Part shown: positions 1-64,000 of the stretch, piece after piece
Numbering within the stretch: the stretch's first letter is position 1
Layout of the letters: each line of letters begins with the position of its first letter
Origin: an uncultured Alphaproteobacteria bacterium
Lineage (GTDB): Bacteria > Pseudomonadota > Alphaproteobacteria > Sphingomonadales > Sphingomonadaceae
Assembly (NCBI GenBank): GCA_963781165.1
Contig: CAWADZ010000004.1
Location: forward strand, 33,975 to 97,974
Reading direction: 5' to 3'
DNA: 64,000 nt
Made by a program: the position numbers and the translations under genes
The notes under the pieces: generated by a model
Told to the model about the DNA's origin: nothing
Database searches by the model: none
What the model saw: only the letters and a program-made list of their open reading frames with translations

Positions 1-293
1 AATGAGATGTTCTCCGGCCGCGCCGTGTAACATTGCTGTTCATTGTTCCCGCCGCCCCAGCAGTCCGCGATCATGTTCCAGCGCGACGTGTCGAGCGCTG
101 CGCCGTCGAAGTCATCGGCCCAGACCAATTGCCATGTGCCGCCCGTGGGGGATGGCGATGGACTGGGCGTGGGGGTCGGCGCGCTGGCAATTGGTGTGCT
201 GGACATCGTGCCCTCGCCGCCGCAGCCGCCAAGCGCCATCGCAGTGACAAGCAGGGCCGCGCCGATTTGGCGCATGGAAACTGGTGTCATCAT
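1..293 (-). CDS. Glycoside hydrolase family 16 lipoprotein (beta-glucanase/laminarinase-like), 5' part only; runs off the window start
   Basis: Not in the ORF track because there is no stop codon in the window. Manual translation from ATG 293: MMTPVSMRQIGAALLVTAMALGGC (lipobox), a PT/PS linker, then WQLVWADDFDGAALDTSRWNMIADCWGGGNNEQQCYTARPEN, the typical GH16 N-terminal pattern. Confidence 0.8.
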   Translation of the reverse strand, partial: MMTPVSMRQIGAALLVTAMALGGCGGEGTMSSTPIASAPTPTPSPSPSPTGGTWQLVWADDFDGAALDTSRWNMIADCWGGGNNEQQCYTARPENIS

Positions 294-407
294 CACATCT
301 TTCTGCCGAGACTTCGCGCAAAACGTCAAGAAAAAGGGCTCCGGCGCTGGAAGTGCGCCGGAGCCCGTGTTTCAAACCCCTGTCCGAGAGGAGCTCCGAC
401 TAATTTA

Positions 408-3400
408 TCAGAAGTCGAACCGGACGAGGAAGGTGTAACGGCGGTCGTTGCGAATGCGGACCGGAATGATCCGCGTGCCCTCGAAATCGAACTACAGAGC
501 TGGTCTGAGTGACTTCGTCCAGAAGGTTCACGCCCTGAACGCCGACTTTGATGTTTTCCGTCAGATCATAGAAGATCGACGCATCAAGCTGGCCGGTGCT
601 CTCTCCGTAAATCGGCGAGAACGGGAAGATCACATCGCGCGGTGTCTGAAGGAATTCTGACCGCCAGTTGTACGCGGCACGAGCAGAGAAGCCGGCAACT
701 TCGTAGAACAACGTCGCATTGACCGTATGTTCCGACATACCGGGCTGCGGCAAATCACCAAACGACATCACCCGAAGATGAGAAGTCGTTCGAGTCGATA
801 TAGGTGTAGGTGAACTGACCACCCAAATGCTGGAGCGGCCCCGGCAGGAATTCCCACACATCCTGATAGGCGAGTTCAACGCCCTGCAGCTTGGCACTAC
901 CGAAGTTGATTGGGCCATTGACTTCTACATCAATTGACACGCCGGAAGGACTGGTGAAGTCGCGGACCGTAGGGCCGAAGCCGAACAGATTGCGGAAGTC
1001 CTTGCGGAAAAACGCAGCCGTGATCGATCCAACATCATCAAAGTAATACTCGATCGACAGATCGTAATTGTCCGATTTCAATCGGGCGCAGCAATCTGTT
1101 GCCGGTATTGATGGCAAACAGCGGTCCAGTTTCGAGCGCGCCCGCCAATTCAAGCGAACGGGTGTTGTCGAAGATCGCACCGCCCGTGCGGAAGTCGGAA
1201 AGATCTGGCCGCGAGATGCCTTGCGAGAAAGCTACGCGCGCCAGCAAACCGTCGCCAAAATCAAGCTTTGCATTAAAGCTGGGGAGCCAGTTTTCGTACA
1301 CGATGTCAGAGCTGTCATCGATGATTTCGCCGGTAAAGGCCGCCGCAAATTCCGCCTGACGCGCTGCGCTTAGCGAACAGTACCCGGGCGCTTGCTGGCC
1401 TGGCTGAACGTTGCCGCAAGCCGCCGCGACTTCAGCGCCAGTTACCGTGCCATTCATATCTGCGTCGAAGAAATCGCCGAACGGGAAGTTGATCTCTCCA
1501 TCGGATTCAGTTGTCGTTTCAACGTAACGCAGGCCAATATTGCCCGACAGTTCCCAGCCGTTGGAGAAATACGTGCCGAAGTCGATACGGGCATAGGCCG
1601 CCTTCGTGGACTCGCTCACGTCGGAGATTTCACCCGGCAGGAAGACCGTGCCGTCCACATTGCCACCGCGTGCGCTGATCGGGAACCATGCGTTAGGGGT
1701 GAGAGTGAAGGCAGTGATCGCGTTGGCCTGACGTGTGACTTCACCGCTCAGATAATCGTCGAGCACATTGTCGCTGCCAAAGAAGAAGGCAGAGCCATTG
1801 CCGAGCGGCACCGGCGCATTGCCGCGCTGGAAGTTGTCACCGAACGGATTGCGCAACGTTTGCAGATTCGGGGAAATCGAACACATATGCGCCGCCACAA
1901 CCGAAGGCCTGGAAATCGCCGCAGTTCCAATTGCCGCCACGACCGGTCCATGGTGCACCAAGGTTGCCCCAGTTGGAGAAGTTGGCGCTGCGGGTTACGC
2001 GATTACGATCGGACCAGCGCGCGCCAAAGCGGGCGGTCTGGAAGAAGCCATCGTCGGAAATGTCATACTCGACATCGCCCTTCAGGCTGTAAAGTTCGCC
2101 TTCGTTGCGAACTTGGTTGTCCAGCAGGAACCAGAAGAGTGTGCGCGCAGGATCGTTGAAATATGCCGCGTCGGAAGTACCGGTGCTGGGATGCAAGGAA
2201 CTGTACACGGGGAGTGTTGCCAGAATTATCAATAAAGATATCGGTATATGTCTGCATCGCAGAGATAAACGCCATCTTCGTCCCGATCAGAGTTAATGAC
2301 CTGGCCTTCAAAAGTGAGGCGCAACCGGTCCGTCAATTCCATATAGACTTCTGCTGAGAAATCCTCGGTCGTCGCTTCATCTTCACGCTGGAAACGCAGA
2401 AGCTCCGTCGGAATGCCGGCAAGCCGCCGTTCGGATTGCCCTGTGTCAGCGTGCCGGTTTCGAAGAATCGAACCATTGAATGTCGGCGTGGTGCCCGGAG
2501 CAATAGTGGGGAACAGAGCGTCGTCGTTGACCAGAGCCCAGCATCGCAAATTCGTTCAACGAACCCTGAGTTTCGGCACGAAGATATTCCAGCGTCAGCA
2601 GGAAACGGCCATCATTGCTTTCGAACTGGCCCACTGCCGAATAGGCCTGACGGTCACGCGTCAGGGCGGTGGTACGCACACCCGCACCCTTGGGCACGAT
2701 GACGGTGCCGGCAGGCGGGAAGTTGCTCGCATCGAAGTTGGGATCGCCGAAATAGCCGCCCGAACCGACATTGACGAGCGCGCAGACAGCCGCTGTCGAG
2801 CGTGTCGGCGCGGTAGCAAGGATCGGTGAGCTGCGATGCGTCTGTGCGCGGTAACAAGTTCCTGCTGCGCATAACCAAGCTGCAGGCCAAAAGTACCGAT
2901 GCCGGTTTCAAAGGTGTTGGACACCAGGACGGAGAAGCCTGGCGACCACTCTTCGGCCAGATCGCCGTAGTTGCCTTCGATCGTTCCAGCAATCTGCAGG
3001 CCTGGATTGTCGAGCGGCTTACGCGTCACGAGGTTGACGAGGCCGGAAATATTCGCCCTCGATCATGTCGGCGCTGATGTTCTTGTAGACTTCGACGCGG
3101 CCCAGAAGCTCAGGCGACACATCGTTGAACGAAAGCGTACGACCGCCATTGGCCGAGAAAATGTCACGGCCGTTCAAGTTCGAAAGAACATATGGCAGGC
3201 CGCGGATGATTACGTTGGAACCTTCGACCGAGAAACGGTCAGGGTCATCGCGCTGCTCAAAGCGGGAGATGTTGACGCCAGGCACGCGCTGCAGCGCTTC
3301 TGCAACGGAGCGGTCAGCCAGTGCGCCAATATCTTCGGCTGTGATCACATCGACGAACAGTGTCGGCGTTTTCCTTGAAATCCTGCGCACTTTCGAGCGA

Positions 3401-3583
3401 GGCACGGAAGCCGCTGACGATGATAGTGTTTTCGGAAGCAGGATCGACCTGCTCTTCCGCATCTTCATCACCCGGCGCGTCCTGCGCAAGAGCAACACCG
3501 GGAACCGCGGCAACCAGCGCAATACTGGACACGGTGGCAAGCGTACGGACACGGTTGGTCGACATGATTATGGATTTGCGCAC
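408..3583 (-). pseudogene. TonB-dependent receptor (sugar-uptake type, ~1054 aa if repaired), split by at least 11 net +1 frameshifts; probably sequencing errors rather than a true pseudogene
   Basis: Fragments across the ORF track join into one TBDR: signal peptide, IIVSGFRASL TonB-box region, plug (VITAEDIGALADRSVAEALQRVPGV), barrel (SDNYDLSIEYYF) and C-terminus (NDRRYTFLVRFDF*, TGA at 408-410). 3176 bp minus 11 is exactly 1055 codons. GGGGAG RBS lies before GTG 3583. Confidence 0.85.
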
Positions 3584-3677
3584 TGTTTTCTCCCCTTCGG
3601 TGTGGGATTGTATTTCCCAATTGCACCGGCACTATAGACACCCCGTAGACCGAGGTTTGACTGTCACATATCAAAGA

Positions 3678-3714
3678 TGTGATCGTTCACAAGACTTAAA
3701 ATGAACGTTCACAA
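3678..3714. promoter_or_regulatory. Two tandem LacI-family-type operators between the divergent TBDR and halogenase genes
   Basis: TGTGATCGTTCACA (3678-3691) and TGAACGTTCACAA (3702-3714, containing the perfect palindrome TGAACGTTCA). Both have a central CG and their cores are 22 bp apart. They resemble the symmetric lac operator TGTGAGCGCTCACA. Confidence 0.6.
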
Positions 3715-3825
3715 TCCTGCATCCCTAGTGTAACATTTTTGCAAACATGGACCTTTGGAGGCGATCTTGCCCCCTATGCCGGAACAGCCGGACGGGGTAT
3801 TGACCCTGCAGGAGAGATTTTCGCA

Positions 3826-5334
3826 ATGGCAATCAAACATATCGTTATCGTCGGCGGCGGCACTGCTGGCTGGATGGCCGCAGCTGCATTGTCCCGCCTG
3901 CGCACCGGGCGAGAGCTGCAGATCACGCTGGTCGAGAGCGAGGCCATTGGTACGGTCGGAGTTGGTGAAGCAACCATTCCGCCATTTGTGGACTTTCAGC
4001 GCCTTCTGGAAATCGACGAAGCCGAGATGATGGCCGCCGTGCAAGGTTCGTTCAAACTGGGCATCCAGTTCGTCAACTGGGGCAATATTGGCGACAGCTA
4101 CATCCACCCGTTCGGCAATTACGGCTACGAGATGGGCGGCATGTCCTTCCACCATGTCTGGCACCACCACGCCAATAATGGGGACAAGCGGCCGATCCAG
4201 GTTTTCAATGCGGAAACCATGGCCGCCTATTTCGGCAAATTTGCCAAGACCGATGATCTGCGCCGCGACGATCTGCCGCCGATCAATTTCGCCTATCATA
4301 TCAACGCAACAGCCTATGCCGGCTTCCTGCGCAAATACGCTGAAAAGCGCGGCGTGGTGCGGCAGGAAGGCCGGATCAATGACGTGAAGCTGGACGGCGA
4401 AAGCGGATTTGTCTCCTCCATCACGCTGGAAAGCGGACAGGAAATAAGCGGTGATCTGTTTGTCGATTGCTCCGGCTTTCGCGGACTGCTGATCGAGCAG
4501 GCTCTGGAAACCGGGTATGAGGAATGGACCCAGTGGCTGCCGTGCAACCGCGCCGTGGCCCTGCCCTGCAACCGTGACGATGGCAGCCCGCCGCCGCCCT
4601 TCACCAAGGCAACGGCCCACCCCGCCGGCTGGCAATGGCAAGTGCCGCTGCAGCACCGCAACGGCAATGGCCATGTCTATTGCGACGCGTTCATGGAAGC
4701 GGACGAGGCGACCGACATCCTGATCCAGAACATGGCCGGCAAGCCCACGGCAGAGCCGAACCATTTGCGTTTCACGACCGGGCGGCGCAAGAAATTCTGG
4801 AACAAGAATGTGGTCGCTCTGGGCCTTGCGGGCGGCTTTATGGAACCGCTGGAATCAACCTCGATCCACCTCATCAATACCGGTATCAACAAGCTTATCG
4901 CGCTGATCTCGATGGACGGGGTGACAGAGGCTCAGGCGCAATCGTTCAACCGGCTGACAACCAAGGAATATGAGCGCATTCGCGACTTCCTCATCCTCCA
5001 CTACCACGCCACCAGCCGAACCGATTCCGAATTCTGGAATTACTGCCGCACCATGAGCGTGCCCGACAGCCTGACCGAGAAGATGGAGCTGTTCAAATTG
5101 AATGGGCAAATCTTCCGCGAGGATGACGAGCTGTTTACCGAGACCAGCTGGGCTGCCGTCATGATGGGGCAAGGCATTTCCATGGTCGGCGAAAATGCGA
5201 TGGCTGCAACGCTGGATCCGGTAGAAACGCGCAAGGAACTTGACGAGATTGAAAAATCGGTCCGCTTTCTGGTGCAGCATATGCCGGGACACGGCGAATA
5301 TCTGGCGAAGTACTGCCCCGCCCCAGCGGCTTGA
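3826..5334 (+). CDS. Flavin-dependent (tryptophan-halogenase family) halogenase
   Basis: GGGTAG FAD motif, catalytic Lys in GSFKLGIQFVNW, WQWQVP (WxWxIP-like) and FMEPLESTSI. Start placed at ATG 3826 (MAIKHIVIVGGG) after GGAG. Confidence 0.9.
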   Translation: MAIKHIVIVGGGTAGWMAAAALSRLRTGRELQITLVESEAIGTVGVGEATIPPFVDFQRLLEIDEAEMMAAVQGSFKLGIQFVNWGNIGDSYIHPFGNYGYEMGGMSFHHVWHHHANNGDKRPIQVFNAETMAAYFGKFAKTDDLRRDDLPPINFAYHINATAYAGFLRKYAEKRGVVRQEGRINDVKLDGESGFVSSITLESGQEISGDLFVDCSGFRGLLIEQALETGYEEWTQWLPCNRAVALPCNRDDGSPPPPFTKATAHPAGWQWQVPLQHRNGNGHVYCDAFMEADEATDILIQNMAGKPTAEPNHLRFTTGRRKKFWNKNVVALGLAGGFMEPLESTSIHLINTGINKLIALISMDGVTEAQAQSFNRLTTKEYERIRDFLILHYHATSRTDSEFWNYCRTMSVPDSLTEKMELFKLNGQIFREDDELFTETSWAAVMMGQGISMVGENAMAATLDPVETRKELDEIEKSVRFLVQHMPGHGEYLAKYCPAPAA

Positions 5335-5382
5335 GAGCGCGCAATTGGCGCGATTGCCAACGCGGCACGATTTTGGCCGTGC

Positions 5383-5400
5383 TTGTCATAACTGAGTCAA
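5383..5400 (+). promoter_or_regulatory. Pho-box-like direct repeat upstream of the PhoB-like regulator
   Basis: TTGTCAT-AACT-GAGTCAA, 11-bp period, versus consensus CTGTCAT-N4-CTGTCAY. Confidence 0.5.
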
Positions 5401-5445
5401 ATTTGCCCGCCACCTGAGAAACTCTTGAACAGGGTTTCCAGCTAC

Positions 5446-6126
5446 ATGCACCGCGTCAGCATTTTCACGACCAATAACAAGGCGGCCAATTTCGAAGACT
5501 TCAGCCATGGCGAAGTCCGGTACCGCTTCGCCTTGCTCACGCCGGAAGGTCCAAGGCAGCTGGTCGAAGACGACAGCTGGGCTTTCGTCGATTGGGTGAT
5601 GGACGATCTGTCCGGCCTTGAAATGGTGCGCCGCCTGCGCGCCGATCCGCGCATGGCCGACGCCCATATCACCATGGTGCTGGAAGAGGATGACGCCGAA
5701 GACCGGCGCCGATCCTTGAAAGCAGGGGCCGACGATTACGCGGTTGCGCCGCTGGACCGGCAAGGCATGCTCGACCGCGTTCTGGCTCTTGATACAAGAG
5801 ACCGCCGGCTAACGGCCGACAAGCTGATCACGCTGGGCGATCTTGTCATCAATTCCGGCAGCGAGCAGGCTCGCTGGAAAGGCGAACGGATTGCACTGCG
5901 TCCCAACGAATTTCGCGTTCTGCGCTATTTCGCCGAAAATCCCGATCGCCTGTTCTCCCGGCAGGAACTGATCGAGGCGCTGGGCAAGGAAGGCGATCCG
6001 GAATATCTGCGCACCGTTGACGTCTGGATCAAGCGCCTGCGGTTCGGCCTGCGCGAAATCGGGGCGGGCGATCTGCTGCGCACCGTCCACGGCAAGGGCT
6101 ACGTTTTCGACACGCCAGAAACCTGA
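5446..6126 (+). CDS. OmpR/PhoB-family response regulator, PhoB-like, with atypical (pseudo-)receiver domain
   Basis: The winged helix has RTVDVWIKRLR and LRTVHGKGY. The receiver keeps VDW and GADDY but lacks the acidic pocket and the conserved Thr and Lys (YAVAPL). Confidence 0.85.
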   Translation: MHRVSIFTTNNKAANFEDFSHGEVRYRFALLTPEGPRQLVEDDSWAFVDWVMDDLSGLEMVRRLRADPRMADAHITMVLEEDDAEDRRRSLKAGADDYAVAPLDRQGMLDRVLALDTRDRRLTADKLITLGDLVINSGSEQARWKGERIALRPNEFRVLRYFAENPDRLFSRQELIEALGKEGDPEYLRTVDVWIKRLRFGLREIGAGDLLRTVHGKGYVFDTPET

Positions 6127-6166
6127 CAACAGGCGCGGACACTAAAAGCGCATCGCCCGATCTGGG

Positions 6167-8866
6167 TTAGAATGTAATCGAAAGTGATGCGCCGATGGTC
6201 GTGCCGACATCGTAGGTGTTAATCTCTGCGCGGTCGATTCCGTTGGTCTGGAATTCCTCGTTTCCGCGACCAAAGATATTGCGCGCTTCCACTTTGATTT
6301 CAGCATCTGTGCCCAGCAGGTCCAGTCCCTGACGGAAAACCAGATCGACCCGCAGGCCGGGATCTTCCAGGATGTCGGGCAATCCCGATGTGCCCCTGCT
6401 GGTTACACGTTCGGTGGCATAATTCAGCAGCACGGTGAATTGCTGAAGCTGGTCGACGTCTTCCAGGCTGACCTGGAAATTGGCGAGATGATCAGATTGC
6501 CCCGTCAGCGGAACACCGTCGATAAAAAGGTTGGTGGCAGGCGTTGCGCCGCCGGGGAACAGCAGCGTTGTGTCTGCGGCATCAACGGTGATTTCCGAAC
6601 TGGTCCAGGTGTAGTTGGCAAATATCGCCAGTTCCTTGCTTTCGAAGAAGCCGCCAAGATTAACCAGGTCCACCGTGTACGCCAGGTCAGCTTCGATGCC
6701 GTAAAGCGTCGCATTGGGGGCATTTGCAAAACTGGTCAGCTGCGCATTGTCGGAAAAGCTCGAGAACGCCTCGATCGGGTTCTTGATATCCTTGTAGAAG
6801 CCCGCAACGGAAATGCGATCCTGCCGCCCGAGATAATGTTCGACGCGCACTTCGTAATTGGTCAGTTCGCTATCGATCAACAGCGGATTGCCGTTGAACT
6901 GGCGGTTCGTTTCAGGATCATAATATGTCTGGAAAATCAGCTCGCGAAACTGCGGGCGTGCAATGGTTCGCGACGCGGCTGCGCGAAGCTGAACATCCTC
7001 GATGGGTTCGAGCGTAACAGTCGCCGCGGGCAGCCAGTACTCGTTCTGCAAATTGGTTGTCGCACCTGTGCCTGTGACAACATCGAATACCTGCGCGGCA
7101 GCCACAGTCTGCACCGCTTCTTCATAACGAACTCCGGCATCGATGCTGAAGCCATCGAAGGGCTCCCAATTGATCTTTCCGTATCCGGCATGCACTTCCA
7201 GCGCGGCATCGAAGGCCGGGTCGGACTGGGTCGATTCGATCAGCCCGATGTCGTAAAATTCGATGATGGCATCACCCAGCAAGAGATCCGGGCGGAAGTT
7301 GCCGACAACGTCGGGAAAACTGGTCGGCGCGTTGAACAGGAATTCGCGGCGTTCCGAAAAACGTTCCGTGTCACTGTAGGCATAACCGACAGTCACGGCG
7401 AGGCTGTCAAACAGCGGATAGCTGAGATCGATCCCACCCGACCAAAGCTCTTCCTGCAGATCGGAAAATACAACCGAAGCATCGCCCGTCTGGCGGTCCA
7501 GCACGTTAATGAAGGAGTTGCTGAATTCACCGTTCGCATTGTCGCGCACATAGGTGAATGTATACTCGAATGGCGCTTCACGGTCGGTGCGGGCGTAACC
7601 ACCGCGCAGGTCAACACCCAGATCGCCAAATTCCAGCTCTGCCACCAGCTGGCTATCGATCAGCTGTCGTTCGAACCAGCCAGTCTGCTGCTGCTGGATA
7701 CTGTCATCATCCTGAAAATCCTCGCCCTGCGAAAGGCGGGCTAGCTTCAGTGTGTCGCGGATAAACAAATTGGTGAAACGGAACTGGTGATCGCCAATCT
7801 CAAGTCCGATGCCGAGCATCGCGTTGGCCAGAATGCGGTTGTCGGTCACGAGATCATTGAAATCGCTATCGAAGGAAAAGTCCGCCAGTACAGATTGCGA
7901 CGTAATGTCGCGGGTGCGCCATTTGTTGCTGATGGAACCGGTGAGGACGAACCCCAGGACTCCGTCGCTTCCGACATCGACCGATGTCCCTGCAGTCAGG
8001 CTGGCGGACCAGTTTGCCGGGATATCGCCAATCTTCTGCAGCAGCACGAGATTGGGATTGCCCAGCTGGAAAGCGATATCCGCCTGCGTGACCGGGGCAT
8101 CATTGAAATTTTGAGCGGAATCGAGCGGAATGTCGCTCAATTGCAGGCCACTGCCGAAATAGGTCTGAAGCGCGGGCGGTGCATCGCGCGTGCCATCGTC
8201 GAAGCCGAACCAGTCGTAATCGGAACCGTAATAGGAAATGCCGTTGTGGAAGGTGGTTTCCGTATTGCCGCTGATGCTGCCGCCAACGGTCAGGAAGCTT
8301 TCATCGGGAATCGCGCGGGTGGTCAGATTAATAACGCCGCCGCCAAACTCGCCGGGAAAGTTGGCCGAATAGGTTTTTTGAACAAGGCTGGACGCCACAA
8401 CGTTGGTCGGGAAAATGTCCAATGGCACAACGCGGCTGAGCGGCTGCGGCGAAGGCAGTGGCAGGCCGTTCAGCAGGGCCAGCGAATACCTGTCGCCAAG
8501 GCCGCGGACATAGACGAATCCCGCACCCTGAACGGAAAGGCCTGTCACCCGTCCCAGCGCGCCAGCGATATCGCCCTCGCCGGTTCGCGCGATTTGCTCG
8601 GTCGAAAGAACACTGACGACTTGAGAGGAATTCTGCACCGGATCACGGTTGATGCGGCCGGTCACGATGATTGAACCGCCGGGGACGGAAATGTCAGGCT
8701 GTTGCTGTTCGTCATCCTCCGGATCGGCCGCCTGGGCATCGGCAGCCTGGTCATCGACATCCTGCTGCGGCGGCGAGCCGGCATCCTGCGCGAATGCCGC
8801 AGCCGGAAATGTCAGCGCAGTTGAAAGGAGCAGCAGTGCCGCCAGCTGGTTGCCAGTGGTCTTCAT
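6167..8866 (-). CDS. TonB-dependent receptor (~899 aa)
   Basis: Signal peptide, IIVTGR, plug (GDIAGALGRVTGLSV; YVRGLGDRYS; LDIFP), barrel, C-terminal Phe (SITF). GAGGG RBS before ATG 8866. Confidence 0.92.
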   Translation of the reverse strand: MKTTGNQLAALLLLSTALTFPAAAFAQDAGSPPQQDVDDQAADAQAADPEDDEQQQPDISVPGGSIIVTGRINRDPVQNSSQVVSVLSTEQIARTGEGDIAGALGRVTGLSVQGAGFVYVRGLGDRYSLALLNGLPLPSPQPLSRVVPLDIFPTNVVASSLVQKTYSANFPGEFGGGVINLTTRAIPDESFLTVGGSISGNTETTFHNGISYYGSDYDWFGFDDGTRDAPPALQTYFGSGLQLSDIPLDSAQNFNDAPVTQADIAFQLGNPNLVLLQKIGDIPANWSASLTAGTSVDVGSDGVLGFVLTGSISNKWRTRDITSQSVLADFSFDSDFNDLVTDNRILANAMLGIGLEIGDHQFRFTNLFIRDTLKLARLSQGEDFQDDDSIQQQQTGWFERQLIDSQLVAELEFGDLGVDLRGGYARTDREAPFEYTFTYVRDNANGEFSNSFINVLDRQTGDASVVFSDLQEELWSGGIDLSYPLFDSLAVTVGYAYSDTERFSERREFLFNAPTSFPDVVGNFRPDLLLGDAIIEFYDIGLIESTQSDPAFDAALEVHAGYGKINWEPFDGFSIDAGVRYEEAVQTVAAAQVFDVVTGTGATTNLQNEYWLPAATVTLEPIEDVQLRAAASRTIARPQFRELIFQTYYDPETNRQFNGNPLLIDSELTNYEVRVEHYLGRQDRISVAGFYKDIKNPIEAFSSFSDNAQLTSFANAPNATLYGIEADLAYTVDLVNLGGFFESKELAIFANYTWTSSEITVDAADTTLLFPGGATPATNLFIDGVPLTGQSDHLANFQVSLEDVDQLQQFTVLLNYATERVTSRGTSGLPDILEDPGLRVDLVFRQGLDLLGTDAEIKVEARNIFGRGNEEFQTNGIDRAEINTYDVGTTIGASLSITF

Positions 8867-8928
8867 CGGGAAATCCCTCATGGTACGATCCGGTATTTTG
8901 CGCGGGCCGGAAAGGCCTTCACGCAGGG

Positions 8929-8971
8929 AAAAGGGGGCGCGCGCCGGACAATTGCCAAGACGCGCACCCCC
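8929..8971 (-). terminator. Intra-operon hairpin with U-tract between the lipoprotein and TBDR genes
   Basis: Minus-strand RNA GGGGGUGCGCG...CGCGCGCCCCC-UUUU: an 11-bp stem with one G-U pair. Confidence 0.55.
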
Positions 8972-8980
8972 TCCAGTGCC

Positions 8981-10561
8981 TCAATTAAAAACCGGGATGC
9001 TCGTGCAAGCGCCGGTGTTGCCGCCGAAGCTGATTGCCGACGAATCGCAGGTCCAGCCTTGCGTCCAGTCGTTGGAAGAGCTGACGGCTCCGATGAAACT
9101 GGTCGCTTCGAAGAAGCCGCCCAGCGACGTCACATCGAAAACCGGGGCAAAGCCATCTTCGCCGGAACCGTTAAGGTATCCATTCACCAGCGTGTTCACG
9201 AAGGACTTGTTGTTACCGGTGCCTGCATCGAACGCGGCTTCTGCCTGCGCGGCTGTCACACCGCTGCTGCCATCACGGAAGTCCGTGGCGCAGTCGAGGG
9301 CAACCGACTGGAAGCGCGGCGGACCGACATCGTCAAGCCCGGCATTGGCTGCGCGGATCGTTTCGGGAAGGTCGATGCGCACACATGCCGTGCCGCCTGC
9401 CGACGCATCCCAGATCAACGTGTTGTACAGGCCGTAATCCGTACCGCCACGAATACGCACCACCTGATCGCCGTCCTGACGCTGGATGAAAGTGGCATTG
9501 GCGATAGTCGTATTCTGGCGCGGGGTCTGATCCTGAAGGCCGTTGTTCGAATCCGCCTCTATGATGGCATCCCCCGCACCTGCGCGCTGGGCTGCGATGA
9601 CGAACTGCATGTTCGCCTTCACACCCGTGTCGGTATCAAGCGAGTCGTCCTCTGCACCTGCGACGATCAAGCGCTTTATGTTTACGAATCCGCCGAAGAA
9701 TTCGACGCCATCGTCGGATGAATTGACCGATTGAATATTGCTGAGCGTAGTGCCTGAACCGATCCCGCCGGTTGTCAGCGATTGCAATTCATTGTCGCCG
9801 GAAAGAACGAAGCCGGAATACCGGATCTGGACAAAGCTCATCGTGCCGGAACTGTCGTTATTCGTGGCACCGCCGAAGAATGACGGCGAAACCGCGCCTT
9901 CGACCTGCCGCTCACAAGCGACTGTGCCGGGGACTGCGCCCGGGGCAACGCAATCGGTGACCGGAGCGCGGCCTGAAAGCACCACCCCGCCCCACTGGCC
10001 GGACGAATCATTGTTGTTCAGGCCAAGGATATTGTCCCGGCTGGTGAAGATGATCGGCTCGCTCGCGGTGCCAACAGCGTTGATCGCATTGCCGCGTGTG
10101 ACATTCAGAAAAGAGGACCCGGTCGCGTATACAATAACGCCGGGCTCGATTGTCAGTGTGACGTTGGTGTCGTTCAGACCATCGGAGGCGTCCGGTGCGG
10201 CTCCGCCATCGGTGCCGACATTCACTTCGCCAGGCAGGCGGTAAAGCAAGCCGGGAATTTGCGGCAAAGTGGAGGAAGTATTGAACCGCAGCGGCGTCGC
10301 ACACACGCGCCATCTGCCTTCGGGACCGGTGATCGTTCCTTCATCGGTCAGCCCTTGGGCATCGGAAATGGTCGGACAGCCATTGGCCGGAGTGACCTGT
10401 GCAGTGGTCGCCGTCGGGCTTGGCGTCGGTGTGGGAGTCGCTGGCGGGTTGTTGATCGTAATGTTGCCGCCCGTGCCGGGCGACGCGATCTCATCCGGGC
10501 CGCACGCAGCAAGCGCCAGAATTGAACTACCAAGGATAAGTGAACGGGAAAGTTTGGTCAC
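8981..10561 (-). CDS. Outer-membrane/surface lipoprotein with probable beta-helix repeats, TBDR-associated, function unknown
   Basis: Lipobox LAAC, PT linker, repetitive beta-strand motifs (SGDNELQSLTTGGIGSGT; DDGVEFFGG; DDSLDTDTG). GAGGGG RBS before GTG 10561. Confidence 0.8.
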   Translation of the reverse strand: MTKLSRSLILGSSILALAACGPDEIASPGTGGNITINNPPATPTPTPSPTATTAQVTPANGCPTISDAQGLTDEGTITGPEGRWRVCATPLRFNTSSTLPQIPGLLYRLPGEVNVGTDGGAAPDASDGLNDTNVTLTIEPGVIVYATGSSFLNVTRGNAINAVGTASEPIIFTSRDNILGLNNNDSSGQWGGVVLSGRAPVTDCVAPGAVPGTVACERQVEGAVSPSFFGGATNNDSSGTMSFVQIRYSGFVLSGDNELQSLTTGGIGSGTTLSNIQSVNSSDDGVEFFGGFVNIKRLIVAGAEDDSLDTDTGVKANMQFVIAAQRAGAGDAIIEADSNNGLQDQTPRQNTTIANATFIQRQDGDQVVRIRGGTDYGLYNTLIWDASAGGTACVRIDLPETIRAANAGLDDVGPPRFQSVALDCATDFRDGSSGVTAAQAEAAFDAGTGNNKSFVNTLVNGYLNGSGEDGFAPVFDVTSLGGFFEATSFIGAVSSSNDWTQGWTCDSSAISFGGNTGACTSIPVFN

Positions 10562-10623
10562 GGCGGTCAGCCCCTCAAATTGGCGGAAGTCTCAGGAAAG
10601 CGAGTTTCCGTTTCGCAATTCGG

Positions 10624-10679
10624 GCATTAGGCGCGCCGCGTGACACTTTGTTTGCGTGCGTGTGACACCTTTGTGAATC
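10624..10679 (-). promoter_or_regulatory. Putative PhoB-type promoter for the lipoprotein-TBDR operon
   Basis: Minus strand: GATTCAC-AAAG-GTGTCAC-N15-GTGTCAC, all in 11-bp phase (10673, 10662, 10640). Exactly 10 bp separate the last half-site from a -10-like TAATGC (10624-10629). Confidence 0.55.
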
Positions 10680-10782
10680 CGGCTATAAATTGGACAAGCG
10701 CCTGCAAAGATGCAGTTTTTCTTTTCCACAGCAGATCGATTGTGACACGGGGCGAGTTCAAATATTTCAGATTTGTGACAAT

Positions 10783-10800
10783 ATGACAGTTTTGTTGCAG
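10783..10800 (-). promoter_or_regulatory. Second Pho-box-like site in the lipoprotein/TPR divergent region
   Basis: Minus strand CTGCAAC-AAAA-CTGTCAT; further TGACA cores at 10743 and 10776 are 33 bp apart. Confidence 0.45.
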
Positions 10801-10848
10801 TATCTGGGCTGTTGCCGCATAATTCGTGCTGACGACAGGAGACACATC

Positions 10849-11217
10849 ATGATTGTAACACTCGTTCTCGCACCGCTTTTGCTAGCTCAGGCCGCGACCG
10901 AACAGATGGTCGAACAGCAATATGAAAGGGTGGATGTCGCCTATGTAGAACTGGCCGAAGGCGATGCAGAAGCGGCTGTAACCCGGCTGGAGGCTGAATT
11001 GGCCGAACATGGCGGCCATCCTGCCCTCTTTATCAATCTGGGCAGTGCCCACGCACGTTTGGGCAATCTTGAGCGCGCCGAGTTCTTTTACCGCGCCGCA
11101 CGCGATTGTGACGAGGAATATGAAATGGAACTCGCCGACGGTCGCTGGATGGCTTCGCGCGATGCGGCCCGCCTTGCGCTGGCCAGCGTCGAGCTGGAAG
11201 CGCTTGCAACGCGTTAG
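10849..11217 (+). CDS. Small secreted protein with a TPR-like repeat
   Basis: AGGAG RBS before ATG 10849, hydrophobic signal peptide, and the TPR-like helix pair PALFINLGSAHARLGNLERAEFFYRAA. Confidence 0.7.
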   Translation: MIVTLVLAPLLLAQAATEQMVEQQYERVDVAYVELAEGDAEAAVTRLEAELAEHGGHPALFINLGSAHARLGNLERAEFFYRAARDCDEEYEMELADGRWMASRDAARLALASVELEALATR

Positions 11218-11271
11218 GCTTCCCCTCTTCCCTTCAGGTCGCACTGCAAGTTTGGGCATATTAAACAGTTC

Positions 11272-11310
11272 CGGCCCGGCGAAACTTCTTCGCCGGGCCG
11301 TTTTGTTATT
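11272..11310 (+). terminator. Rho-independent terminator
   Basis: Perfect 12-bp stem CGGCCCGGCGAA / TTCGCCGGGCCG with a 5-nt loop, followed by TTTTGTTATT. Confidence 0.8.
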
Positions 11311-11320
11311 GTGTGTCCGT

Positions 11321-11338
11321 TTGTCATGCCGCTGTCAT
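11321..11338 (+). promoter_or_regulatory. Near-consensus Pho box upstream of the virB cluster
   Basis: TTGTCAT-GCCG-CTGTCAT, ending 37 bp before the virB1 ATG. Confidence 0.7.
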
Positions 11339-11375
11339 TTCGTGTAAGCAAAGAGCTTGCTTTGGAAGGGTCCGC

Positions 11376-12014
11376 ATGATTCTGCGTTCTGGCATTTGTG
11401 TATCTGCTTTTCTGCTGGCCGCCGTTGCTGCGGTTCCGGCAAGCGCAGATGTGCTGGAAATCAGCGCGGATGGCGAAGTCAGCTGGATCGCAGGCGGCGC
11501 GCCGGGTTCGGGTGCTGACGCAGTGGTTTACGCCGGTGCGATCGGCGAAGTGTCCGCCGATGTAATGTCCTTCCTGCCCGACAATGCGGTCGCTGATACA
11601 CGATTGCACGCTGCTGGAATTCCTGCAGCCTACACCGCCACCATCCATGATCTGGCGGAGCGATTTGACCTTAGCCCCGCGTTGCTGGAAGCGGTCGTCT
11701 GGCAGGAGAGTCGCTGGCGCGCGAACGCCATTTCGCCTGCTGGTGCTCGCGGTCTGGCGCAATTAATGCCCGGTACGGCGCGGGATTTGGGCGTTGATCC
11801 TGATGATCCTTTCGCCAACCTCGAAGGCGGCGCCCGGTATTTGCGTGAACAGCTTGACCGGTTTGACGGCGATCTGGAACGCGCCCTTGCTGCTTACAAT
11901 GCGGGCCCAGGACGGGTCATCCGTTCAGGCGGCGTTCCGCAAATTCGTGAAACACAATTATACGTGGCGGCCATTATGGGCCGCCTGTCCGACCACTCCC
12001 GGAGTCCAGAATAA
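11376..12014 (+). CDS. virB1: Lytic transglycosylase (VirB1-like)
   Basis: Signal peptide and SLT motifs AVVWQESRW, GARGLAQLMPGTA, ALAAYNAG; first gene of the virB cluster. Confidence 0.8.
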   Translation: MILRSGICVSAFLLAAVAAVPASADVLEISADGEVSWIAGGAPGSGADAVVYAGAIGEVSADVMSFLPDNAVADTRLHAAGIPAAYTATIHDLAERFDLSPALLEAVVWQESRWRANAISPAGARGLAQLMPGTARDLGVDPDDPFANLEGGARYLREQLDRFDGDLERALAAYNAGPGRVIRSGGVPQIRETQLYVAAIMGRLSDHSRSPE

Positions 12015-12016
12015 CA

Positions 12017-12313
12017 ATGCACATTTTTGCCCGTATTGCAGCATTTCTCACATTGCTGCTGCCCTCTGCTGCCTTCGCTCAGGATCCCGCCGGGTCCGGC
12101 CCGATCAACAGCGCCTTTGGCTGGATGCGCGACACTCTGCTTGGCACGGTTGCCACGACAGTGGCAGTCATGGCCGTCGCCGCAGTTGGTTTCATGATGC
12201 TGACCGGACGGGTCAACTGGCGTTTTGGCGCGACGGTAATCATCGGCGTTTTCATCATCTTTGGTGCAGCCTCCATCGTGGCAGGCATCCAGGGCGCTGC
12301 GGCTGTTGGATAG
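12017..12313 (+). CDS. virB2: TrbC/VirB2 family pilin
   Basis: Signal peptide plus two hydrophobic helices; position between virB1 and virB3. Confidence 0.85.
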   Translation: MHIFARIAAFLTLLLPSAAFAQDPAGSGPINSAFGWMRDTLLGTVATTVAVMAVAAVGFMMLTGRVNWRFGATVIIGVFIIFGAASIVAGIQGAAAVG

Positions 12314-12325
12314 GCAAGACGCGCA

Positions 12326-12607
12326 ATGCAAATGACCCGCTACCCCGTCCACCGCGCGCTTACCCGGCCACAGATGTTTGCGGGCGTGACGTATAATTAC
12401 TTCGTGATCAATGCGCTGGTCACAGTGGAAGCGTTCCTGATGCTGAAAAGCTTCTGGATCGTGCCCATCCCGATCATCATGCACGCCATCGGCTATTTCG
12501 CCTGTCTGCGTGAACCGCGATTTTTCGACCTTTGGATCACCAAGGTCAGCAAGTGTCCCCGCGTAAAGAATTACAAACGCTGGGGCTGCAATTCATACGC
12601 TGCCTGA
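12326..12607 (+). CDS. virB3: Type IV secretion protein VirB3
   Basis: ALTRPQMFAGV motif, two TM segments, directly before virB4. Confidence 0.88.
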   Translation: MQMTRYPVHRALTRPQMFAGVTYNYFVINALVTVEAFLMLKSFWIVPIPIIMHAIGYFACLREPRFFDLWITKVSKCPRVKNYKRWGCNSYAA

Positions 12608-12628
12608 CCGGCAGCCGGAGCAAATGCG

Positions 12629-15070
12629 ATGACAACCACAGGCCCCAAGAAATGGCTGGGCGCCGCAGCATGGAGCGCCAAGGAAGCGCATGCTGGCGAC
12701 CGCCTGCCCTATGCACGGCTGGTCGATGCTGGCGTCATGCTGCTGCGCGATGGATCCTTGATGAGTGCGCTGCAGGTGCCCGGACTGTTGTTCGAAACCG
12801 AAGATACAGATGCGCTGAACGCCCATGCCGCCACGCGGGAGATCATGCTTCGTTCGAACCTCGATGCGCGGTTCGTCATGTATCACCACGTCATTCGCCG
12901 CCGGGTCGCCGTGGAACTGGACGCGCGCTTCGAGGATCCCCTGGCAGCGCACATCGACCAGCGCTGGCGCGACAAGCTTTCGTCAGGATCGCTGTTCGTA
13001 AATGATCAGTTCGTGACACTGGTGCGCCGCCCGGCACGCGGAAAGGCCGGTTTCGTGGAACGGGCGAGCAAGGCCATCCGTCGCCGATCCAACGAAGCGG
13101 AAGATATCGATCCCAAGGACCTGCGGTCCCTGCGCGCAGCAATGCAGGCGCTGGCCGCGAGCCTTGGCGATTACGGAGCGCAGCCGCTGGGCGATTACAC
13201 CGGACCATCGGGGGCTGCAAACAACGAACTGCTGGAGCTGCTCTCCGCGCTCTATAATGGTGAAATGCGTCCCGTGCGTCGCCCCGATATCGAAACCGAT
13301 ATCGGGCGCATGATTCCGTATCGCCGTGCCAGTTTCGGCATCGACGCAATGGAGTTGCGCGGATCGGGCGGAGCCGATTTCGGCTCCATGCTGAGCCTCA
13401 AAGACTATCCCGAAGCGACCAGCGCCGGCCTGCTCGATTCGATGCTGCGCCTGCCCTATGAAATGATCGTGACAGAGAGTTTCGCGCCGCAGGAACGCCA
13501 GACCGCACGGGAAAAGATCGACCTTGCTATCCGCCGCCTGAAAAGCGCCGATGAGGACGCGCAGGCCGAACGGGCGGACATGATGGCAGCGCGCGACGAA
13601 CTCGGCGCAGGCTCAGTCGGGTTCGGCGATCATCACCTGTCGGTGCTGGTCCGCGAAAGCACGCTGGAACGGCTGGATGATGCCACTGCCGCTGTCGCAG
13701 CCAGCCTTGCCGATACGGGCGCGATTACAGTGCGCGAAGATACCAATCTGGAGCCTGTCTTCTGGGGGCAATTCCCCGGCAACGAGCAGTACCTGGTGCG
13801 CCGCGCGATGATTTCCACCGCCAACATGGCAAGCTTTGGCAGCCTTCACGGCTTTGCGCTGGGGCAGGCAGAGGGCAATCATTGGGGCGAAGCTGTCACC
13901 TTGCTCCAGACGACCAGCTCCACGCCGTTTTTCTTCAATTTCCACCACGGCGATCTGGGCAATTTCTCGGTGATCGGGCCTTCGGGTTCGGGCAAGACCG
14001 TGGTGATGAACTTCCTCGCGGCACAGGCGCAGAAATTCTCCCCGCGCACCATCCTGTTCGACAAGGATCGCGGCGCGGAACTGTTCATTCGCGGGATCGG
14101 CGGCAATTATGACCGCATCAGGTCCGGCAATCCGACCGGCTTCAATCCCTTGTCCCTTCCAGATACGCCTCTCAATCGCGGTTTTCTGCGCGATTGGCTG
14201 AGCGTTGTGCTGGACGCACAAGGTCCGGAAGAGCTTTCGACGATCGCGGCTGCAGTTGATGCCGCCTACGCCAACGACAGCTCCCTGCGCCGCCTGCGCC
14301 ATTTCAAGGAATTGGTGTCCGGCAGCCGCCGCCCGCAGCCCGGCGATCTGGCAGACCGCCTTTCAGCATGGATTGATGACGGCGAACACGGCTGGCTGTT
14401 CGATAATCAGACCGATAATCTTGATCTGTCCACCCGCGTCATGGGCTTTGACATGACCGCGCTGCTGGAAAATCCCAAGCTGCGTACGCCGGTGATGATG
14501 TATCTGTTCCACCGCATCGAGGAACGGCTGGACGGCCAGCCTACCATGATTCTGATCGATGAAGGTTGGAAAGCGCTGGATGACGAGGTGTTCGCCGCGC
14601 GTATCCGCGATTGGCTGAAAACGTTGCGCAAACGCAATGCCCTGGTCGGTTTCGCCACGCAAAGCGCACGCGATGCGCTGGACAGCAGGATTTCTACGGC
14701 ATTGGTCGAACAGACCGCCACCATGATTTTCATGCCCAATGCCCGCGCCCGGCCAGAGGATTATTGCGACGGTTTCGGCCTGACGGAGCATGAATTCGCG
14801 CTGATCCGCAGTCTGCCTGCGCACAGCCGGTGTTTCCTTGTCCGCCAGCCCGATGCGAGCGTGGTCGTGCGGCTTGATCTGTCCGGCGCGCCCGAAGTGC
14901 TGACCATGCTGTCCGGCCGTGAAAGCACCGTGCGGCGGCTTGATCTGCTGCGCGAGGCGGTCGGCAATGATCCTTCGCAGTGGTTCCCCGCGCTGACCAA
15001 TCATGCATGGCCCGGACCTGCGGGCGTCATTACGGAAACCGACGTTCGCGGCCGGGAGGCGGCCGAGTGA
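12629..15070 (+). CDS. virB4: Type IV secretion ATPase VirB4
   Basis: Walker A GPSGSGKT, FDKDRG, Walker B ILIDEGW, and the RKRNA...FATQS motif; 813 aa. Confidence 0.95.
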   Translation: MTTTGPKKWLGAAAWSAKEAHAGDRLPYARLVDAGVMLLRDGSLMSALQVPGLLFETEDTDALNAHAATREIMLRSNLDARFVMYHHVIRRRVAVELDARFEDPLAAHIDQRWRDKLSSGSLFVNDQFVTLVRRPARGKAGFVERASKAIRRRSNEAEDIDPKDLRSLRAAMQALAASLGDYGAQPLGDYTGPSGAANNELLELLSALYNGEMRPVRRPDIETDIGRMIPYRRASFGIDAMELRGSGGADFGSMLSLKDYPEATSAGLLDSMLRLPYEMIVTESFAPQERQTAREKIDLAIRRLKSADEDAQAERADMMAARDELGAGSVGFGDHHLSVLVRESTLERLDDATAAVAASLADTGAITVREDTNLEPVFWGQFPGNEQYLVRRAMISTANMASFGSLHGFALGQAEGNHWGEAVTLLQTTSSTPFFFNFHHGDLGNFSVIGPSGSGKTVVMNFLAAQAQKFSPRTILFDKDRGAELFIRGIGGNYDRIRSGNPTGFNPLSLPDTPLNRGFLRDWLSVVLDAQGPEELSTIAAAVDAAYANDSSLRRLRHFKELVSGSRRPQPGDLADRLSAWIDDGEHGWLFDNQTDNLDLSTRVMGFDMTALLENPKLRTPVMMYLFHRIEERLDGQPTMILIDEGWKALDDEVFAARIRDWLKTLRKRNALVGFATQSARDALDSRISTALVEQTATMIFMPNARARPEDYCDGFGLTEHEFALIRSLPAHSRCFLVRQPDASVVVRLDLSGAPEVLTMLSGRESTVRRLDLLREAVGNDPSQWFPALTNHAWPGPAGVITETDVRGREAAE

Positions 15071-16275
15071 CCAGCACCGTTGCCAGCGTCGGGATCGAAT
15101 GCCAGCGCCAGATGGAATCTGTCGGTGCGGGCATCGGTGCGTCCCTTCGCGGCGTCGATTGCGCGGCAAATGCCATGGCAGAAGCGGCCTTCAACCGGCT
15201 GTTTACCGAAGGCGGATTTCTTGGTCCTACGCTGACTATTGTCCTGACACTTTTCGTGGCGGTGCTCGGCTTTGCGCTGATGACGGGGCGTACGCGGATT
15301 GGCCTTGCCTCGCTCACGCCGCGGATGGTGACGCTGGTGGCAGTCATCACTTTCGCGACAAGCTGGTTTGTTTTTCAAAGCGTGTTCTGGAACCTGGCCG
15401 TCCTGGGGCCCGACTCCATTGCGACGGGTCTGATGGGCACAGACGGTTCTGCCACCACCATTTTCGCGGACAAGCTGGATGCCGTCATGCTCTCGCTTAT
15501 GCAGGCATCGGGCGGTGATGCGATGGATGCCAACACCTCCATTTTCTCGCCCCCGGGTCTGCTGTGGTCAGGCGGCACCATGCTGCTGCTGGGCACTGTA
15601 GGCGTTCTGGCGACCACCAAGATTGCGCTCGCCATCCTGATGGGGATCGGTCCGATTTTCATTGTGATGGCGCTGTTCAACGGCACGCGCGGACTGTTCA
15701 TCGGATGGCTGAAAGGCGTTGTGATGATGGCGATGGCGCCGCTGTTCGCGGTGCTTGGCGGATCGCTGATGCTGGAACTCGCGATCCCTGTCCTCTCCAG
15801 TCTTGCGTCCAGCCCAGGCGAGATTGATGTGCGCCCGGCAATGGCATTCTTCATGATCGGCGCTGTCCACCTTGCGCTCATGTTCATGATCCTAAAGGTG
15901 CTGTCGACCATGGTATCGGGATGGACAGTATTCGGCCTGGCGCGCAGCGACCGGGATGACGCGGGCAGCTACGCGCCCGCCGCCGCTGCGGCAGCTGCTG
16001 TTCGCGCCGCGCCGCCTTCCGCCCTCACGACGACAACGGCAAGCGACCGTGCCGCGCAGGCGGGCTCTGCTGCTGCGCGCGATATTCGTGTGGCCGCAGC
16101 AATGCCGATGGCGGCCAATGACAGTAATGGCATCACCCATACGCGCGAAACCCGCATCATCGGCGGGGCTGGCGCTACACAGACCGGCTCTTCCGGCACC
16201 ACACCCTCTCGCGCCCGCGGCATCGGTAGCCGCTTCAAATCGGCGCCCATTCGCTCCACGGAGAAAATGCAATGA
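15067..16275 (+). CDS. virB6: Type IV secretion protein VirB6 (TrbL/VirB6)
   Basis: Polytopic membrane protein (KIALAILMGIGPIFI...FNGTRGLFIGWL). GTGA start overlaps the virB4 stop. Ala/Thr-rich C-terminal tail. Confidence 0.85.
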   Translation: MTSTVASVGIECQRQMESVGAGIGASLRGVDCAANAMAEAAFNRLFTEGGFLGPTLTIVLTLFVAVLGFALMTGRTRIGLASLTPRMVTLVAVITFATSWFVFQSVFWNLAVLGPDSIATGLMGTDGSATTIFADKLDAVMLSLMQASGGDAMDANTSIFSPPGLLWSGGTMLLLGTVGVLATTKIALAILMGIGPIFIVMALFNGTRGLFIGWLKGVVMMAMAPLFAVLGGSLMLELAIPVLSSLASSPGEIDVRPAMAFFMIGAVHLALMFMILKVLSTMVSGWTVFGLARSDRDDAGSYAPAAAAAAAVRAAPPSALTTTTASDRAAQAGSAAARDIRVAAAMPMAANDSNGITHTRETRIIGGAGATQTGSSGTTPSRARGIGSRFKSAPIRSTEKMQ

Positions 16276-17072
16276 TCCGCACCGGCCTGATGGCAGTGCT
16301 TCTGGCGACTGCACTGGTGGCAACACCGGCGATAGCGCAGCGCGACCCGCGCATGATCGAACGCCTTTACGATTCCGCCGAAGTGGTGCGCATCGAAGGC
16401 AAGACCAACGTGCAAACGACCATCCGCTTTGGCGATGACGAGTCGATTGAAAACGTCGCGATTGGCGATTCGCAGGCTTGGCAGGTCACGCCCAACCGCC
16501 GGGCCAATCTGTTGTTCGTAAAACCGCTGGCCCCGCGTGCGACCACAAACATGACCGTGGTTACCAATCGCCATACCTATCTGTTCGATCTGGTGGCCAA
16601 TCCCAATGCACGCACCCCGCTGTATATTTTGACCTTCACCTATCCGGAGGAACCGGAGGCTGAGCAGGATGAGGCGCGGCTGGCATCAGCGCAGCCTGCT
16701 GTCACTGCCAACGCGCTGGAAATGGCGGCAGCAAGCGACGATTATGCCGTGCTCGACCCTGCGGCCCTGAATTTCGCATGGGCCGGCACGGGCGCGCAAG
16801 GCCTGCTTCCGGCAGAAATCTACGACAATGGAGAGGCGACTTTCCTGACATGGCCAGCAGGGCAACCAATGCCCGCCATTCTGCTGAAAGATCAGCAGGG
16901 CAACGAAGGTCCGGTCAATTTTGCCACGCGCGGCGATGTGATCGTGCTCGATCTCGTGCCCGCCGAGATTATCCTGCGATCGGGCGATGATGTCGCCTTG
17001 CTCACCAATCAGGGCGACGCAGGCGCCTATCTTGCCGACGGCACTGCACGCCGCGACCCTGAACGTAACTGA
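16272..17072 (+). CDS. virB9: Type IV secretion outer-membrane core protein VirB9 (TrbG/VirB9)
   Basis: Signal peptide; DPRM...Y, IRFGDDESIENVAIGDSQAW, NLLFVKP, TNMTVVTNRHTYLFDL, IYDNGEATF. Confidence 0.9.
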   Translation: MIRTGLMAVLLATALVATPAIAQRDPRMIERLYDSAEVVRIEGKTNVQTTIRFGDDESIENVAIGDSQAWQVTPNRRANLLFVKPLAPRATTNMTVVTNRHTYLFDLVANPNARTPLYILTFTYPEEPEAEQDEARLASAQPAVTANALEMAAASDDYAVLDPAALNFAWAGTGAQGLLPAEIYDNGEATFLTWPAGQPMPAILLKDQQGNEGPVNFATRGDVIVLDLVPAEIILRSGDDVALLTNQGDAGAYLADGTARRDPERN

Positions 17073-17085
17073 ACGGAGAACTGCC

Positions 17086-18246
17086 ATGAAACTTGCCATG
17101 CGCCTTCCGGAAAAGAGCAGCGGCGTCGCCAATGATGCCGATCCCCGCGATGATGAGACCACCGAGGTTATCGATCTTGCGAGCCGCACGTCATATCCCG
17201 CCGTCGCCAATCGCAAGGGCAAATCCGACGCGCTTGGCCTTGCTGCGGGTATCGCGTTTGTCGCGCTGATTGGTGCCGCAACCCTGTGGGGACTTAGCGC
17301 TGGCGACACTGGCGATAGCACCGCGGATCTGGCAGCAACTGAGACAGCGCCTCTACCGCCAACCGGCATTGTGCCCGTTGGCACTGCGCCCACAGACGGC
17401 CTGCCAAGCGCCAATGCGGGTGGCAATGGCATTCCGATGGCCGATCCAGCCCCCTCACCTGTGCTCTCTCGCACGCCTGACGCCTATGTGGCGGCCGGAC
17501 CGAGCATCAATCCCTATTCCTCTCCAACGCTTGTATTCGATGGCGGCGTTGCGCCCTCTGCGGCCGCTGCCAATGCCGCCGCAGCCGAAGCTGCCGCAGC
17601 AGGCGCTCCGCAGAATGCAGTGGTGCCCGGCGCCGGTGCAGCGGGCGAATTTGCCGCGCGTATTGGCGGCGTTGGCGGCGGCACCGCCGTTGCCCGTCAG
17701 GATATCAATCCGGCGACCACGGTGACGCAGGGCACGATGATCCCCGCGATCCTCGAAACCGCGATCAATACCGACGTACCCGGCTTCGTGCGCGCCGTGG
17801 TGAGCCAGGACGTGCGCAGTTTTGACGGCGGGCGCGTGCTCATCCCGCGCTCCAGCCGCCTTGTCGGGCAATACCAGTCCGGCCTTCAGGCAGGCCAACG
17901 CCGCGCCTATGTCATCTGGCAGCGGGTTATCCGCCCCGATGGTGTGACCGTACAATTACAGAGCCCCGCGACCAGCTTCGATGGCACGGCGGGCATTGCC
18001 GGCGATGTCGACAATCATTTCTTCAGCCGGTTTGGTTCGGCCATGCTGCTGTCGGTAATCGGCGGACTGACCAATGTGGCAAGCGGCGGGGCGTCGATTG
18101 TCCTTGGCGGCGGGCAGAGCGCAGCCAACACCGCCTTGCAGCAGGACGGCCAGCGTCCGCCGACCGTGCGCGTTCGCATGGGTGAGCCGATCCGCGTTTA
18201 CACCGCGCGCGATCTCGACTTCGGTCAGGCACCGCAGGCCCGCTGA
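17086..18246 (+). CDS. virB10: Type IV secretion protein VirB10 (TrbI/VirB10)
   Basis: GGAG RBS before ATG 17086; TM helix, Pro/Ala-rich linker, TrbI domain (GTMIPAILETAINTDVPG; LIPRSSRLVGQY; VDNHFFSRFG). Confidence 0.92.
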   Translation: MKLAMRLPEKSSGVANDADPRDDETTEVIDLASRTSYPAVANRKGKSDALGLAAGIAFVALIGAATLWGLSAGDTGDSTADLAATETAPLPPTGIVPVGTAPTDGLPSANAGGNGIPMADPAPSPVLSRTPDAYVAAGPSINPYSSPTLVFDGGVAPSAAAANAAAAEAAAAGAPQNAVVPGAGAAGEFAARIGGVGGGTAVARQDINPATTVTQGTMIPAILETAINTDVPGFVRAVVSQDVRSFDGGRVLIPRSSRLVGQYQSGLQAGQRRAYVIWQRVIRPDGVTVQLQSPATSFDGTAGIAGDVDNHFFSRFGSAMLLSVIGGLTNVASGGASIVLGGGQSAANTALQQDGQRPPTVRVRMGEPIRVYTARDLDFGQAPQAR

Positions 18247-18253
18247 TCCTGCG

Positions 18254-27048: not shown

Positions 27049-28661
27049 TAGCGGGTCAACCTCAAATTGCCGATGCCCTGACCAATTGCCTCGAAAATTT
27101 CCTCGAGGTCGGAACCATCGCTGGTGTAGAAGTGGCTATCACTGGTGGCGCAGGCTTCAACATCGTCCGTGTCCGCCACATCAAGCGCTATTACCCAGAT
27201 CGTGATGCCCATCTGCCTGGCCAAGTTGCAGGCTGATGCGAAGCGGGCAAGATGCTGGGCGTCCTGCGTGCCGTCGCCGCGAGTGCGATCCTGAAGGTTC
27301 TCCACGCCATGCGCAGAATACAACGTGCCGCCGGTATCCAGTTCACCATCTGTCATGAACACGATGTGCGTGTTGACCGGAATGCCATCGATATCGGTGA
27401 CATTGTCGCCCTGATTGAAATTGTTGCCGGCAAAGAAGCCTGTGCGCGACGCAAAACGCGCGCCCCAGAGAATCCCGACATCATGATATGTACCGCCGGT
27501 TACATTAGCTGTCGCCGCGCCGATCGCATTCCCGAATGCAGTTTCGTCGTCATATTCGGCAAGACGCGAAGCTTCCGACGGGCAACCCGTCTGGGAATAG
27601 CCGCGCTGCGAATCGATGTCATACCGGCCAAACTGGCGCGCAGTATCCGCACCATTGGTTGCCCGGTCATCAATGTCGGAGCGTGTGACAAAATTCCGGA
27701 TTTCAAACGAGCCCGCAGCGGCAGGGTTCAGCGGATCGATCGTCGGACGTTCTTCGATGCAACCTTCTCCGCTGGTCCGGAAGCCCTGCCGGTTACCCGG
27801 GAAAAGTCCATTCGCATTGTTCCAGCGAGAATTGCTTATGTGAACTGTTTCGTCTGGTCCCTGATTGAACTGAATGGCGCGGGTATACTTGGTATTGCCC
27901 TGGCTAAGTCCCCCCTGTGGGCGCGTCGGTGATGTCAGGTTCTGGCAGCCCCAGTACGTCTGTCCGTTGGATTGGCAGAATTGAAACGAATACGTACCGC
28001 CCACGTGTTGCTGGTTGACCAGAATATCGCGGTTCTTAAGGCTGCGCGCTACGTTCACCGTGTGCGAATAGGGCACGATACCGTACCGCGTGATCGAACC
28101 ATCATCGGACTCCATCGCGCGGAACAGGCCCATCGTGCCTTCGCGCAGCCGCTCTATCTTGGTGCCGCTGCCATTGCTGGGCGCTTGATTCATGGATCCG
28201 GTGACATCGAGCACCAGGACAATGTCGTTATGGCCCATGTCCTGTGTCGCGTCGCAATCGACAGATATGTCGACATCGTTCACGCCAATGATGCGCACAA
28301 GCGAGGTCGGGATAGTTGCGCTCGCGCTGCCATCCAGTTCGCCGGCGTTGTTCGCATCCGGCGTCATTGTGAAGTTGACGTTGGTTGCGCCAGCGGTGCC
28401 TTCGGGAAAGTTGAAGTCGAAGAACTGCTGGCCGTCATCCTGCACATCGCTGTTGAACTCCGTACCCGTCATGCCCTGACGTGCACCAAGCACTGCAGCG
28501 TCGCAGGCGTTCTGCAGCTTGCCGCGCGCCATGTATACGACGCTGAGGTCCATTGCAGATCCGACCAGCGCAGTCAGTGTCACCATGGCCGCTGCCGAAA
28601 TCGCCAGGACGTTGCCGCCTGTGTCATCACGTAGCCGTGAGAAGAATGTTCGCGCTGTCAC
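27048..28661 (-). CDS. tadG: TadG-like pilus protein with von Willebrand A domain
   Basis: GGNVLAISA N-terminal TM, KLQNACDAAVL, and MIDAS elements LVLDVTGSM and FMTDG. Confidence 0.85.
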   Translation of the reverse strand: MTARTFFSRLRDDTGGNVLAISAAAMVTLTALVGSAMDLSVVYMARGKLQNACDAAVLGARQGMTGTEFNSDVQDDGQQFFDFNFPEGTAGATNVNFTMTPDANNAGELDGSASATIPTSLVRIIGVNDVDISVDCDATQDMGHNDIVLVLDVTGSMNQAPSNGSGTKIERLREGTMGLFRAMESDDGSITRYGIVPYSHTVNVARSLKNRDILVNQQHVGGTYSFQFCQSNGQTYWGCQNLTSPTRPQGGLSQGNTKYTRAIQFNQGPDETVHISNSRWNNANGLFPGNRQGFRTSGEGCIEERPTIDPLNPAAAGSFEIRNFVTRSDIDDRATNGADTARQFGRYDIDSQRGYSQTGCPSEASRLAEYDDETAFGNAIGAATANVTGGTYHDVGILWGARFASRTGFFAGNNFNQGDNVTDIDGIPVNTHIVFMTDGELDTGGTLYSAHGVENLQDRTRGDGTQDAQHLARFASACNLARQMGITIWVIALDVADTDDVEACATSDSHFYTSDGSDLEEIFEAIGQGIGNLRLTR

Positions 28662-28770
28662 TTCAAGTTCCTAAACAAAACGGCATTACGCCTAAGTTAT
28701 GGCGCTCTATGGACCCATGCGAATTAAGGCTCTGCTTTCACCTTTGGTTACCTGTTCTTGAAACGACAGA

Positions 28771-28786
28771 GTTAAGATTGTCTAAA
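28771..28786 (-). promoter_or_regulatory. CtrA-like binding site upstream of the tad cassette
   Basis: Minus strand TTTA-GACAATC-TTAAC versus consensus TTAA-N7-TTAAC; more TTAA/TTAC half-sites lie at 28686-28727. Confidence 0.45.
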
Positions 28787-28869
28787 TTTTGCCCGAGATT
28801 CATTACCCCTCTCGCGAGCTTACGCGGTGACACTCGGTGCCAGTTGATCAGATAGTTTTCGTGATGATT

Positions 28870-29065
28870 GCCACCGGGCCCTCAGGCGAGTGGCCTCATA
28901 ACCCGAGCCTGAAGGCTCCGCAGAAGGGCACTCCGAGACCCCATGCCGTTAACCTTCAAATGGCTGAAAAAAGCACGGCTTCTGCTGCATAGAACGCGCC
29001 CGACCGCGTAGAAGCAGGCACTTCGCCCCGGTTCCAGACGGAGCCTGCAAAGCAAAGATCACCGG
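28870..29065. ncRNA. Candidate structured non-coding RNA, family not recognised
   Basis: No credible ORF. Stems: GCCAC/GTGGC, GAGCC-TGAA-GGCTC, GCTTCTGC/GTAGAAGC. Long-range pairs: AGGCTCCG(28913)/CGGAGCCT(29039) and GCAGAAG(28920)/CTTCTGC(28979). Confidence 0.3.
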
Positions 29066-29083
29066 AATAAAGCTTAGGCGTTA

Positions 29084-29950
29084 TCAAGCGGGCCCGCACG
29101 AATTCACGTAAATACTTTCCCCGAGAAAAGTAATTCGAGCGATATCGCCATTGGCCATCCGGTATTCACGGATTTCAAGGCCCGTCCCGATGGAATCGAA
29201 ATCATCGCCCCAAATGTCATCCAGCTCCGCGCCAGTCGGCAAGCGGTCGCGGTCGAGATCGGCACAGGCGCGTGCAAGCGCAGATGACGCAGCAGGCACT
29301 GCCGCCTCCGGGGCTTCGTTAGTTGGCAACGCCGGATCATCCAGACCATCGAGGAAGTTTTCGGATATGCCTTCCCCCTCGTCATCGGCGGATTGCGCTG
29401 CTGTATCCTCGATTGTTTCGAACTCGTCCGCACGCGGCTCGCTGGCCGCCACTTCTGTCTCGACTTCAGCGGCGGGGTCATAGTCGCCCAGCGATACCGC
29501 ATTGTCACGGTCATAAATGCGGTCATCGGAGAATGGTCCAAGCTCGGTGCCAGCCGCGACGCGCACCAAGGGATAAGGCTCCAGCCCGGTCTCCATATAG
29601 GTCATCTCTGCCTGATATTCGCCGGTCAATCGAAATTGCAGAACATCGACCGACCCTTCCGGGCGTGTCGGAGCAAAGCGCATGACCAGAACTTCGCCCT
29701 CCATCGCCGCATTGGTGGTGACAACTTCCTCCGACCCTCTCAATTGCGAGAAGATCACACCATTGCCCTGAAACCGCGCCGGACGCAGCCAGGTGCCGCG
29801 CCAGCTGCCATCCTCATCTTGCTCCAGTGAGAATACGAAAATCGCTGCATCATCGATTTGCATGGCCCAGGTCCCCTCCAGATCCTGCGCTGCAGCGGGC
29901 AGGCTCAAGGCGAAGAGGGCGACGAGAAAAGACAGGAGATGTTTGATCAT
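29084..29950 (-). CDS. Secreted hypothetical protein
   Basis: Signal peptide MIKHLLSFLVALFALSLPAAA-Q, beta-rich N-domain, acidic linker, and a small C-domain with two Cys. Confidence 0.75.
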   Translation of the reverse strand: MIKHLLSFLVALFALSLPAAAQDLEGTWAMQIDDAAIFVFSLEQDEDGSWRGTWLRPARFQGNGVIFSQLRGSEEVVTTNAAMEGEVLVMRFAPTRPEGSVDVLQFRLTGEYQAEMTYMETGLEPYPLVRVAAGTELGPFSDDRIYDRDNAVSLGDYDPAAEVETEVAASEPRADEFETIEDTAAQSADDEGEGISENFLDGLDDPALPTNEAPEAAVPAASSALARACADLDRDRLPTGAELDDIWGDDFDSIGTGLEIREYRMANGDIARITFLGESIYVNSCGPA

Positions 29951-30078
29951 TCCGCCAGCTTGCAGCAGCTTGCTGGCGATAGGCAAGCAAAAGGGCGTGC
30001 GCGGGGGTGGGAATGCGGCGGGCGGTTGCCTATAGTTGGCCGACGAATTCTCGAAACGCGTGAACAGGGTACTGCACA

Positions 30079-31017
30079 ATGGCTGACATTATCGACGGCC
30101 GCGCCATTGCGCGTCAGCTGGACGAAACCACGAAAGCGCAGGTTGAAGCCATGGTTGCGGAAGGCCACCCTGCGCCGGGCCTGACTGTTATTCTGGTGGG
30201 CGACGACCCTGCAAGCGAAGTTTACGTGCGGCGCAAGATGGCGGCGTGCGAGGCCGTAGGCATCAGGTCGAGCGAGCACCGCCTTCCCGCCAGCACATCG
30301 CAGAATGCGCTGCTGACACTGATCGCACGCCTCAACGCCGACCCCGAGGTCCACGGCATACTATGCCAGGTTCCGCTGCCTGAACACATCGATGCAAGGG
30401 AAGTGCTCCGGTCCATCGCGCCAGAGAAAGATGTGGACGGGTTTCACCCGGTCAATGTCGGGCGGCTTTCAACCGGTACCGGCGGCATAGTGCCCTGCAC
30501 ACCATTGGGCATCATGAAGCTGATCGGCACTGTGATCGACGATTTGACCGGCGTGAACGTGGTGGTGATCGGCAAGTCCAATATCGTCGGAAAGCCTGTT
30601 GCCAATTTGCTTTTGGATGCAGAGGCCACCGTCACCGTCACCCATATCCATACCGAAGGCCTTGCCGACATTTGCCGTCAGGCCGATGTCATCGTTGCGG
30701 CAGCAGGTGCGCCTCGGCTGGTGCGCGGTCACTGGGTGAAAGATGGCGCGGTGCTGATCGATGTCGGCATCACGCGAGAGACTGGGGAAGACGGCAAGAC
30801 GAAGCTGGTCGGCGACATCGCCTTTGACGAAGTCCAGCACGCGCGTGCCGTAACTCCGGTGCCCGGCGGCGTTGGCCCCATGACTATCGCCTGTCTCCTG
30901 GCAAACACGGTGCAGGCCGCGCGCGCCGCCCTCGATGCCGACAAAGGTGTCAGTAACGACTATGCCGATGCGCCTGCACGCTCTATGTTTACCGCTTCAG
31001 GATCGACACCCAATTAG
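30079..31017 (+). CDS. folD: Bifunctional methylenetetrahydrofolate dehydrogenase/cyclohydrolase
   Basis: PGLTVILVGDDPASEVY, KDVDGFHP, PCTPLG, GKSNIVGKP, TPVPGGVGPMT. Confidence 0.97.
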   Translation: MADIIDGRAIARQLDETTKAQVEAMVAEGHPAPGLTVILVGDDPASEVYVRRKMAACEAVGIRSSEHRLPASTSQNALLTLIARLNADPEVHGILCQVPLPEHIDAREVLRSIAPEKDVDGFHPVNVGRLSTGTGGIVPCTPLGIMKLIGTVIDDLTGVNVVVIGKSNIVGKPVANLLLDAEATVTVTHIHTEGLADICRQADVIVAAAGAPRLVRGHWVKDGAVLIDVGITRETGEDGKTKLVGDIAFDEVQHARAVTPVPGGVGPMTIACLLANTVQAARAALDADKGVSNDYADAPARSMFTASGSTPN

Positions 31018-31029
31018 GTACCCCCGTCT

Positions 31030-32574
31030 ATGACCATGGCCATGACCCAGCAAACACATCAGCCCGATACGGACGTTCTTATCATCGGGGCGGGCCTGTC
31101 CGGCATCTCCATGGCGGGCCACATGGAAATGCTGTGCCCGGATCGCAGCTACACCATTCTGGACCGCCGGGACCAGCTGGGCGGTACTTGGGATTTGTTC
31201 CGCTATCCCGGTGTGCGCTCAGACAGCGACATGCACACGCTCGGCTTCATCTTCGAGCCGTGGAAGCATGATGACGCGATTGCCGATGGCCCTGCGATCC
31301 TCGAATATCTGAACCGCGTTGTCGATGAACGCGGCATCCGCGAACATATGCGGTTCGGCGAGGAAGTTCTGAGCGCCGACTGGGATAGCAACACGGCCTG
31401 CTGGACGATCACGTCGCGCAGCAAGGATGGCAAGGAAAGCGTCATCACCGCGCGCTGGCTGTATTTCGGCAGCGGCTATTACGATTACGACAATCCGCAT
31501 GATCCGCAGATTCCCGGCATCGATGCCTTTGGCGGGCAGGTGATCCATCCGCAGTTCTGGCCCGAAGATCTGGATTACACGGGCAAGAACGTTGTCATCA
31601 TCGGATCGGGCGCAACGGCGATCACGATGGTGCCCGCAATGGCTGACGACGCGGCAAGCGTTACCATGCTCCAGCGCACGCCGACATGGATGGGCAAAGG
31701 GCCGCGGCAGGATAAGTGGGATCATCGCTTTCGACGCTGGTTCCCTGAAAAGGTCGCTTACTGGCTTACCCGCCGCAAAAATATCCTCTTCCGCGATTAC
31801 ATCTTCAGCCTGTCGCGCCGCAATCCGCAAAAACTGGCGGACAAGCTGCGCGGAATGGTGCGAGGATCGCTGGGCGAACTCTACAATCCCAAGGACTTCG
31901 AACCGCCCTACAATCCGTGGGAGCAGCGCCTGTGCCTGGTGCCCGATGGGGACCTGTTCAAGGCCATGCGCAAGGGCAAGGCGCATATCGTTACCGATCA
32001 TATCGAAGGCTTCGACGCAGGCGGCGTGAAGCTGAAGTCGGGCAAGCATTTACCTGCCGACATCGTTGTAACCGCCACCGGGCTTCGGCTGGTGCTGGCG
32101 GGCAAAGTGCAGGTTTCGATGGACGGCAAGCCGGTCGATTTCACCGATCACTATTTCTATCGCGGCACCATGTTTTCCAACATGCCCAACCTCAGCTTCG
32201 TGTTCGGCTATCTCAATGCCAGCTGGACTTTGCGGGCCGATGCCAACGCCCGCTACGCCTGCGACGTGCTGAACGACATGACCAAGACGGGTGCAAATGT
32301 GGCCGTAGCGCAGCTTGCGAAAGAAGATGAGCCGGAGACAGTCGCACCGTGGGATTATTCGTCCGGCTATCTCCAGCGCGCGAAGGATTTGATGCCCAAG
32401 GTCGGGCCGGATCGTCCGTGGTCTCTGAAGCATGATTACCTCGCTGACATAAGGGATTTCCGTCAGCGCCCAGTGCGTGACGGTGTGCTGCGCTTTTATG
32501 CCGTGAACGCTGCCGCCTCGTCAGAAGCGGAAAGACCGGAAGAAGCGGACCATCAGGCCATTGCCGCAGAATGA
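31030..32574 (+). CDS. Baeyer-Villiger/flavin monooxygenase (EthA-like)
   Basis: GAGLSG, GGTWDLFRYPGVRSDSD, BVMO fingerprint FGGQVIHPQFWP, and GSGATA. Confidence 0.9.
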   Translation: MTMAMTQQTHQPDTDVLIIGAGLSGISMAGHMEMLCPDRSYTILDRRDQLGGTWDLFRYPGVRSDSDMHTLGFIFEPWKHDDAIADGPAILEYLNRVVDERGIREHMRFGEEVLSADWDSNTACWTITSRSKDGKESVITARWLYFGSGYYDYDNPHDPQIPGIDAFGGQVIHPQFWPEDLDYTGKNVVIIGSGATAITMVPAMADDAASVTMLQRTPTWMGKGPRQDKWDHRFRRWFPEKVAYWLTRRKNILFRDYIFSLSRRNPQKLADKLRGMVRGSLGELYNPKDFEPPYNPWEQRLCLVPDGDLFKAMRKGKAHIVTDHIEGFDAGGVKLKSGKHLPADIVVTATGLRLVLAGKVQVSMDGKPVDFTDHYFYRGTMFSNMPNLSFVFGYLNASWTLRADANARYACDVLNDMTKTGANVAVAQLAKEDEPETVAPWDYSSGYLQRAKDLMPKVGPDRPWSLKHDYLADIRDFRQRPVRDGVLRFYAVNAAASSEAERPEEADHQAIAAE

Positions 32575-32584
32575 GCCAGCTTCG

Positions 32585-33349
32585 ATGAGCGTTTCAGACA
32601 AGGTATGGACCGCCGCGCTGGTAGTGATTGGCGATGAAATCCTGTCAGGCCGAACGCAGGACAAGAACATCGCGCAGGTCGCCCGCTGGTTGCAGGTGCA
32701 GGGTATTCGCCTGTCAGAAGTGCGGGTCGTGTCCGATGACATGGGCGCTATCGCTGACGCCGTGAACCCGCTTCGAACCGCGCATGATTATCTCTTCACT
32801 ACCGGAGGTATTGGCCCGACCCATGATGACATCACAGTTGATGCCGTCGCCGCGGCGCTGGGCGTTAAAGTGGTCGTGCACCCCAAAGCGCGCGCGATGC
32901 TGGAAGACTATTACGCCGATAAAGCTGGCGGGCTGACAGAAGCACGGCTGCGCATGGCGCGCGTGCCAGAAGGCGCGGATCTGATTCCCAATCGCATGTC
33001 CGGCGCACCCGGCATTCGCCACGGAAACGTCTTCCTGATGGCCGGTGTTCCGCACATCACAGCGCAAATGCTGGACGGGCTGACCGGTACGCTGGAAGGC
33101 GGAGCGCCGTTGCTGAGCGAAACGGTTGGCTGCTGGACCGCCGAAAGCGAAGTGGCGGACATTTTGCGCGAAGTCGAAGCTGCGCATGACGACTGCCAGA
33201 TCGGCAGTTATCCCTTCTTCCGCGAAGGCCGCATCGGTGCCAATTTCGTTATCCGTTCGACCAGCGCTGAAGTCCTGCAAAGCGCGGTCGATACGCTATC
33301 CGAAGCGCTGGGCGAGGAAGGCCATGATTTCACTCCCGGCGGAATTTGA
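32585..33349 (+). CDS. CinA-like molybdopterin-binding-domain protein
   Basis: VIGDEILSGRTQDKN, TTGGIGPTHDDIT, MAGVP. Confidence 0.88.
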   Translation: MSVSDKVWTAALVVIGDEILSGRTQDKNIAQVARWLQVQGIRLSEVRVVSDDMGAIADAVNPLRTAHDYLFTTGGIGPTHDDITVDAVAAALGVKVVVHPKARAMLEDYYADKAGGLTEARLRMARVPEGADLIPNRMSGAPGIRHGNVFLMAGVPHITAQMLDGLTGTLEGGAPLLSETVGCWTAESEVADILREVEAAHDDCQIGSYPFFREGRIGANFVIRSTSAEVLQSAVDTLSEALGEEGHDFTPGGI

Positions 33350-33359
33350 GTAACACAAG

Positions 33360-34217
33360 GTGGCTCCTCCCGGAATAACTCCAAATACGAACATACCGGC
33401 CGAACCGGGCAAAAGCCGTGTGCTTGCCTTGCTTCGGGCATATCCCTTTATTCTGCCTTGGGCTGTGTGCTGTCTCACGCTCAATCTCGGCTACCTTTCG
33501 GTTTTCGCGATAAGCGATCCTAAATTTTCTGCAGCTCTCATCATCAACTCGCTGGTAAATACTACAGCCGCATTCCTTGTGGGCGTAGCGTTCGCGCGGT
33601 TGCTTCAAACGATGCTTTTTCGCCTGCCCCCCGCATTTCAACTCGCGGGACACGTCCTGCTCGCGCCGGTCTATTCCATCACATGGTATGTGACGGTCAT
33701 CACCGCGATGGGATGGGCCGCTGGATCGATCTTTACCGGTGCGGCGATCGCGCCATTCCAAGGCCCCGCTTTCCCGTGGCAGATATTTCAGGGCATTGCC
33801 CTCTATTTCGCCATCGCGCCGCTCGCATATCTATCCCGCTACGGCCCGGGAGCGCTTAACCCCGCTGAACAGGATTCCGCCGCCGCTGCTCCCGACGCAC
33901 CGGCAATGCTGGTGCGCGATGGCGACACGTTGATGCGGTTTGAACCTGACCAGATCGTACAAATCCGGGCGCAGGACGATTACAGCGAAATCGTCGAGTT
34001 AACGACGCGGCGGCTGGTTCGCAGTTCGCTCACCCATCTGGAGGCGCAATTGCCAGCCGGTTTCGTGCGCATCCATCGCTCCACCATCGTCAATTCGCGC
34101 AGGATTGTCCGAACAGAGCCTGCGGGCAATGGCCGCATGACGGTGCATCTGGAAAATGGCGACTCTGTCGATGCCAGCCGAGCAGGTGCTAAAGCACTGC
34201 GGCAGCTGGTGCTCTAA
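33360..34217 (+). CDS. Membrane-anchored LytTR transcriptional regulator (copy 1)
   Basis: About four TM helices, a linker, then a LytTR domain (AQDDYSEI; FVRIHRSTIVN; ASR). Confidence 0.87.
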   Translation: MAPPGITPNTNIPAEPGKSRVLALLRAYPFILPWAVCCLTLNLGYLSVFAISDPKFSAALIINSLVNTTAAFLVGVAFARLLQTMLFRLPPAFQLAGHVLLAPVYSITWYVTVITAMGWAAGSIFTGAAIAPFQGPAFPWQIFQGIALYFAIAPLAYLSRYGPGALNPAEQDSAAAAPDAPAMLVRDGDTLMRFEPDQIVQIRAQDDYSEIVELTTRRLVRSSLTHLEAQLPAGFVRIHRSTIVNSRRIVRTEPAGNGRMTVHLENGDSVDASRAGAKALRQLVL

Positions 34218-34225
34218 CACCGTTG

Positions 34226-34275
34226 GCCATTCGCCCGCTCAAAACGTCCGTTTAAGGAAATTCTGGCCGCTTTTC
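34226..34275 (+). promoter_or_regulatory. Putative LytTR-responsive promoter element (copy 1)
   Basis: 29/50 ungapped identity to 40291-40340; half-sites GCCATTCGCC and TCCGTTTAAG are 21 bp apart. Confidence 0.5.
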
Positions 34276-34300
34276 GGCAGTTTGCGGCAAATCCCGTGGG

Positions 34301-35620
34301 ATGATGAAAAGCCGCTTTCTCCCGATTGCCCCCGCATGGTTTGTATTCATTGTTTTTCTTGCAGCCAATCTGGCCTCCGGAATGGCAGCAGCCCAGTCGG
34401 AATCCTTGCCGCCGCAAGAGACTGAGCGCGCGCCGAGGACGAACCCTGATGCTGGCAGTGTCGCCTACACGAACGGTTCATGGCTACAGCGGGACGGCGA
34501 TGGCGAACGCTGGGTCCGTGAGACGCGCTATGCCATTGCCGGTGTGTTTGTGGATGGGCCAATGGTGCGGGTGGACAGGACTGTCGACCTGGCCGGGCAA
34601 TATCTGATTCCGCCGCTGGCCGAAGGGCACAACCACACCGTCGAAGGCGAATGGACGCAGGAGGTTGCCGCAAGTCTGGTGCAACAAGGCATCTTCTATT
34701 TCCGCAACCCCTCAAATGTTGGCGATGTCGCAAGGCGCAACCGGCCCTATTGGGAACAGCCCGGCACGCTGGACGTCGCGTTCTCTCACGGCGCGCTGAC
34801 CGGGACCGGCAGCCATCCCGTCCCGCTCTATCGCAGGCTGGCCTCGCTCTACGGACTCGATCCGGAGGCGCTGGACGGCGTTGCCTTTTTCGAGCTCGAC
34901 ACTATCGCGCAGCTCGAAGCTCGCTGGCCAAGCATTCTCGCGGGCAATCCGGATTTCATCAAGATCATCCTTGGCGACAGTACCGGAGAGAACCAGCAGA
35001 GCCTGACAATCCCGGTGGCCCGCCGCGCTGTTGCGCTTGCCCATGCCAGCGGGCTTCGGGTTACGGCGCATATCTGGACCGCTGGCGATCTGGCGACGGC
35101 CGCGGCAATCGGGGTGGATGAAGTGGCGCATCTGCCTGGATACAACTGGGGCGACATGCCGCGCGAGGCCTTTGTTATATCGCCGCAAATAGCGCAGGCC
35201 CTCGCTCAAGGCGATATTGCCGTGCAAACCACCAGCATAATCGTTGCCGATGTAGGGGACGCCTGGCGCGATCCGGGCGCTCCGTTCGATAGGTACGCGC
35301 AGCTTCACCGCACAAATTTGCGGGCCTTGCTGGACGCAGGGGTTAGGCTGAGCATCGCAACCGATCAGGGCCGCTCCACTTTCGACGAGGCGGAATTCCT
35401 CCGCTTTCTTGACGTGATGGATGATCGCGCGCTTCTCGGGTTCTGGCTGGATACCGGGCCCTCGATCTTCCCGGGGCGCGCGATCGGACGATTACGAACC
35501 GGCTTCGAGGCCTCATTCATCGCGCTGGAATGCGATCCTTTCGTCCGCTTCGAATGCCTGCACGCGATTGGCCATCTGGAAAAGCAGGGCCAAGAGATAG
35601 AACGGAGTAATGCATCATGA
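34301..35620 (+). CDS. Secreted amidohydrolase-family protein
   Basis: Signal peptide; LIPPLAEGHNH (HxH), DFIKI, RVTAH, EVAH, IATD. Confidence 0.8.
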   Translation: MMKSRFLPIAPAWFVFIVFLAANLASGMAAAQSESLPPQETERAPRTNPDAGSVAYTNGSWLQRDGDGERWVRETRYAIAGVFVDGPMVRVDRTVDLAGQYLIPPLAEGHNHTVEGEWTQEVAASLVQQGIFYFRNPSNVGDVARRNRPYWEQPGTLDVAFSHGALTGTGSHPVPLYRRLASLYGLDPEALDGVAFFELDTIAQLEARWPSILAGNPDFIKIILGDSTGENQQSLTIPVARRAVALAHASGLRVTAHIWTAGDLATAAAIGVDEVAHLPGYNWGDMPREAFVISPQIAQALAQGDIAVQTTSIIVADVGDAWRDPGAPFDRYAQLHRTNLRALLDAGVRLSIATDQGRSTFDEAEFLRFLDVMDDRALLGFWLDTGPSIFPGRAIGRLRTGFEASFIALECDPFVRFECLHAIGHLEKQGQEIERSNAS

Positions 35621-36873
35621 GAATTCTTGCCGTCCTGCTGGTGTCGCTAGCCGCATGGCTTCCACAAGCGGCAATTGCGTCCACGCTCTACACCAATGCC
35701 CTTTGGTGGGATGGGACCGATTTCGTCCCGGGTGATCGAACAGTACAGGACGGCGTGTTTGTGGCGCAGGGTGGGGAGCCTACCCGCAGCGTCGACCTTG
35801 GCGGCGCCTATGTCATTCCGCCCCTTGGCGATGCGCATGTCCACAATTTTGACCTGCCCGATTATCTGGCGCAGCTGACCGCGGATTTCGTGAACGACGG
35901 TGTGCTTTACATCTGGAACCTCGGCGCGGAATCGGAACAGCTTCCTGCAGCGCGAGAGGCATTGGCAAGGCAGCATCGGCCTGCCGTTTCTTTCGCCGGA
36001 CCCGCCTTCACGGCGCCCGGCGCGCACGCCATCCCTTACATCGAGGCACAATTGCAGGGCGTGCAATGGTGGTCACTTTCGCCAGAGGAGAAGCTTCGCG
36101 TCCGCTATGCCGAAAACGGAGAGGGCAAACGCTATTTCGCTATTGCCAATCCGGCTGATCTCGATGCTGTTTGGGCGGACTATCTGGCGGCAGATCCTGA
36201 TTTTGTGAAAGTCATCCTGTTCGGTTCTGCTGCCGGAACCCGCGAAGACCCCCGCGCGGTAGACGAGCCGACTCTGCTAGCCTTGGCAGAGCGGGCGCGG
36301 GCGGCTGAATTGCCGCTGGTCATTCACATTGAAACCGAGGGCGATCTGGCTCTTGCCCTGGATGCCGACGTGTCTCTGCTGGCGCACGCGCCGCAATATG
36401 CAGGTCCGTTTGAGCCTTACAATGCAGCGCTTGTCGAGCGACTGGCGCAAAGCGGCGCGGCGATTGCGCCCACTTTCGGCCGGCTGGCGTTGATGGAGGC
36501 TTACGTCCCTGCCGAATACCAGATGGATGCCGACCAATCGCAGCGGATCGAACGGGCCCATGCCGCGCGGATTGCGCAAATGCACAGCGCCGGTGTGCGG
36601 CTGGTCCTCGGTTCCGACCTCATTGACATGACCGCACTGGACGAGGCGATTTACTGGGAGCGCATTGGCGCCTTGTCGGGCACCGACCTGCTCAATATCG
36701 CGGTGCGCGATACGCCCGCGCTACTCAAAGGCCGCGCAGATGCCGGATGCCTGTCGGACGGCTGCCCCGCTTCTTTTCTGGCACTGCCTGCTGATCCCAG
36801 AGGCAACATGGCCATCATTCGTGAGGCGAGCCACCGGGTATTTGGCGGCGCGGCGGTCGCTAATGCCAATTAG
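35617..36873 (+). CDS. Secreted amidohydrolase-family protein
   Basis: Signal peptide; VIPPLGDAHVH, DFVKV, LVIH, LAH, LGSD; ATGA overlap with the previous gene. Confidence 0.82.
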   Translation: MRILAVLLVSLAAWLPQAAIASTLYTNALWWDGTDFVPGDRTVQDGVFVAQGGEPTRSVDLGGAYVIPPLGDAHVHNFDLPDYLAQLTADFVNDGVLYIWNLGAESEQLPAAREALARQHRPAVSFAGPAFTAPGAHAIPYIEAQLQGVQWWSLSPEEKLRVRYAENGEGKRYFAIANPADLDAVWADYLAADPDFVKVILFGSAAGTREDPRAVDEPTLLALAERARAAELPLVIHIETEGDLALALDADVSLLAHAPQYAGPFEPYNAALVERLAQSGAAIAPTFGRLALMEAYVPAEYQMDADQSQRIERAHAARIAQMHSAGVRLVLGSDLIDMTALDEAIYWERIGALSGTDLLNIAVRDTPALLKGRADAGCLSDGCPASFLALPADPRGNMAIIREASHRVFGGAAVANAN

Positions 36874-36885
36874 ACTGCGGAATGA

Positions 36886-36919
36886 GAAAGGGCCGGAGAA
36901 TCGCTTCCCCGGCCCTTTC
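36886..36919. terminator. Bidirectional terminator between the amidohydrolase and rplA
   Basis: GAAAGGGCCGG / CCGGCCCTTTC, an 11-bp inverted repeat between convergent genes. Confidence 0.75.
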
Positions 36920-36950
36920 GCCTGTTCAATGTCTGTAGGACAGCGGATTT

Positions 36951-37005
36951 TCTCTGCGCTACCGCTTCGCTACTTGAGCGCATTATCTCTGCGCTACCGC
37001 TTCGC
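36951..37005. repeat. Perfect 20-bp direct repeat x2 in the rplA 3' region
   Basis: TCTCTGCGCTACCGCTTCGC at 36951-36970 and 36986-37005, with a 15-bp spacer. Confidence 0.9.
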
Positions 37006-37008
37006 CAG

Positions 37009-37701
37009 TTAAGCGCCTTCGACCTCTGCAAGGTCGATCTTCAGGCCCGGGCCCATCGTGCTGGTCAGCGCGATCTTGCGGACATATTTGCCCTTCGATC
37101 CCGTCGGCTTGGCGCGCACGATTGCGTCGGTGATCGCCTTGAAGTTTGCCTTGATGTCGGCATCCTTGAACGACATCTTGCCGATGCCGGAGTGGATGAT
37201 GCCCTGCTTCTCAACACGGAATTCAACCTGGCCGCCCTTGGCGTCCTTTACAGCCTGTTCCACGTTGGGAGTGACAGTGCCCAGCTTCGGGTTCGGCATC
37301 AGGCCCTTGGGACCCAGAACCTTACCGAGACGGCCGACAACGCCCATCATGTCCGGCGTGGCGATCACGCGGTCATAATCGAGATTGCCGTTCTGCATGT
37401 CTTCCATCAGGTCTTCAGCGCCAACCTTGTCGGCGCCGGCAGCAGTTGCCTTTTCGGCGTTTTCGCCGCGGGCAAACACTGCAACCTTCACGTCCTTGCC
37501 GGTGCCCGAAGGCAGCGACACCATGCCGCGAACCATCTGGTCCGCATGGCGCGGATCAACGCCGAGGTTCATGGCAACTTCGACGGTTTCGTCAAACTTG
37601 GCCTTGTGCTCGCGAAGAACCGACAGAGCTTCGTCGAAAGTGTACAGCTTTTCGTTATCGAGCTGCGCCACAACTTTCTGCTTCTTGGTCATTTTTGCCA
37701 T
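37009..37701 (-). CDS. rplA: 50S ribosomal protein L1
   Basis: [25 protein letters not shown]; [12 protein letters not shown]. Confidence 0.98.
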
Positions 37702-37705
37702 TGGA

Positions 37706-38137
37706 TCAGCCCTCCACCACTTCGATGCCCATCGAACGGGCGGAACCGGCGATGATCTTTGTCGCCTGGTCGATGTCGTTTGCGTTGAGATCCTTCATCT
37801 TGGTCTCGGCAATTTCGGCAAGCTGGCTGGTCTTGATGGAGCCGATGATATCCTTGCCGGGCTCTTTCGAACCGGATTTGATCTTCATCGCCTTCTTGAT
37901 CAGGAAGCTGGCAGGCGGCGTCTTGGTGACGAATGTGAACGACTTGTCCGCAAAGACCGTGATCTTCGTCGGGATCGGAGCGTTCTTTTCCATGTCCTGC
38001 GTGGCAGCGTTGAACGCCTTGCAGAATTCCATGATGTTCACGCCGCGTTGACCCAGAGCCGGGCCGATAGGGGGTGACGGATTGGCTGCGCCGGCAGGCA
38101 CCTGAAGGCTGATATAGCCGTCAATTTTCTTGGCCAT
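37706..38137 (-). CDS. rplK: 50S ribosomal protein L11
   Basis: [30 protein letters not shown]; AGGAGG RBS. Confidence 0.98.
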
Positions 38138-38192
38138 GATGGCCTCCTTTTTCGCACTGTTGCCCCGGGTTTGACACCAGGGCTCATGTTAA

Positions 38193-38226
38193 GCGGTCTA
38201 GCGAAGCGCGATTGCCCTTCTCCCGC
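38193..38226 (-). promoter_or_regulatory. Putative L1 autoregulatory hairpin in the rplK leader
   Basis: Minus strand GCGG-GAG-AAG..GC/GC..CTT-CGCT-AGA-CCGC, a stem with an asymmetric internal loop about 55 nt before the rplK start. L1 feedback on rplKA is established in other bacteria. Confidence 0.4.
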
Positions 38227-38552
38227 GTGGATTCCCGAACTGTTTGTTGGGAGCCGGGCAGATAGAGGCAAAGCGGCGGAAAATCAAGCAATCGTGCAAA
38301 GCTGAAAGAGGGTGACAAAGGTTACACCCTGTCACCCTGCCTGAAAGAGCATATCCATCTGTTTCTAAATCGTTTTTTGCTCCGTTTACCAGGGTGACAC
38401 ATTTGCCTGAAAAATTGGCAATGCGGCGCCGGGGAATTAACCGACCTATTGATCAGGATATCGACTGTAGGAAACCGCGTTGGGGCCCTTGCATCGCAGA
38501 TATCCTGCGCCGAAAGCTGATTGCGGGCAGCGCAACACAGGACGAGCAAACG

Positions 38553-39353
38553 ATGAATACCCCCGCCATATCCGTCGCGGATGCGCCCCCTCCAGTCGCG
38601 CTGACCGCCAAGGCTTCCATCGGCTGGCCGCTGTTTATCGCCCAATTGGTAAGCGTGGTGATCGTCTATTTCATCGGCAGTACCCTGCCGCTGGTCCCCT
38701 CCATGATTACGCAGGTTTCCGCAGGCGTGACCGATCCCCAGTTCACCTCATTGGAGGTCGCGTTGACCGTGATGGTCAGCATGGCTCTCGCCCTGTTACT
38801 GTGCTGGGTGTGGCTGCGCCGCGAAGGCCGCGTGGCAGAGGCGTGGGACCTGTCCACTCCCGCTAGCTGGAGCAAGGTGCTTGGCTTGGCCGCGATGGCG
38901 ACCGTAGGTTCCATACTGATCTTCACAGTAGGAGCCGCCTTGCTGCAGGCTGCGGGACTGCCCGCGCCAGACGCCAGCTTCGTGCTCGATCTTGTGACCG
39001 AAAGCCCGCTGATGTTCGCCATCTGGGTCATCGGCGTCGCAATCCTTGCCGCCGGGGTCGGCGAAGAACTGCTGTGGCGCGGCTTTCTGATGGACCGGTT
39101 GGAACGGCTGGGCGGACTGCGCGGCCGCGTGTGGCTTGTGCTGGCGGTGCAGGCGATTTTGTTCGGCCTGCCGCACGCCTACCAAGGGCTTGCCGGGATG
39201 ATCCTGACCGCCGCAATCGGCCTCCTGCTGGGCTGGGTGCGGATCATGCAGCGCGGCAATCTTTGGGCGGTGATTATCGCCCATGCCAGCGTGGACGTGA
39301 TCATGATGAGCCTGGCCTATGCAAGCAAGACAGGATGGATCCCGGTACCCTGA
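38553..39353 (+). CDS. CPBP (CAAX-protease/Abi) family intramembrane metalloprotease
   Basis: Polytopic; GEELLWRG (EExxxR), LFGLPHAY, IIAHASVD. Confidence 0.88.
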   Translation: MNTPAISVADAPPPVALTAKASIGWPLFIAQLVSVVIVYFIGSTLPLVPSMITQVSAGVTDPQFTSLEVALTVMVSMALALLLCWVWLRREGRVAEAWDLSTPASWSKVLGLAAMATVGSILIFTVGAALLQAAGLPAPDASFVLDLVTESPLMFAIWVIGVAILAAGVGEELLWRGFLMDRLERLGGLRGRVWLVLAVQAILFGLPHAYQGLAGMILTAAIGLLLGWVRIMQRGNLWAVIIAHASVDVIMMSLAYASKTGWIPVP

Positions 39354-39451
39354 AGCATAGATCCGGCCCGCCTGCGATCTACACACGCGTTTTTCGCGCT
39401 TGCCCATTGCGCGGCGCTCAATCACATTGATGCAAAGGACATGGCAAACCG

Positions 39452-40276
39452 GTGCAGCATTCGTCGATTAGTGAGAGCAAACAGCAGCCTGGCCCGCTGA
39501 CAGGCGCGCAGTTCGGATGGCTCGGCATTGCAGCACTCTTCGTGATCTATCTTGCCGTGTTTTCGCTGACCCGCCCGGGCGGGATTGGCGAACAATTGTG
39601 GCGGGCGACTTACAACACAGCGCCGATCATTCCGCTCGCATTCGGGACGCACGCATTGCTGAATGCGCAAGTCTGGCCGCGCCGGCTGGCGGTGGTCCTT
39701 GCATTGCAATTGCCGCTGGCGCTGACCTTCGCATTTGCATGGTATCTGGGCATCATCGTGCTGCGCGATTTGCCCGGAAACTGGGTGCAGGATGGCTTCG
39801 CCGTGCGCCCCTTCGTGCCCATCGCGCTGGTATGGCAGATGTTTCAGGGTATGACATTGTATGCGGTGATCGCGCTCGCCAGCCTCTCACTCCACCTGTC
39901 GCTCCGGTTGCGTACAGCGCAGGAGGCTGGCCCGGCACCGCGCCCCGCCGTCCCCGAAGGCCTGCTGGTCAAAGACGGGAATGAACATCACGCAGTGGAG
40001 CATGGCGAGATCGTGCGCATTTCCGGCGCGGGCGATTACTGCGAACTGCATCTGACCGGCCGCACCATCATGTCCACGACCTCGCTGGCGGAATTCGAGC
40101 AGCGGCTGCCGGACGGCCTGTTCTTTCGCGCGCACCGGTCCCACATCGTGCGCGTTGGCGCGGTTACGCGGACCGAACCGGCAGGCAATGGCCGCACGAC
40201 GCTGCACCTGCTCGGCGGAAGCACATTGGTAACCAGCCGCTCCGGCACACGGGCTCTGCGCGAGGCATCGAGTTGA
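39452..40276 (+). CDS. Membrane-anchored LytTR transcriptional regulator (copy 2)
   Basis: TM helices with WQMFQG..LY (copy 1 has WQIFQG..LY); LytTR domain FFRAHRSHIV; RTEPAGNGR is identical to copy 1. Start codon uncertain. Confidence 0.87.
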   Translation: MQHSSISESKQQPGPLTGAQFGWLGIAALFVIYLAVFSLTRPGGIGEQLWRATYNTAPIIPLAFGTHALLNAQVWPRRLAVVLALQLPLALTFAFAWYLGIIVLRDLPGNWVQDGFAVRPFVPIALVWQMFQGMTLYAVIALASLSLHLSLRLRTAQEAGPAPRPAVPEGLLVKDGNEHHAVEHGEIVRISGAGDYCELHLTGRTIMSTTSLAEFEQRLPDGLFFRAHRSHIVRVGAVTRTEPAGNGRTTLHLLGGSTLVTSRSGTRALREASS

Positions 40277-40290
40277 TAGCGAGGCGATTG

Positions 40291-40340
40291 GCTGTTCACC
40301 GGCGCTGAGTGTCGATTGGCAGAAAATCGGATGGGTTTTC
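40291..40340 (+). promoter_or_regulatory. Putative LytTR-responsive promoter element (copy 2)
   Basis: Ungapped homology to 34226-34275, in the same position just after the LytTR stop codon. Confidence 0.5.
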
Positions 40341-40387
40341 AATCGCAAGGGTAGCCTCCGCGTGACTCAATCGAACGGAGCGTTTCC

Positions 40388-41755
40388 ATGCGATCACTGC
40401 TGACCCTCGCTGCCCTGCTTTCGCTGTCCATGGCCGGTCCTGCCGCCGCGCAGGATGATGCCACAGCCTTCGACAACGTGACCATAATCACGATGACCGA
40501 AAGCGGCACTTTTCATGGCGGCCATGTGATCGTGGATGATGGTTTGATCGTGGCGGTTGGCAAAGGGCCGCTGCCCGCCGGGTTTGAGGGGCAAGTGATC
40601 GCAGGCGGTGGCGCTGTGCTGATGCCCGGCATCGCCGACATGCATGTCCATTATTATGCGGACGACATGGGCGTCCTGTATCTGGCGAACAGCACCACTT
40701 TCGTGCGCAATCTGACCGGCAGTGTGCAGACCGTGCGGCGCGATCAGGCGGCCCGCGATGGCGCGCTGCTCGCCCCGCGAGTGGCCACCAGCGGCCCGAT
40801 CATCGATTGGGGAGAGGCTTCGCCGGACGATTTCTTCATCCGTGTGCAGAGCATACCGGAAGCGGTGGGCGCAGTCCGGTCACAGGGCCGGTCCGGCTTT
40901 GACGCGGTGAAGCTTTACAGCGGCCTGCCCGCCGACACCTACCGCGCCGCTGCCGAAGAAGCGCGCCGGCAGGGAATGCGCATTTTCACCCACGTGCCCG
41001 ATGCGATGAGCGTGCAGGAAGTGCTCGCTCTGGAAGTCGATTCCATCGAACATCTGGATGGATATGCGCGGGCGTTGGTGCGCGATAATTTCACCACCGA
41101 CGCGCGCCGCCCATGGCCGATGATGTGGGCCAATGCGGACCGGGACAAATTCGCCGGGCTGGTGGACGCCACACTTGCGGCTGGCACATGGAACGTGCCG
41201 ACCTTCGCAATCACTTACGGACGGCTATATTCAGCCGATCCGGACGCCTATTTCGCACGTCCAGAGGCGATTTATCTGCCGGCATGGGCTGATTACTGGG
41301 CGCAGAGCGCGGGACAATATGCGGACAACATCCCGTATTACGAGGCGCAATTGCGCGAAAAAGGTGCCTTCACGCGAACGTTATATGATGCAGGCGCCGG
41401 CGTGCTGATCGGCAGCGACGGGCCCAATCCCTTCGTCACGCCCGGCTATGCCATACATGATGAGCTGCGCGGCTTTGCGGAAGCGGGCTTCACCAACGCC
41501 GAAATTCTGCGCATCGCAACTGTCGATGCAGCACGGTTCATGGGGATGGAAGGACGCATGGGTGTGATTGCGCCGGGAGCACGTGCCGATTTGATAATGC
41601 TGCGCGCTGACCCGCATGACGATCTGGAGATCTTGCGTGAACCGCTGGGCGCAATGGTCGGCGGCAATTGGTGGGACCGCGAAGCAATTGACGCGGCGCT
41701 GGCGGACCGTGTGGCCCGGCTGGCGGCAGAGCGGGAACAGATGGGGCGGGAATAA
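40388..41755 (+). CDS. Secreted amidohydrolase-family protein
   Basis: Signal peptide; LMPGIADMHVH, DAVKLY, IFTH, SIEH, IGSDG, GVIAPGARADLIML. Confidence 0.88.
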   Translation: MRSLLTLAALLSLSMAGPAAAQDDATAFDNVTIITMTESGTFHGGHVIVDDGLIVAVGKGPLPAGFEGQVIAGGGAVLMPGIADMHVHYYADDMGVLYLANSTTFVRNLTGSVQTVRRDQAARDGALLAPRVATSGPIIDWGEASPDDFFIRVQSIPEAVGAVRSQGRSGFDAVKLYSGLPADTYRAAAEEARRQGMRIFTHVPDAMSVQEVLALEVDSIEHLDGYARALVRDNFTTDARRPWPMMWANADRDKFAGLVDATLAAGTWNVPTFAITYGRLYSADPDAYFARPEAIYLPAWADYWAQSAGQYADNIPYYEAQLREKGAFTRTLYDAGAGVLIGSDGPNPFVTPGYAIHDELRGFAEAGFTNAEILRIATVDAARFMGMEGRMGVIAPGARADLIMLRADPHDDLEILREPLGAMVGGNWWDREAIDAALADRVARLAAEREQMGRE

Positions 41756-41773
41756 TCCCGCCCGCACATCTGT

Positions 41774-42313
41774 TTACTTGACCAGTTCGACCTGATCGAA
41801 ATCGAGTTCCACCGGCGTTGCGCGGCCGAAGATCGAAACGCTGACCTTGACCTTCGCCTTGTCGAAATCGAGTTCCTCGACTTCGCCGTTGAAGCTGGCG
41901 AACGGGCCTTCCAGCACCTTGACCTGATCGCCGATTTCGTAATCGACGCTGATGTCTTTCTTCGGTGCAGACTTGGCCTCTTCGACACCGCCGAAATAGC
42001 GCGCAGCTTCTTTTTCGCTGATCGCCTGCGGCTTGGCGCCTGAACCGAGGAAGCCGGTGACCTTGGGCGTGTTTTTCACGAGGTGATACACGTCATCCGT
42101 CATGTTCAGCTTTGCCAGCACGTATCCGGGCATGAACTTGCGTTCGACCTGAACCTTCTTGCCGCGCTTGATTTCCGTGATGGTTTCGGTCGGCACTTCG
42201 ACCTCTTCGACACCTTCGGAAAGACCGAGACGTTCGGCTTCGGACAGGATCGCTTCGCGTACCTTGTTCTCGAAACCGGAATATGCGTGGATGATGTACC
42301 AGCGGGCAGCCAT
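41774..42313 (-). CDS. nusG: Transcription termination/antitermination factor NusG
   Basis: RWYIIHAYSGFENKV; KOW domain VLEGPFASFNG; VSIFGRATPVEL. Confidence 0.98.
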   Translation of the reverse strand: MAARWYIIHAYSGFENKVREAILSEAERLGLSEGVEEVEVPTETITEIKRGKKVQVERKFMPGYVLAKLNMTDDVYHLVKNTPKVTGFLGSGAKPQAISEKEAARYFGGVEEAKSAPKKDISVDYEIGDQVKVLEGPFASFNGEVEELDFDKAKVKVSVSIFGRATPVELDFDQVELVK

Positions 42314-42385
42314 TGTTGTCTCTTCTTCCCTCAAAAAATCCGTACGGCCCGGCCTGAATTTCGGCGGGCGGGTTAAATCACCGCG

Positions 42386-42610
42386 TCAAAGCAGTTCGAG
42401 CAAGCTGCGAACAACCCAGCCGAAGAACGAATCGACGCCCAGGAAAAACAGCGACAGGAACACCACCATGATGCCCACGAAAATCGCCGTTCGCACGGTT
42501 TCGGGCCATGTCGGCCAGACAACCTTGGAGGTTTCGGAGCGGACCTGACGGACGAATTCGCCCGGACTGGTCTTCTTCTTTACTGGCGCATTCGTTGTTG
42601 GTTCGGCCAT
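42386..42610 (-). CDS. secE: Preprotein translocase subunit SecE
   Basis: FVRQVRSETSKVVWPT plus one TM helix, directly upstream of nusG. Confidence 0.96.
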   Translation of the reverse strand: MAEPTTNAPVKKKTSPGEFVRQVRSETSKVVWPTWPETVRTAIFVGIMVVFLSLFFLGVDSFFGWVVRSLLELL

Positions 42611-42900
42611 TGCCTGTGTGCTCGCCTGAATAATTTCACTCGTCTCGCCGACCGGGTAACGGGTAGGTCTCCGGGCCGCCCCGGGCTAGGTCCGGGAGGG
42701 GCTTGGCGATTATCCGATGTCGGAAGACGAGGGGGTATTTAGGGCCGTGCTCGCCTCTTGGCAAGTGCTGCGCGCGGCCATTTGCTCCCCAGGAAAGGCC
42801 GACAATTCTCACCCGAATGCGAAATGGGGGCTTTGCAGCGGCGCTTTGGCCCTTTAGCAACCCTGCCTTCGGGGAAGAAAACCACATAAGGGGTCACTAC

Positions 42901-44436
42901 GTGGCAGCACAAGACGCACCGGTCAGCCTGGTCGACAGAGTTACCAATGTTTCGGATTTCATCTGGGGCGGTACGTGGAACGGGGAGGCGCTGTCGTGGC
43001 TTTCCATAAACGGCCAGCCGATCCCGCCGATGACGCTGATCCTGCTGGGCATCGGCATGTGGATCATGATCGGTCTGCGCTTTTACCCGATCGTCAAATT
43101 GGGCAGTGCCTTCAAAGGCCTGTTTGCTGGCCGCAAGAGCCAAGGATCAGGCGAGATTTCGCCGTTCGCAGCCCTTTCCACGGCGCTTTCAGGGCAAGTC
43201 GGCACAGGAAACCTGGCCGGTGTCGCAACCGCAATTTCCCTTGGCGGACCAGGGGCGATCTTCTGGATGTGGATCACGGCGCTGATCGGCATGGCGCTTG
43301 CCTTTGCCGAAGGTTCGCTGGCCATTCGTTACCGCGAAAAGACATCGGACGGCGTCTATCGCGGCGGCCCGATGACCTACATCATGATGGGCCTGGGCAA
43401 GAAATGGACTTGGCTCGCCATCGTTTTCTGTATCGGCACGCTGTTCAGCGCGCTGGTAACGGGCAATTCCATTCAGGCCAACGCCATCGCGGACGGCATG
43501 AACGAACTGTTCGGTATCGAGGAATGGGTCGGCGGCCTTGTGACTGCGATCCTGGTCTTCATCGTCATCATCGGCGGCATCAAATCAATCGGCGGCGTGG
43601 CGGAAAAGATCATTCCGTTCATGGCGGGCGCCTACATCATCATGGCCGTGATCGCGCTGATCCTGAACTTCCAGGATCTGCCCGAAACCTTCAGCCTGAT
43701 CTTTAACGGCGCGTTCAACCCGCAGGCCGCTACCGGCGGTTTTGCTGGCGCGGCGATCATGCTGGCCATCCGTGCCGGTGTGGCGCGCGGACTGTTCTCC
43801 AACGAGGCGGGCCAAGGCTCTACCCCGATCGCTCATGCTGTCGCGCAGACAAACGATCCGCAGCAGCAAGGCCGCATGGCGATGCTGGGCACGTTCATCG
43901 ATACAATCGTAATCTGCACCATGACAGCGCTGGTCATGTTGACAGTCGAAGGCAATTTCACGGCAGGCGGCGAAACCGTGATCCATGCGTGGAATTCGGA
44001 CCTTGAAGGCTTCGCCATGACCAGCGGCGCCTTTGCCGCAGCCTTCCCGTTTGAGATATTCAGCGTCCCGCTGGGTACGCTGATCGCAAGTGTCGCGCTG
44101 ATCCTGTTCGTGTTCACCACGCTGCTGACGTGGAGCTATTACGGGGAACGGGCAATCACCTTCATTTACGATCGTACGCCGGGCTCCACCCGTGCGGGCG
44201 AGAAGGTGCTGCACATGATCTGGCGCGTACTGTGGTGCGTAGTCATCTACCTCGGCTCCACACTCGACCTGACCCTGGTCTGGCGGATGGGCGACATTTC
44301 CAACGCTGCGATGGCGCTGCCGAACTTGCTGGCGCTGCTGCTGCTGTCAGGTGTGGTGTTCAAGCTGGCGCGGGGCGAAAAGGATGCCGGGCCAACGCAT
44401 CTGGCCGATACTCCCGAAGAACCGGAAGAGTATTAG
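42901..44436 (+). CDS. Alanine/glycine:cation symporter (AGCS family)
   Basis: LSGQVGTGNLAGVA, GGPGAIFWMW, GGPMTY, RGLFSNEAGQGS; GTG 42901 follows AAGGG. Confidence 0.93.
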   Translation: MAAQDAPVSLVDRVTNVSDFIWGGTWNGEALSWLSINGQPIPPMTLILLGIGMWIMIGLRFYPIVKLGSAFKGLFAGRKSQGSGEISPFAALSTALSGQVGTGNLAGVATAISLGGPGAIFWMWITALIGMALAFAEGSLAIRYREKTSDGVYRGGPMTYIMMGLGKKWTWLAIVFCIGTLFSALVTGNSIQANAIADGMNELFGIEEWVGGLVTAILVFIVIIGGIKSIGGVAEKIIPFMAGAYIIMAVIALILNFQDLPETFSLIFNGAFNPQAATGGFAGAAIMLAIRAGVARGLFSNEAGQGSTPIAHAVAQTNDPQQQGRMAMLGTFIDTIVICTMTALVMLTVEGNFTAGGETVIHAWNSDLEGFAMTSGAFAAAFPFEIFSVPLGTLIASVALILFVFTTLLTWSYYGERAITFIYDRTPGSTRAGEKVLHMIWRVLWCVVIYLGSTLDLTLVWRMGDISNAAMALPNLLALLLLSGVVFKLARGEKDAGPTHLADTPEEPEEY

Positions 44437-44451
44437 AGAGCGCGGGAAATC

Positions 44452-44501
44452 GGGGCGAGGTTTCGGGTAAGCCAGCAGGCGAACCCGGCCCCGCCCCTTT
44501 T
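44452..44501 (+). terminator. Probable terminator after the AGCS gene
   Basis: GGGGCG...CGCCCC outer stem and CGGGT/ACCCG inner stem, followed by TTTT. Confidence 0.5.
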
Positions 44502-44528
44502 CGCGGGCAAGGCCAGTTCACTCCAGTA

Positions 44529-44675
44529 TCAGGCGCGTCCGAGGAGCCGGTCGAGAAAGCTCGGCTCTTCCATGGGATGGATCTTGCCGTGCGTCATCAT
44601 GCGAAGGCTGGTGTCTGAATAAGGCTTCGGATTGTTCCAACCGTCAGACCGGCCAGTGCGGAATATCTTCCTCAT
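44529..44675 (-). CDS. Small hypothetical protein (48 aa)
   Basis: MRKIFRTGRSDGWNNPKPYSDTSLRMMTHGKIHPMEEPSFLDRLLGRA; occupies an otherwise empty gap and ends in an amphipathic FLDRLLG. Confidence 0.45.
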   Translation of the reverse strand: MRKIFRTGRSDGWNNPKPYSDTSLRMMTHGKIHPMEEPSFLDRLLGRA

Positions 44676-44761
44676 TTTGAAAACCCTGTTGCTGCCCCGT
44701 CCTGCGATAGACAAGTCGCGTAGGCTTGTTGGGTTCCCCCGCCGCTCCTGCGGGAACGTGT

Positions 44762-45928
44762 TTAGGATGGTTTTTTGGCAGCGCCGCCGCGCGACCAGAC
44801 CAGCCAGACCAGCGCAATAGACGCCAGCGGCATGAGGTTCGCGCCAAGCGGAAGCGCAGCCGCCCTGGTGGCGTAGGGCGCGAAATACAGCACGACGAGC
44901 AGCAGCTTCTCAAACGGGCGAAAGCCCTGCTGCAATCCTTCGCGCACCAGCCACAGCAGCGGCAGGATCAGGAACGGCAGATCGTAATTGAACAGATAGG
45001 GCGAGGCGAGCGCCGTTGCGGCCAGCACCAGCGCGCCGCTGGCAAGAGCATCGCGGCCCATCCGCCGCCACGCCATGAACGCCGCCGCCATCATGGCCAG
45101 CGCGCTAGCCAGATTGACGGCGAGCGCAAATCCTGTCGGCGCGAACAGGCGCAGCTGGCTGTAGGGCGTGGCCATGCGCAAATAGAACTCCGTGTCGTCG
45201 CTCTGCATGATCAGCGCGCTGACATCCCAGCTGGTGGTATAGGCGGCCAGCGTCTGCGTGCCGAATACCGCCCAGGACAGCAGGACAAGCCCAATTGCGC
45301 TCGTCCCCGCCGCCAGAAATGCGCGCCATTTGCCCGCTCCGGCAAGCCAGAAGGGGACCAGCAGCGCCAGATGGGGCTTGATGATCAGCGCGCCGAGCAA
45401 CAATCCGGCGGCGGCAGGCCGCTTGTCCAGCAACACCGCGCCCCCCACCAGCAGCGCGCCGGTCAGCAGCCCCAATTGCGCATGGCCAGCGGCGAGCAAT
45501 GCCCCCGGAAAGACCAGCACCAGCGGCCACAGGCGCGGGACCGCGCGAATGCTCGCCCAGCTCCACGCGGCGAAAGTTAGTGCGACCCATGCAATCCACG
45601 CGGCAGGAAACGGGAGCGCCCCGAAAGGTGCAGCGACAAACAGGAATGGCGGCGGATTGACGAAGGCAAACCACCCTTCACTGCCCGTGGCGGTCTGCAC
45701 ACGTTCTTGCACGGCAAGGTCATATGCCGCCGCCGGATCGCCTGCGATGGCGACATGCCCTGCGCCCCAGAAGGCGAGGAAATCCGTGCCGTCCGCGCCC
45801 ATCGCTTTCAGGAAGGAATTGGCCAGCAGCGCCAGACTGGCGAGACCGAGGATCACCGCATAACCGCGCACACGGGCGGGGTTCAGCCAATCGGCGTTGC
45901 GAATGTGATTGAGGAAAGGCTCGCGCAT
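44762..45928 (-). CDS. GT-C fold glycosyltransferase family 87 / DUF2029 membrane protein
   Basis: GTDFLAFWGAG, FVNPPPF, GQLG-like HAQLG, IKPHL, SPYLFNYD; polytopic. Confidence 0.85.
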   Translation of the reverse strand: MREPFLNHIRNADWLNPARVRGYAVILGLASLALLANSFLKAMGADGTDFLAFWGAGHVAIAGDPAAAYDLAVQERVQTATGSEGWFAFVNPPPFLFVAAPFGALPFPAAWIAWVALTFAAWSWASIRAVPRLWPLVLVFPGALLAAGHAQLGLLTGALLVGGAVLLDKRPAAAGLLLGALIIKPHLALLVPFWLAGAGKWRAFLAAGTSAIGLVLLSWAVFGTQTLAAYTTSWDVSALIMQSDDTEFYLRMATPYSQLRLFAPTGFALAVNLASALAMMAAAFMAWRRMGRDALASGALVLAATALASPYLFNYDLPFLILPLLWLVREGLQQGFRPFEKLLLVVLYFAPYATRAAALPLGANLMPLASIALVWLVWSRGGAAKKPS

Positions 45929-45998
45929 TACAGGCGTGTTAGCGCATTTTGGTTGAGGGGATATGATTGTTTGTTTCAGCCCGTCCATCCGGTCGTGC

Positions 45999-46211
45999 CA
46001 TCCTCGGCGCCGCTCCCTACGCTACGCTGCGGGACACCTGCGGTCGCGCGTTCGCGCTCTGTCGTTGCCTGCTCGGCAACGAGTTCAGTGCTGCCTAGAG
46101 AATTGGGGTAGATACTCGGGAGCGACAAGCTCCCGACAAAGGCCGACTGGCCGCCCGCAGGCTCCCCGAAATGAAGGCGTAGGCCGAATGGAGGGAACAG
46201 CGCCGAGGATG
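45999..46211 (-). repeat. 213-bp element with 20-bp terminal inverted repeats and internal hairpins, 29 bp downstream of tRNA-Trp
   Basis: CATCCTCGGCGCCGCTCCCT (45999-46018) pairs with AGGGAACAGCGCCGAGGATG (46192-46211); internal perfect 8-bp stems at 46062-46082 and 46116-46136. Confidence 0.75.
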
Positions 46212-46240
46212 ATCGCGCGGATGCGTGATCTCAAACAAGA

Positions 46241-46316
46241 TGGCAGGGGTGCACGGACTCGAACCGTGGGCCTTCGGTTTTGGAGACCGACGCTCTACCA
46301 ACTGAGCTACACCCCT
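46241..46316 (-). tRNA. trnW: tRNA-Trp (CCA)
   Basis: AGGGGTGTAGCTCAGTTGGTAGAGCGTCGGTCTCCAAAACCGAAGGCCCACGGTTCGAGTCCGTGCACCCCTGCCA: 76 nt cloverleaf, anticodon CCA, encoded 3' CCA. Confidence 0.98.
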
Positions 46317-46393
46317 GCAGGCAGCCGCGCCTCTATAACGCGTTCGCCGCAATGGCAAGCGACGACATTGATCGCCCATGCTATACTGCACCG

Positions 46394-47125
46394 ATGCACG
46401 CGCCGCCCAACAAACCAGCTGTTCCCAAGATCATCCCGCCCGAAGTGCTGCTGCTCGCCTATCGCAGCGGCGTTTTCCCGATGGCCGATTCGCGCGATGA
46501 CGAGGAAGTGTTCTGGGTCGAACCGCGCAACCGCGCCATTTTGCCGCTCGATGGGTTCCGCTGTTCGCGGTCGCTGGCAAAAGTTCTGAAATCCGATCGA
46601 TTCGAAGTGCGGGTGGACGGCGATTTTTCCGCCGTGATCGATGCCTGCGCCCAGCCGCGCAGCGACCATTCCGATACGTGGATCAGCGGCACTGTCGATG
46701 CGAGCTATCGCAATTTGCACCGCCACGGTCATGCGCATTCGGTGGAATGCTGGCAGGATGGCGAACTGGTCGGCGGATTGTACGGCGTTGCTTTCGACCG
46801 GGTTTTCTGCGGCGAAAGCATGTTCACGCGCACCGATAATGCCAGCAAGGTGGCGCTGGCGTGGCTGGTCGTGCTGATGCGGCGGGCGGGGTATGTGCTG
46901 CTCGATTGCCAGTTCATGACAGAGCATCTGGCATCGCTTGGAGCGGTGGAAATTACCCGCGAATCCTATCAGGAATTGCTGGCCCAGGCGGCGGAAAAAC
47001 CGCCCCGCTTGTCACTGCCGGAGGCGCTGGCCGCAATCCGTCAGGAATCGGAAGCTTCCGCAGGGGCAGATGCCGCCTCCTCTCCAGGGAAGCTCATCGC
47101 GCAGTCTTTCAGCCAGACATCGTAA
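46394..47125 (+). CDS. aat: Leucyl/phenylalanyl-tRNA-protein transferase
   Basis: LLLAYRSGVFPMA, HAHSVECW, LVGGLYGV, FCGESMF, NASKVAL, LLDCQFMTEHLASLGA. Confidence 0.95.
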   Translation: MHAPPNKPAVPKIIPPEVLLLAYRSGVFPMADSRDDEEVFWVEPRNRAILPLDGFRCSRSLAKVLKSDRFEVRVDGDFSAVIDACAQPRSDHSDTWISGTVDASYRNLHRHGHAHSVECWQDGELVGGLYGVAFDRVFCGESMFTRTDNASKVALAWLVVLMRRAGYVLLDCQFMTEHLASLGAVEITRESYQELLAQAAEKPPRLSLPEALAAIRQESEASAGADAASSPGKLIAQSFSQTS

Positions 47126-47592
47126 ACCGGATGCTCGACGACGTTCAGGCTGGGCGATTCCTTGAACAGCCAGCCGGAAAACACGCCGTACCATCTTGCC
47201 TCGTCGTCGTCAGCGCGTCGTTCGTTGACGATGACCTGCACAAATGCGCCGGTTTGCTGCAATTCTTCCCACGGCGCTGTGCGCTCGCAAGCTGACAGGC
47301 GGATAATCACATCATCGATGCGCCGCGCTTCGCCCGGGTACATTTCGATATCGCGGGTTTCATTGTTGCGCTTGTTCACCAGGCCGATCGTGGCGAGGCG
47401 CTCATCCATCGGCGTGCCCACGCCTTCGACCTCTGCCGCCATGGTCGGCGGAGCATCGGCGGTCTGCAATTCTTCGGGGATTTCGGTTTCTTCGGCTTCG
47501 GGAGCGCGCACCTGCTCATCCCCGCAAGCGGAAAGCGCCAGCAACATGGCCGCCGGCATTGCACCGGCACAGGCGGCGCGCAGGCTGATCAC
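47041..47592 (-). CDS. DUF2155 family lipoprotein
   Basis: LSAC lipobox; FSGWLFKESPSLNVVEHPVYDVW; GTGA overlap with the upstream NDUFA12 gene. Confidence 0.82.
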   Translation of the reverse strand: MISLRAACAGAMPAAMLLALSACGDEQVRAPEAEETEIPEELQTADAPPTMAAEVEGVGTPMDERLATIGLVNKRNNETRDIEMYPGEARRIDDVIIRLSACERTAPWEELQQTGAFVQVIVNERRADDDEARWYGVFSGWLFKESPSLNVVEHPVYDVWLKDCAMSFPGEEAASAPAEASDS

Positions 47593-47987
47593 GCGTCGGG
47601 CGTCCACGCTTCGTAATCGCCGCGCGCCTTTGCACGCTTGCCGCCGCGCTCCAGCGCTCCGGCAGGAAGATAGCGCGAATCGGTGCCGGTTGCGTTGGGC
47701 GTGTAATCCACTTCCCAGATCTTCGCAGGCGGCAGGTTGCTTTCCGGCAGATCGTCGAATGAACCATGCAGCCAGCCGTGCCATTCGGGCGGTACGCGGC
47801 TGGAATCATTGGCGCCGTCATACATCACCCAGCGCCGCTCCCGCTGGCCGTCCTTCACCTTCTTTGAACGGAAATAGCGGTTGCCCTGCGCATCGGTGCC
47901 GACATGTTCGCCATTGCGCGCGGACCACAGGGATGTGCCGATGGTGGCACCGTCCCACCAGGTGAAAATCTTGCCGAGAATGCTCAT
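47589..47987 (-). CDS. NADH:ubiquinone oxidoreductase NDUFA12-family subunit
   Basis: VGTDAQGNRYF, RRWVMY, SRVPPEWHGWLH, DYEAWTP. Confidence 0.92.
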   Translation of the reverse strand: MSILGKIFTWWDGATIGTSLWSARNGEHVGTDAQGNRYFRSKKVKDGQRERRWVMYDGANDSSRVPPEWHGWLHGSFDDLPESNLPPAKIWEVDYTPNATGTDSRYLPAGALERGGKRAKARGDYEAWTPDA

Positions 47988-48066
47988 GCCTGCGCCATTA
48001 GCGGGATTGAACGTGGTCGCCAAGCATTAGGTCTGTGGCCGTTGCAGAGCGCACTGCCGGCAAGCA

Positions 48067-48570
48067 TCACCATTCGACGCTGTCGCCGGGCGCAATGCCA
48101 AGTTCTTCGGATCGTCCGCCAATCAGTTCCAGCACGGCGATGGCTTCTCGGTCCGAAAAGACGCTTTCCTCGTTGTAGGGGATGCCGTCCGCAATGTTGA
48201 TGACCTTCCGGTCTTCGTCGATGAAGATGATATCCAGCGGCAGAACCGTGTTGCGCATCCAGAAGCTGAGCATGTCCGGTTGCTCGTACGGAAACAGCAT
48301 CGCCTCGTCCGCGCCCATTTCGTTGCGGAACATCATGCCGCGGTTCTGCTGTTCGCGCGTCGCGGCCACTTCTGCCTGAAAAGTGTGGGTGCCGGTGGAC
48401 GTCGTGACAGTGACGGGAATGACCTCCAGCCCCGACTCGGGATCGACCGTGGCGGACGCTGCAGACGTCTGCTGCGGCACCTGCTCTGCAGCCTGCGGGG
48501 AACAGGCGGCGACCGCCAGCATCAGGGCCGCCATTGGCAGCCGCGCCAGTTTAGGCAAAATCGTCATCAT
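48067..48570 (-). CDS. DUF192 family lipoprotein
   Basis: VAAC lipobox; AEVA...RGMMFR, FWMRNTVLPLDIIFI, VLELIGG. Confidence 0.88.
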   Translation of the reverse strand: MMTILPKLARLPMAALMLAVAACSPQAAEQVPQQTSAASATVDPESGLEVIPVTVTTSTGTHTFQAEVAATREQQNRGMMFRNEMGADEAMLFPYEQPDMLSFWMRNTVLPLDIIFIDEDRKVINIADGIPYNEESVFSDREAIAVLELIGGRSEELGIAPGDSVEW

Positions 48571-49153
48571 CTGTTTCCTCTGACCATTCTTCTGCTTCGG
48601 CGAGCCATTCCTGCACGCGGGTTTCATCGCGCGCATCCATTACAGCGCGGGCGTGGCCGAATGTGTGGCCTGCGCGCAGCATGGCTGCAATCTGTTTTTC
48701 GCGTTTATCCGGCGCAACCGGTTCGCGGCTGAATGGGCCGAAACGGCGTTTTCGCGCAAGATGCAGTGCGGCCCGGCGTTTTCCTGCCTCGTCCGGCTGC
48801 ATCTTTTCGCGCAAGGGTTCTGCAATACCCGCCTCGCCCAGCGCCTGGCGCACCCGGTTCGCGCCGTATCCGCGGCGCAGCAGGTCGGCAGAGCGCATTC
48901 GGGCGTAGGCCTCGTCATCGACGTAGCCTTTTTCCAGAAACCGCGCGACCAGCGCCGGCAGGTCCGGAGCATCATCGGGATCTTCTGAATCCCAGCCGCG
49001 CTCCCGCAATTTTCGCTCCAGATACCGCTGCAGCTTGGCCGAACTGGTGGCGAAACGCGCCACATAGGCCAGTGCCAATTCCTCCAGCGCGGGGGCAGAA
49101 AGCGGTTTGGGCGGTCTTTTTACGCGCCGGGATGAGTAATCTTTGCTGGTCAT
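48551..49153 (-). CDS. recX: RecX family regulator
   Basis: LAYVARFATSSAKLQRYLERK, GYVDDEAYA, RRGYG, LRAGH. Confidence 0.8.
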   Translation of the reverse strand: MTSKDYSSRRVKRPPKPLSAPALEELALAYVARFATSSAKLQRYLERKLRERGWDSEDPDDAPDLPALVARFLEKGYVDDEAYARMRSADLLRRGYGANRVRQALGEAGIAEPLREKMQPDEAGKRRAALHLARKRRFGPFSREPVAPDKREKQIAAMLRAGHTFGHARAVMDARDETRVQEWLAEAEEWSEETDDDDFA

Positions 49154-49294
49154 TGGGGCCTTCGCGGCCTTATTCGTGCCACACTTCCCTTCAAATGGGA
49201 AAGGAATGTGGCGGTGTCGGAATACTCTGGCGCCGCTTTTTGGATACGGGAAGCGCCACAAGAGCGCGCTGCAATGAGGGTCCAGCATCACAGC

Positions 49295-51022
49295 ATGACC
49301 GAACTTACACCCACACCCAATGATTGCCCGCTTCCGCGCAGGCGATCCGATTTCGCTACGTTCAACGAAGCGATCGATTACGCCGCCCGCAGTGAAAAGG
49401 GGCTGAACTTCTACGATCCGCGCGCCGAGCTGGAGCGGGTTTATCCCTTTTCGGAAATGCGCGACGATGCGCTGCAAAACGCGCGCCGACTGATAGCCAT
49501 GGGCGTGAAGAAGGATGACCGGATTGCGCTGATCGCGGAAACCAGTCCGGAATTCACCGCGATGTTCTGCGCCTGCGTTTATGCAGGGGCGTGGCCCGTG
49601 CCTTTGCCGCTGCCGACCACCTTTGGCGGCAAGGACAGCTATATCGAACAATTGGGCGTGCAGCTTTCCAGCAGCGACCCGAAATTACTGCTCTACCCGG
49701 CAGAAATCGGTGAAATGGCGTCAGTGGCGGCCAAGAACCAGGGCTGCACCGGAATGGACTGGGATGAATTTTCCGCGCTAGAGGCGCCGGAAATCGATCT
49801 GCCCGAAGCCGATCCCGAAGACATCTGCTATTTGCAATATTCCAGCGGCTCCACCCGCTTTCCCACCGGCGTTGCCGTCACCCACCGCGCCCTGCTGCAC
49901 AATCTGTATGGTCATGCGACCACGATGGATATCGGCAAGGACGATCGCGGGGTCAGCTGGCTGCCGTTCTATCACGACATGGGCCTGGTCGGGTGTTTCC
50001 TGTCCATGATCGGCAATCAGGTGAGCGCCGATTACCTGAAGACCGAACATTTCGCGCGCCGTCCCCTTGCCTGGCTGGACCTCATCAGCCGGAATAAAGG
50101 CAATTCGATGAGCTATTCGCCCACCTTCGGCTATGACATTTGCGCCCGCCGCATTTCCAGCCAGAGCCATGTGGCGGACCGGTTCGACCTGTCGCGCTGG
50201 CGACTGGCGGGCAATGGCGCGGACATGATCCGGCCCGACGTTATGCAGCAATTCGTGAACGCCTTTGCCGACGCCGGTTTCAAGGCGAGCGCCTTCACCC
50301 CGTCCTACGGCCTTGCCGAAGCCACGCTGGCCGTCACCGTGATGCCGCCGGGCGAAGGTATCCGCGTGGAACTGGTCGAAGAAGAACGACTGTCGGGCAC
50401 CCCGCGTGATCTCTCCCGCCCCGCCCGCTACCGCGCCATCGTGAATTGCGGCAAACCGCTGCCGGACATGGACGTCGAAATTCGCGGCGAGAACGATGAT
50501 ATCCGGGGTGATCACCAGATCGGCAAGGTCTGGTGCCGCGGCCCCAGCGTCATGCATTCCTACTTCCGCGATGAAGCCGCGACCGAGGACTGCCTGATCG
50601 GCGGCTGGCTCGACACAGGTGACATGGGCTACATGGCGAACGGATATCTGTTCATCGTCGGCCGCGCGAAAGACATGATCATCATCAACGGCAAGAACCA
50701 CTGGCCGCAGGATATCGAATGGGCGGTGGAACAATTGCCCGGCTTCAATCACGGCGATATCGCCGCCTTCTCGGTTGAAACCGCCAATGGCGAGGAAGCG
50801 CCCGCCGTGCTGGTGCATTGCCGCGTGTCCGACCCGGAAGAGCGTATCAAACTGCGCAACCAGATAGCCGACAAGGTCCGCGCCGTTACCGGCATGAACT
50901 GCGTCGTCGAACTAATCCCGCCGCGCACCCTGCCCCGCACAAGTTCCGGCAAACTGAGCCGGGCAAAGGCGAAGAAGCTGTATCTGTCCGGGGAAATCGC
51001 GCCGCTGGATCTGGCGGCGTAA
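49295..51022 (+). CDS. Fatty acyl-AMP ligase / acyl-ACP(CoA) synthetase
   Basis: YLQYSSGSTRFP, SWLPFYHDMGL, SYGLAEATLA, WLDTGDMGY, GRAKDMIIINGKN, PRTSSGK. Confidence 0.9.
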   Translation: MTELTPTPNDCPLPRRRSDFATFNEAIDYAARSEKGLNFYDPRAELERVYPFSEMRDDALQNARRLIAMGVKKDDRIALIAETSPEFTAMFCACVYAGAWPVPLPLPTTFGGKDSYIEQLGVQLSSSDPKLLLYPAEIGEMASVAAKNQGCTGMDWDEFSALEAPEIDLPEADPEDICYLQYSSGSTRFPTGVAVTHRALLHNLYGHATTMDIGKDDRGVSWLPFYHDMGLVGCFLSMIGNQVSADYLKTEHFARRPLAWLDLISRNKGNSMSYSPTFGYDICARRISSQSHVADRFDLSRWRLAGNGADMIRPDVMQQFVNAFADAGFKASAFTPSYGLAEATLAVTVMPPGEGIRVELVEEERLSGTPRDLSRPARYRAIVNCGKPLPDMDVEIRGENDDIRGDHQIGKVWCRGPSVMHSYFRDEAATEDCLIGGWLDTGDMGYMANGYLFIVGRAKDMIIINGKNHWPQDIEWAVEQLPGFNHGDIAAFSVETANGEEAPAVLVHCRVSDPEERIKLRNQIADKVRAVTGMNCVVELIPPRTLPRTSSGKLSRAKAKKLYLSGEIAPLDLAA

Positions 51023-51027
51023 AGGCG

Positions 51028-51423
51028 TCAGCCCAGCAGTATCACGCCCAGTACATACAGCAGCGCGAGCAGGCTGACCGCCCAGACGTAGGTGCGCACC
51101 TTGGGTACGCCGGTCCAGTATAGCGGCAGATAAACCAGCCGTGCGCCCAGCCACACCCATGCAGCAATGGCTGTAAGCTCCGTCGCCTTGCCCGCCAGAA
51201 CCACACCGAACAGGACAATGATCGCCAGCGGCAGGGTTTCGAGGAAATTGCCGCGCGCCCGGTCCAGCCGGCCGGCAATGTCGTTCAGTGGTTCGGTGTT
51301 CTCATCACGCGCACCCATGTTCCATTCAAGTCCGTATTGCTTGGTCTTGTAATGGGTGGCGGCAAAAATGTGGACGAGCATGAGCACGCCCGACAGTGCC
51401 AATACGGTAATTTCGCTCTGCAC
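51028..51423 (-). CDS. MAPEG family membrane protein
   Basis: RLDRARGNFLE, ARLVYLPLY; four TM helices. Confidence 0.85.
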   Translation of the reverse strand: MQSEITVLALSGVLMLVHIFAATHYKTKQYGLEWNMGARDENTEPLNDIAGRLDRARGNFLETLPLAIIVLFGVVLAGKATELTAIAAWVWLGARLVYLPLYWTGVPKVRTYVWAVSLLALLYVLGVILLG

Positions 51424-51427
51424 GGCG

Positions 51428-52981
51428 TTACTCCTCTACGGTCCAACTTACGGTAACGGTGCCAAATCCGGCGCCGGTTGTTCGCGTATTCATGGTCTTT
51501 TCGCCGGTTGCAAGAATTGCGCGCAGGCTGGACACGGATCCCTCCGGCCCGGTCAGTCGCAGAGGCACTCCGACACGCTCCTGCGCCCAGATTGCCAGAT
51601 TAAGCGCGCTGCGGCCTTCTGCGGTCAGTTCCTCGCCATTGAACTGGATGTCGGGAAGCGGCCGCAGCGGGGGCGTGAAGCGGATATCCCACTCAGGCTC
51701 TGTCGAATCGATCCGCCGTTCCAGCTCTGCGTAAGTTGCCATCGTTGCACCGTCCAGCGGTCTTGCGGTCACCAGGGCGCGGCGGCGCTGCCGGTCGATC
51801 GTGACGTCGCTCACCGGTACACCGGCCAGCAGTGCCAGCCGGTCTGCCAGATCTTCCGCTCGCTCGGTCGCTTCGGCTTCCTGCGCACGGGCCGATGCAA
51901 GCTGCGCCTCTTCGGCGGCATCCTGGCTGGTGCCGACGCGCACCTGCGTCAACGACACTTCGACATCGCGGCGCAGGCGGCGCGTCATCGCAGCGCGCGC
52001 CTCTCCTTCAGCCTCGCCAATGATTTCGGGCGTCAGCACTGTGGCAGTGACCTTGATTGGCTCGCTTTCGTAATTTGTCTCGATCTGCGAAATGCGCGCC
52101 CGCCCGCTGAATACGTCCTCGACCACGGTGTTGATCTGGCGGGTGGCATTCGTCTCCCAGACGATCTGCCGCAGCGACAGGAACAGCGGGATCGCCAGCA
52201 GCACGAAGGCTCCGAATATCAGGAAGGCCTGCAATTGTGTCTGCTTTTCGGAAAGGCTGGTGCTGAAACCATACCCGCGGGCCATCGCCGTTGCGGTCAA
52301 CGCAATCGCGGTCAAGTTGGTGATGAACAGGAACAGGGAGCCCCAGAACACCGTACCGTTCATCGTCGCCAGGCCAAAGCCGACCACGGCCAGCGGCGGC
52401 ATCAAAGCGGTGGCGATGGCAACGCCCACGATCGTGCCCTCCCGCCCGCGGATCATTGCATAAGCGCCCGCGACCGAGGAGAAGATGGCCACGCCAAGAT
52501 CGAAAAGGCTTGGCCGTGTTCGCGACGCGATTTCCGACGTAATCGTCTGCAAGGGCGAGAAAAACACGATCACCGCGCAAAACAGGATGGCGCACAGCAC
52601 CCCTATCGCCAGCGACTTGGCCGATTGCCTTAGCCACCGGAAATCGCCGATGGCCAGCGCAAATCCGACGCCCATGATCGGGTCCATCAGCGGGCTGAGC
52701 AACATCGCCCCGATCACCACTGCAGCCGATCCCTGCAGCAGGCCGAGGATGGCGATGCCCGCCGACATGCAGGTCATCAGCAAATAACGGGCGGACAGCG
52801 CACATTCGGCGCGGCGTTTTTCTATCACGGCGACCTGGTCGACGGTGCTGGTGACATCCCTTGCCCACCAACCGCTCAGGCTGGAAAGGACCTTGTCGAA
52901 GCCTGTCTTGACCGGTTCGTGGTCTGCACGTCGCTCGCCATCTTCCGCTGGGCCTGCCGTGCTTGCGTTTGGTGTTTGCAT
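51428..52981 (-). CDS. DUF389 domain membrane protein
   Basis: VVIGAMLLSPLMDPI, EIASRTRP, GVAIATALMPPL; periplasmic C-terminal extension. Confidence 0.88.
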   Translation of the reverse strand: MQTPNASTAGPAEDGERRADHEPVKTGFDKVLSSLSGWWARDVTSTVDQVAVIEKRRAECALSARYLLMTCMSAGIAILGLLQGSAAVVIGAMLLSPLMDPIMGVGFALAIGDFRWLRQSAKSLAIGVLCAILFCAVIVFFSPLQTITSEIASRTRPSLFDLGVAIFSSVAGAYAMIRGREGTIVGVAIATALMPPLAVVGFGLATMNGTVFWGSLFLFITNLTAIALTATAMARGYGFSTSLSEKQTQLQAFLIFGAFVLLAIPLFLSLRQIVWETNATRQINTVVEDVFSGRARISQIETNYESEPIKVTATVLTPEIIGEAEGEARAAMTRRLRRDVEVSLTQVRVGTSQDAAEEAQLASARAQEAEATERAEDLADRLALLAGVPVSDVTIDRQRRRALVTARPLDGATMATYAELERRIDSTEPEWDIRFTPPLRPLPDIQFNGEELTAEGRSALNLAIWAQERVGVPLRLTGPEGSVSSLRAILATGEKTMNTRTTGAGFGTVTVSWTVEE

Positions 52982-53060
52982 TGCTACCCATTATCGCGGA
53001 AACTCTGCGGGCACAAAGGTTTGAGAGCCTGCAACTTGAATAACGTGTCTTGTATCACTA

Positions 53061-53078
53061 ATACAGTGGGCACTGTAT
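53061..53078. promoter_or_regulatory. Perfect palindrome (candidate operator) between the divergent DUF389 and telA genes
   Basis: ATACAGTG-GG-CACTGTAT, 8-bp arms, in an AT-rich promoter region. Confidence 0.55.
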
Positions 53079-53114
53079 GACAGTTTGAACGGGCAGGAAG
53101 GGAAAATCGCCGCA

Positions 53115-54323
53115 ATGGCCACGAGCAACGAAACCGCCACCAAAACCGAGATTGATCTGGAGCTTACTCCGCCCGATCCGGTTCCTGCCGTTGCGCCTGA
53201 AAAGGCCGCCGGGCTTGTTCCTGTCAGCGAGGAGAAGCGCACTGCCTTGCAGGAAAAGGTCGATGGTTTCGTCAATGAACTGATCGCGCTGGATTCCAAT
53301 TCGCCCGATTTCGGCAAGAAGGTGGACCAGATCACCAATATGGGCCGCAAGGAAATCATGGCGGCCAGCCAGATGTCCAACCGCTTCCTCGATCGCCCCG
53401 TGCGCGCGATGGATCAGGAATCCGGCGTCGGCACCGATCTGGCGGAATTGCGCCGTACAGTGGAAGACCTCGATCCGGGCCGCAAAGGCAAGATGCGCGG
53501 GCGCAAGCTGTTCGGCATCATTCCGTTCGGCAACAAGCTGAAGAACTATTTCGACAGCTACACCAGCGCACAGGGCCACATCCAGTCGATCCTCGCCCGC
53601 CTTTCCAGCGGCAAGGACGAACTGATGATGGACAATGCCGCCATCGATGTAGAGCGCCAGAAGCTGTGGGAAGCCATGGGCAATCTGGAACAGATGATCC
53701 TGATCGCCAAGGCGCTTGATGGAGAGCTTGAGGAAAAGGCCGCAGAGCTGGATTCCAGCGATCCGGAAAAGGCCAAGGCCATCCGCGAAACCGCGCTGTT
53801 CTACGTGCGCCAGCGCACGCAGGATTTGCTCACGCAAATGGCCGTGTCGGTGCAGGGCTATCTCGCGCTCGATCTGGTCAAGAAGAACAATGTGGAACTG
53901 GTCAAAGGCGTGGACCGCGCCAGCACCACCACTGTGGGCGCACTGCGCACCGCTGTGACCGTGGCGCAGGCGATGACAAACCAGAAGCTGGTTCTGGGCC
54001 AGATCACCGCGCTCAACCAGACCACCGCCGGCATCATCGATTCCACCGGCGAATTGCTGCGGTCCAATACTGCGCAAATCCACGAACAGGCCGCCAGCAG
54101 CACGATCCCGATGGAAACGCTGCAACGCGCGTTCCAGAATATCTATGACACCATGGACGAGGTCGACACATTCAAGCTGCGCGCACTCGATTCCATGAAG
54201 CAGACAGTGGATGTGCTTTCGGTCGAAGTCGAGAAATCCAAAGGCTACATCGCCCGTGCCGAAGGGCAGGCACAGGCGGCAAAGCAAGTGAATGACAGCG
54301 GGCTGCTGAGCCTGGAGGGCTGA
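53115..54323 (+). CDS. telA: Toxic anion resistance protein (TelA family)
   Basis: Long helical protein; LFGIIPFG..LKNYFDSY, QRTQDL, VDRASTTTV. Confidence 0.85.
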   Translation: MATSNETATKTEIDLELTPPDPVPAVAPEKAAGLVPVSEEKRTALQEKVDGFVNELIALDSNSPDFGKKVDQITNMGRKEIMAASQMSNRFLDRPVRAMDQESGVGTDLAELRRTVEDLDPGRKGKMRGRKLFGIIPFGNKLKNYFDSYTSAQGHIQSILARLSSGKDELMMDNAAIDVERQKLWEAMGNLEQMILIAKALDGELEEKAAELDSSDPEKAKAIRETALFYVRQRTQDLLTQMAVSVQGYLALDLVKKNNVELVKGVDRASTTTVGALRTAVTVAQAMTNQKLVLGQITALNQTTAGIIDSTGELLRSNTAQIHEQAASSTIPMETLQRAFQNIYDTMDEVDTFKLRALDSMKQTVDVLSVEVEKSKGYIARAEGQAQAAKQVNDSGLLSLEG

Positions 54324-55168
54324 TGCCGGACGATCTGACCCAGCAAAGCGACCGCATCCTGGCCGAAAGCCGCGCCGTGCTGCGTGACAACCAGACCGGC
54401 GGTCGGCACCGGCTGGAACGTGCTTCCATTGGACGCGGGTCGAAGCAGATCAAGACAAAGAACCTGCTCAAACGGGCAGGCTATTTCGGCGTGGCGGTAC
54501 TGGCGATCTTCGCGGCATTCAGTGTCGCCGGGCTCATTTTGAACGGCATCGGCTTTGCCGGTATAATGGCGGCGGCGTTTTCCATCGCGATTGCGGCCTT
54601 CATCTTCGCCAATTTCCCCAAGGTCAAAACCCCCAAGCGGGCCGATCTCTCGCGCACGCAGGATGCCAAGCAATTGGTCGCGCGCACCGAATTGTGGCTG
54701 GAACACCAGCGCGCCGCGCTGCCCGCGCCCGCCGTGAAGCTGGTGGACGATCTGGGCGTGCAGCTGGATGCGCTGGGCAAGCAGTTGCAGCATGTCGATC
54801 CCGCCCATCCCGCTGCGCAGGAGGTGCGCAAGCTGGTGGGCGAATACCTGCCCGAAACGGTGGAAGGGTATCAGCGCATTCCGGCCCATCTGCGCGGCGA
54901 AGAACGCGCCGGGTCCACGCCTGACAAACAGCTTGCGGAAAGCCTGGGCAAGATCAGCAAGGAAATCGACCACGTGACGCGGCAGCTGGCCGAAGGATCG
55001 CTGGATGATCTGGCAATCCGCAGCCGCTACCTCGATTACAAATATGGCGATGCCGACGGCCTGCCCTCCGGCGATGCACCCGCGCTGAAAGACAACGGGG
55101 TCCCGCTGACCGAAGAAGGCTCCGGCGTGCCGCTGCCCGATTTCAACCGAGAAAAGAGCAAGAGCTGA
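54323..55168 (+). CDS. Membrane protein usually paired with TelA (XpaC-like)
   Basis: Two TM helices followed by a helical domain (YLPETVEGY); one-base stop/start overlap with telA. Confidence 0.7.
   Translation: MPDDLTQQSDRILAESRAVLRDNQTGGRHRLERASIGRGSKQIKTKNLLKRAGYFGVAVLAIFAAFSVAGLILNGIGFAGIMAAAFSIAIAAFIFANFPKVKTPKRADLSRTQDAKQLVARTELWLEHQRAALPAPAVKLVDDLGVQLDALGKQLQHVDPAHPAAQEVRKLVGEYLPETVEGYQRIPAHLRGEERAGSTPDKQLAESLGKISKEIDHVTRQLAEGSLDDLAIRSRYLDYKYGDADGLPSGDAPALKDNGVPLTEEGSGVPLPDFNREKSKS

Positions 55169-64000: not shown

Follow-up and report, generated by a model that had tools for sequence, protein, structure and literature searches.

Receiver folds in which one or more of the five conserved active-site residues are missing are termed pseudo-receivers, and substitutions of the DD pair, the T or the K need not abolish phosphotransfer (reviewed in PMC12632262). 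Two members of the OmpR/PhoB family, ChxR of Chlamydia and HP1043 (HsrA) of Helicobacter, function independently of phosphorylation: their receivers are degenerate, and both form dimers and bind DNA, which for ChxR means direct repeats (PMC3960148, PMC8345958). In GlnR of the actinomycetes, the conserved Asp stabilises the homodimer, to judge from the title of Lin et al. 2014 (cited in PMC12632262). Promoter P1 of VirG of Agrobacterium responds to phosphate starvation (PMC4285021), and a core, vertically inherited type IV secretion system (T4SS) has been reported in Erythrobacter (PMC4919336). A literature search returned nothing specific on a PhoB paralogue or an atypical regulator tied to a T4SS in the Erythrobacteraceae group; the ‘PhoB2’ of a Caulobacter paper proved irrelevant to the regulator described here.

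This regulator is encoded in a 64-kb window (the whole stretch of DNA that was analysed) by an intact open reading frame of high GC3 on the forward strand (5446..6126), which runs from an ATG at 5446 to a stop at 6126 and specifies 226 amino acids; the upstream TTG at 5425 is not taken as the start because the orthologues begin at the same M-x-R-V/I-S-I. Judged by its sequence, the protein is an atypical response regulator derived from PhoB, with a pseudo-receiver, and a new example among the atypical response regulators. The original observation of a PhoB paralogue with an intact recognition helix and a degenerate receiver was borne out. The top NCBIfam model is that of PhoB (TIGR02154), which matches residues 47-222 only, and the whole-protein score (126.8 bits vs. 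a cut-off of 296.2) places the regulator outside this equivalog. Pfam Response_reg falls just under its cut-off (29.9 vs. 30.2 bits, residues 47-112 only), and Trans_reg_C is matched at 1.6e-18. After the members of its own family, the best matches in genomes are PhoBs of Sphingomonadales with about 38-40% identity, in line with the proposed paralogy.

The regulator is one member of a large, conserved and uncharacterised family (more than 1,500 database matches) rather than a one-off, a result that goes beyond the earlier observation. Relatives within the Erythrobacteraceae share 68-85% identity with it, and an exact look-up of the window protein returned no identical copy on record. A scan of genome contigs was dominated by a generic GADDY pattern and yielded mostly canonical PhoBs, with two family loci only; the family loci used here come mainly from a metagenome scan, used in its place. 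The family is not plasmid-borne in PLSDB: the window DNA had zero match among the plasmids, the protein matches reached the level of canonical PhoB only (at most 38% identity), and among the matches listed all annotated ones were phoB. The window sequence was not found in the RNA runs.

The pseudo-receiver domain comprises residues 1-116 (5446..5793, forward strand). Aligned to E. coli PhoB, it keeps the Asp alone of the five active-site residues: the phospho-acceptor D53 corresponds to D49 (nucleotides 5590-5592, motif VDW, present in 71 of the 73 family members), while E9/D10 are replaced by T9/N10 (with N11 next), the switch T83 by L79 (Leu in 73/73) and K105 by A101 (motif YAVAPL; Gly or Ala in 71/73); the losses in the window protein had been read from the letters. 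Y102 of PhoB is retained. All five residues are present in each of 81 canonical PhoBs, one of which has Ser at T83. The domain fits the published definition of a pseudo-receiver (PMC12632262), since its fold is recognisable, both from the Pfam match just below the cut-off and from the structure, and the DD pair, the T and the K are absent; with D49 present, it falls outside the aspartate-less (ALR) subset.

Two points of the original description need qualification. The loss of the acidic pair holds for the window protein, which has no acidic residue there, but in most relatives one remains close to the DD position (48 of 73 have D there, a count that depends on the alignment). The receiver is degenerate in that its catalytic residues are substituted, but it is more than mutated, since AlphaFold predicts a remodelled fold: in the model (pLDDT 85.5) alpha1, the usual kinase-docking helix, and alpha2 are absent, and alpha3 to alpha5 are present. 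The protein is most strongly conserved in residues 47-116 (84% identity across the family vs. 74% in the DNA-binding domain). The receiver domain is not decaying, and we rejected a pseudogene, since more than 100 clusters have the reading frame intact and the conservation of residues 47-116 is so high.

The winged-helix DNA-binding domain (residues 125-224; 5818..6117, forward strand; Pfam Trans_reg_C) is of the PhoB type. Its recognition helix (nucleotides 6010-6042) reads RTVDVWIKRLR against RTVDVHIRRLR in PhoB, with 9 of 11 residues identical, which agrees with the likeness first noticed. T194, V197 and R201, which contact bases, are unchanged, as is R203, and Trp stands in place of H198; the same four unchanged residues, together with T217 and Y223 (PhoB numbering), are invariant across the family, which is set apart from PhoB by the signatures H198W, W184G and G185K. 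The domain superposes on the PhoB effector domain (1GXP, 1GXQ) with a target-normalised TM of 0.85-0.88 and an rmsd of about 2 A. The loop through which E. coli PhoB contacts sigma-70 (W184/G185/V190/E191/D192) has changed at every one of these positions, to G/K/E/Y/L. Because this loop is wholly different, activation in the manner of PhoB is not assured, and binding at the -35 position could instead repress.

No kinase gene lies beside the regulator, as originally stated, and the whole 64 kb encodes no PhoR-like protein and no second response regulator; nor did the gene tables of six genome loci show a histidine kinase in the neighbourhood. A canonical phoB, which was to be sought elsewhere, exists alongside the family: five named genomes carry both proteins, and in Erythrobacter sp. 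EC-HK427 the two genes are on the same chromosome (LR701479.1), about 0.8 Mb apart. The canonical copies sit in phoR-pstCAB-phoU-phoB clusters, and the regulator gene is linked to neither phoR nor pstSCAB-phoU.

In the window, the regulator gene is located between a Trp-halogenase-like gene and a gene for a TonB-dependent receptor (TBDR; 6167..8881, reverse strand; Pfam Plug and TonB_dep_Rec_b-barrel), with which it is convergent. Upstream of the TBDR gene, and in the same orientation, is the gene of a 525-aa lipoprotein (8981..10561, reverse strand) that showed no PDB or NCBIfam match and whose relatives contain Beta_helix_4 (PF28492). The divergent region that follows has on its virB side, as the first gene, that of a small exported TPR protein (10849..11217, forward strand), whose Pfam TPR matches are weak and all below the gathering cut-offs and which recurs at this place in syntenic loci. 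It is followed on the same strand by a terminator-like hairpin (11272..11300; a stem of 12 pairs, 10 of them G-C, and then a T run), a hairpin strong enough to indicate that virB1 has its own promoter. The virB operon (11379..19279, forward strand; virB1 with an SLT domain, virB2, virB3, virB4, virB6, virB9, virB10 and virB11, all by Pfam) encodes a VirB6 that resembles TrwI, and ppk and ppx come after virB11.

The order regulator, TBDR, beta-helix lipoprotein, TPR protein and virB1-virB11 forms a conserved block of the Erythrobacteraceae, with the regulator at its edge in 31 of the 38 informative metagenome loci, a synteny that is new relative to the earlier note. It persists down to 44% identity (locus L087), and the flank upstream of the regulator differs between loci, which makes the regulator the variable edge of the block. 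The regulator is present without the block in 3/38 of these loci, and more distant family members do not adjoin a T4SS. Just upstream in one relative are genes for a phospholipase C homologue, a metallophosphoesterase and a PHO4 transporter.

PhoB-type direct repeats (TGTCA-N6-TGTCA, with a spacing of 11 bp) accompany the block, and their half-sites are 12-fold enriched across three intergenic regions (Poisson 6e-7). The Pho box that had been assigned to the regulator gene itself, the direct repeat TGTCATAACTGAGTCA (5384..5399, forward strand), lies 62 nt 5′ of the ATG and has a pst-like spacer composition. In the 64-kb window alone its pattern is not above chance (5 matches vs. 2.6 expected). 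Of 72 metagenome loci, 69 have a repeat 56-69 nt before the start codon (typically about 61 nt), as do 7/7 genome loci, and it is kept at a constant distance in orthologous loci despite diverged surrounding upstream sequence, so that this claim too was upheld. The promoter-proximal box of the beta-helix/TBDR genes (10641..10667, reverse strand) consists of CGCAA-ACAAAG-TGTCA(C) at 10641-10656 and a TGTCAC half-site at 10662-10667; the motif AAAGAAAC-TGTCAC-N8-CCTAG occurs in most of the 14 upstream regions listed, out of 37 extracted, and has the same build (TGCAA/TGTCA) as the phoB promoter box in locus L174. A second cluster in the divergent region, CTGCAACAAAACTGTCAT with an adjoining TGTCAC (10775..10800, reverse strand), is conserved in the 7 genome loci; on the opposite strand, the TPR gene has its likely -35 in an overlapping position. 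The virB1 box is a perfect repeat, TGTCATGCCGCTGTCA (11322..11337, forward strand), with a GC-rich spacer, 57 nt 5′ of the virB1 ATG, and is followed after about 6 nt by a conserved TAAGCA (-10-like); a repeat is present at the virB1 promoter in 31 of 32 metagenome loci. No other promoter-located boxes were found in the 64 kb beyond this block, and none upstream of ppk.

The boxes fall into two classes, also new relative to the earlier note, with A-rich, Pho-like spacers at the own and beta-helix promoters and GC-rich spacers at virB1. Of the four positions at the centre of the spacer, on average 2.83 are A or T in pst boxes, 2.30 in the own box and 1.00 in virB1 boxes; the virB1 boxes differ from the own box with p = 4e-7 and from the pst boxes with p = 1.4e-5, both uncorrected for shared ancestry. 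The wing residue change R219H was rejected as the cause of the GC-rich virB1 spacers, because the loci of subfamily 2 (L006, L007 and 43 others), with Arg in the wing, are GC-rich too. Spacer positions also differ between the regulator subfamilies, a difference that is confounded by shared ancestry and weak as evidence.

The conserved position at the block and the PhoB-type sites at the TBDR and T4SS promoters argue that the regulator probably controls the block. With moderate confidence, we read it as a phosphorylation-independent regulator of these neighbours, itself perhaps produced under the control of PhoB~P. The earlier suggestion of a phosphorylation-independent relay, amplifier or competitor that could bind the local boxes is partly supported. 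With catalytic residues lost, alpha1 predicted to be absent and the stretch from beta3 to alpha5 strongly conserved, the regulator may dimerise and bind DNA without phosphorylation, for which ChxR, HP1043 and GlnR are precedents, and this would free it from dependence on a histidine kinase. The beta3-to-alpha5 half, including the retained Asp, would keep it dimer-competent through the alpha4-beta5-alpha5 face, and by analogy with GlnR D49 likely stabilises the homodimer. The PhoB-like winged helix would then bind the TGTCA-N6-TGTCA direct repeats, with the virB operon as the probable main target by way of the virB1 promoter, where the repeat takes the -35 position as in PhoB-activated promoters, and with the divergent beta-helix/TBDR and TPR promoters, possibly also its own, as further local targets. 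Since the boxes of the own and beta-helix promoters are of the pst/phoB type, phosphate limitation probably turns on synthesis of the regulator by way of PhoR-PhoB~P, and the T4SS/TBDR block would then be a second tier of the Pho response that needs no kinase of its own; the two spacer classes speak for such a cascade rather than for simple redundancy.

In principle, canonical PhoB~P could bind every one of the boxes. The regulator might then compete with PhoB, anti-activate or heterodimerise, and so damp or retune the Pho response at the block, which we consider unlikely. The half-sites are indistinguishable from Pho boxes and the boxes are placed over the -35 position, but the boxes at virB1 differ in their GC-rich spacers from the pst/phoB boxes of this order, and the virB1 promoters look activator-dependent because they have no other -35 element. 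Every residue of the transactivation loop has changed, as might be expected of such a modulator, yet the loop that replaces it is strongly conserved, as GK-x-GDPEYL in one subfamily and GK...IDE in the other, and this points to a working surface. On the alpha4-beta5-alpha5 face, R91, D100, D101, Y102 and R115 are common to PhoB and the regulator, whereas E96, E111 and K117 of PhoB are changed. Heterodimers of atypical regulators have a precedent in BldM-WhiI (PMC4125116).

A dedicated local regulator unrelated to phosphate, with all four boxes its own (autoregulation included) and a ligand or partner acting on the N-terminal half or the Asp pocket, seems to us rather improbable as well; if it were true, ‘Pho box’ would be a misnomer here. 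The confinement of the boxes to the block within the 64 kb and the place of the regulator at the variable edge of a conserved block are consistent with it, but the own and beta-helix boxes share the A-rich spacer and the TGCAA/TGTCA build with the phoB promoter box of the same genome. F19, G35, P36 and L39 are invariant across the family within the remodelled N-terminal region, residues 47-116 are very strongly conserved, and the spacer positions depend on the subfamily (with the confounding by ancestry given above), all of which would suit a local ligand or partner; the ppk and ppx genes after virB11 and, in one relative, the upstream genes that include the PHO4 transporter argue for a connection with phosphate.

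Compared with the phosphorylation-independent regulator that we prefer, a bolder proposal is decidedly doubtful, namely that a kinase-free PhoB mimic with the half-site of PhoB, perhaps pairing with PhoB~P through the conserved alpha4-beta5-alpha5 face, puts a core, VirD4-less T4SS and the TBDR/beta-helix uptake pair under phosphate control. If it is true, the Erythrobacteraceae would employ a T4SS in phosphorus scavenging, e.g., by uptake or release of DNA or by attack on neighbours, and the two spacer classes would sort promoters between PhoB~P and its paralogue.

That D49 is still phosphorylated, inefficiently, by a distant kinase (cross-talk from PhoR) or by acetyl phosphate, making the protein a slow or weak conventional regulator, is very improbable: D49 in 71/73 family members, the retained Y102 and the possible survival of phosphotransfer after DD, T or K substitutions (PMC12632262) would allow it, but four of the five catalytic residues are gone in the window protein, the alpha1 docking helix is absent from the AlphaFold model, no kinase was found nearby in the 64 kb, and the retained Asp of GlnR serves dimerisation and not phosphorylation, by the title of Lin et al. 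2014 (cited in PMC12632262).

For two-component biology, the regulator offers a natural case of a pseudo-receiver protein that keeps the DNA half-site of its parent while the parent is still in the same cell, and it prompts the question of what separates paralogues whose sites are shared: the composition of the spacer, or the Trp that replaces His in the recognition helix. The label ‘PhoB’ that family proteins carry in some sources (KEGG-style names) is misleading. Erythrobacteraceae are abundant marine heterotrophs. For their core T4SS of unknown function (PMC4919336), the candidate regulator and its conserved operator sites provide an experimental handle.

Among the described systems, BldM-WhiI of Streptomyces resembles the regulator in that an atypical orphan regulator acts by forming a heterodimer with another response regulator, and it would be the precedent for a heterodimer with PhoB; it is of the NarL/FixJ-type family and from another organism, and the heterodimer here is hypothetical. 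VirG is, like the regulator, of the OmpR/PhoB family and controls a VirB-type T4SS, but its receiver is a conventional one, phosphorylated by VirA, and its site is the vir box, not TGTCA repeats, whereas the regulator has a degenerate receiver, no kinase in the window and TGTCA-type repeats; VirG was not among the 25 listed of the regulator's 55 NCBIfam matches. ChxR and HP1043, each without phospho-acceptor chemistry in its own way, are of independent origin and not derived from PhoB, and neither occurs in a cell together with a parent regulator of the same DNA half-site. GlnR is likewise an orphan OmpR/PhoB member that keeps its Asp though unphosphorylated, but it belongs to an unrelated lineage, scores well below PhoB against the regulator, and has a nitrogen regulon and another DNA motif. 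PhoB itself is closest, with the same winged-helix fold, a near-identical helix and TGTCA repeats at -35-like positions near the genes concerned; the regulator differs from it in lacking the acidic pair, the Thr, the Lys, the linkage to phoR/pst/phoU and, as predicted, alpha1 and alpha2, and it coexists with a true PhoB.

The 226-codon reading frame at 5446-6126 (+) is intact, with high third-position GC, and we take ATG 5446 as its start because orthologues begin at the same methionine in the alignment. Its winged helix (Trans_reg_C) is complete in Pfam (1.6e-18), and Response_reg is matched partially (residues 47-112; 29.9 bits against a cut-off of 30.2). In line with the original prediction of a PhoB paralogue, the top NCBIfam model is PhoB (TIGR02154, 126.8 bits; runners-up at most 97 bits); the regulator falls far under that model's cut-off of 296.2 bits, with residues 1-46 unmatched. 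Sequence and fold searches of the PDB returned OmpR/PhoB-family regulators exclusively, and in the AlphaFold model the C-terminal domain fits onto the PhoB effector domain and its Pho-box complex (target-normalised TM 0.85-0.88, rmsd about 2 A). Judged by score, active site and gene context, the regulator is not a PhoB, and the label "PhoB" that some sources give to proteins of its family is misleading. A word-indexed search gave 1,542 matches; the best 120 of these are 67-85% identical, and nearly all the named ones among them come from Erythrobacter, Aurantiacibacter, Altererythrobacter, Alteraurantiacibacter or Croceibacterium. Full-length relatives reach down to about 36-45% identity in an exhaustive representative search. 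No paper describing the family was found in the literature searched for a PhoB paralogue or atypical regulator tied to a T4SS; the family is new and uncharacterised and belongs to a known kind, the atypical response regulators.

Aligned to E. coli PhoB, the receiver domain is degenerate in the way first proposed: the acidic pair E9/D10 is replaced by T9/N10, T83 by L79 and K105 by A101 (in the motif YAVAPL), and D53 (D49, in VDW) and Y102 (Y98) are kept. Among 73 family members compared with 81 canonical Sphingomonadales/Erythrobacteraceae PhoBs, the T83 position is Leu in 73/73 (Thr in 80/81 canonical sequences), the K105 position Gly or Ala in 71/73 (Lys in 81/81) and the D53 position Asp in 71/73 (81/81); the acidic pair retains at most one acidic residue in the family (E-D in 81/81). 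Nearly all distant relatives inspected carry Leu or another hydrophobic residue for Thr and Gly or Ala for Lys. By its residues, the regulator is an atypical response regulator with a pseudo-receiver as these terms are defined in PMC12632262, though not an aspartate-less one. The AlphaFold model (mean pLDDT 85.5; N-terminal blocks 84-89) predicts beta1, a beta-hairpin replacing alpha1 and alpha2, and then a normal beta3-alpha3-beta4-alpha4-beta5-alpha5. On the alpha4-beta5-alpha5 dimer face, R91, D100, D101, Y102 and R115 are retained and E96, E111 and K117 are altered. Decay or a pseudogene is excluded because the regulator is conserved, residues 47-116 being its best-conserved part (mean family identity 84%, against 74% in the winged helix and 55% in residues 1-46). 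The lack of an adjacent kinase gene, noted originally, extends to the whole 64-kb window, which encodes neither a histidine kinase nor a second response regulator.

Canonical PhoB was found in the same order, within phoR-pstCAB-phoU-phoB clusters, and both proteins occur in five named genomes (E. alti, Erythrobacter sp. EC-HK427, Altererythrobacter sp. KTW20L, Aurantiacibacter sp. MUD61 and an Erythrobacter MAG), which settles for these relatives the question of a canonical phoB elsewhere. On the EC-HK427 chromosome LR701479.1 the canonical gene follows porin O/P-pstSCAB-phoU at about 2.28 Mb, and the paralogue is found at about 1.46 Mb.

The regulator is convergent with a TonB-dependent receptor (TBDR) gene of about 900 aa, itself preceded by a Beta_helix_4 lipoprotein gene of about 525 aa; divergent from this pair lie a small TPR protein gene and then virB1, B2, B3, B4, B6 onward. 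The same order was found in A. atlanticus, Altererythrobacter sp. B11, E. alti, EC-HK427, Pontixanthobacter, Porphyrobacter and a 44%-identical metagenomic relative. Of 76 unique metagenome loci, 38 have at least 6.8 kb downstream; 31 of these show the whole arrangement, four more the TBDR and beta-helix genes, and three lack the block. Three long loci (L119, L132 and L158; regulator 57-69% identical) have no TBDR/beta-helix/virB block within 7 kb, and L106 has the TBDR, beta-helix and TPR genes with no virB seen within range; more distant members (41-43% identity) showed no adjoining T4SS on the short contigs available. Wherever the TBDR was found in surveyed loci with enough downstream sequence, the beta-helix gene lay just upstream. 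For this 525-aa lipoprotein in the window (8981-10561, -; PF28492 in relatives), neither PDB sequences nor NCBIfam gave a match. The operon virB1, B2, B3, B4, B6, B9, B10, B11 spans 11379-19279 (+), and among its ORFs we detected no homologue of VirB5, B7, B8, VirD4 or a relaxase. According to PMC4919336, each of 14 Erythrobacter genomes compared carries one T4SS copy that is core, vertically inherited and co-evolved with them.

Beyond the regulator the flank changes from locus to locus, holding gcvTHP, peptidase M49 or a Trp-halogenase-like gene, and the regulator is therefore the edge of the block. In the window this flank holds a Trp-halogenase-like flavoprotein gene (3739-5334, +; PF04820 in relatives), directly upstream of the regulator and outside the conserved block; in E. 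alti and EC-HK427 this gene adjoins a TBDR, GH16, LacI, MFS, GH3 cluster resembling a locus for beta-glucan utilisation. Upstream of it, among intact genes, a broken TBDR gene (411-3583, -; at least seven reading-frame segments against an intact 1057-aa E. alti orthologue) represents either a pseudogene or a local series of indel errors. The corresponding flank in Altererythrobacter sp. B11 (L004 1-7595) encodes a phospholipase C/phosphoesterase homologue, a metallophosphoesterase, DUF5690, a DAO oxidase, a HAD hydrolase and a PHO4 phosphate transporter, which looks like a phosphorus-scavenging set.

With at most one mismatch allowed, the window contains five copies of TGTCA-N6-TGTCA where 2.6 are expected, so that counting alone is not significant; the position and conservation of the boxes are. 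TGTCAY half-sites are 12-fold enriched in the block's three intergenic regions, which hold 8 in 559 bp where the overall density is 1.2 per kb (Poisson 6e-7). Box A (5384-5399, +; TGTCATAACTGAGTCA), the regulator's own predicted Pho box, lies 56-69 nt upstream of the start in 69/72 loci, with a two-mismatch version in the remaining three, in upstream regions otherwise diverged (pairwise identity about 63% in lenient global alignments). Box B (10641-10656, -) reads CGCAA-ACAAAG-TGTCA(C), and the motif AAAGAAAC-TGTCAC-N8-CCTAG precedes the beta-helix gene in most of the 14 upstream regions listed, of 37. Box C (10775-10800, -; CTGCAACAAAACTGTCAT plus TGTCAC) adjoins the TPR promoter. Box D (11322-11337, +; TGTCATGCCGCTGTCA), preceded by a strong terminator (11272-11300), lies 57 nt before the virB1 ATG, with a conserved TAAGCA about 6 nt downstream of the box, and was found in 31/32 loci.

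Two classes of box can be told apart. Canonical Pho boxes of the order, taken from 12 loci (downstream of phoR or upstream of pst genes) and from upstream of phoB in EC-HK427, follow TGTCAT-[CGA]AA[AC]C-TGTCA with an A-rich spacer (e.g., TGCAA-CAAATA-TGACA-TGAAAC-TGTCAT). Boxes A and B are built like these; box D has two perfect half-sites and a GC-rich spacer. Mean A/T counts at the four central spacer positions are 2.83 for pst, 2.30 for box A (43 unique sequences) and 1.00 for box D (25 unique sequences); ignoring shared ancestry, p is 4e-7 for A against D, 1.4e-5 for pst against D and 0.08 for pst against A.

The recognition helix is intact, as predicted (RTVDVWIKRLR against RTVDVHIRRLR in PhoB). 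In the E. coli PhoB-DNA complex 1GXP, the TGTCA half-site is read by T194, V197 and R201, with phosphate contacts from R193, R203, T217 and Y223; the equivalents of all seven are invariant across the family. H198 is Trp in 73/73 members and in 29/31 more distant relatives, further signatures are W184 to Gly and G185 to Lys, and the sigma-70-contact loop of E. coli PhoB is wholly replaced by a loop itself conserved. One subfamily, including the window regulator, has a WIK helix, a wing His and the loop E/D-Y-L; in the other, the helix is WIG or WVG, the wing residue Arg and the loop I-D-E. The two also differ at box spacer positions, a link confounded by ancestry (L094-L173, L002-L007, L087, L175). 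The wing change from Arg to His does not explain the spacer difference between boxes; the universal His to Trp change may be its determinant.

The original prediction stood in its descriptive parts; what is observed comprises anatomy and paralogy, synteny, coexistence with phoB, and how the boxes are conserved and fall into classes. As to function, we infer that the regulator needs no phosphorylation, because it has lost four of its five catalytic residues, its model shows no alpha1 helix for kinase docking, and a kinase is absent. Its highly conserved beta3-to-alpha5 half, D49 included, would hold it as a dimer, as for GlnR, ChxR and HP1043. The regulator would bind the TGTCA repeats nearby, chiefly the box at virB1, which would occupy the -35 position as in PhoB-dependent promoters. 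Alternatively, all boxes would be PhoB~P sites and the paralogue a modulator that competes or heterodimerises with PhoB; its replaced sigma-contact loop and the -35 location of the boxes speak for this, but the new loop is conserved and the virB1 spacers are GC-rich, which speaks against it, and we consider it unlikely. On the main reading, PhoB~P probably switches on the regulator gene under phosphate limitation, because its own and the beta-helix promoters carry Pho-type boxes, and the T4SS/TBDR block would then form a second-tier branch of the Pho response. Other phosphate links are circumstantial: ppk and ppx (polyphosphate kinase and exopolyphosphatase; 19339-23030, +) directly after virB11, with no PhoB-type box in the 59-bp virB11-ppk gap, and the phospholipase C homologue, metallophosphoesterase and PHO4 transporter upstream in B11. 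A dedicated regulator that answers to an unknown input and has no connection with phosphate is doubtful to a similar degree, and one still phosphorylatable at D49 is highly improbable. The whole mechanism, a phosphorylation-independent local regulator of the block itself induced by PhoB~P, holds about half of our confidence, its first element being rated above the cascade; control of a core T4SS of marine Erythrobacteraceae through PhoB-type boxes is a specific, testable hypothesis.

Among known systems, the regulator may work most like GlnR, ChxR and HP1043, which are phosphorylation-independent OmpR/PhoB regulators, although it arose independently of them, from PhoB. VirG offers a parallel, as a PhoB-family protein that regulates a virB operon and has a promoter responsive to phosphate starvation (PMC4285021); the regulator here differs in being without a kinase and without vir boxes.

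Follow-up and report, generated by a model that had tools for sequence, protein, structure and literature searches.

A fused membrane/LytTR protein as the likely local regulator of an adjoining exported hydrolase gene

In the 64-kb stretch of alphaproteobacterial DNA analysed here (the window), a compact unit occurs twice, in which a regulator, made of membrane helices joined to a LytTR domain, is followed by one or two genes for exported hydrolases. We focus here on whether such a regulator governs the enzyme next to it, and how. The first-pass annotation had described two TM-LytTR regulators followed by exported amidohydrolases (AH1 and AH2; AH3), the motifs WQxFQGxxLY and RTEPAGNGR common to both regulators and a CPBP protease gene ahead of the second cassette. 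All of these are present, and the genes and predicted operators lie as follows.

33360–34217, plus strand: regulator 1, a TM-LytTR protein of 285 aa (open reading frame; Pfam LytTR; AlphaFold; Foldseek; family profile).
34225–34258, plus strand: predicted operator dyad 1 (position-weight matrix; shuffle control; same place and period in about 66 related loci).
34301–35620, plus strand: AH1, an exported amidohydrolase-superfamily enzyme of 439 aa, the predicted first target (signal-peptide-like segment; metal ligands; orthologues).
35617–36873, plus strand: AH2, a second exported amidohydrolase of 418 aa (overlap of reading frames; 33% identity to AH1).
38553–39353, plus strand (longest open reading frame from 38394): CPBP/Rce1-like intramembrane protease (Pfam Rce1-like; motifs).
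39452–40276, plus strand: regulator 2, a TM-LytTR protein of 274 aa (open reading frame; Pfam LytTR; paralogue of regulator 1).
40290–40323, plus strand: predicted operator dyad 2 (position-weight matrix; shuffle control).
40388–41755, plus strand: AH3, an exported amidohydrolase of 455 aa, the predicted target of regulator 2 (Pfam Amidohydro_1, Amidohydro_3).

Both regulators carry the LytTR domain at the C-terminus (PF04397, 69.1 bits in regulator 1 and 58.6 bits in regulator 2, against a cut-off of 22.6). Neither has a Pfam match to a receiver domain (Response_reg, PF00072), and their NCBIfam LytR/BtsR matches cover the LytTR part alone and fall far under cut-off. The AlphaFold model of regulator 1 (mean pLDDT 90.1) places membrane helices at residues 18–52, 58–86, 91–121 and 137–161, followed by a low-complexity linker at about 162–182 and the LytTR domain at 183–285, where pLDDT exceeds 90; the modelled four-helix bundle has no periplasmic domain. 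Foldseek matched the model to LytTR structures only, with TM-scores of 0.81–0.83 to 3d6w and to AgrA, including its DNA complexes; AgrA 4xqj/3bs1 and ComE 4cbv are among these matches. Across 104 sequences, W140 is invariant and Q141, Q144, G145 and Y45 are each kept in at least 90%, and the family-invariant bundle residues (Y45, N67, W109, W140, Q141, Q144 and G145) all fall in the periplasm-proximal half of the helices. Regulators 1 and 2 score 299 and 292 bits on the family profile and are 35% identical to each other over 241 residues (E 1e-33). They occupy different clades of the family tree, in which regulator 2 reads as an old paralogue of regulator 1, and the pair of cassettes is thus not a recent duplication. 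The description of the cassettes as 'twin' therefore holds for their architecture only, with AH1 and AH3 being 22% identical.

The three enzymes begin with signal-peptide-like hydrophobic segments (residues 6–24 in AH1 and 3–21 in AH3), and a three-way alignment shows that the ligands of the binuclear-metal amidohydrolase subtype (HxH, carboxylated K, H, H and D, in this order) are kept in all of them, with H110, H112, H257, H277 and D355 invariant and the lysine in an FxK(I/V) or VKL strand. AH3 exceeds the Pfam thresholds (Amidohydro_1 63.3 bits, Amidohydro_3 50.5 bits), and AH1 (28.0 against a threshold of 29.7) and AH2 (20.3 and 18.9 bits) fall slightly under the Amidohydro_1/3 gathering scores; AH1 and AH2 are homologous to one another, at 33% identity, and to family members (jackhmmer, tblastn). 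Among solved structures, AH3 comes closest to the bottromycin amidohydrolase 6i5s (E 6e-19) and to enzymes of prolidase type, and its matches among COG1228-type amidohydrolases (the prolidases Sgx9260b/c 3feq and 3mkv; the Arg/Lys carboxypeptidase Cc2672 3mtw; 6i5s; ochratoxinase 4c5y) range from E 6e-19 to 2e-10. The similarity of AH1 and AH2 to any solved enzyme is marginal, AH1 having a weak match to the carboxypeptidase Cc2672. Export and the metal-ligand set are common to AH1–AH3 and to the periplasmic amidohydrolases of COG1228 type, and a Caulobacter Xaa-Pro dipeptidase model is the best NCBIfam match of all three; since scores lie far under the equivalog cut-offs (71.6 versus 500 bits), a substrate cannot be transferred to AH1–AH3. 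The start of AH2 overlaps the AH1 stop codon (ATGA, a 4-nt overlap), so that AH2 is probably co-transcribed with AH1, and the dyad scan found no operator of its own for AH2. The AH1–AH2 pair is kept in two related loci (L009 and L010), where an AH1 orthologue of 47% identity follows the orthologous regulator, and in two others (L025 and L073) AH3-type and AH1-type domains are fused as one protein.

The regulator family comprises 151 representative clusters at E ≤ 1e-30, all of about 260–300 aa and of one architecture, and one clade alone holds a further 236 clusters at 90% identity. A neighbourhood survey, set beforehand as the check on which the pairing could fail, covered 81 non-redundant loci from Sphingomonadales, Caulobacterales, Hyphomonadaceae and Rhodanobacteraceae. 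The pairing proved recurrent, with a hydrolase-class gene adjoining the regulator in 74 of the 81 loci and an aspartyl-protease-domain protein in three more (about 77 of 81), and RefSeq annotation independently gives the same regulator–hydrolase pairing on a Polymorphobacter replicon. The partners include 29 S15 peptidases, 29 BAAT/dienelactone-type enzymes and 12 amidohydrolases, plus PF00144, aspartyl-protease and other proteins, and a hydrophobic segment suited to export opens 63 of the 67 target proteins. An amidohydrolase partner, as originally proposed, is thus found in 12 loci and is not the rule; the enzyme family is interchangeable, with at least six families of exported hydrolases represented, most of them peptidase-like. 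No third conserved gene was found among 119 flanking genes, whose 164 Pfam families include none that recurs more than four times, and no histidine kinase recurs in the same Pfam scan; the rplK-rplA flank, earlier counted as part of the arrangement, is likewise not recurrent among related loci. The regulator tree largely tracks enzyme class, and Gammaproteobacterial members nest inside the S15 clade, which argues that the unit is passed on, and moves, in one piece; it crosses intact from Alpha- to Gammaproteobacteria.

The spacer between regulator and enzyme contains a conserved direct repeat, with the consensus GTCCGTTC(A/G)CCGA and a period of 21 bp, abutting a T-rich −35 region. Dyad 1 is made up of the half-sites GGCCATTCGCCCG (34225–34237) and GTCCGTTTAAGGA (34246–34258), dyad 2 of GGCTGTTCACCGG (40290–40302) and GTCGATTGGCAGA (40311–40323), both with a 21-nt period; they begin 8 nt past the stop of regulator 1 and 14 nt past that of regulator 2, and their half-sites have matrix scores of 8.5 and 10.2 (dyad 1) and of 11.5 and 10.8 (dyad 2). 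These half-sites are weak (8.5–11.5 bits versus up to 19 at other loci), and the AH1 proximal half-site departs from the consensus at five positions. An A/T tract lies 3′ of dyad 1 and an A-tract 3′ of dyad 2. GCAAAT at 34287–34292 is a possible −10 element for AH1, whose start codon stands 42 nt past dyad 1, so that its mRNA may be leaderless; candidate promoter elements for AH3 are TAGCCT at 40352–40357, as a possible −10, and GGAG at 40377–40380. Across loci, a T-tract and a weak CTA −10 occur at a fixed distance past the dyad, the promoter elements being weakly conserved, and the dyad itself ends at the −35 region, covering neither the −10 nor the start site.

The window contains only these two dyads, directly ahead of AH1 and AH3, where shuffles expect a mean of 0.11, and 2.0 Mb of scanned sequence contains 61, of which 43 lie within a 95-nt zone past the regulator stop codon, most of the other 18 lie in the same zone where gene calling failed or face a divergently transcribed hydrolase, and at most three are unrelated matches; this enrichment is partly circular, as the spacers scored with the position-weight matrix had also served to train it. 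Spacing was not imposed in building the motif, and 46 of 53 half-site pairs are 20–22 nt apart, with a mode of 21. At about 12 loci the hydrolase is present with no recognisable dyad. The dyad goes with the regulator wherever the target sits, downstream or divergent, and the scan found none upstream of either window regulator gene or of co-directional regulators elsewhere. Like the architecture and the recurrence, the operator and its placement are in silico observations.

How do these features compare with regulators already characterised? HdrRM and BrsRM, LytTR Regulatory Systems (LRS) of Streptococcus mutans, also place a LytTR protein without a receiver under the control of a membrane moiety of three to four helices without an extracytoplasmic domain, and LRS activators use a pair of 9-bp direct repeats, set 12 bp apart, immediately upstream of −35 (PMC6193735). 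The candidate sites at related loci have this geometry (9-bp cores, a 12–13-bp spacer, near −35), and binding is predicted from it. The HdrRM type, on the other hand, has a separate membrane inhibitor encoded downstream in the operon, whereas here helices and regulator form one polypeptide; LRS repeats drive their own operon and LRS targets are bacteriocin or competence genes, whereas here the repeats lie downstream of the regulator, with no autoregulatory dyad found, and face genes for exported hydrolases. AlgR, AgrA and ComE share the LytTR fold and the use of tandem direct repeats, and the half-site core CCGTTC(G/A)CC is near-identical to the AlgR 9-mer CCGTTCGTC, matching it at eight of nine positions (PMC4064291). 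AlgR, AgrA and LytR, however, have a receiver domain and a cognate kinase; the window regulators have neither, and input would come through the fused membrane bundle. BcrR of Enterococcus faecalis (a comparison drawn in PMC13384398) and ToxR-type proteins (PMC10269533) are one-component regulators that stay in the membrane when they bind DNA, and BcrR likewise relies on a four-helix bundle, lacking a large external domain, to sense its ligand and induce a resistance operon; in both, an unrelated HTH or winged-helix domain at the N-terminus binds the DNA, in contrast to the C-terminal LytTR domain here, and sequence kinship is not expected.

Among characterised proteins, HigX (CCNA_03131) of Caulobacter crescentus comes closest; it was described in PLoS Genet in 2026 as a 4TM-LytTR membrane transcription factor (PMC13384398) and is the only 4TM-LytTR protein so characterised, yet it is not a member of the family. 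HigX is also Alphaproteobacterial and is laid out like the window regulators, with four membrane helices at the N-terminus and no periplasmic domain, then a low-complexity linker and, at the C-terminus, the LytTR domain. Its orthologues in C. segnis and B. lenta, however, score 30–37 bits on the family profile versus 284–327 for members, have no significant BLASTP match to the window proteins (E 0.28) and lack WQxFQG and EPAGxGR, and profile–profile alignment (hhalign) joins HigX to the family over the end of TM4 and the LytTR domain only. According to the HigX paper, an uncharacterised hydrolase gene 'almost universally' adjoins HigX, and its authors propose a 'fused LRS' (PMC13384398). That hydrolase is of COG4188 type and divergently transcribed, whereas the adjacent hydrolases here belong to other families. 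To call the module 'poorly described', as had been done, is fair, although this paper already proposed the fusion and noted a co-conserved hydrolase. The synteny of HigX with ctrA also seems to be lacking here, as an approximate CtrA query matched generic regulators in the surveyed loci, at no more than 35% identity.

Given the pairing at about 77 of 81 loci and the LytTR-type direct repeat in the spacer, the exported hydrolase gene very likely has a dedicated local regulator in the fused membrane/LytTR protein beside it, as had been suggested. Binding, activation, the cue and the substrates are what we infer beyond this, and we think it likely that each cassette forms a two-part sensory unit, complete in itself, whose regulator switches on the adjacent enzyme. 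The four-helix bundle, having no periplasmic domain, would anchor the regulator in the inner membrane, while the cytoplasmic LytTR domain, probably as a dimer, would bind two direct-repeat half-sites one 21-bp period apart, which run from a few bases past the regulator stop to the −35 of a separate promoter. This promoter would then drive the signal-peptide hydrolase, AH1–AH2 behind regulator 1 and AH3 behind regulator 2. By analogy with AgrA, ComE and HdrR, the position of the site is activator-like; the bundle would thus most likely turn the LytTR domain on upon a cue perceived within the membrane or at its outer face, the output being a peptide/amide hydrolase secreted to the periplasm. The signals suggested earlier (peptide, amide, lactam or acyl-lactone) are guesses at this cue.

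The regulator could instead repress from the same sites, or act there as a membrane-tethered factor that is constitutive and needs no signal, with hydrolase expression set by its amount and not by a ligand. The HigX phenotypes reported so far depend on HigX abundance, with no ligand known (PMC13384398), the bundle has no periplasmic domain and no ligand can be inferred from sequence, all of which would suit such a factor. We nevertheless consider this unlikely, as the dyad stops at −35 and leaves the −10 and the start uncovered, an arrangement that characterised LytTR proteins use for activation, and as a mere anchor would hardly account for polar and aromatic residues being so strongly conserved in the bundle's outer half. 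Less probable still is that the gene neighbourhood is conserved but involves no direct regulation, the regulators being of a global envelope type, as proposed for HigX, and the repeat serving another factor or purpose. ChIP-seq of HigX yielded peaks by the hundred and another motif, an inverted repeat found at many sites in the genome, and the accessible text reports no called peak at the neighbouring hydrolase gene (PMC13384398); the loci without a clear dyad point the same way. Such a reading is hard to reconcile with a dyad of LytTR/AlgR-type sequence and spacing that tracks the regulator to downstream and divergent targets alike and is nearly absent elsewhere, or with a unit that passes whole between the two proteobacterial classes.

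Cleavage of the membrane-bound regulator by the neighbouring CPBP protease, with release of the LytTR domain, had also been proposed. CPBP/Abi genes are associated with streptococcal LytTR systems. The window gene, which probably starts at the ATG at 38553 within the longest open reading frame, 38394–39353, appears catalytically intact (72.9 bits to Pfam Rce1-like, PF02517; the EExxxR, FxxxH and HxxxD motifs as GEELLWR, FGLPH and HASVD) and shares the strand of regulator 2, 98 nt upstream of it. Cassette 1, however, has no CPBP gene, no CPBP homologue was found close to any of the 81 other loci (jackhmmer; Pfam scan of the 119 flanking genes; tblastn), and the scan found no operator dyad upstream of the CPBP gene. 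Furthermore, truncated HigX lacking its TM helices was reportedly undetectable in Caulobacter, and full-length HigX carried out promoter regulation (PMC13384398). The lack of recurrence thus largely refutes the cleavage step, which we regard as highly improbable, and CPBP is a neighbour of cassette 2 that stands outside the module.

We therefore return to the two-part sensory unit. More tentatively, and as a possibility that we rate well below the switch itself, the bundle may be a ligand receptor at the outer leaflet that reads what the exported enzyme of the same unit takes as substrate or yields as product; just as tentatively, proline-containing or hydrophobic peptides, or peptide-like amide xenobiotics or antibiotics, would be the candidate ligands. 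As the enzymes are mostly of peptidase type (S15 X-Pro dipeptidyl, COG1228-type, S9/BAAT-type, S12-type and aspartyl), the likeliest purpose is to break down peptides, or amides resembling them, upon induction, either to feed on them or to detoxify them. The data strongly support the link between regulator and hydrolase, in a widespread but unstudied two-gene unit that combines a membrane DNA-binding protein, its predicted site and promoter, and the gene of a secreted peptide- or amide-cleaving enzyme. If the receptor reading is true, each unit would amount to a plug-and-play switch ('sense it, secrete the matching hydrolase'), in which the specificity of the sensor co-evolves with enzyme class and which moves between phyla whole, and the neighbouring hydrolase would also be the primary target of the HigX clade.

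The region holds the following genes, and the two LytTR regulators, the amidohydrolases and the CPBP gene described in the first-pass annotation are all present as noted, on the evidence of ORFs, Pfam matches and alignments.

Genes of the region (window positions, strand, description)
33360-34217, plus strand: regulator 1, a LytTR protein of 285 aa (ORF; Pfam LytTR at the C-terminus, 69.1 bits)
34301-35620, plus strand: AH1, exported amidohydrolase, 439 aa (ORF; Pfam amidohydrolase match sub-threshold)
35617-36873, plus strand: AH2, exported amidohydrolase, 418 aa, overlapping AH1 (ORF; Pfam amidohydrolase match sub-threshold)
37009-37701, minus strand: rplA, between the two cassettes
37706-38137, minus strand: rplK, between the two cassettes
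38394-39353, plus strand: CPBP/Rce1-like ORF, 319 aa (Pfam 72.9 bits)
39452-40276, plus strand: regulator 2, a LytTR protein of 274 aa (ORF; Pfam LytTR at the C-terminus, 58.6 bits)
40388-41755, plus strand: AH3, exported amidohydrolase, 455 aa (ORF; clear Pfam amidohydrolase domains)
41774-42334, minus strand: nusG, just past AH3
42386-42610, minus strand: secE, past nusG

The two regulators are 35% identical (E 1e-33) and have the motifs WQxFQGxxLY and RTEPAGNGR in common, while AH1, AH2 and AH3 all retain the metal ligands HxH/K/H/H/D and each start with a hydrophobic, signal-peptide-like segment. No recorded protein is identical to the window regulator; base composition and closest relatives point to a marine sphingomonad resembling Erythrobacteraceae. 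A search of sequencing runs returned DNA and metagenome assemblies, none of them RNA. A CinA-like gene (MoCF_biosynth and FLAD1_M; 32561-33349) ends 10 nt ahead of regulator 1 and, since only these 10 nt separate them, the two may be co-transcribed; a cinA-like gene, 67% identical, also adjoins the regulator-S15 unit of a Sphingosinicella locus (L057:10063-10809). Rfam gave no match within 32000-45000, and a sigma-70 and terminator scan, using an E. coli consensus unsuited to the host organism, gave no excess over shuffles.

We propose that the exported hydrolase is very probably under the control of the one-component regulator encoded beside it, a fusion of membrane and LytTR parts; this reading is drawn from sequence comparison across related loci. 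A scan that took one genome per species yielded 80 loci; for the neighbourhood survey, genes were called in all loci and the gene beside the regulator was classified, over 81 non-redundant loci.

Gene beside the regulator (loci out of 81)
29: Peptidase_S15/PepX_C protein, 726-822 aa
29: BAAT/dienelactone-hydrolase-type protein (22 downstream, 7 divergently upstream)
12: amidohydrolase
3: retropepsin-like aspartyl-protease domain (L004; amidohydrolase-fused in L009 and L010)
2: PF00144 beta-lactamase-fold protein
1: other alpha/beta hydrolase
1: Fib_succ_major protein
1: DUF6615 (L070, a real exception)
3: short contigs, adjacent gene unresolved

A survey of this kind had been suggested together with the original reading, and the recurrence of the regulator-hydrolase pairing is borne out in about 77 of the 81 loci. 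What stands of that reading is the fused one-component membrane/LytTR regulator in a recurrent, poorly described unit; what has to be given up is the amidohydrolase as its defining output, which the survey shows to be only one of several interchangeable ones. A simple hydropathy test found an N-terminal export segment in 63 of 67 targets; of the four that failed, two resemble signal peptides by eye. No third recurrent gene emerged, as none of the 164 Pfam families among 119 other flanking genes was seen more than four times. In Caulobacter vibrioides OR37 (L070:6923-8796), a family member without a dyad is followed by the DUF6615 protein and no hydrolase. In three further loci (L009:7811-10459, L010:6939-9590, L004:7874-9226), the gene directly behind the regulator encodes a retropepsin-like aspartyl-protease domain, which in L009 and L010 is fused to an AH1 orthologue that precedes an AH2 orthologue; recognisable dyads are weak or absent in all three.

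The spacer between regulator and hydrolase is notably constant across loci, mostly 85-150 nt. A matrix was built from the two best sites per spacer, with a minimum separation of 15 nt as the sole spacing constraint, and it returned a 13-mer half-site with the consensus GTCCGTTC(A/G)CCGA. Half-site pairs were spaced 20-22 nt apart in 46 of 53 qualifying cases (20 nt in 10, 21 nt in 31 and 22 nt in 5). Scanning both strands of all loci (2.0 Mb) gave 61 such direct-repeat dyads, 43 of them within 95 nt past a regulator stop codon; nearly all the others lie either in the same zone beside an uncalled regulator, or upstream of a regulator and on the other strand, where they face a BAAT-type gene transcribed divergently. 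The core CCGTTC(G/A)CC agrees at eight of nine positions with the AlgR site CCGTTCGTC (PMC4064291). The candidate sites have the geometry, nine-base repeats with a 12-base spacer directly upstream of the -35 element, that has been shown experimentally for HdrR and BrsR and is described for LRS in general (PMC6193735). Aligned on the proximal half-site, the spacers of all loci show a T-tract (+1 to +5), then CCG (+9 to +11) and, around +28 to +31, a weak -10 signal that contains TA. Several S15 loci have their ATG 40-41 nt past the proximal half-site; this short distance, together with a CTA-type -10 near the start, suggests leaderless mRNAs for several S15 targets. In the spacers of L023, L035, L051 and L072, the ATG comes about 40 nt after the proximal half-site and a CTA-type -10 lies about 7 nt before the start, and the AH1 start region (34287-34303) resembles these apparently leaderless S15 loci.

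The 64-kb window contains exactly two dyads at a permissive threshold, and its dinucleotide shuffles contain a mean of 0.11 at a stricter threshold.

Candidate operators of the window
34225-34258: dyad 1, 8 nt past the regulator 1 stop and 42 nt ahead of AH1
40290-40323: dyad 2, 14 nt past the regulator 2 stop and 64 nt ahead of AH3

Their half-sites score a modest 8.5-11.5 bits, against up to 19 in other loci, and the proximal half-site of dyad 1, on the AH1 side, has a degenerate 3' half. Taken by itself, the window would thus not convince, and the case rests on the cross-locus comparison. The scan of the 64 kb placed no dyad ahead of AH2, the CPBP gene or either regulator gene; AH2 is presumably co-transcribed with AH1, given their overlap.

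An AlphaFold model of regulator 1, built on 104 family sequences (mean pLDDT 90.1), consists of membrane helices at residues 18-52, 58-86, 91-121 and 137-161, a disordered Ala/Pro-rich linker (162-182) and the LytTR beta-fold (183-285). Charges in the sequence lie in the N-terminal tail, the TM2-TM3 turn and the stretch past TM4, a pattern that fits an N-in/C-in topology with just two short periplasmic loops. The invariant or near-invariant residues of the bundle (Y45, N67, W109, F133, W140, Q141, Q144 and G145) are all in the periplasm-proximal helix halves or the TM3-TM4 loop. Foldseek retrieved LytTR structures only (3d6w, AgrA-DNA and ComE); for the membrane bundle it gave nothing significant, the best non-LytTR match being LTC4 synthase (E 0.15). 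The N-terminal half of both regulators has no Pfam or NCBIfam match and is thus neither MHYT nor 5TM-LYT.

The original definition of the LytTR domain already mentioned membrane-spanning proteins of Caulobacter that carry it, and a census of transmembrane transcription regulators did so again (PMC10269533). The sole characterised case is HigX, a 4TM-LytTR protein whose full-length membrane form regulates promoters and which its authors consider a possible "fused LRS"; its gene lies "almost universally" beside a divergent, uncharacterised COG4188 hydrolase, which is not put forward as a target, and its ChIP motif is an inverted repeat (PMC13384398). The regulators studied here share with HigX both architecture and hydrolase adjacency, but the clades are separate. 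Two HigX orthologue sequences, from the supplement of PMC13384398, score 30-37 bits on the profile of our family, whereas members score 284-327 bits; BLASTP of these two against the window proteins gives nothing significant, and their profile-profile alignment is confined to the LytTR domain and the last part of TM4. Orthology is thus ruled out, and the window regulators belong to a separate, uncharacterised clade. The window units would work like a LytTR activator, but with a built-in membrane input, and they belong neither to LRS nor to the two-component LytTR regulators nor to the HigX family. No paper was found that describes the family, its operator or a connection with S15, BAAT or amidohydrolase genes. 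A classification of alpha/beta hydrolases remarks that DUF6051 hydrolase genes of Bacteroidetes co-occur with "2TM and LytTR" genes (PMC11878206); this possibly independent instance indicates that the membrane-LytTR and hydrolase theme may be broader.

Among solved structures, AH3 is nearest to the bottromycin amidohydrolase (E 6e-19), prolidase-type enzymes of COG1228, the Arg/Lys carboxypeptidase Cc2672 and amide hydrolases that act on ochratoxin, while AH1 and AH2 have marginal similarity only, to Cc2672 and molinate hydrolase. The best NCBIfam match of all three is a Caulobacter Xaa-Pro dipeptidase model, far under the cut-off. The predicted theme across partners (S15 X-Pro dipeptidyl peptidase/CocE-NonD, S9/BAAT, S12-fold, aspartyl-protease and amidohydrolases) is exported peptide or amide bond hydrolysis. 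AH3-type and AH1-type domains are fused into single exported proteins in two other genomes, in the order AH3-AH1 in L025:1740-4358 (872 aa) and AH1-AH3 in L073:7819-10398 (859 aa); these "Rosetta-stone" fusions hint that the enzymes of both window cassettes cooperate or share a pathway. A sodium:alanine symporter family gene (433 bits; 42703-44436) lies divergently beside secE, about 1 kb from AH3, and amino-acid uptake after peptide hydrolysis is a possible role.

Searched exhaustively with HMMER, 1.84 billion representatives yielded 151 clusters at E<=1e-30, nearly all of 255-300 aa, and one clade alone holds 236 clusters at 90% identity. The loci come from Sphingomonadales, Caulobacterales, Hyphomonadaceae with Maricaulis, and the gammaproteobacterial Rhodanobacteraceae (Dyella and Rhodanobacter), and some lie on stray contigs binned as Burkholderiales. 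In a rough neighbour-joining tree, the regulators largely track the class of the adjacent enzyme, with a few switches: the tree contains one large S15 clade, where all the Rhodanobacteraceae fall, as well as BAAT clades and several amidohydrolase clades. The gammaproteobacterial members (within L046-L075; Dyella, Rhodanobacter and Pinirhizobacter) all have the S15 version and nest inside the alphaproteobacterial S15 clade, which suggests that the regulator-operator-enzyme unit was transferred whole between classes. Regulator 1 clusters with the amidohydrolase-linked regulators of L006 (Erythrobacter), L004, L009 and L010, and in L009 and L010 orthologues of AH1 (46-47% identity) and AH2 (41-42%) are both retained, arranged as in the window; regulator 2 clusters with L042, L050 and the PF00144-linked L062 and L081. 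As the two thus group with different relatives, the window cassettes are old paralogous units; a recent tandem or local duplication is ruled out by the low identities and separate tree positions.

Activation by CPBP cleavage, a possibility raised in the first-pass annotation, finds no echo elsewhere: no CPBP gene was found near any other locus and no dyad precedes the one in the window, so that the gene is regarded as incidental and rejected as a partner. A functional link to the flanking rplK-rplA genes is likewise unsupported, the only recurrent feature being a loose proximity to the nusG/rplKA/rpoBC region, and the ribosomal-gene setting is also taken as incidental. The secE-nusG-rplK-rplA cluster is usually contiguous. 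Here (37009-42610) it is split between nusG and rplK by a 3.6-kb opposite-strand block containing the CPBP gene, regulator 2 and AH3; AH3 ends 18 nt from the convergent nusG end, AH2 ends 135 nt from the rplA end, and rplA is not followed by rplJ and rplL. In Sphingomicrobium (L023:6367-14105), about 2.5 kb separate nusG-rplK-rplA from a regulator-S15 unit on its upstream side, and a unit of the family directly follows rpoB-rpoC in two Caulobacteraceae/Brevundimonas loci (L041 and L052, genes upstream of 7001). This proximity may reflect an old chromosomal position, or chance.

Of the membrane-embedded LytTR regulators noted in Alphaproteobacteria, HigX is the only one studied so far. The present family offers a cleaner entry point, with one regulator, one predicted operator, one adjacent promoter and one easily assayed exported enzyme, in several hundred natural variants with differing enzyme partners. 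Confirmation of the model would reveal how the envelope is read by a transcription factor that lacks an extracytoplasmic domain, and would provide an annotation rule for many pairs of "LytTR family" and "amidohydrolase / S15 / BAAT" genes in soil and marine bacteria. Furthermore, it would supply compact inducible secretion switches and point to how oligotrophs switch on extracellular peptide or amide degradation.
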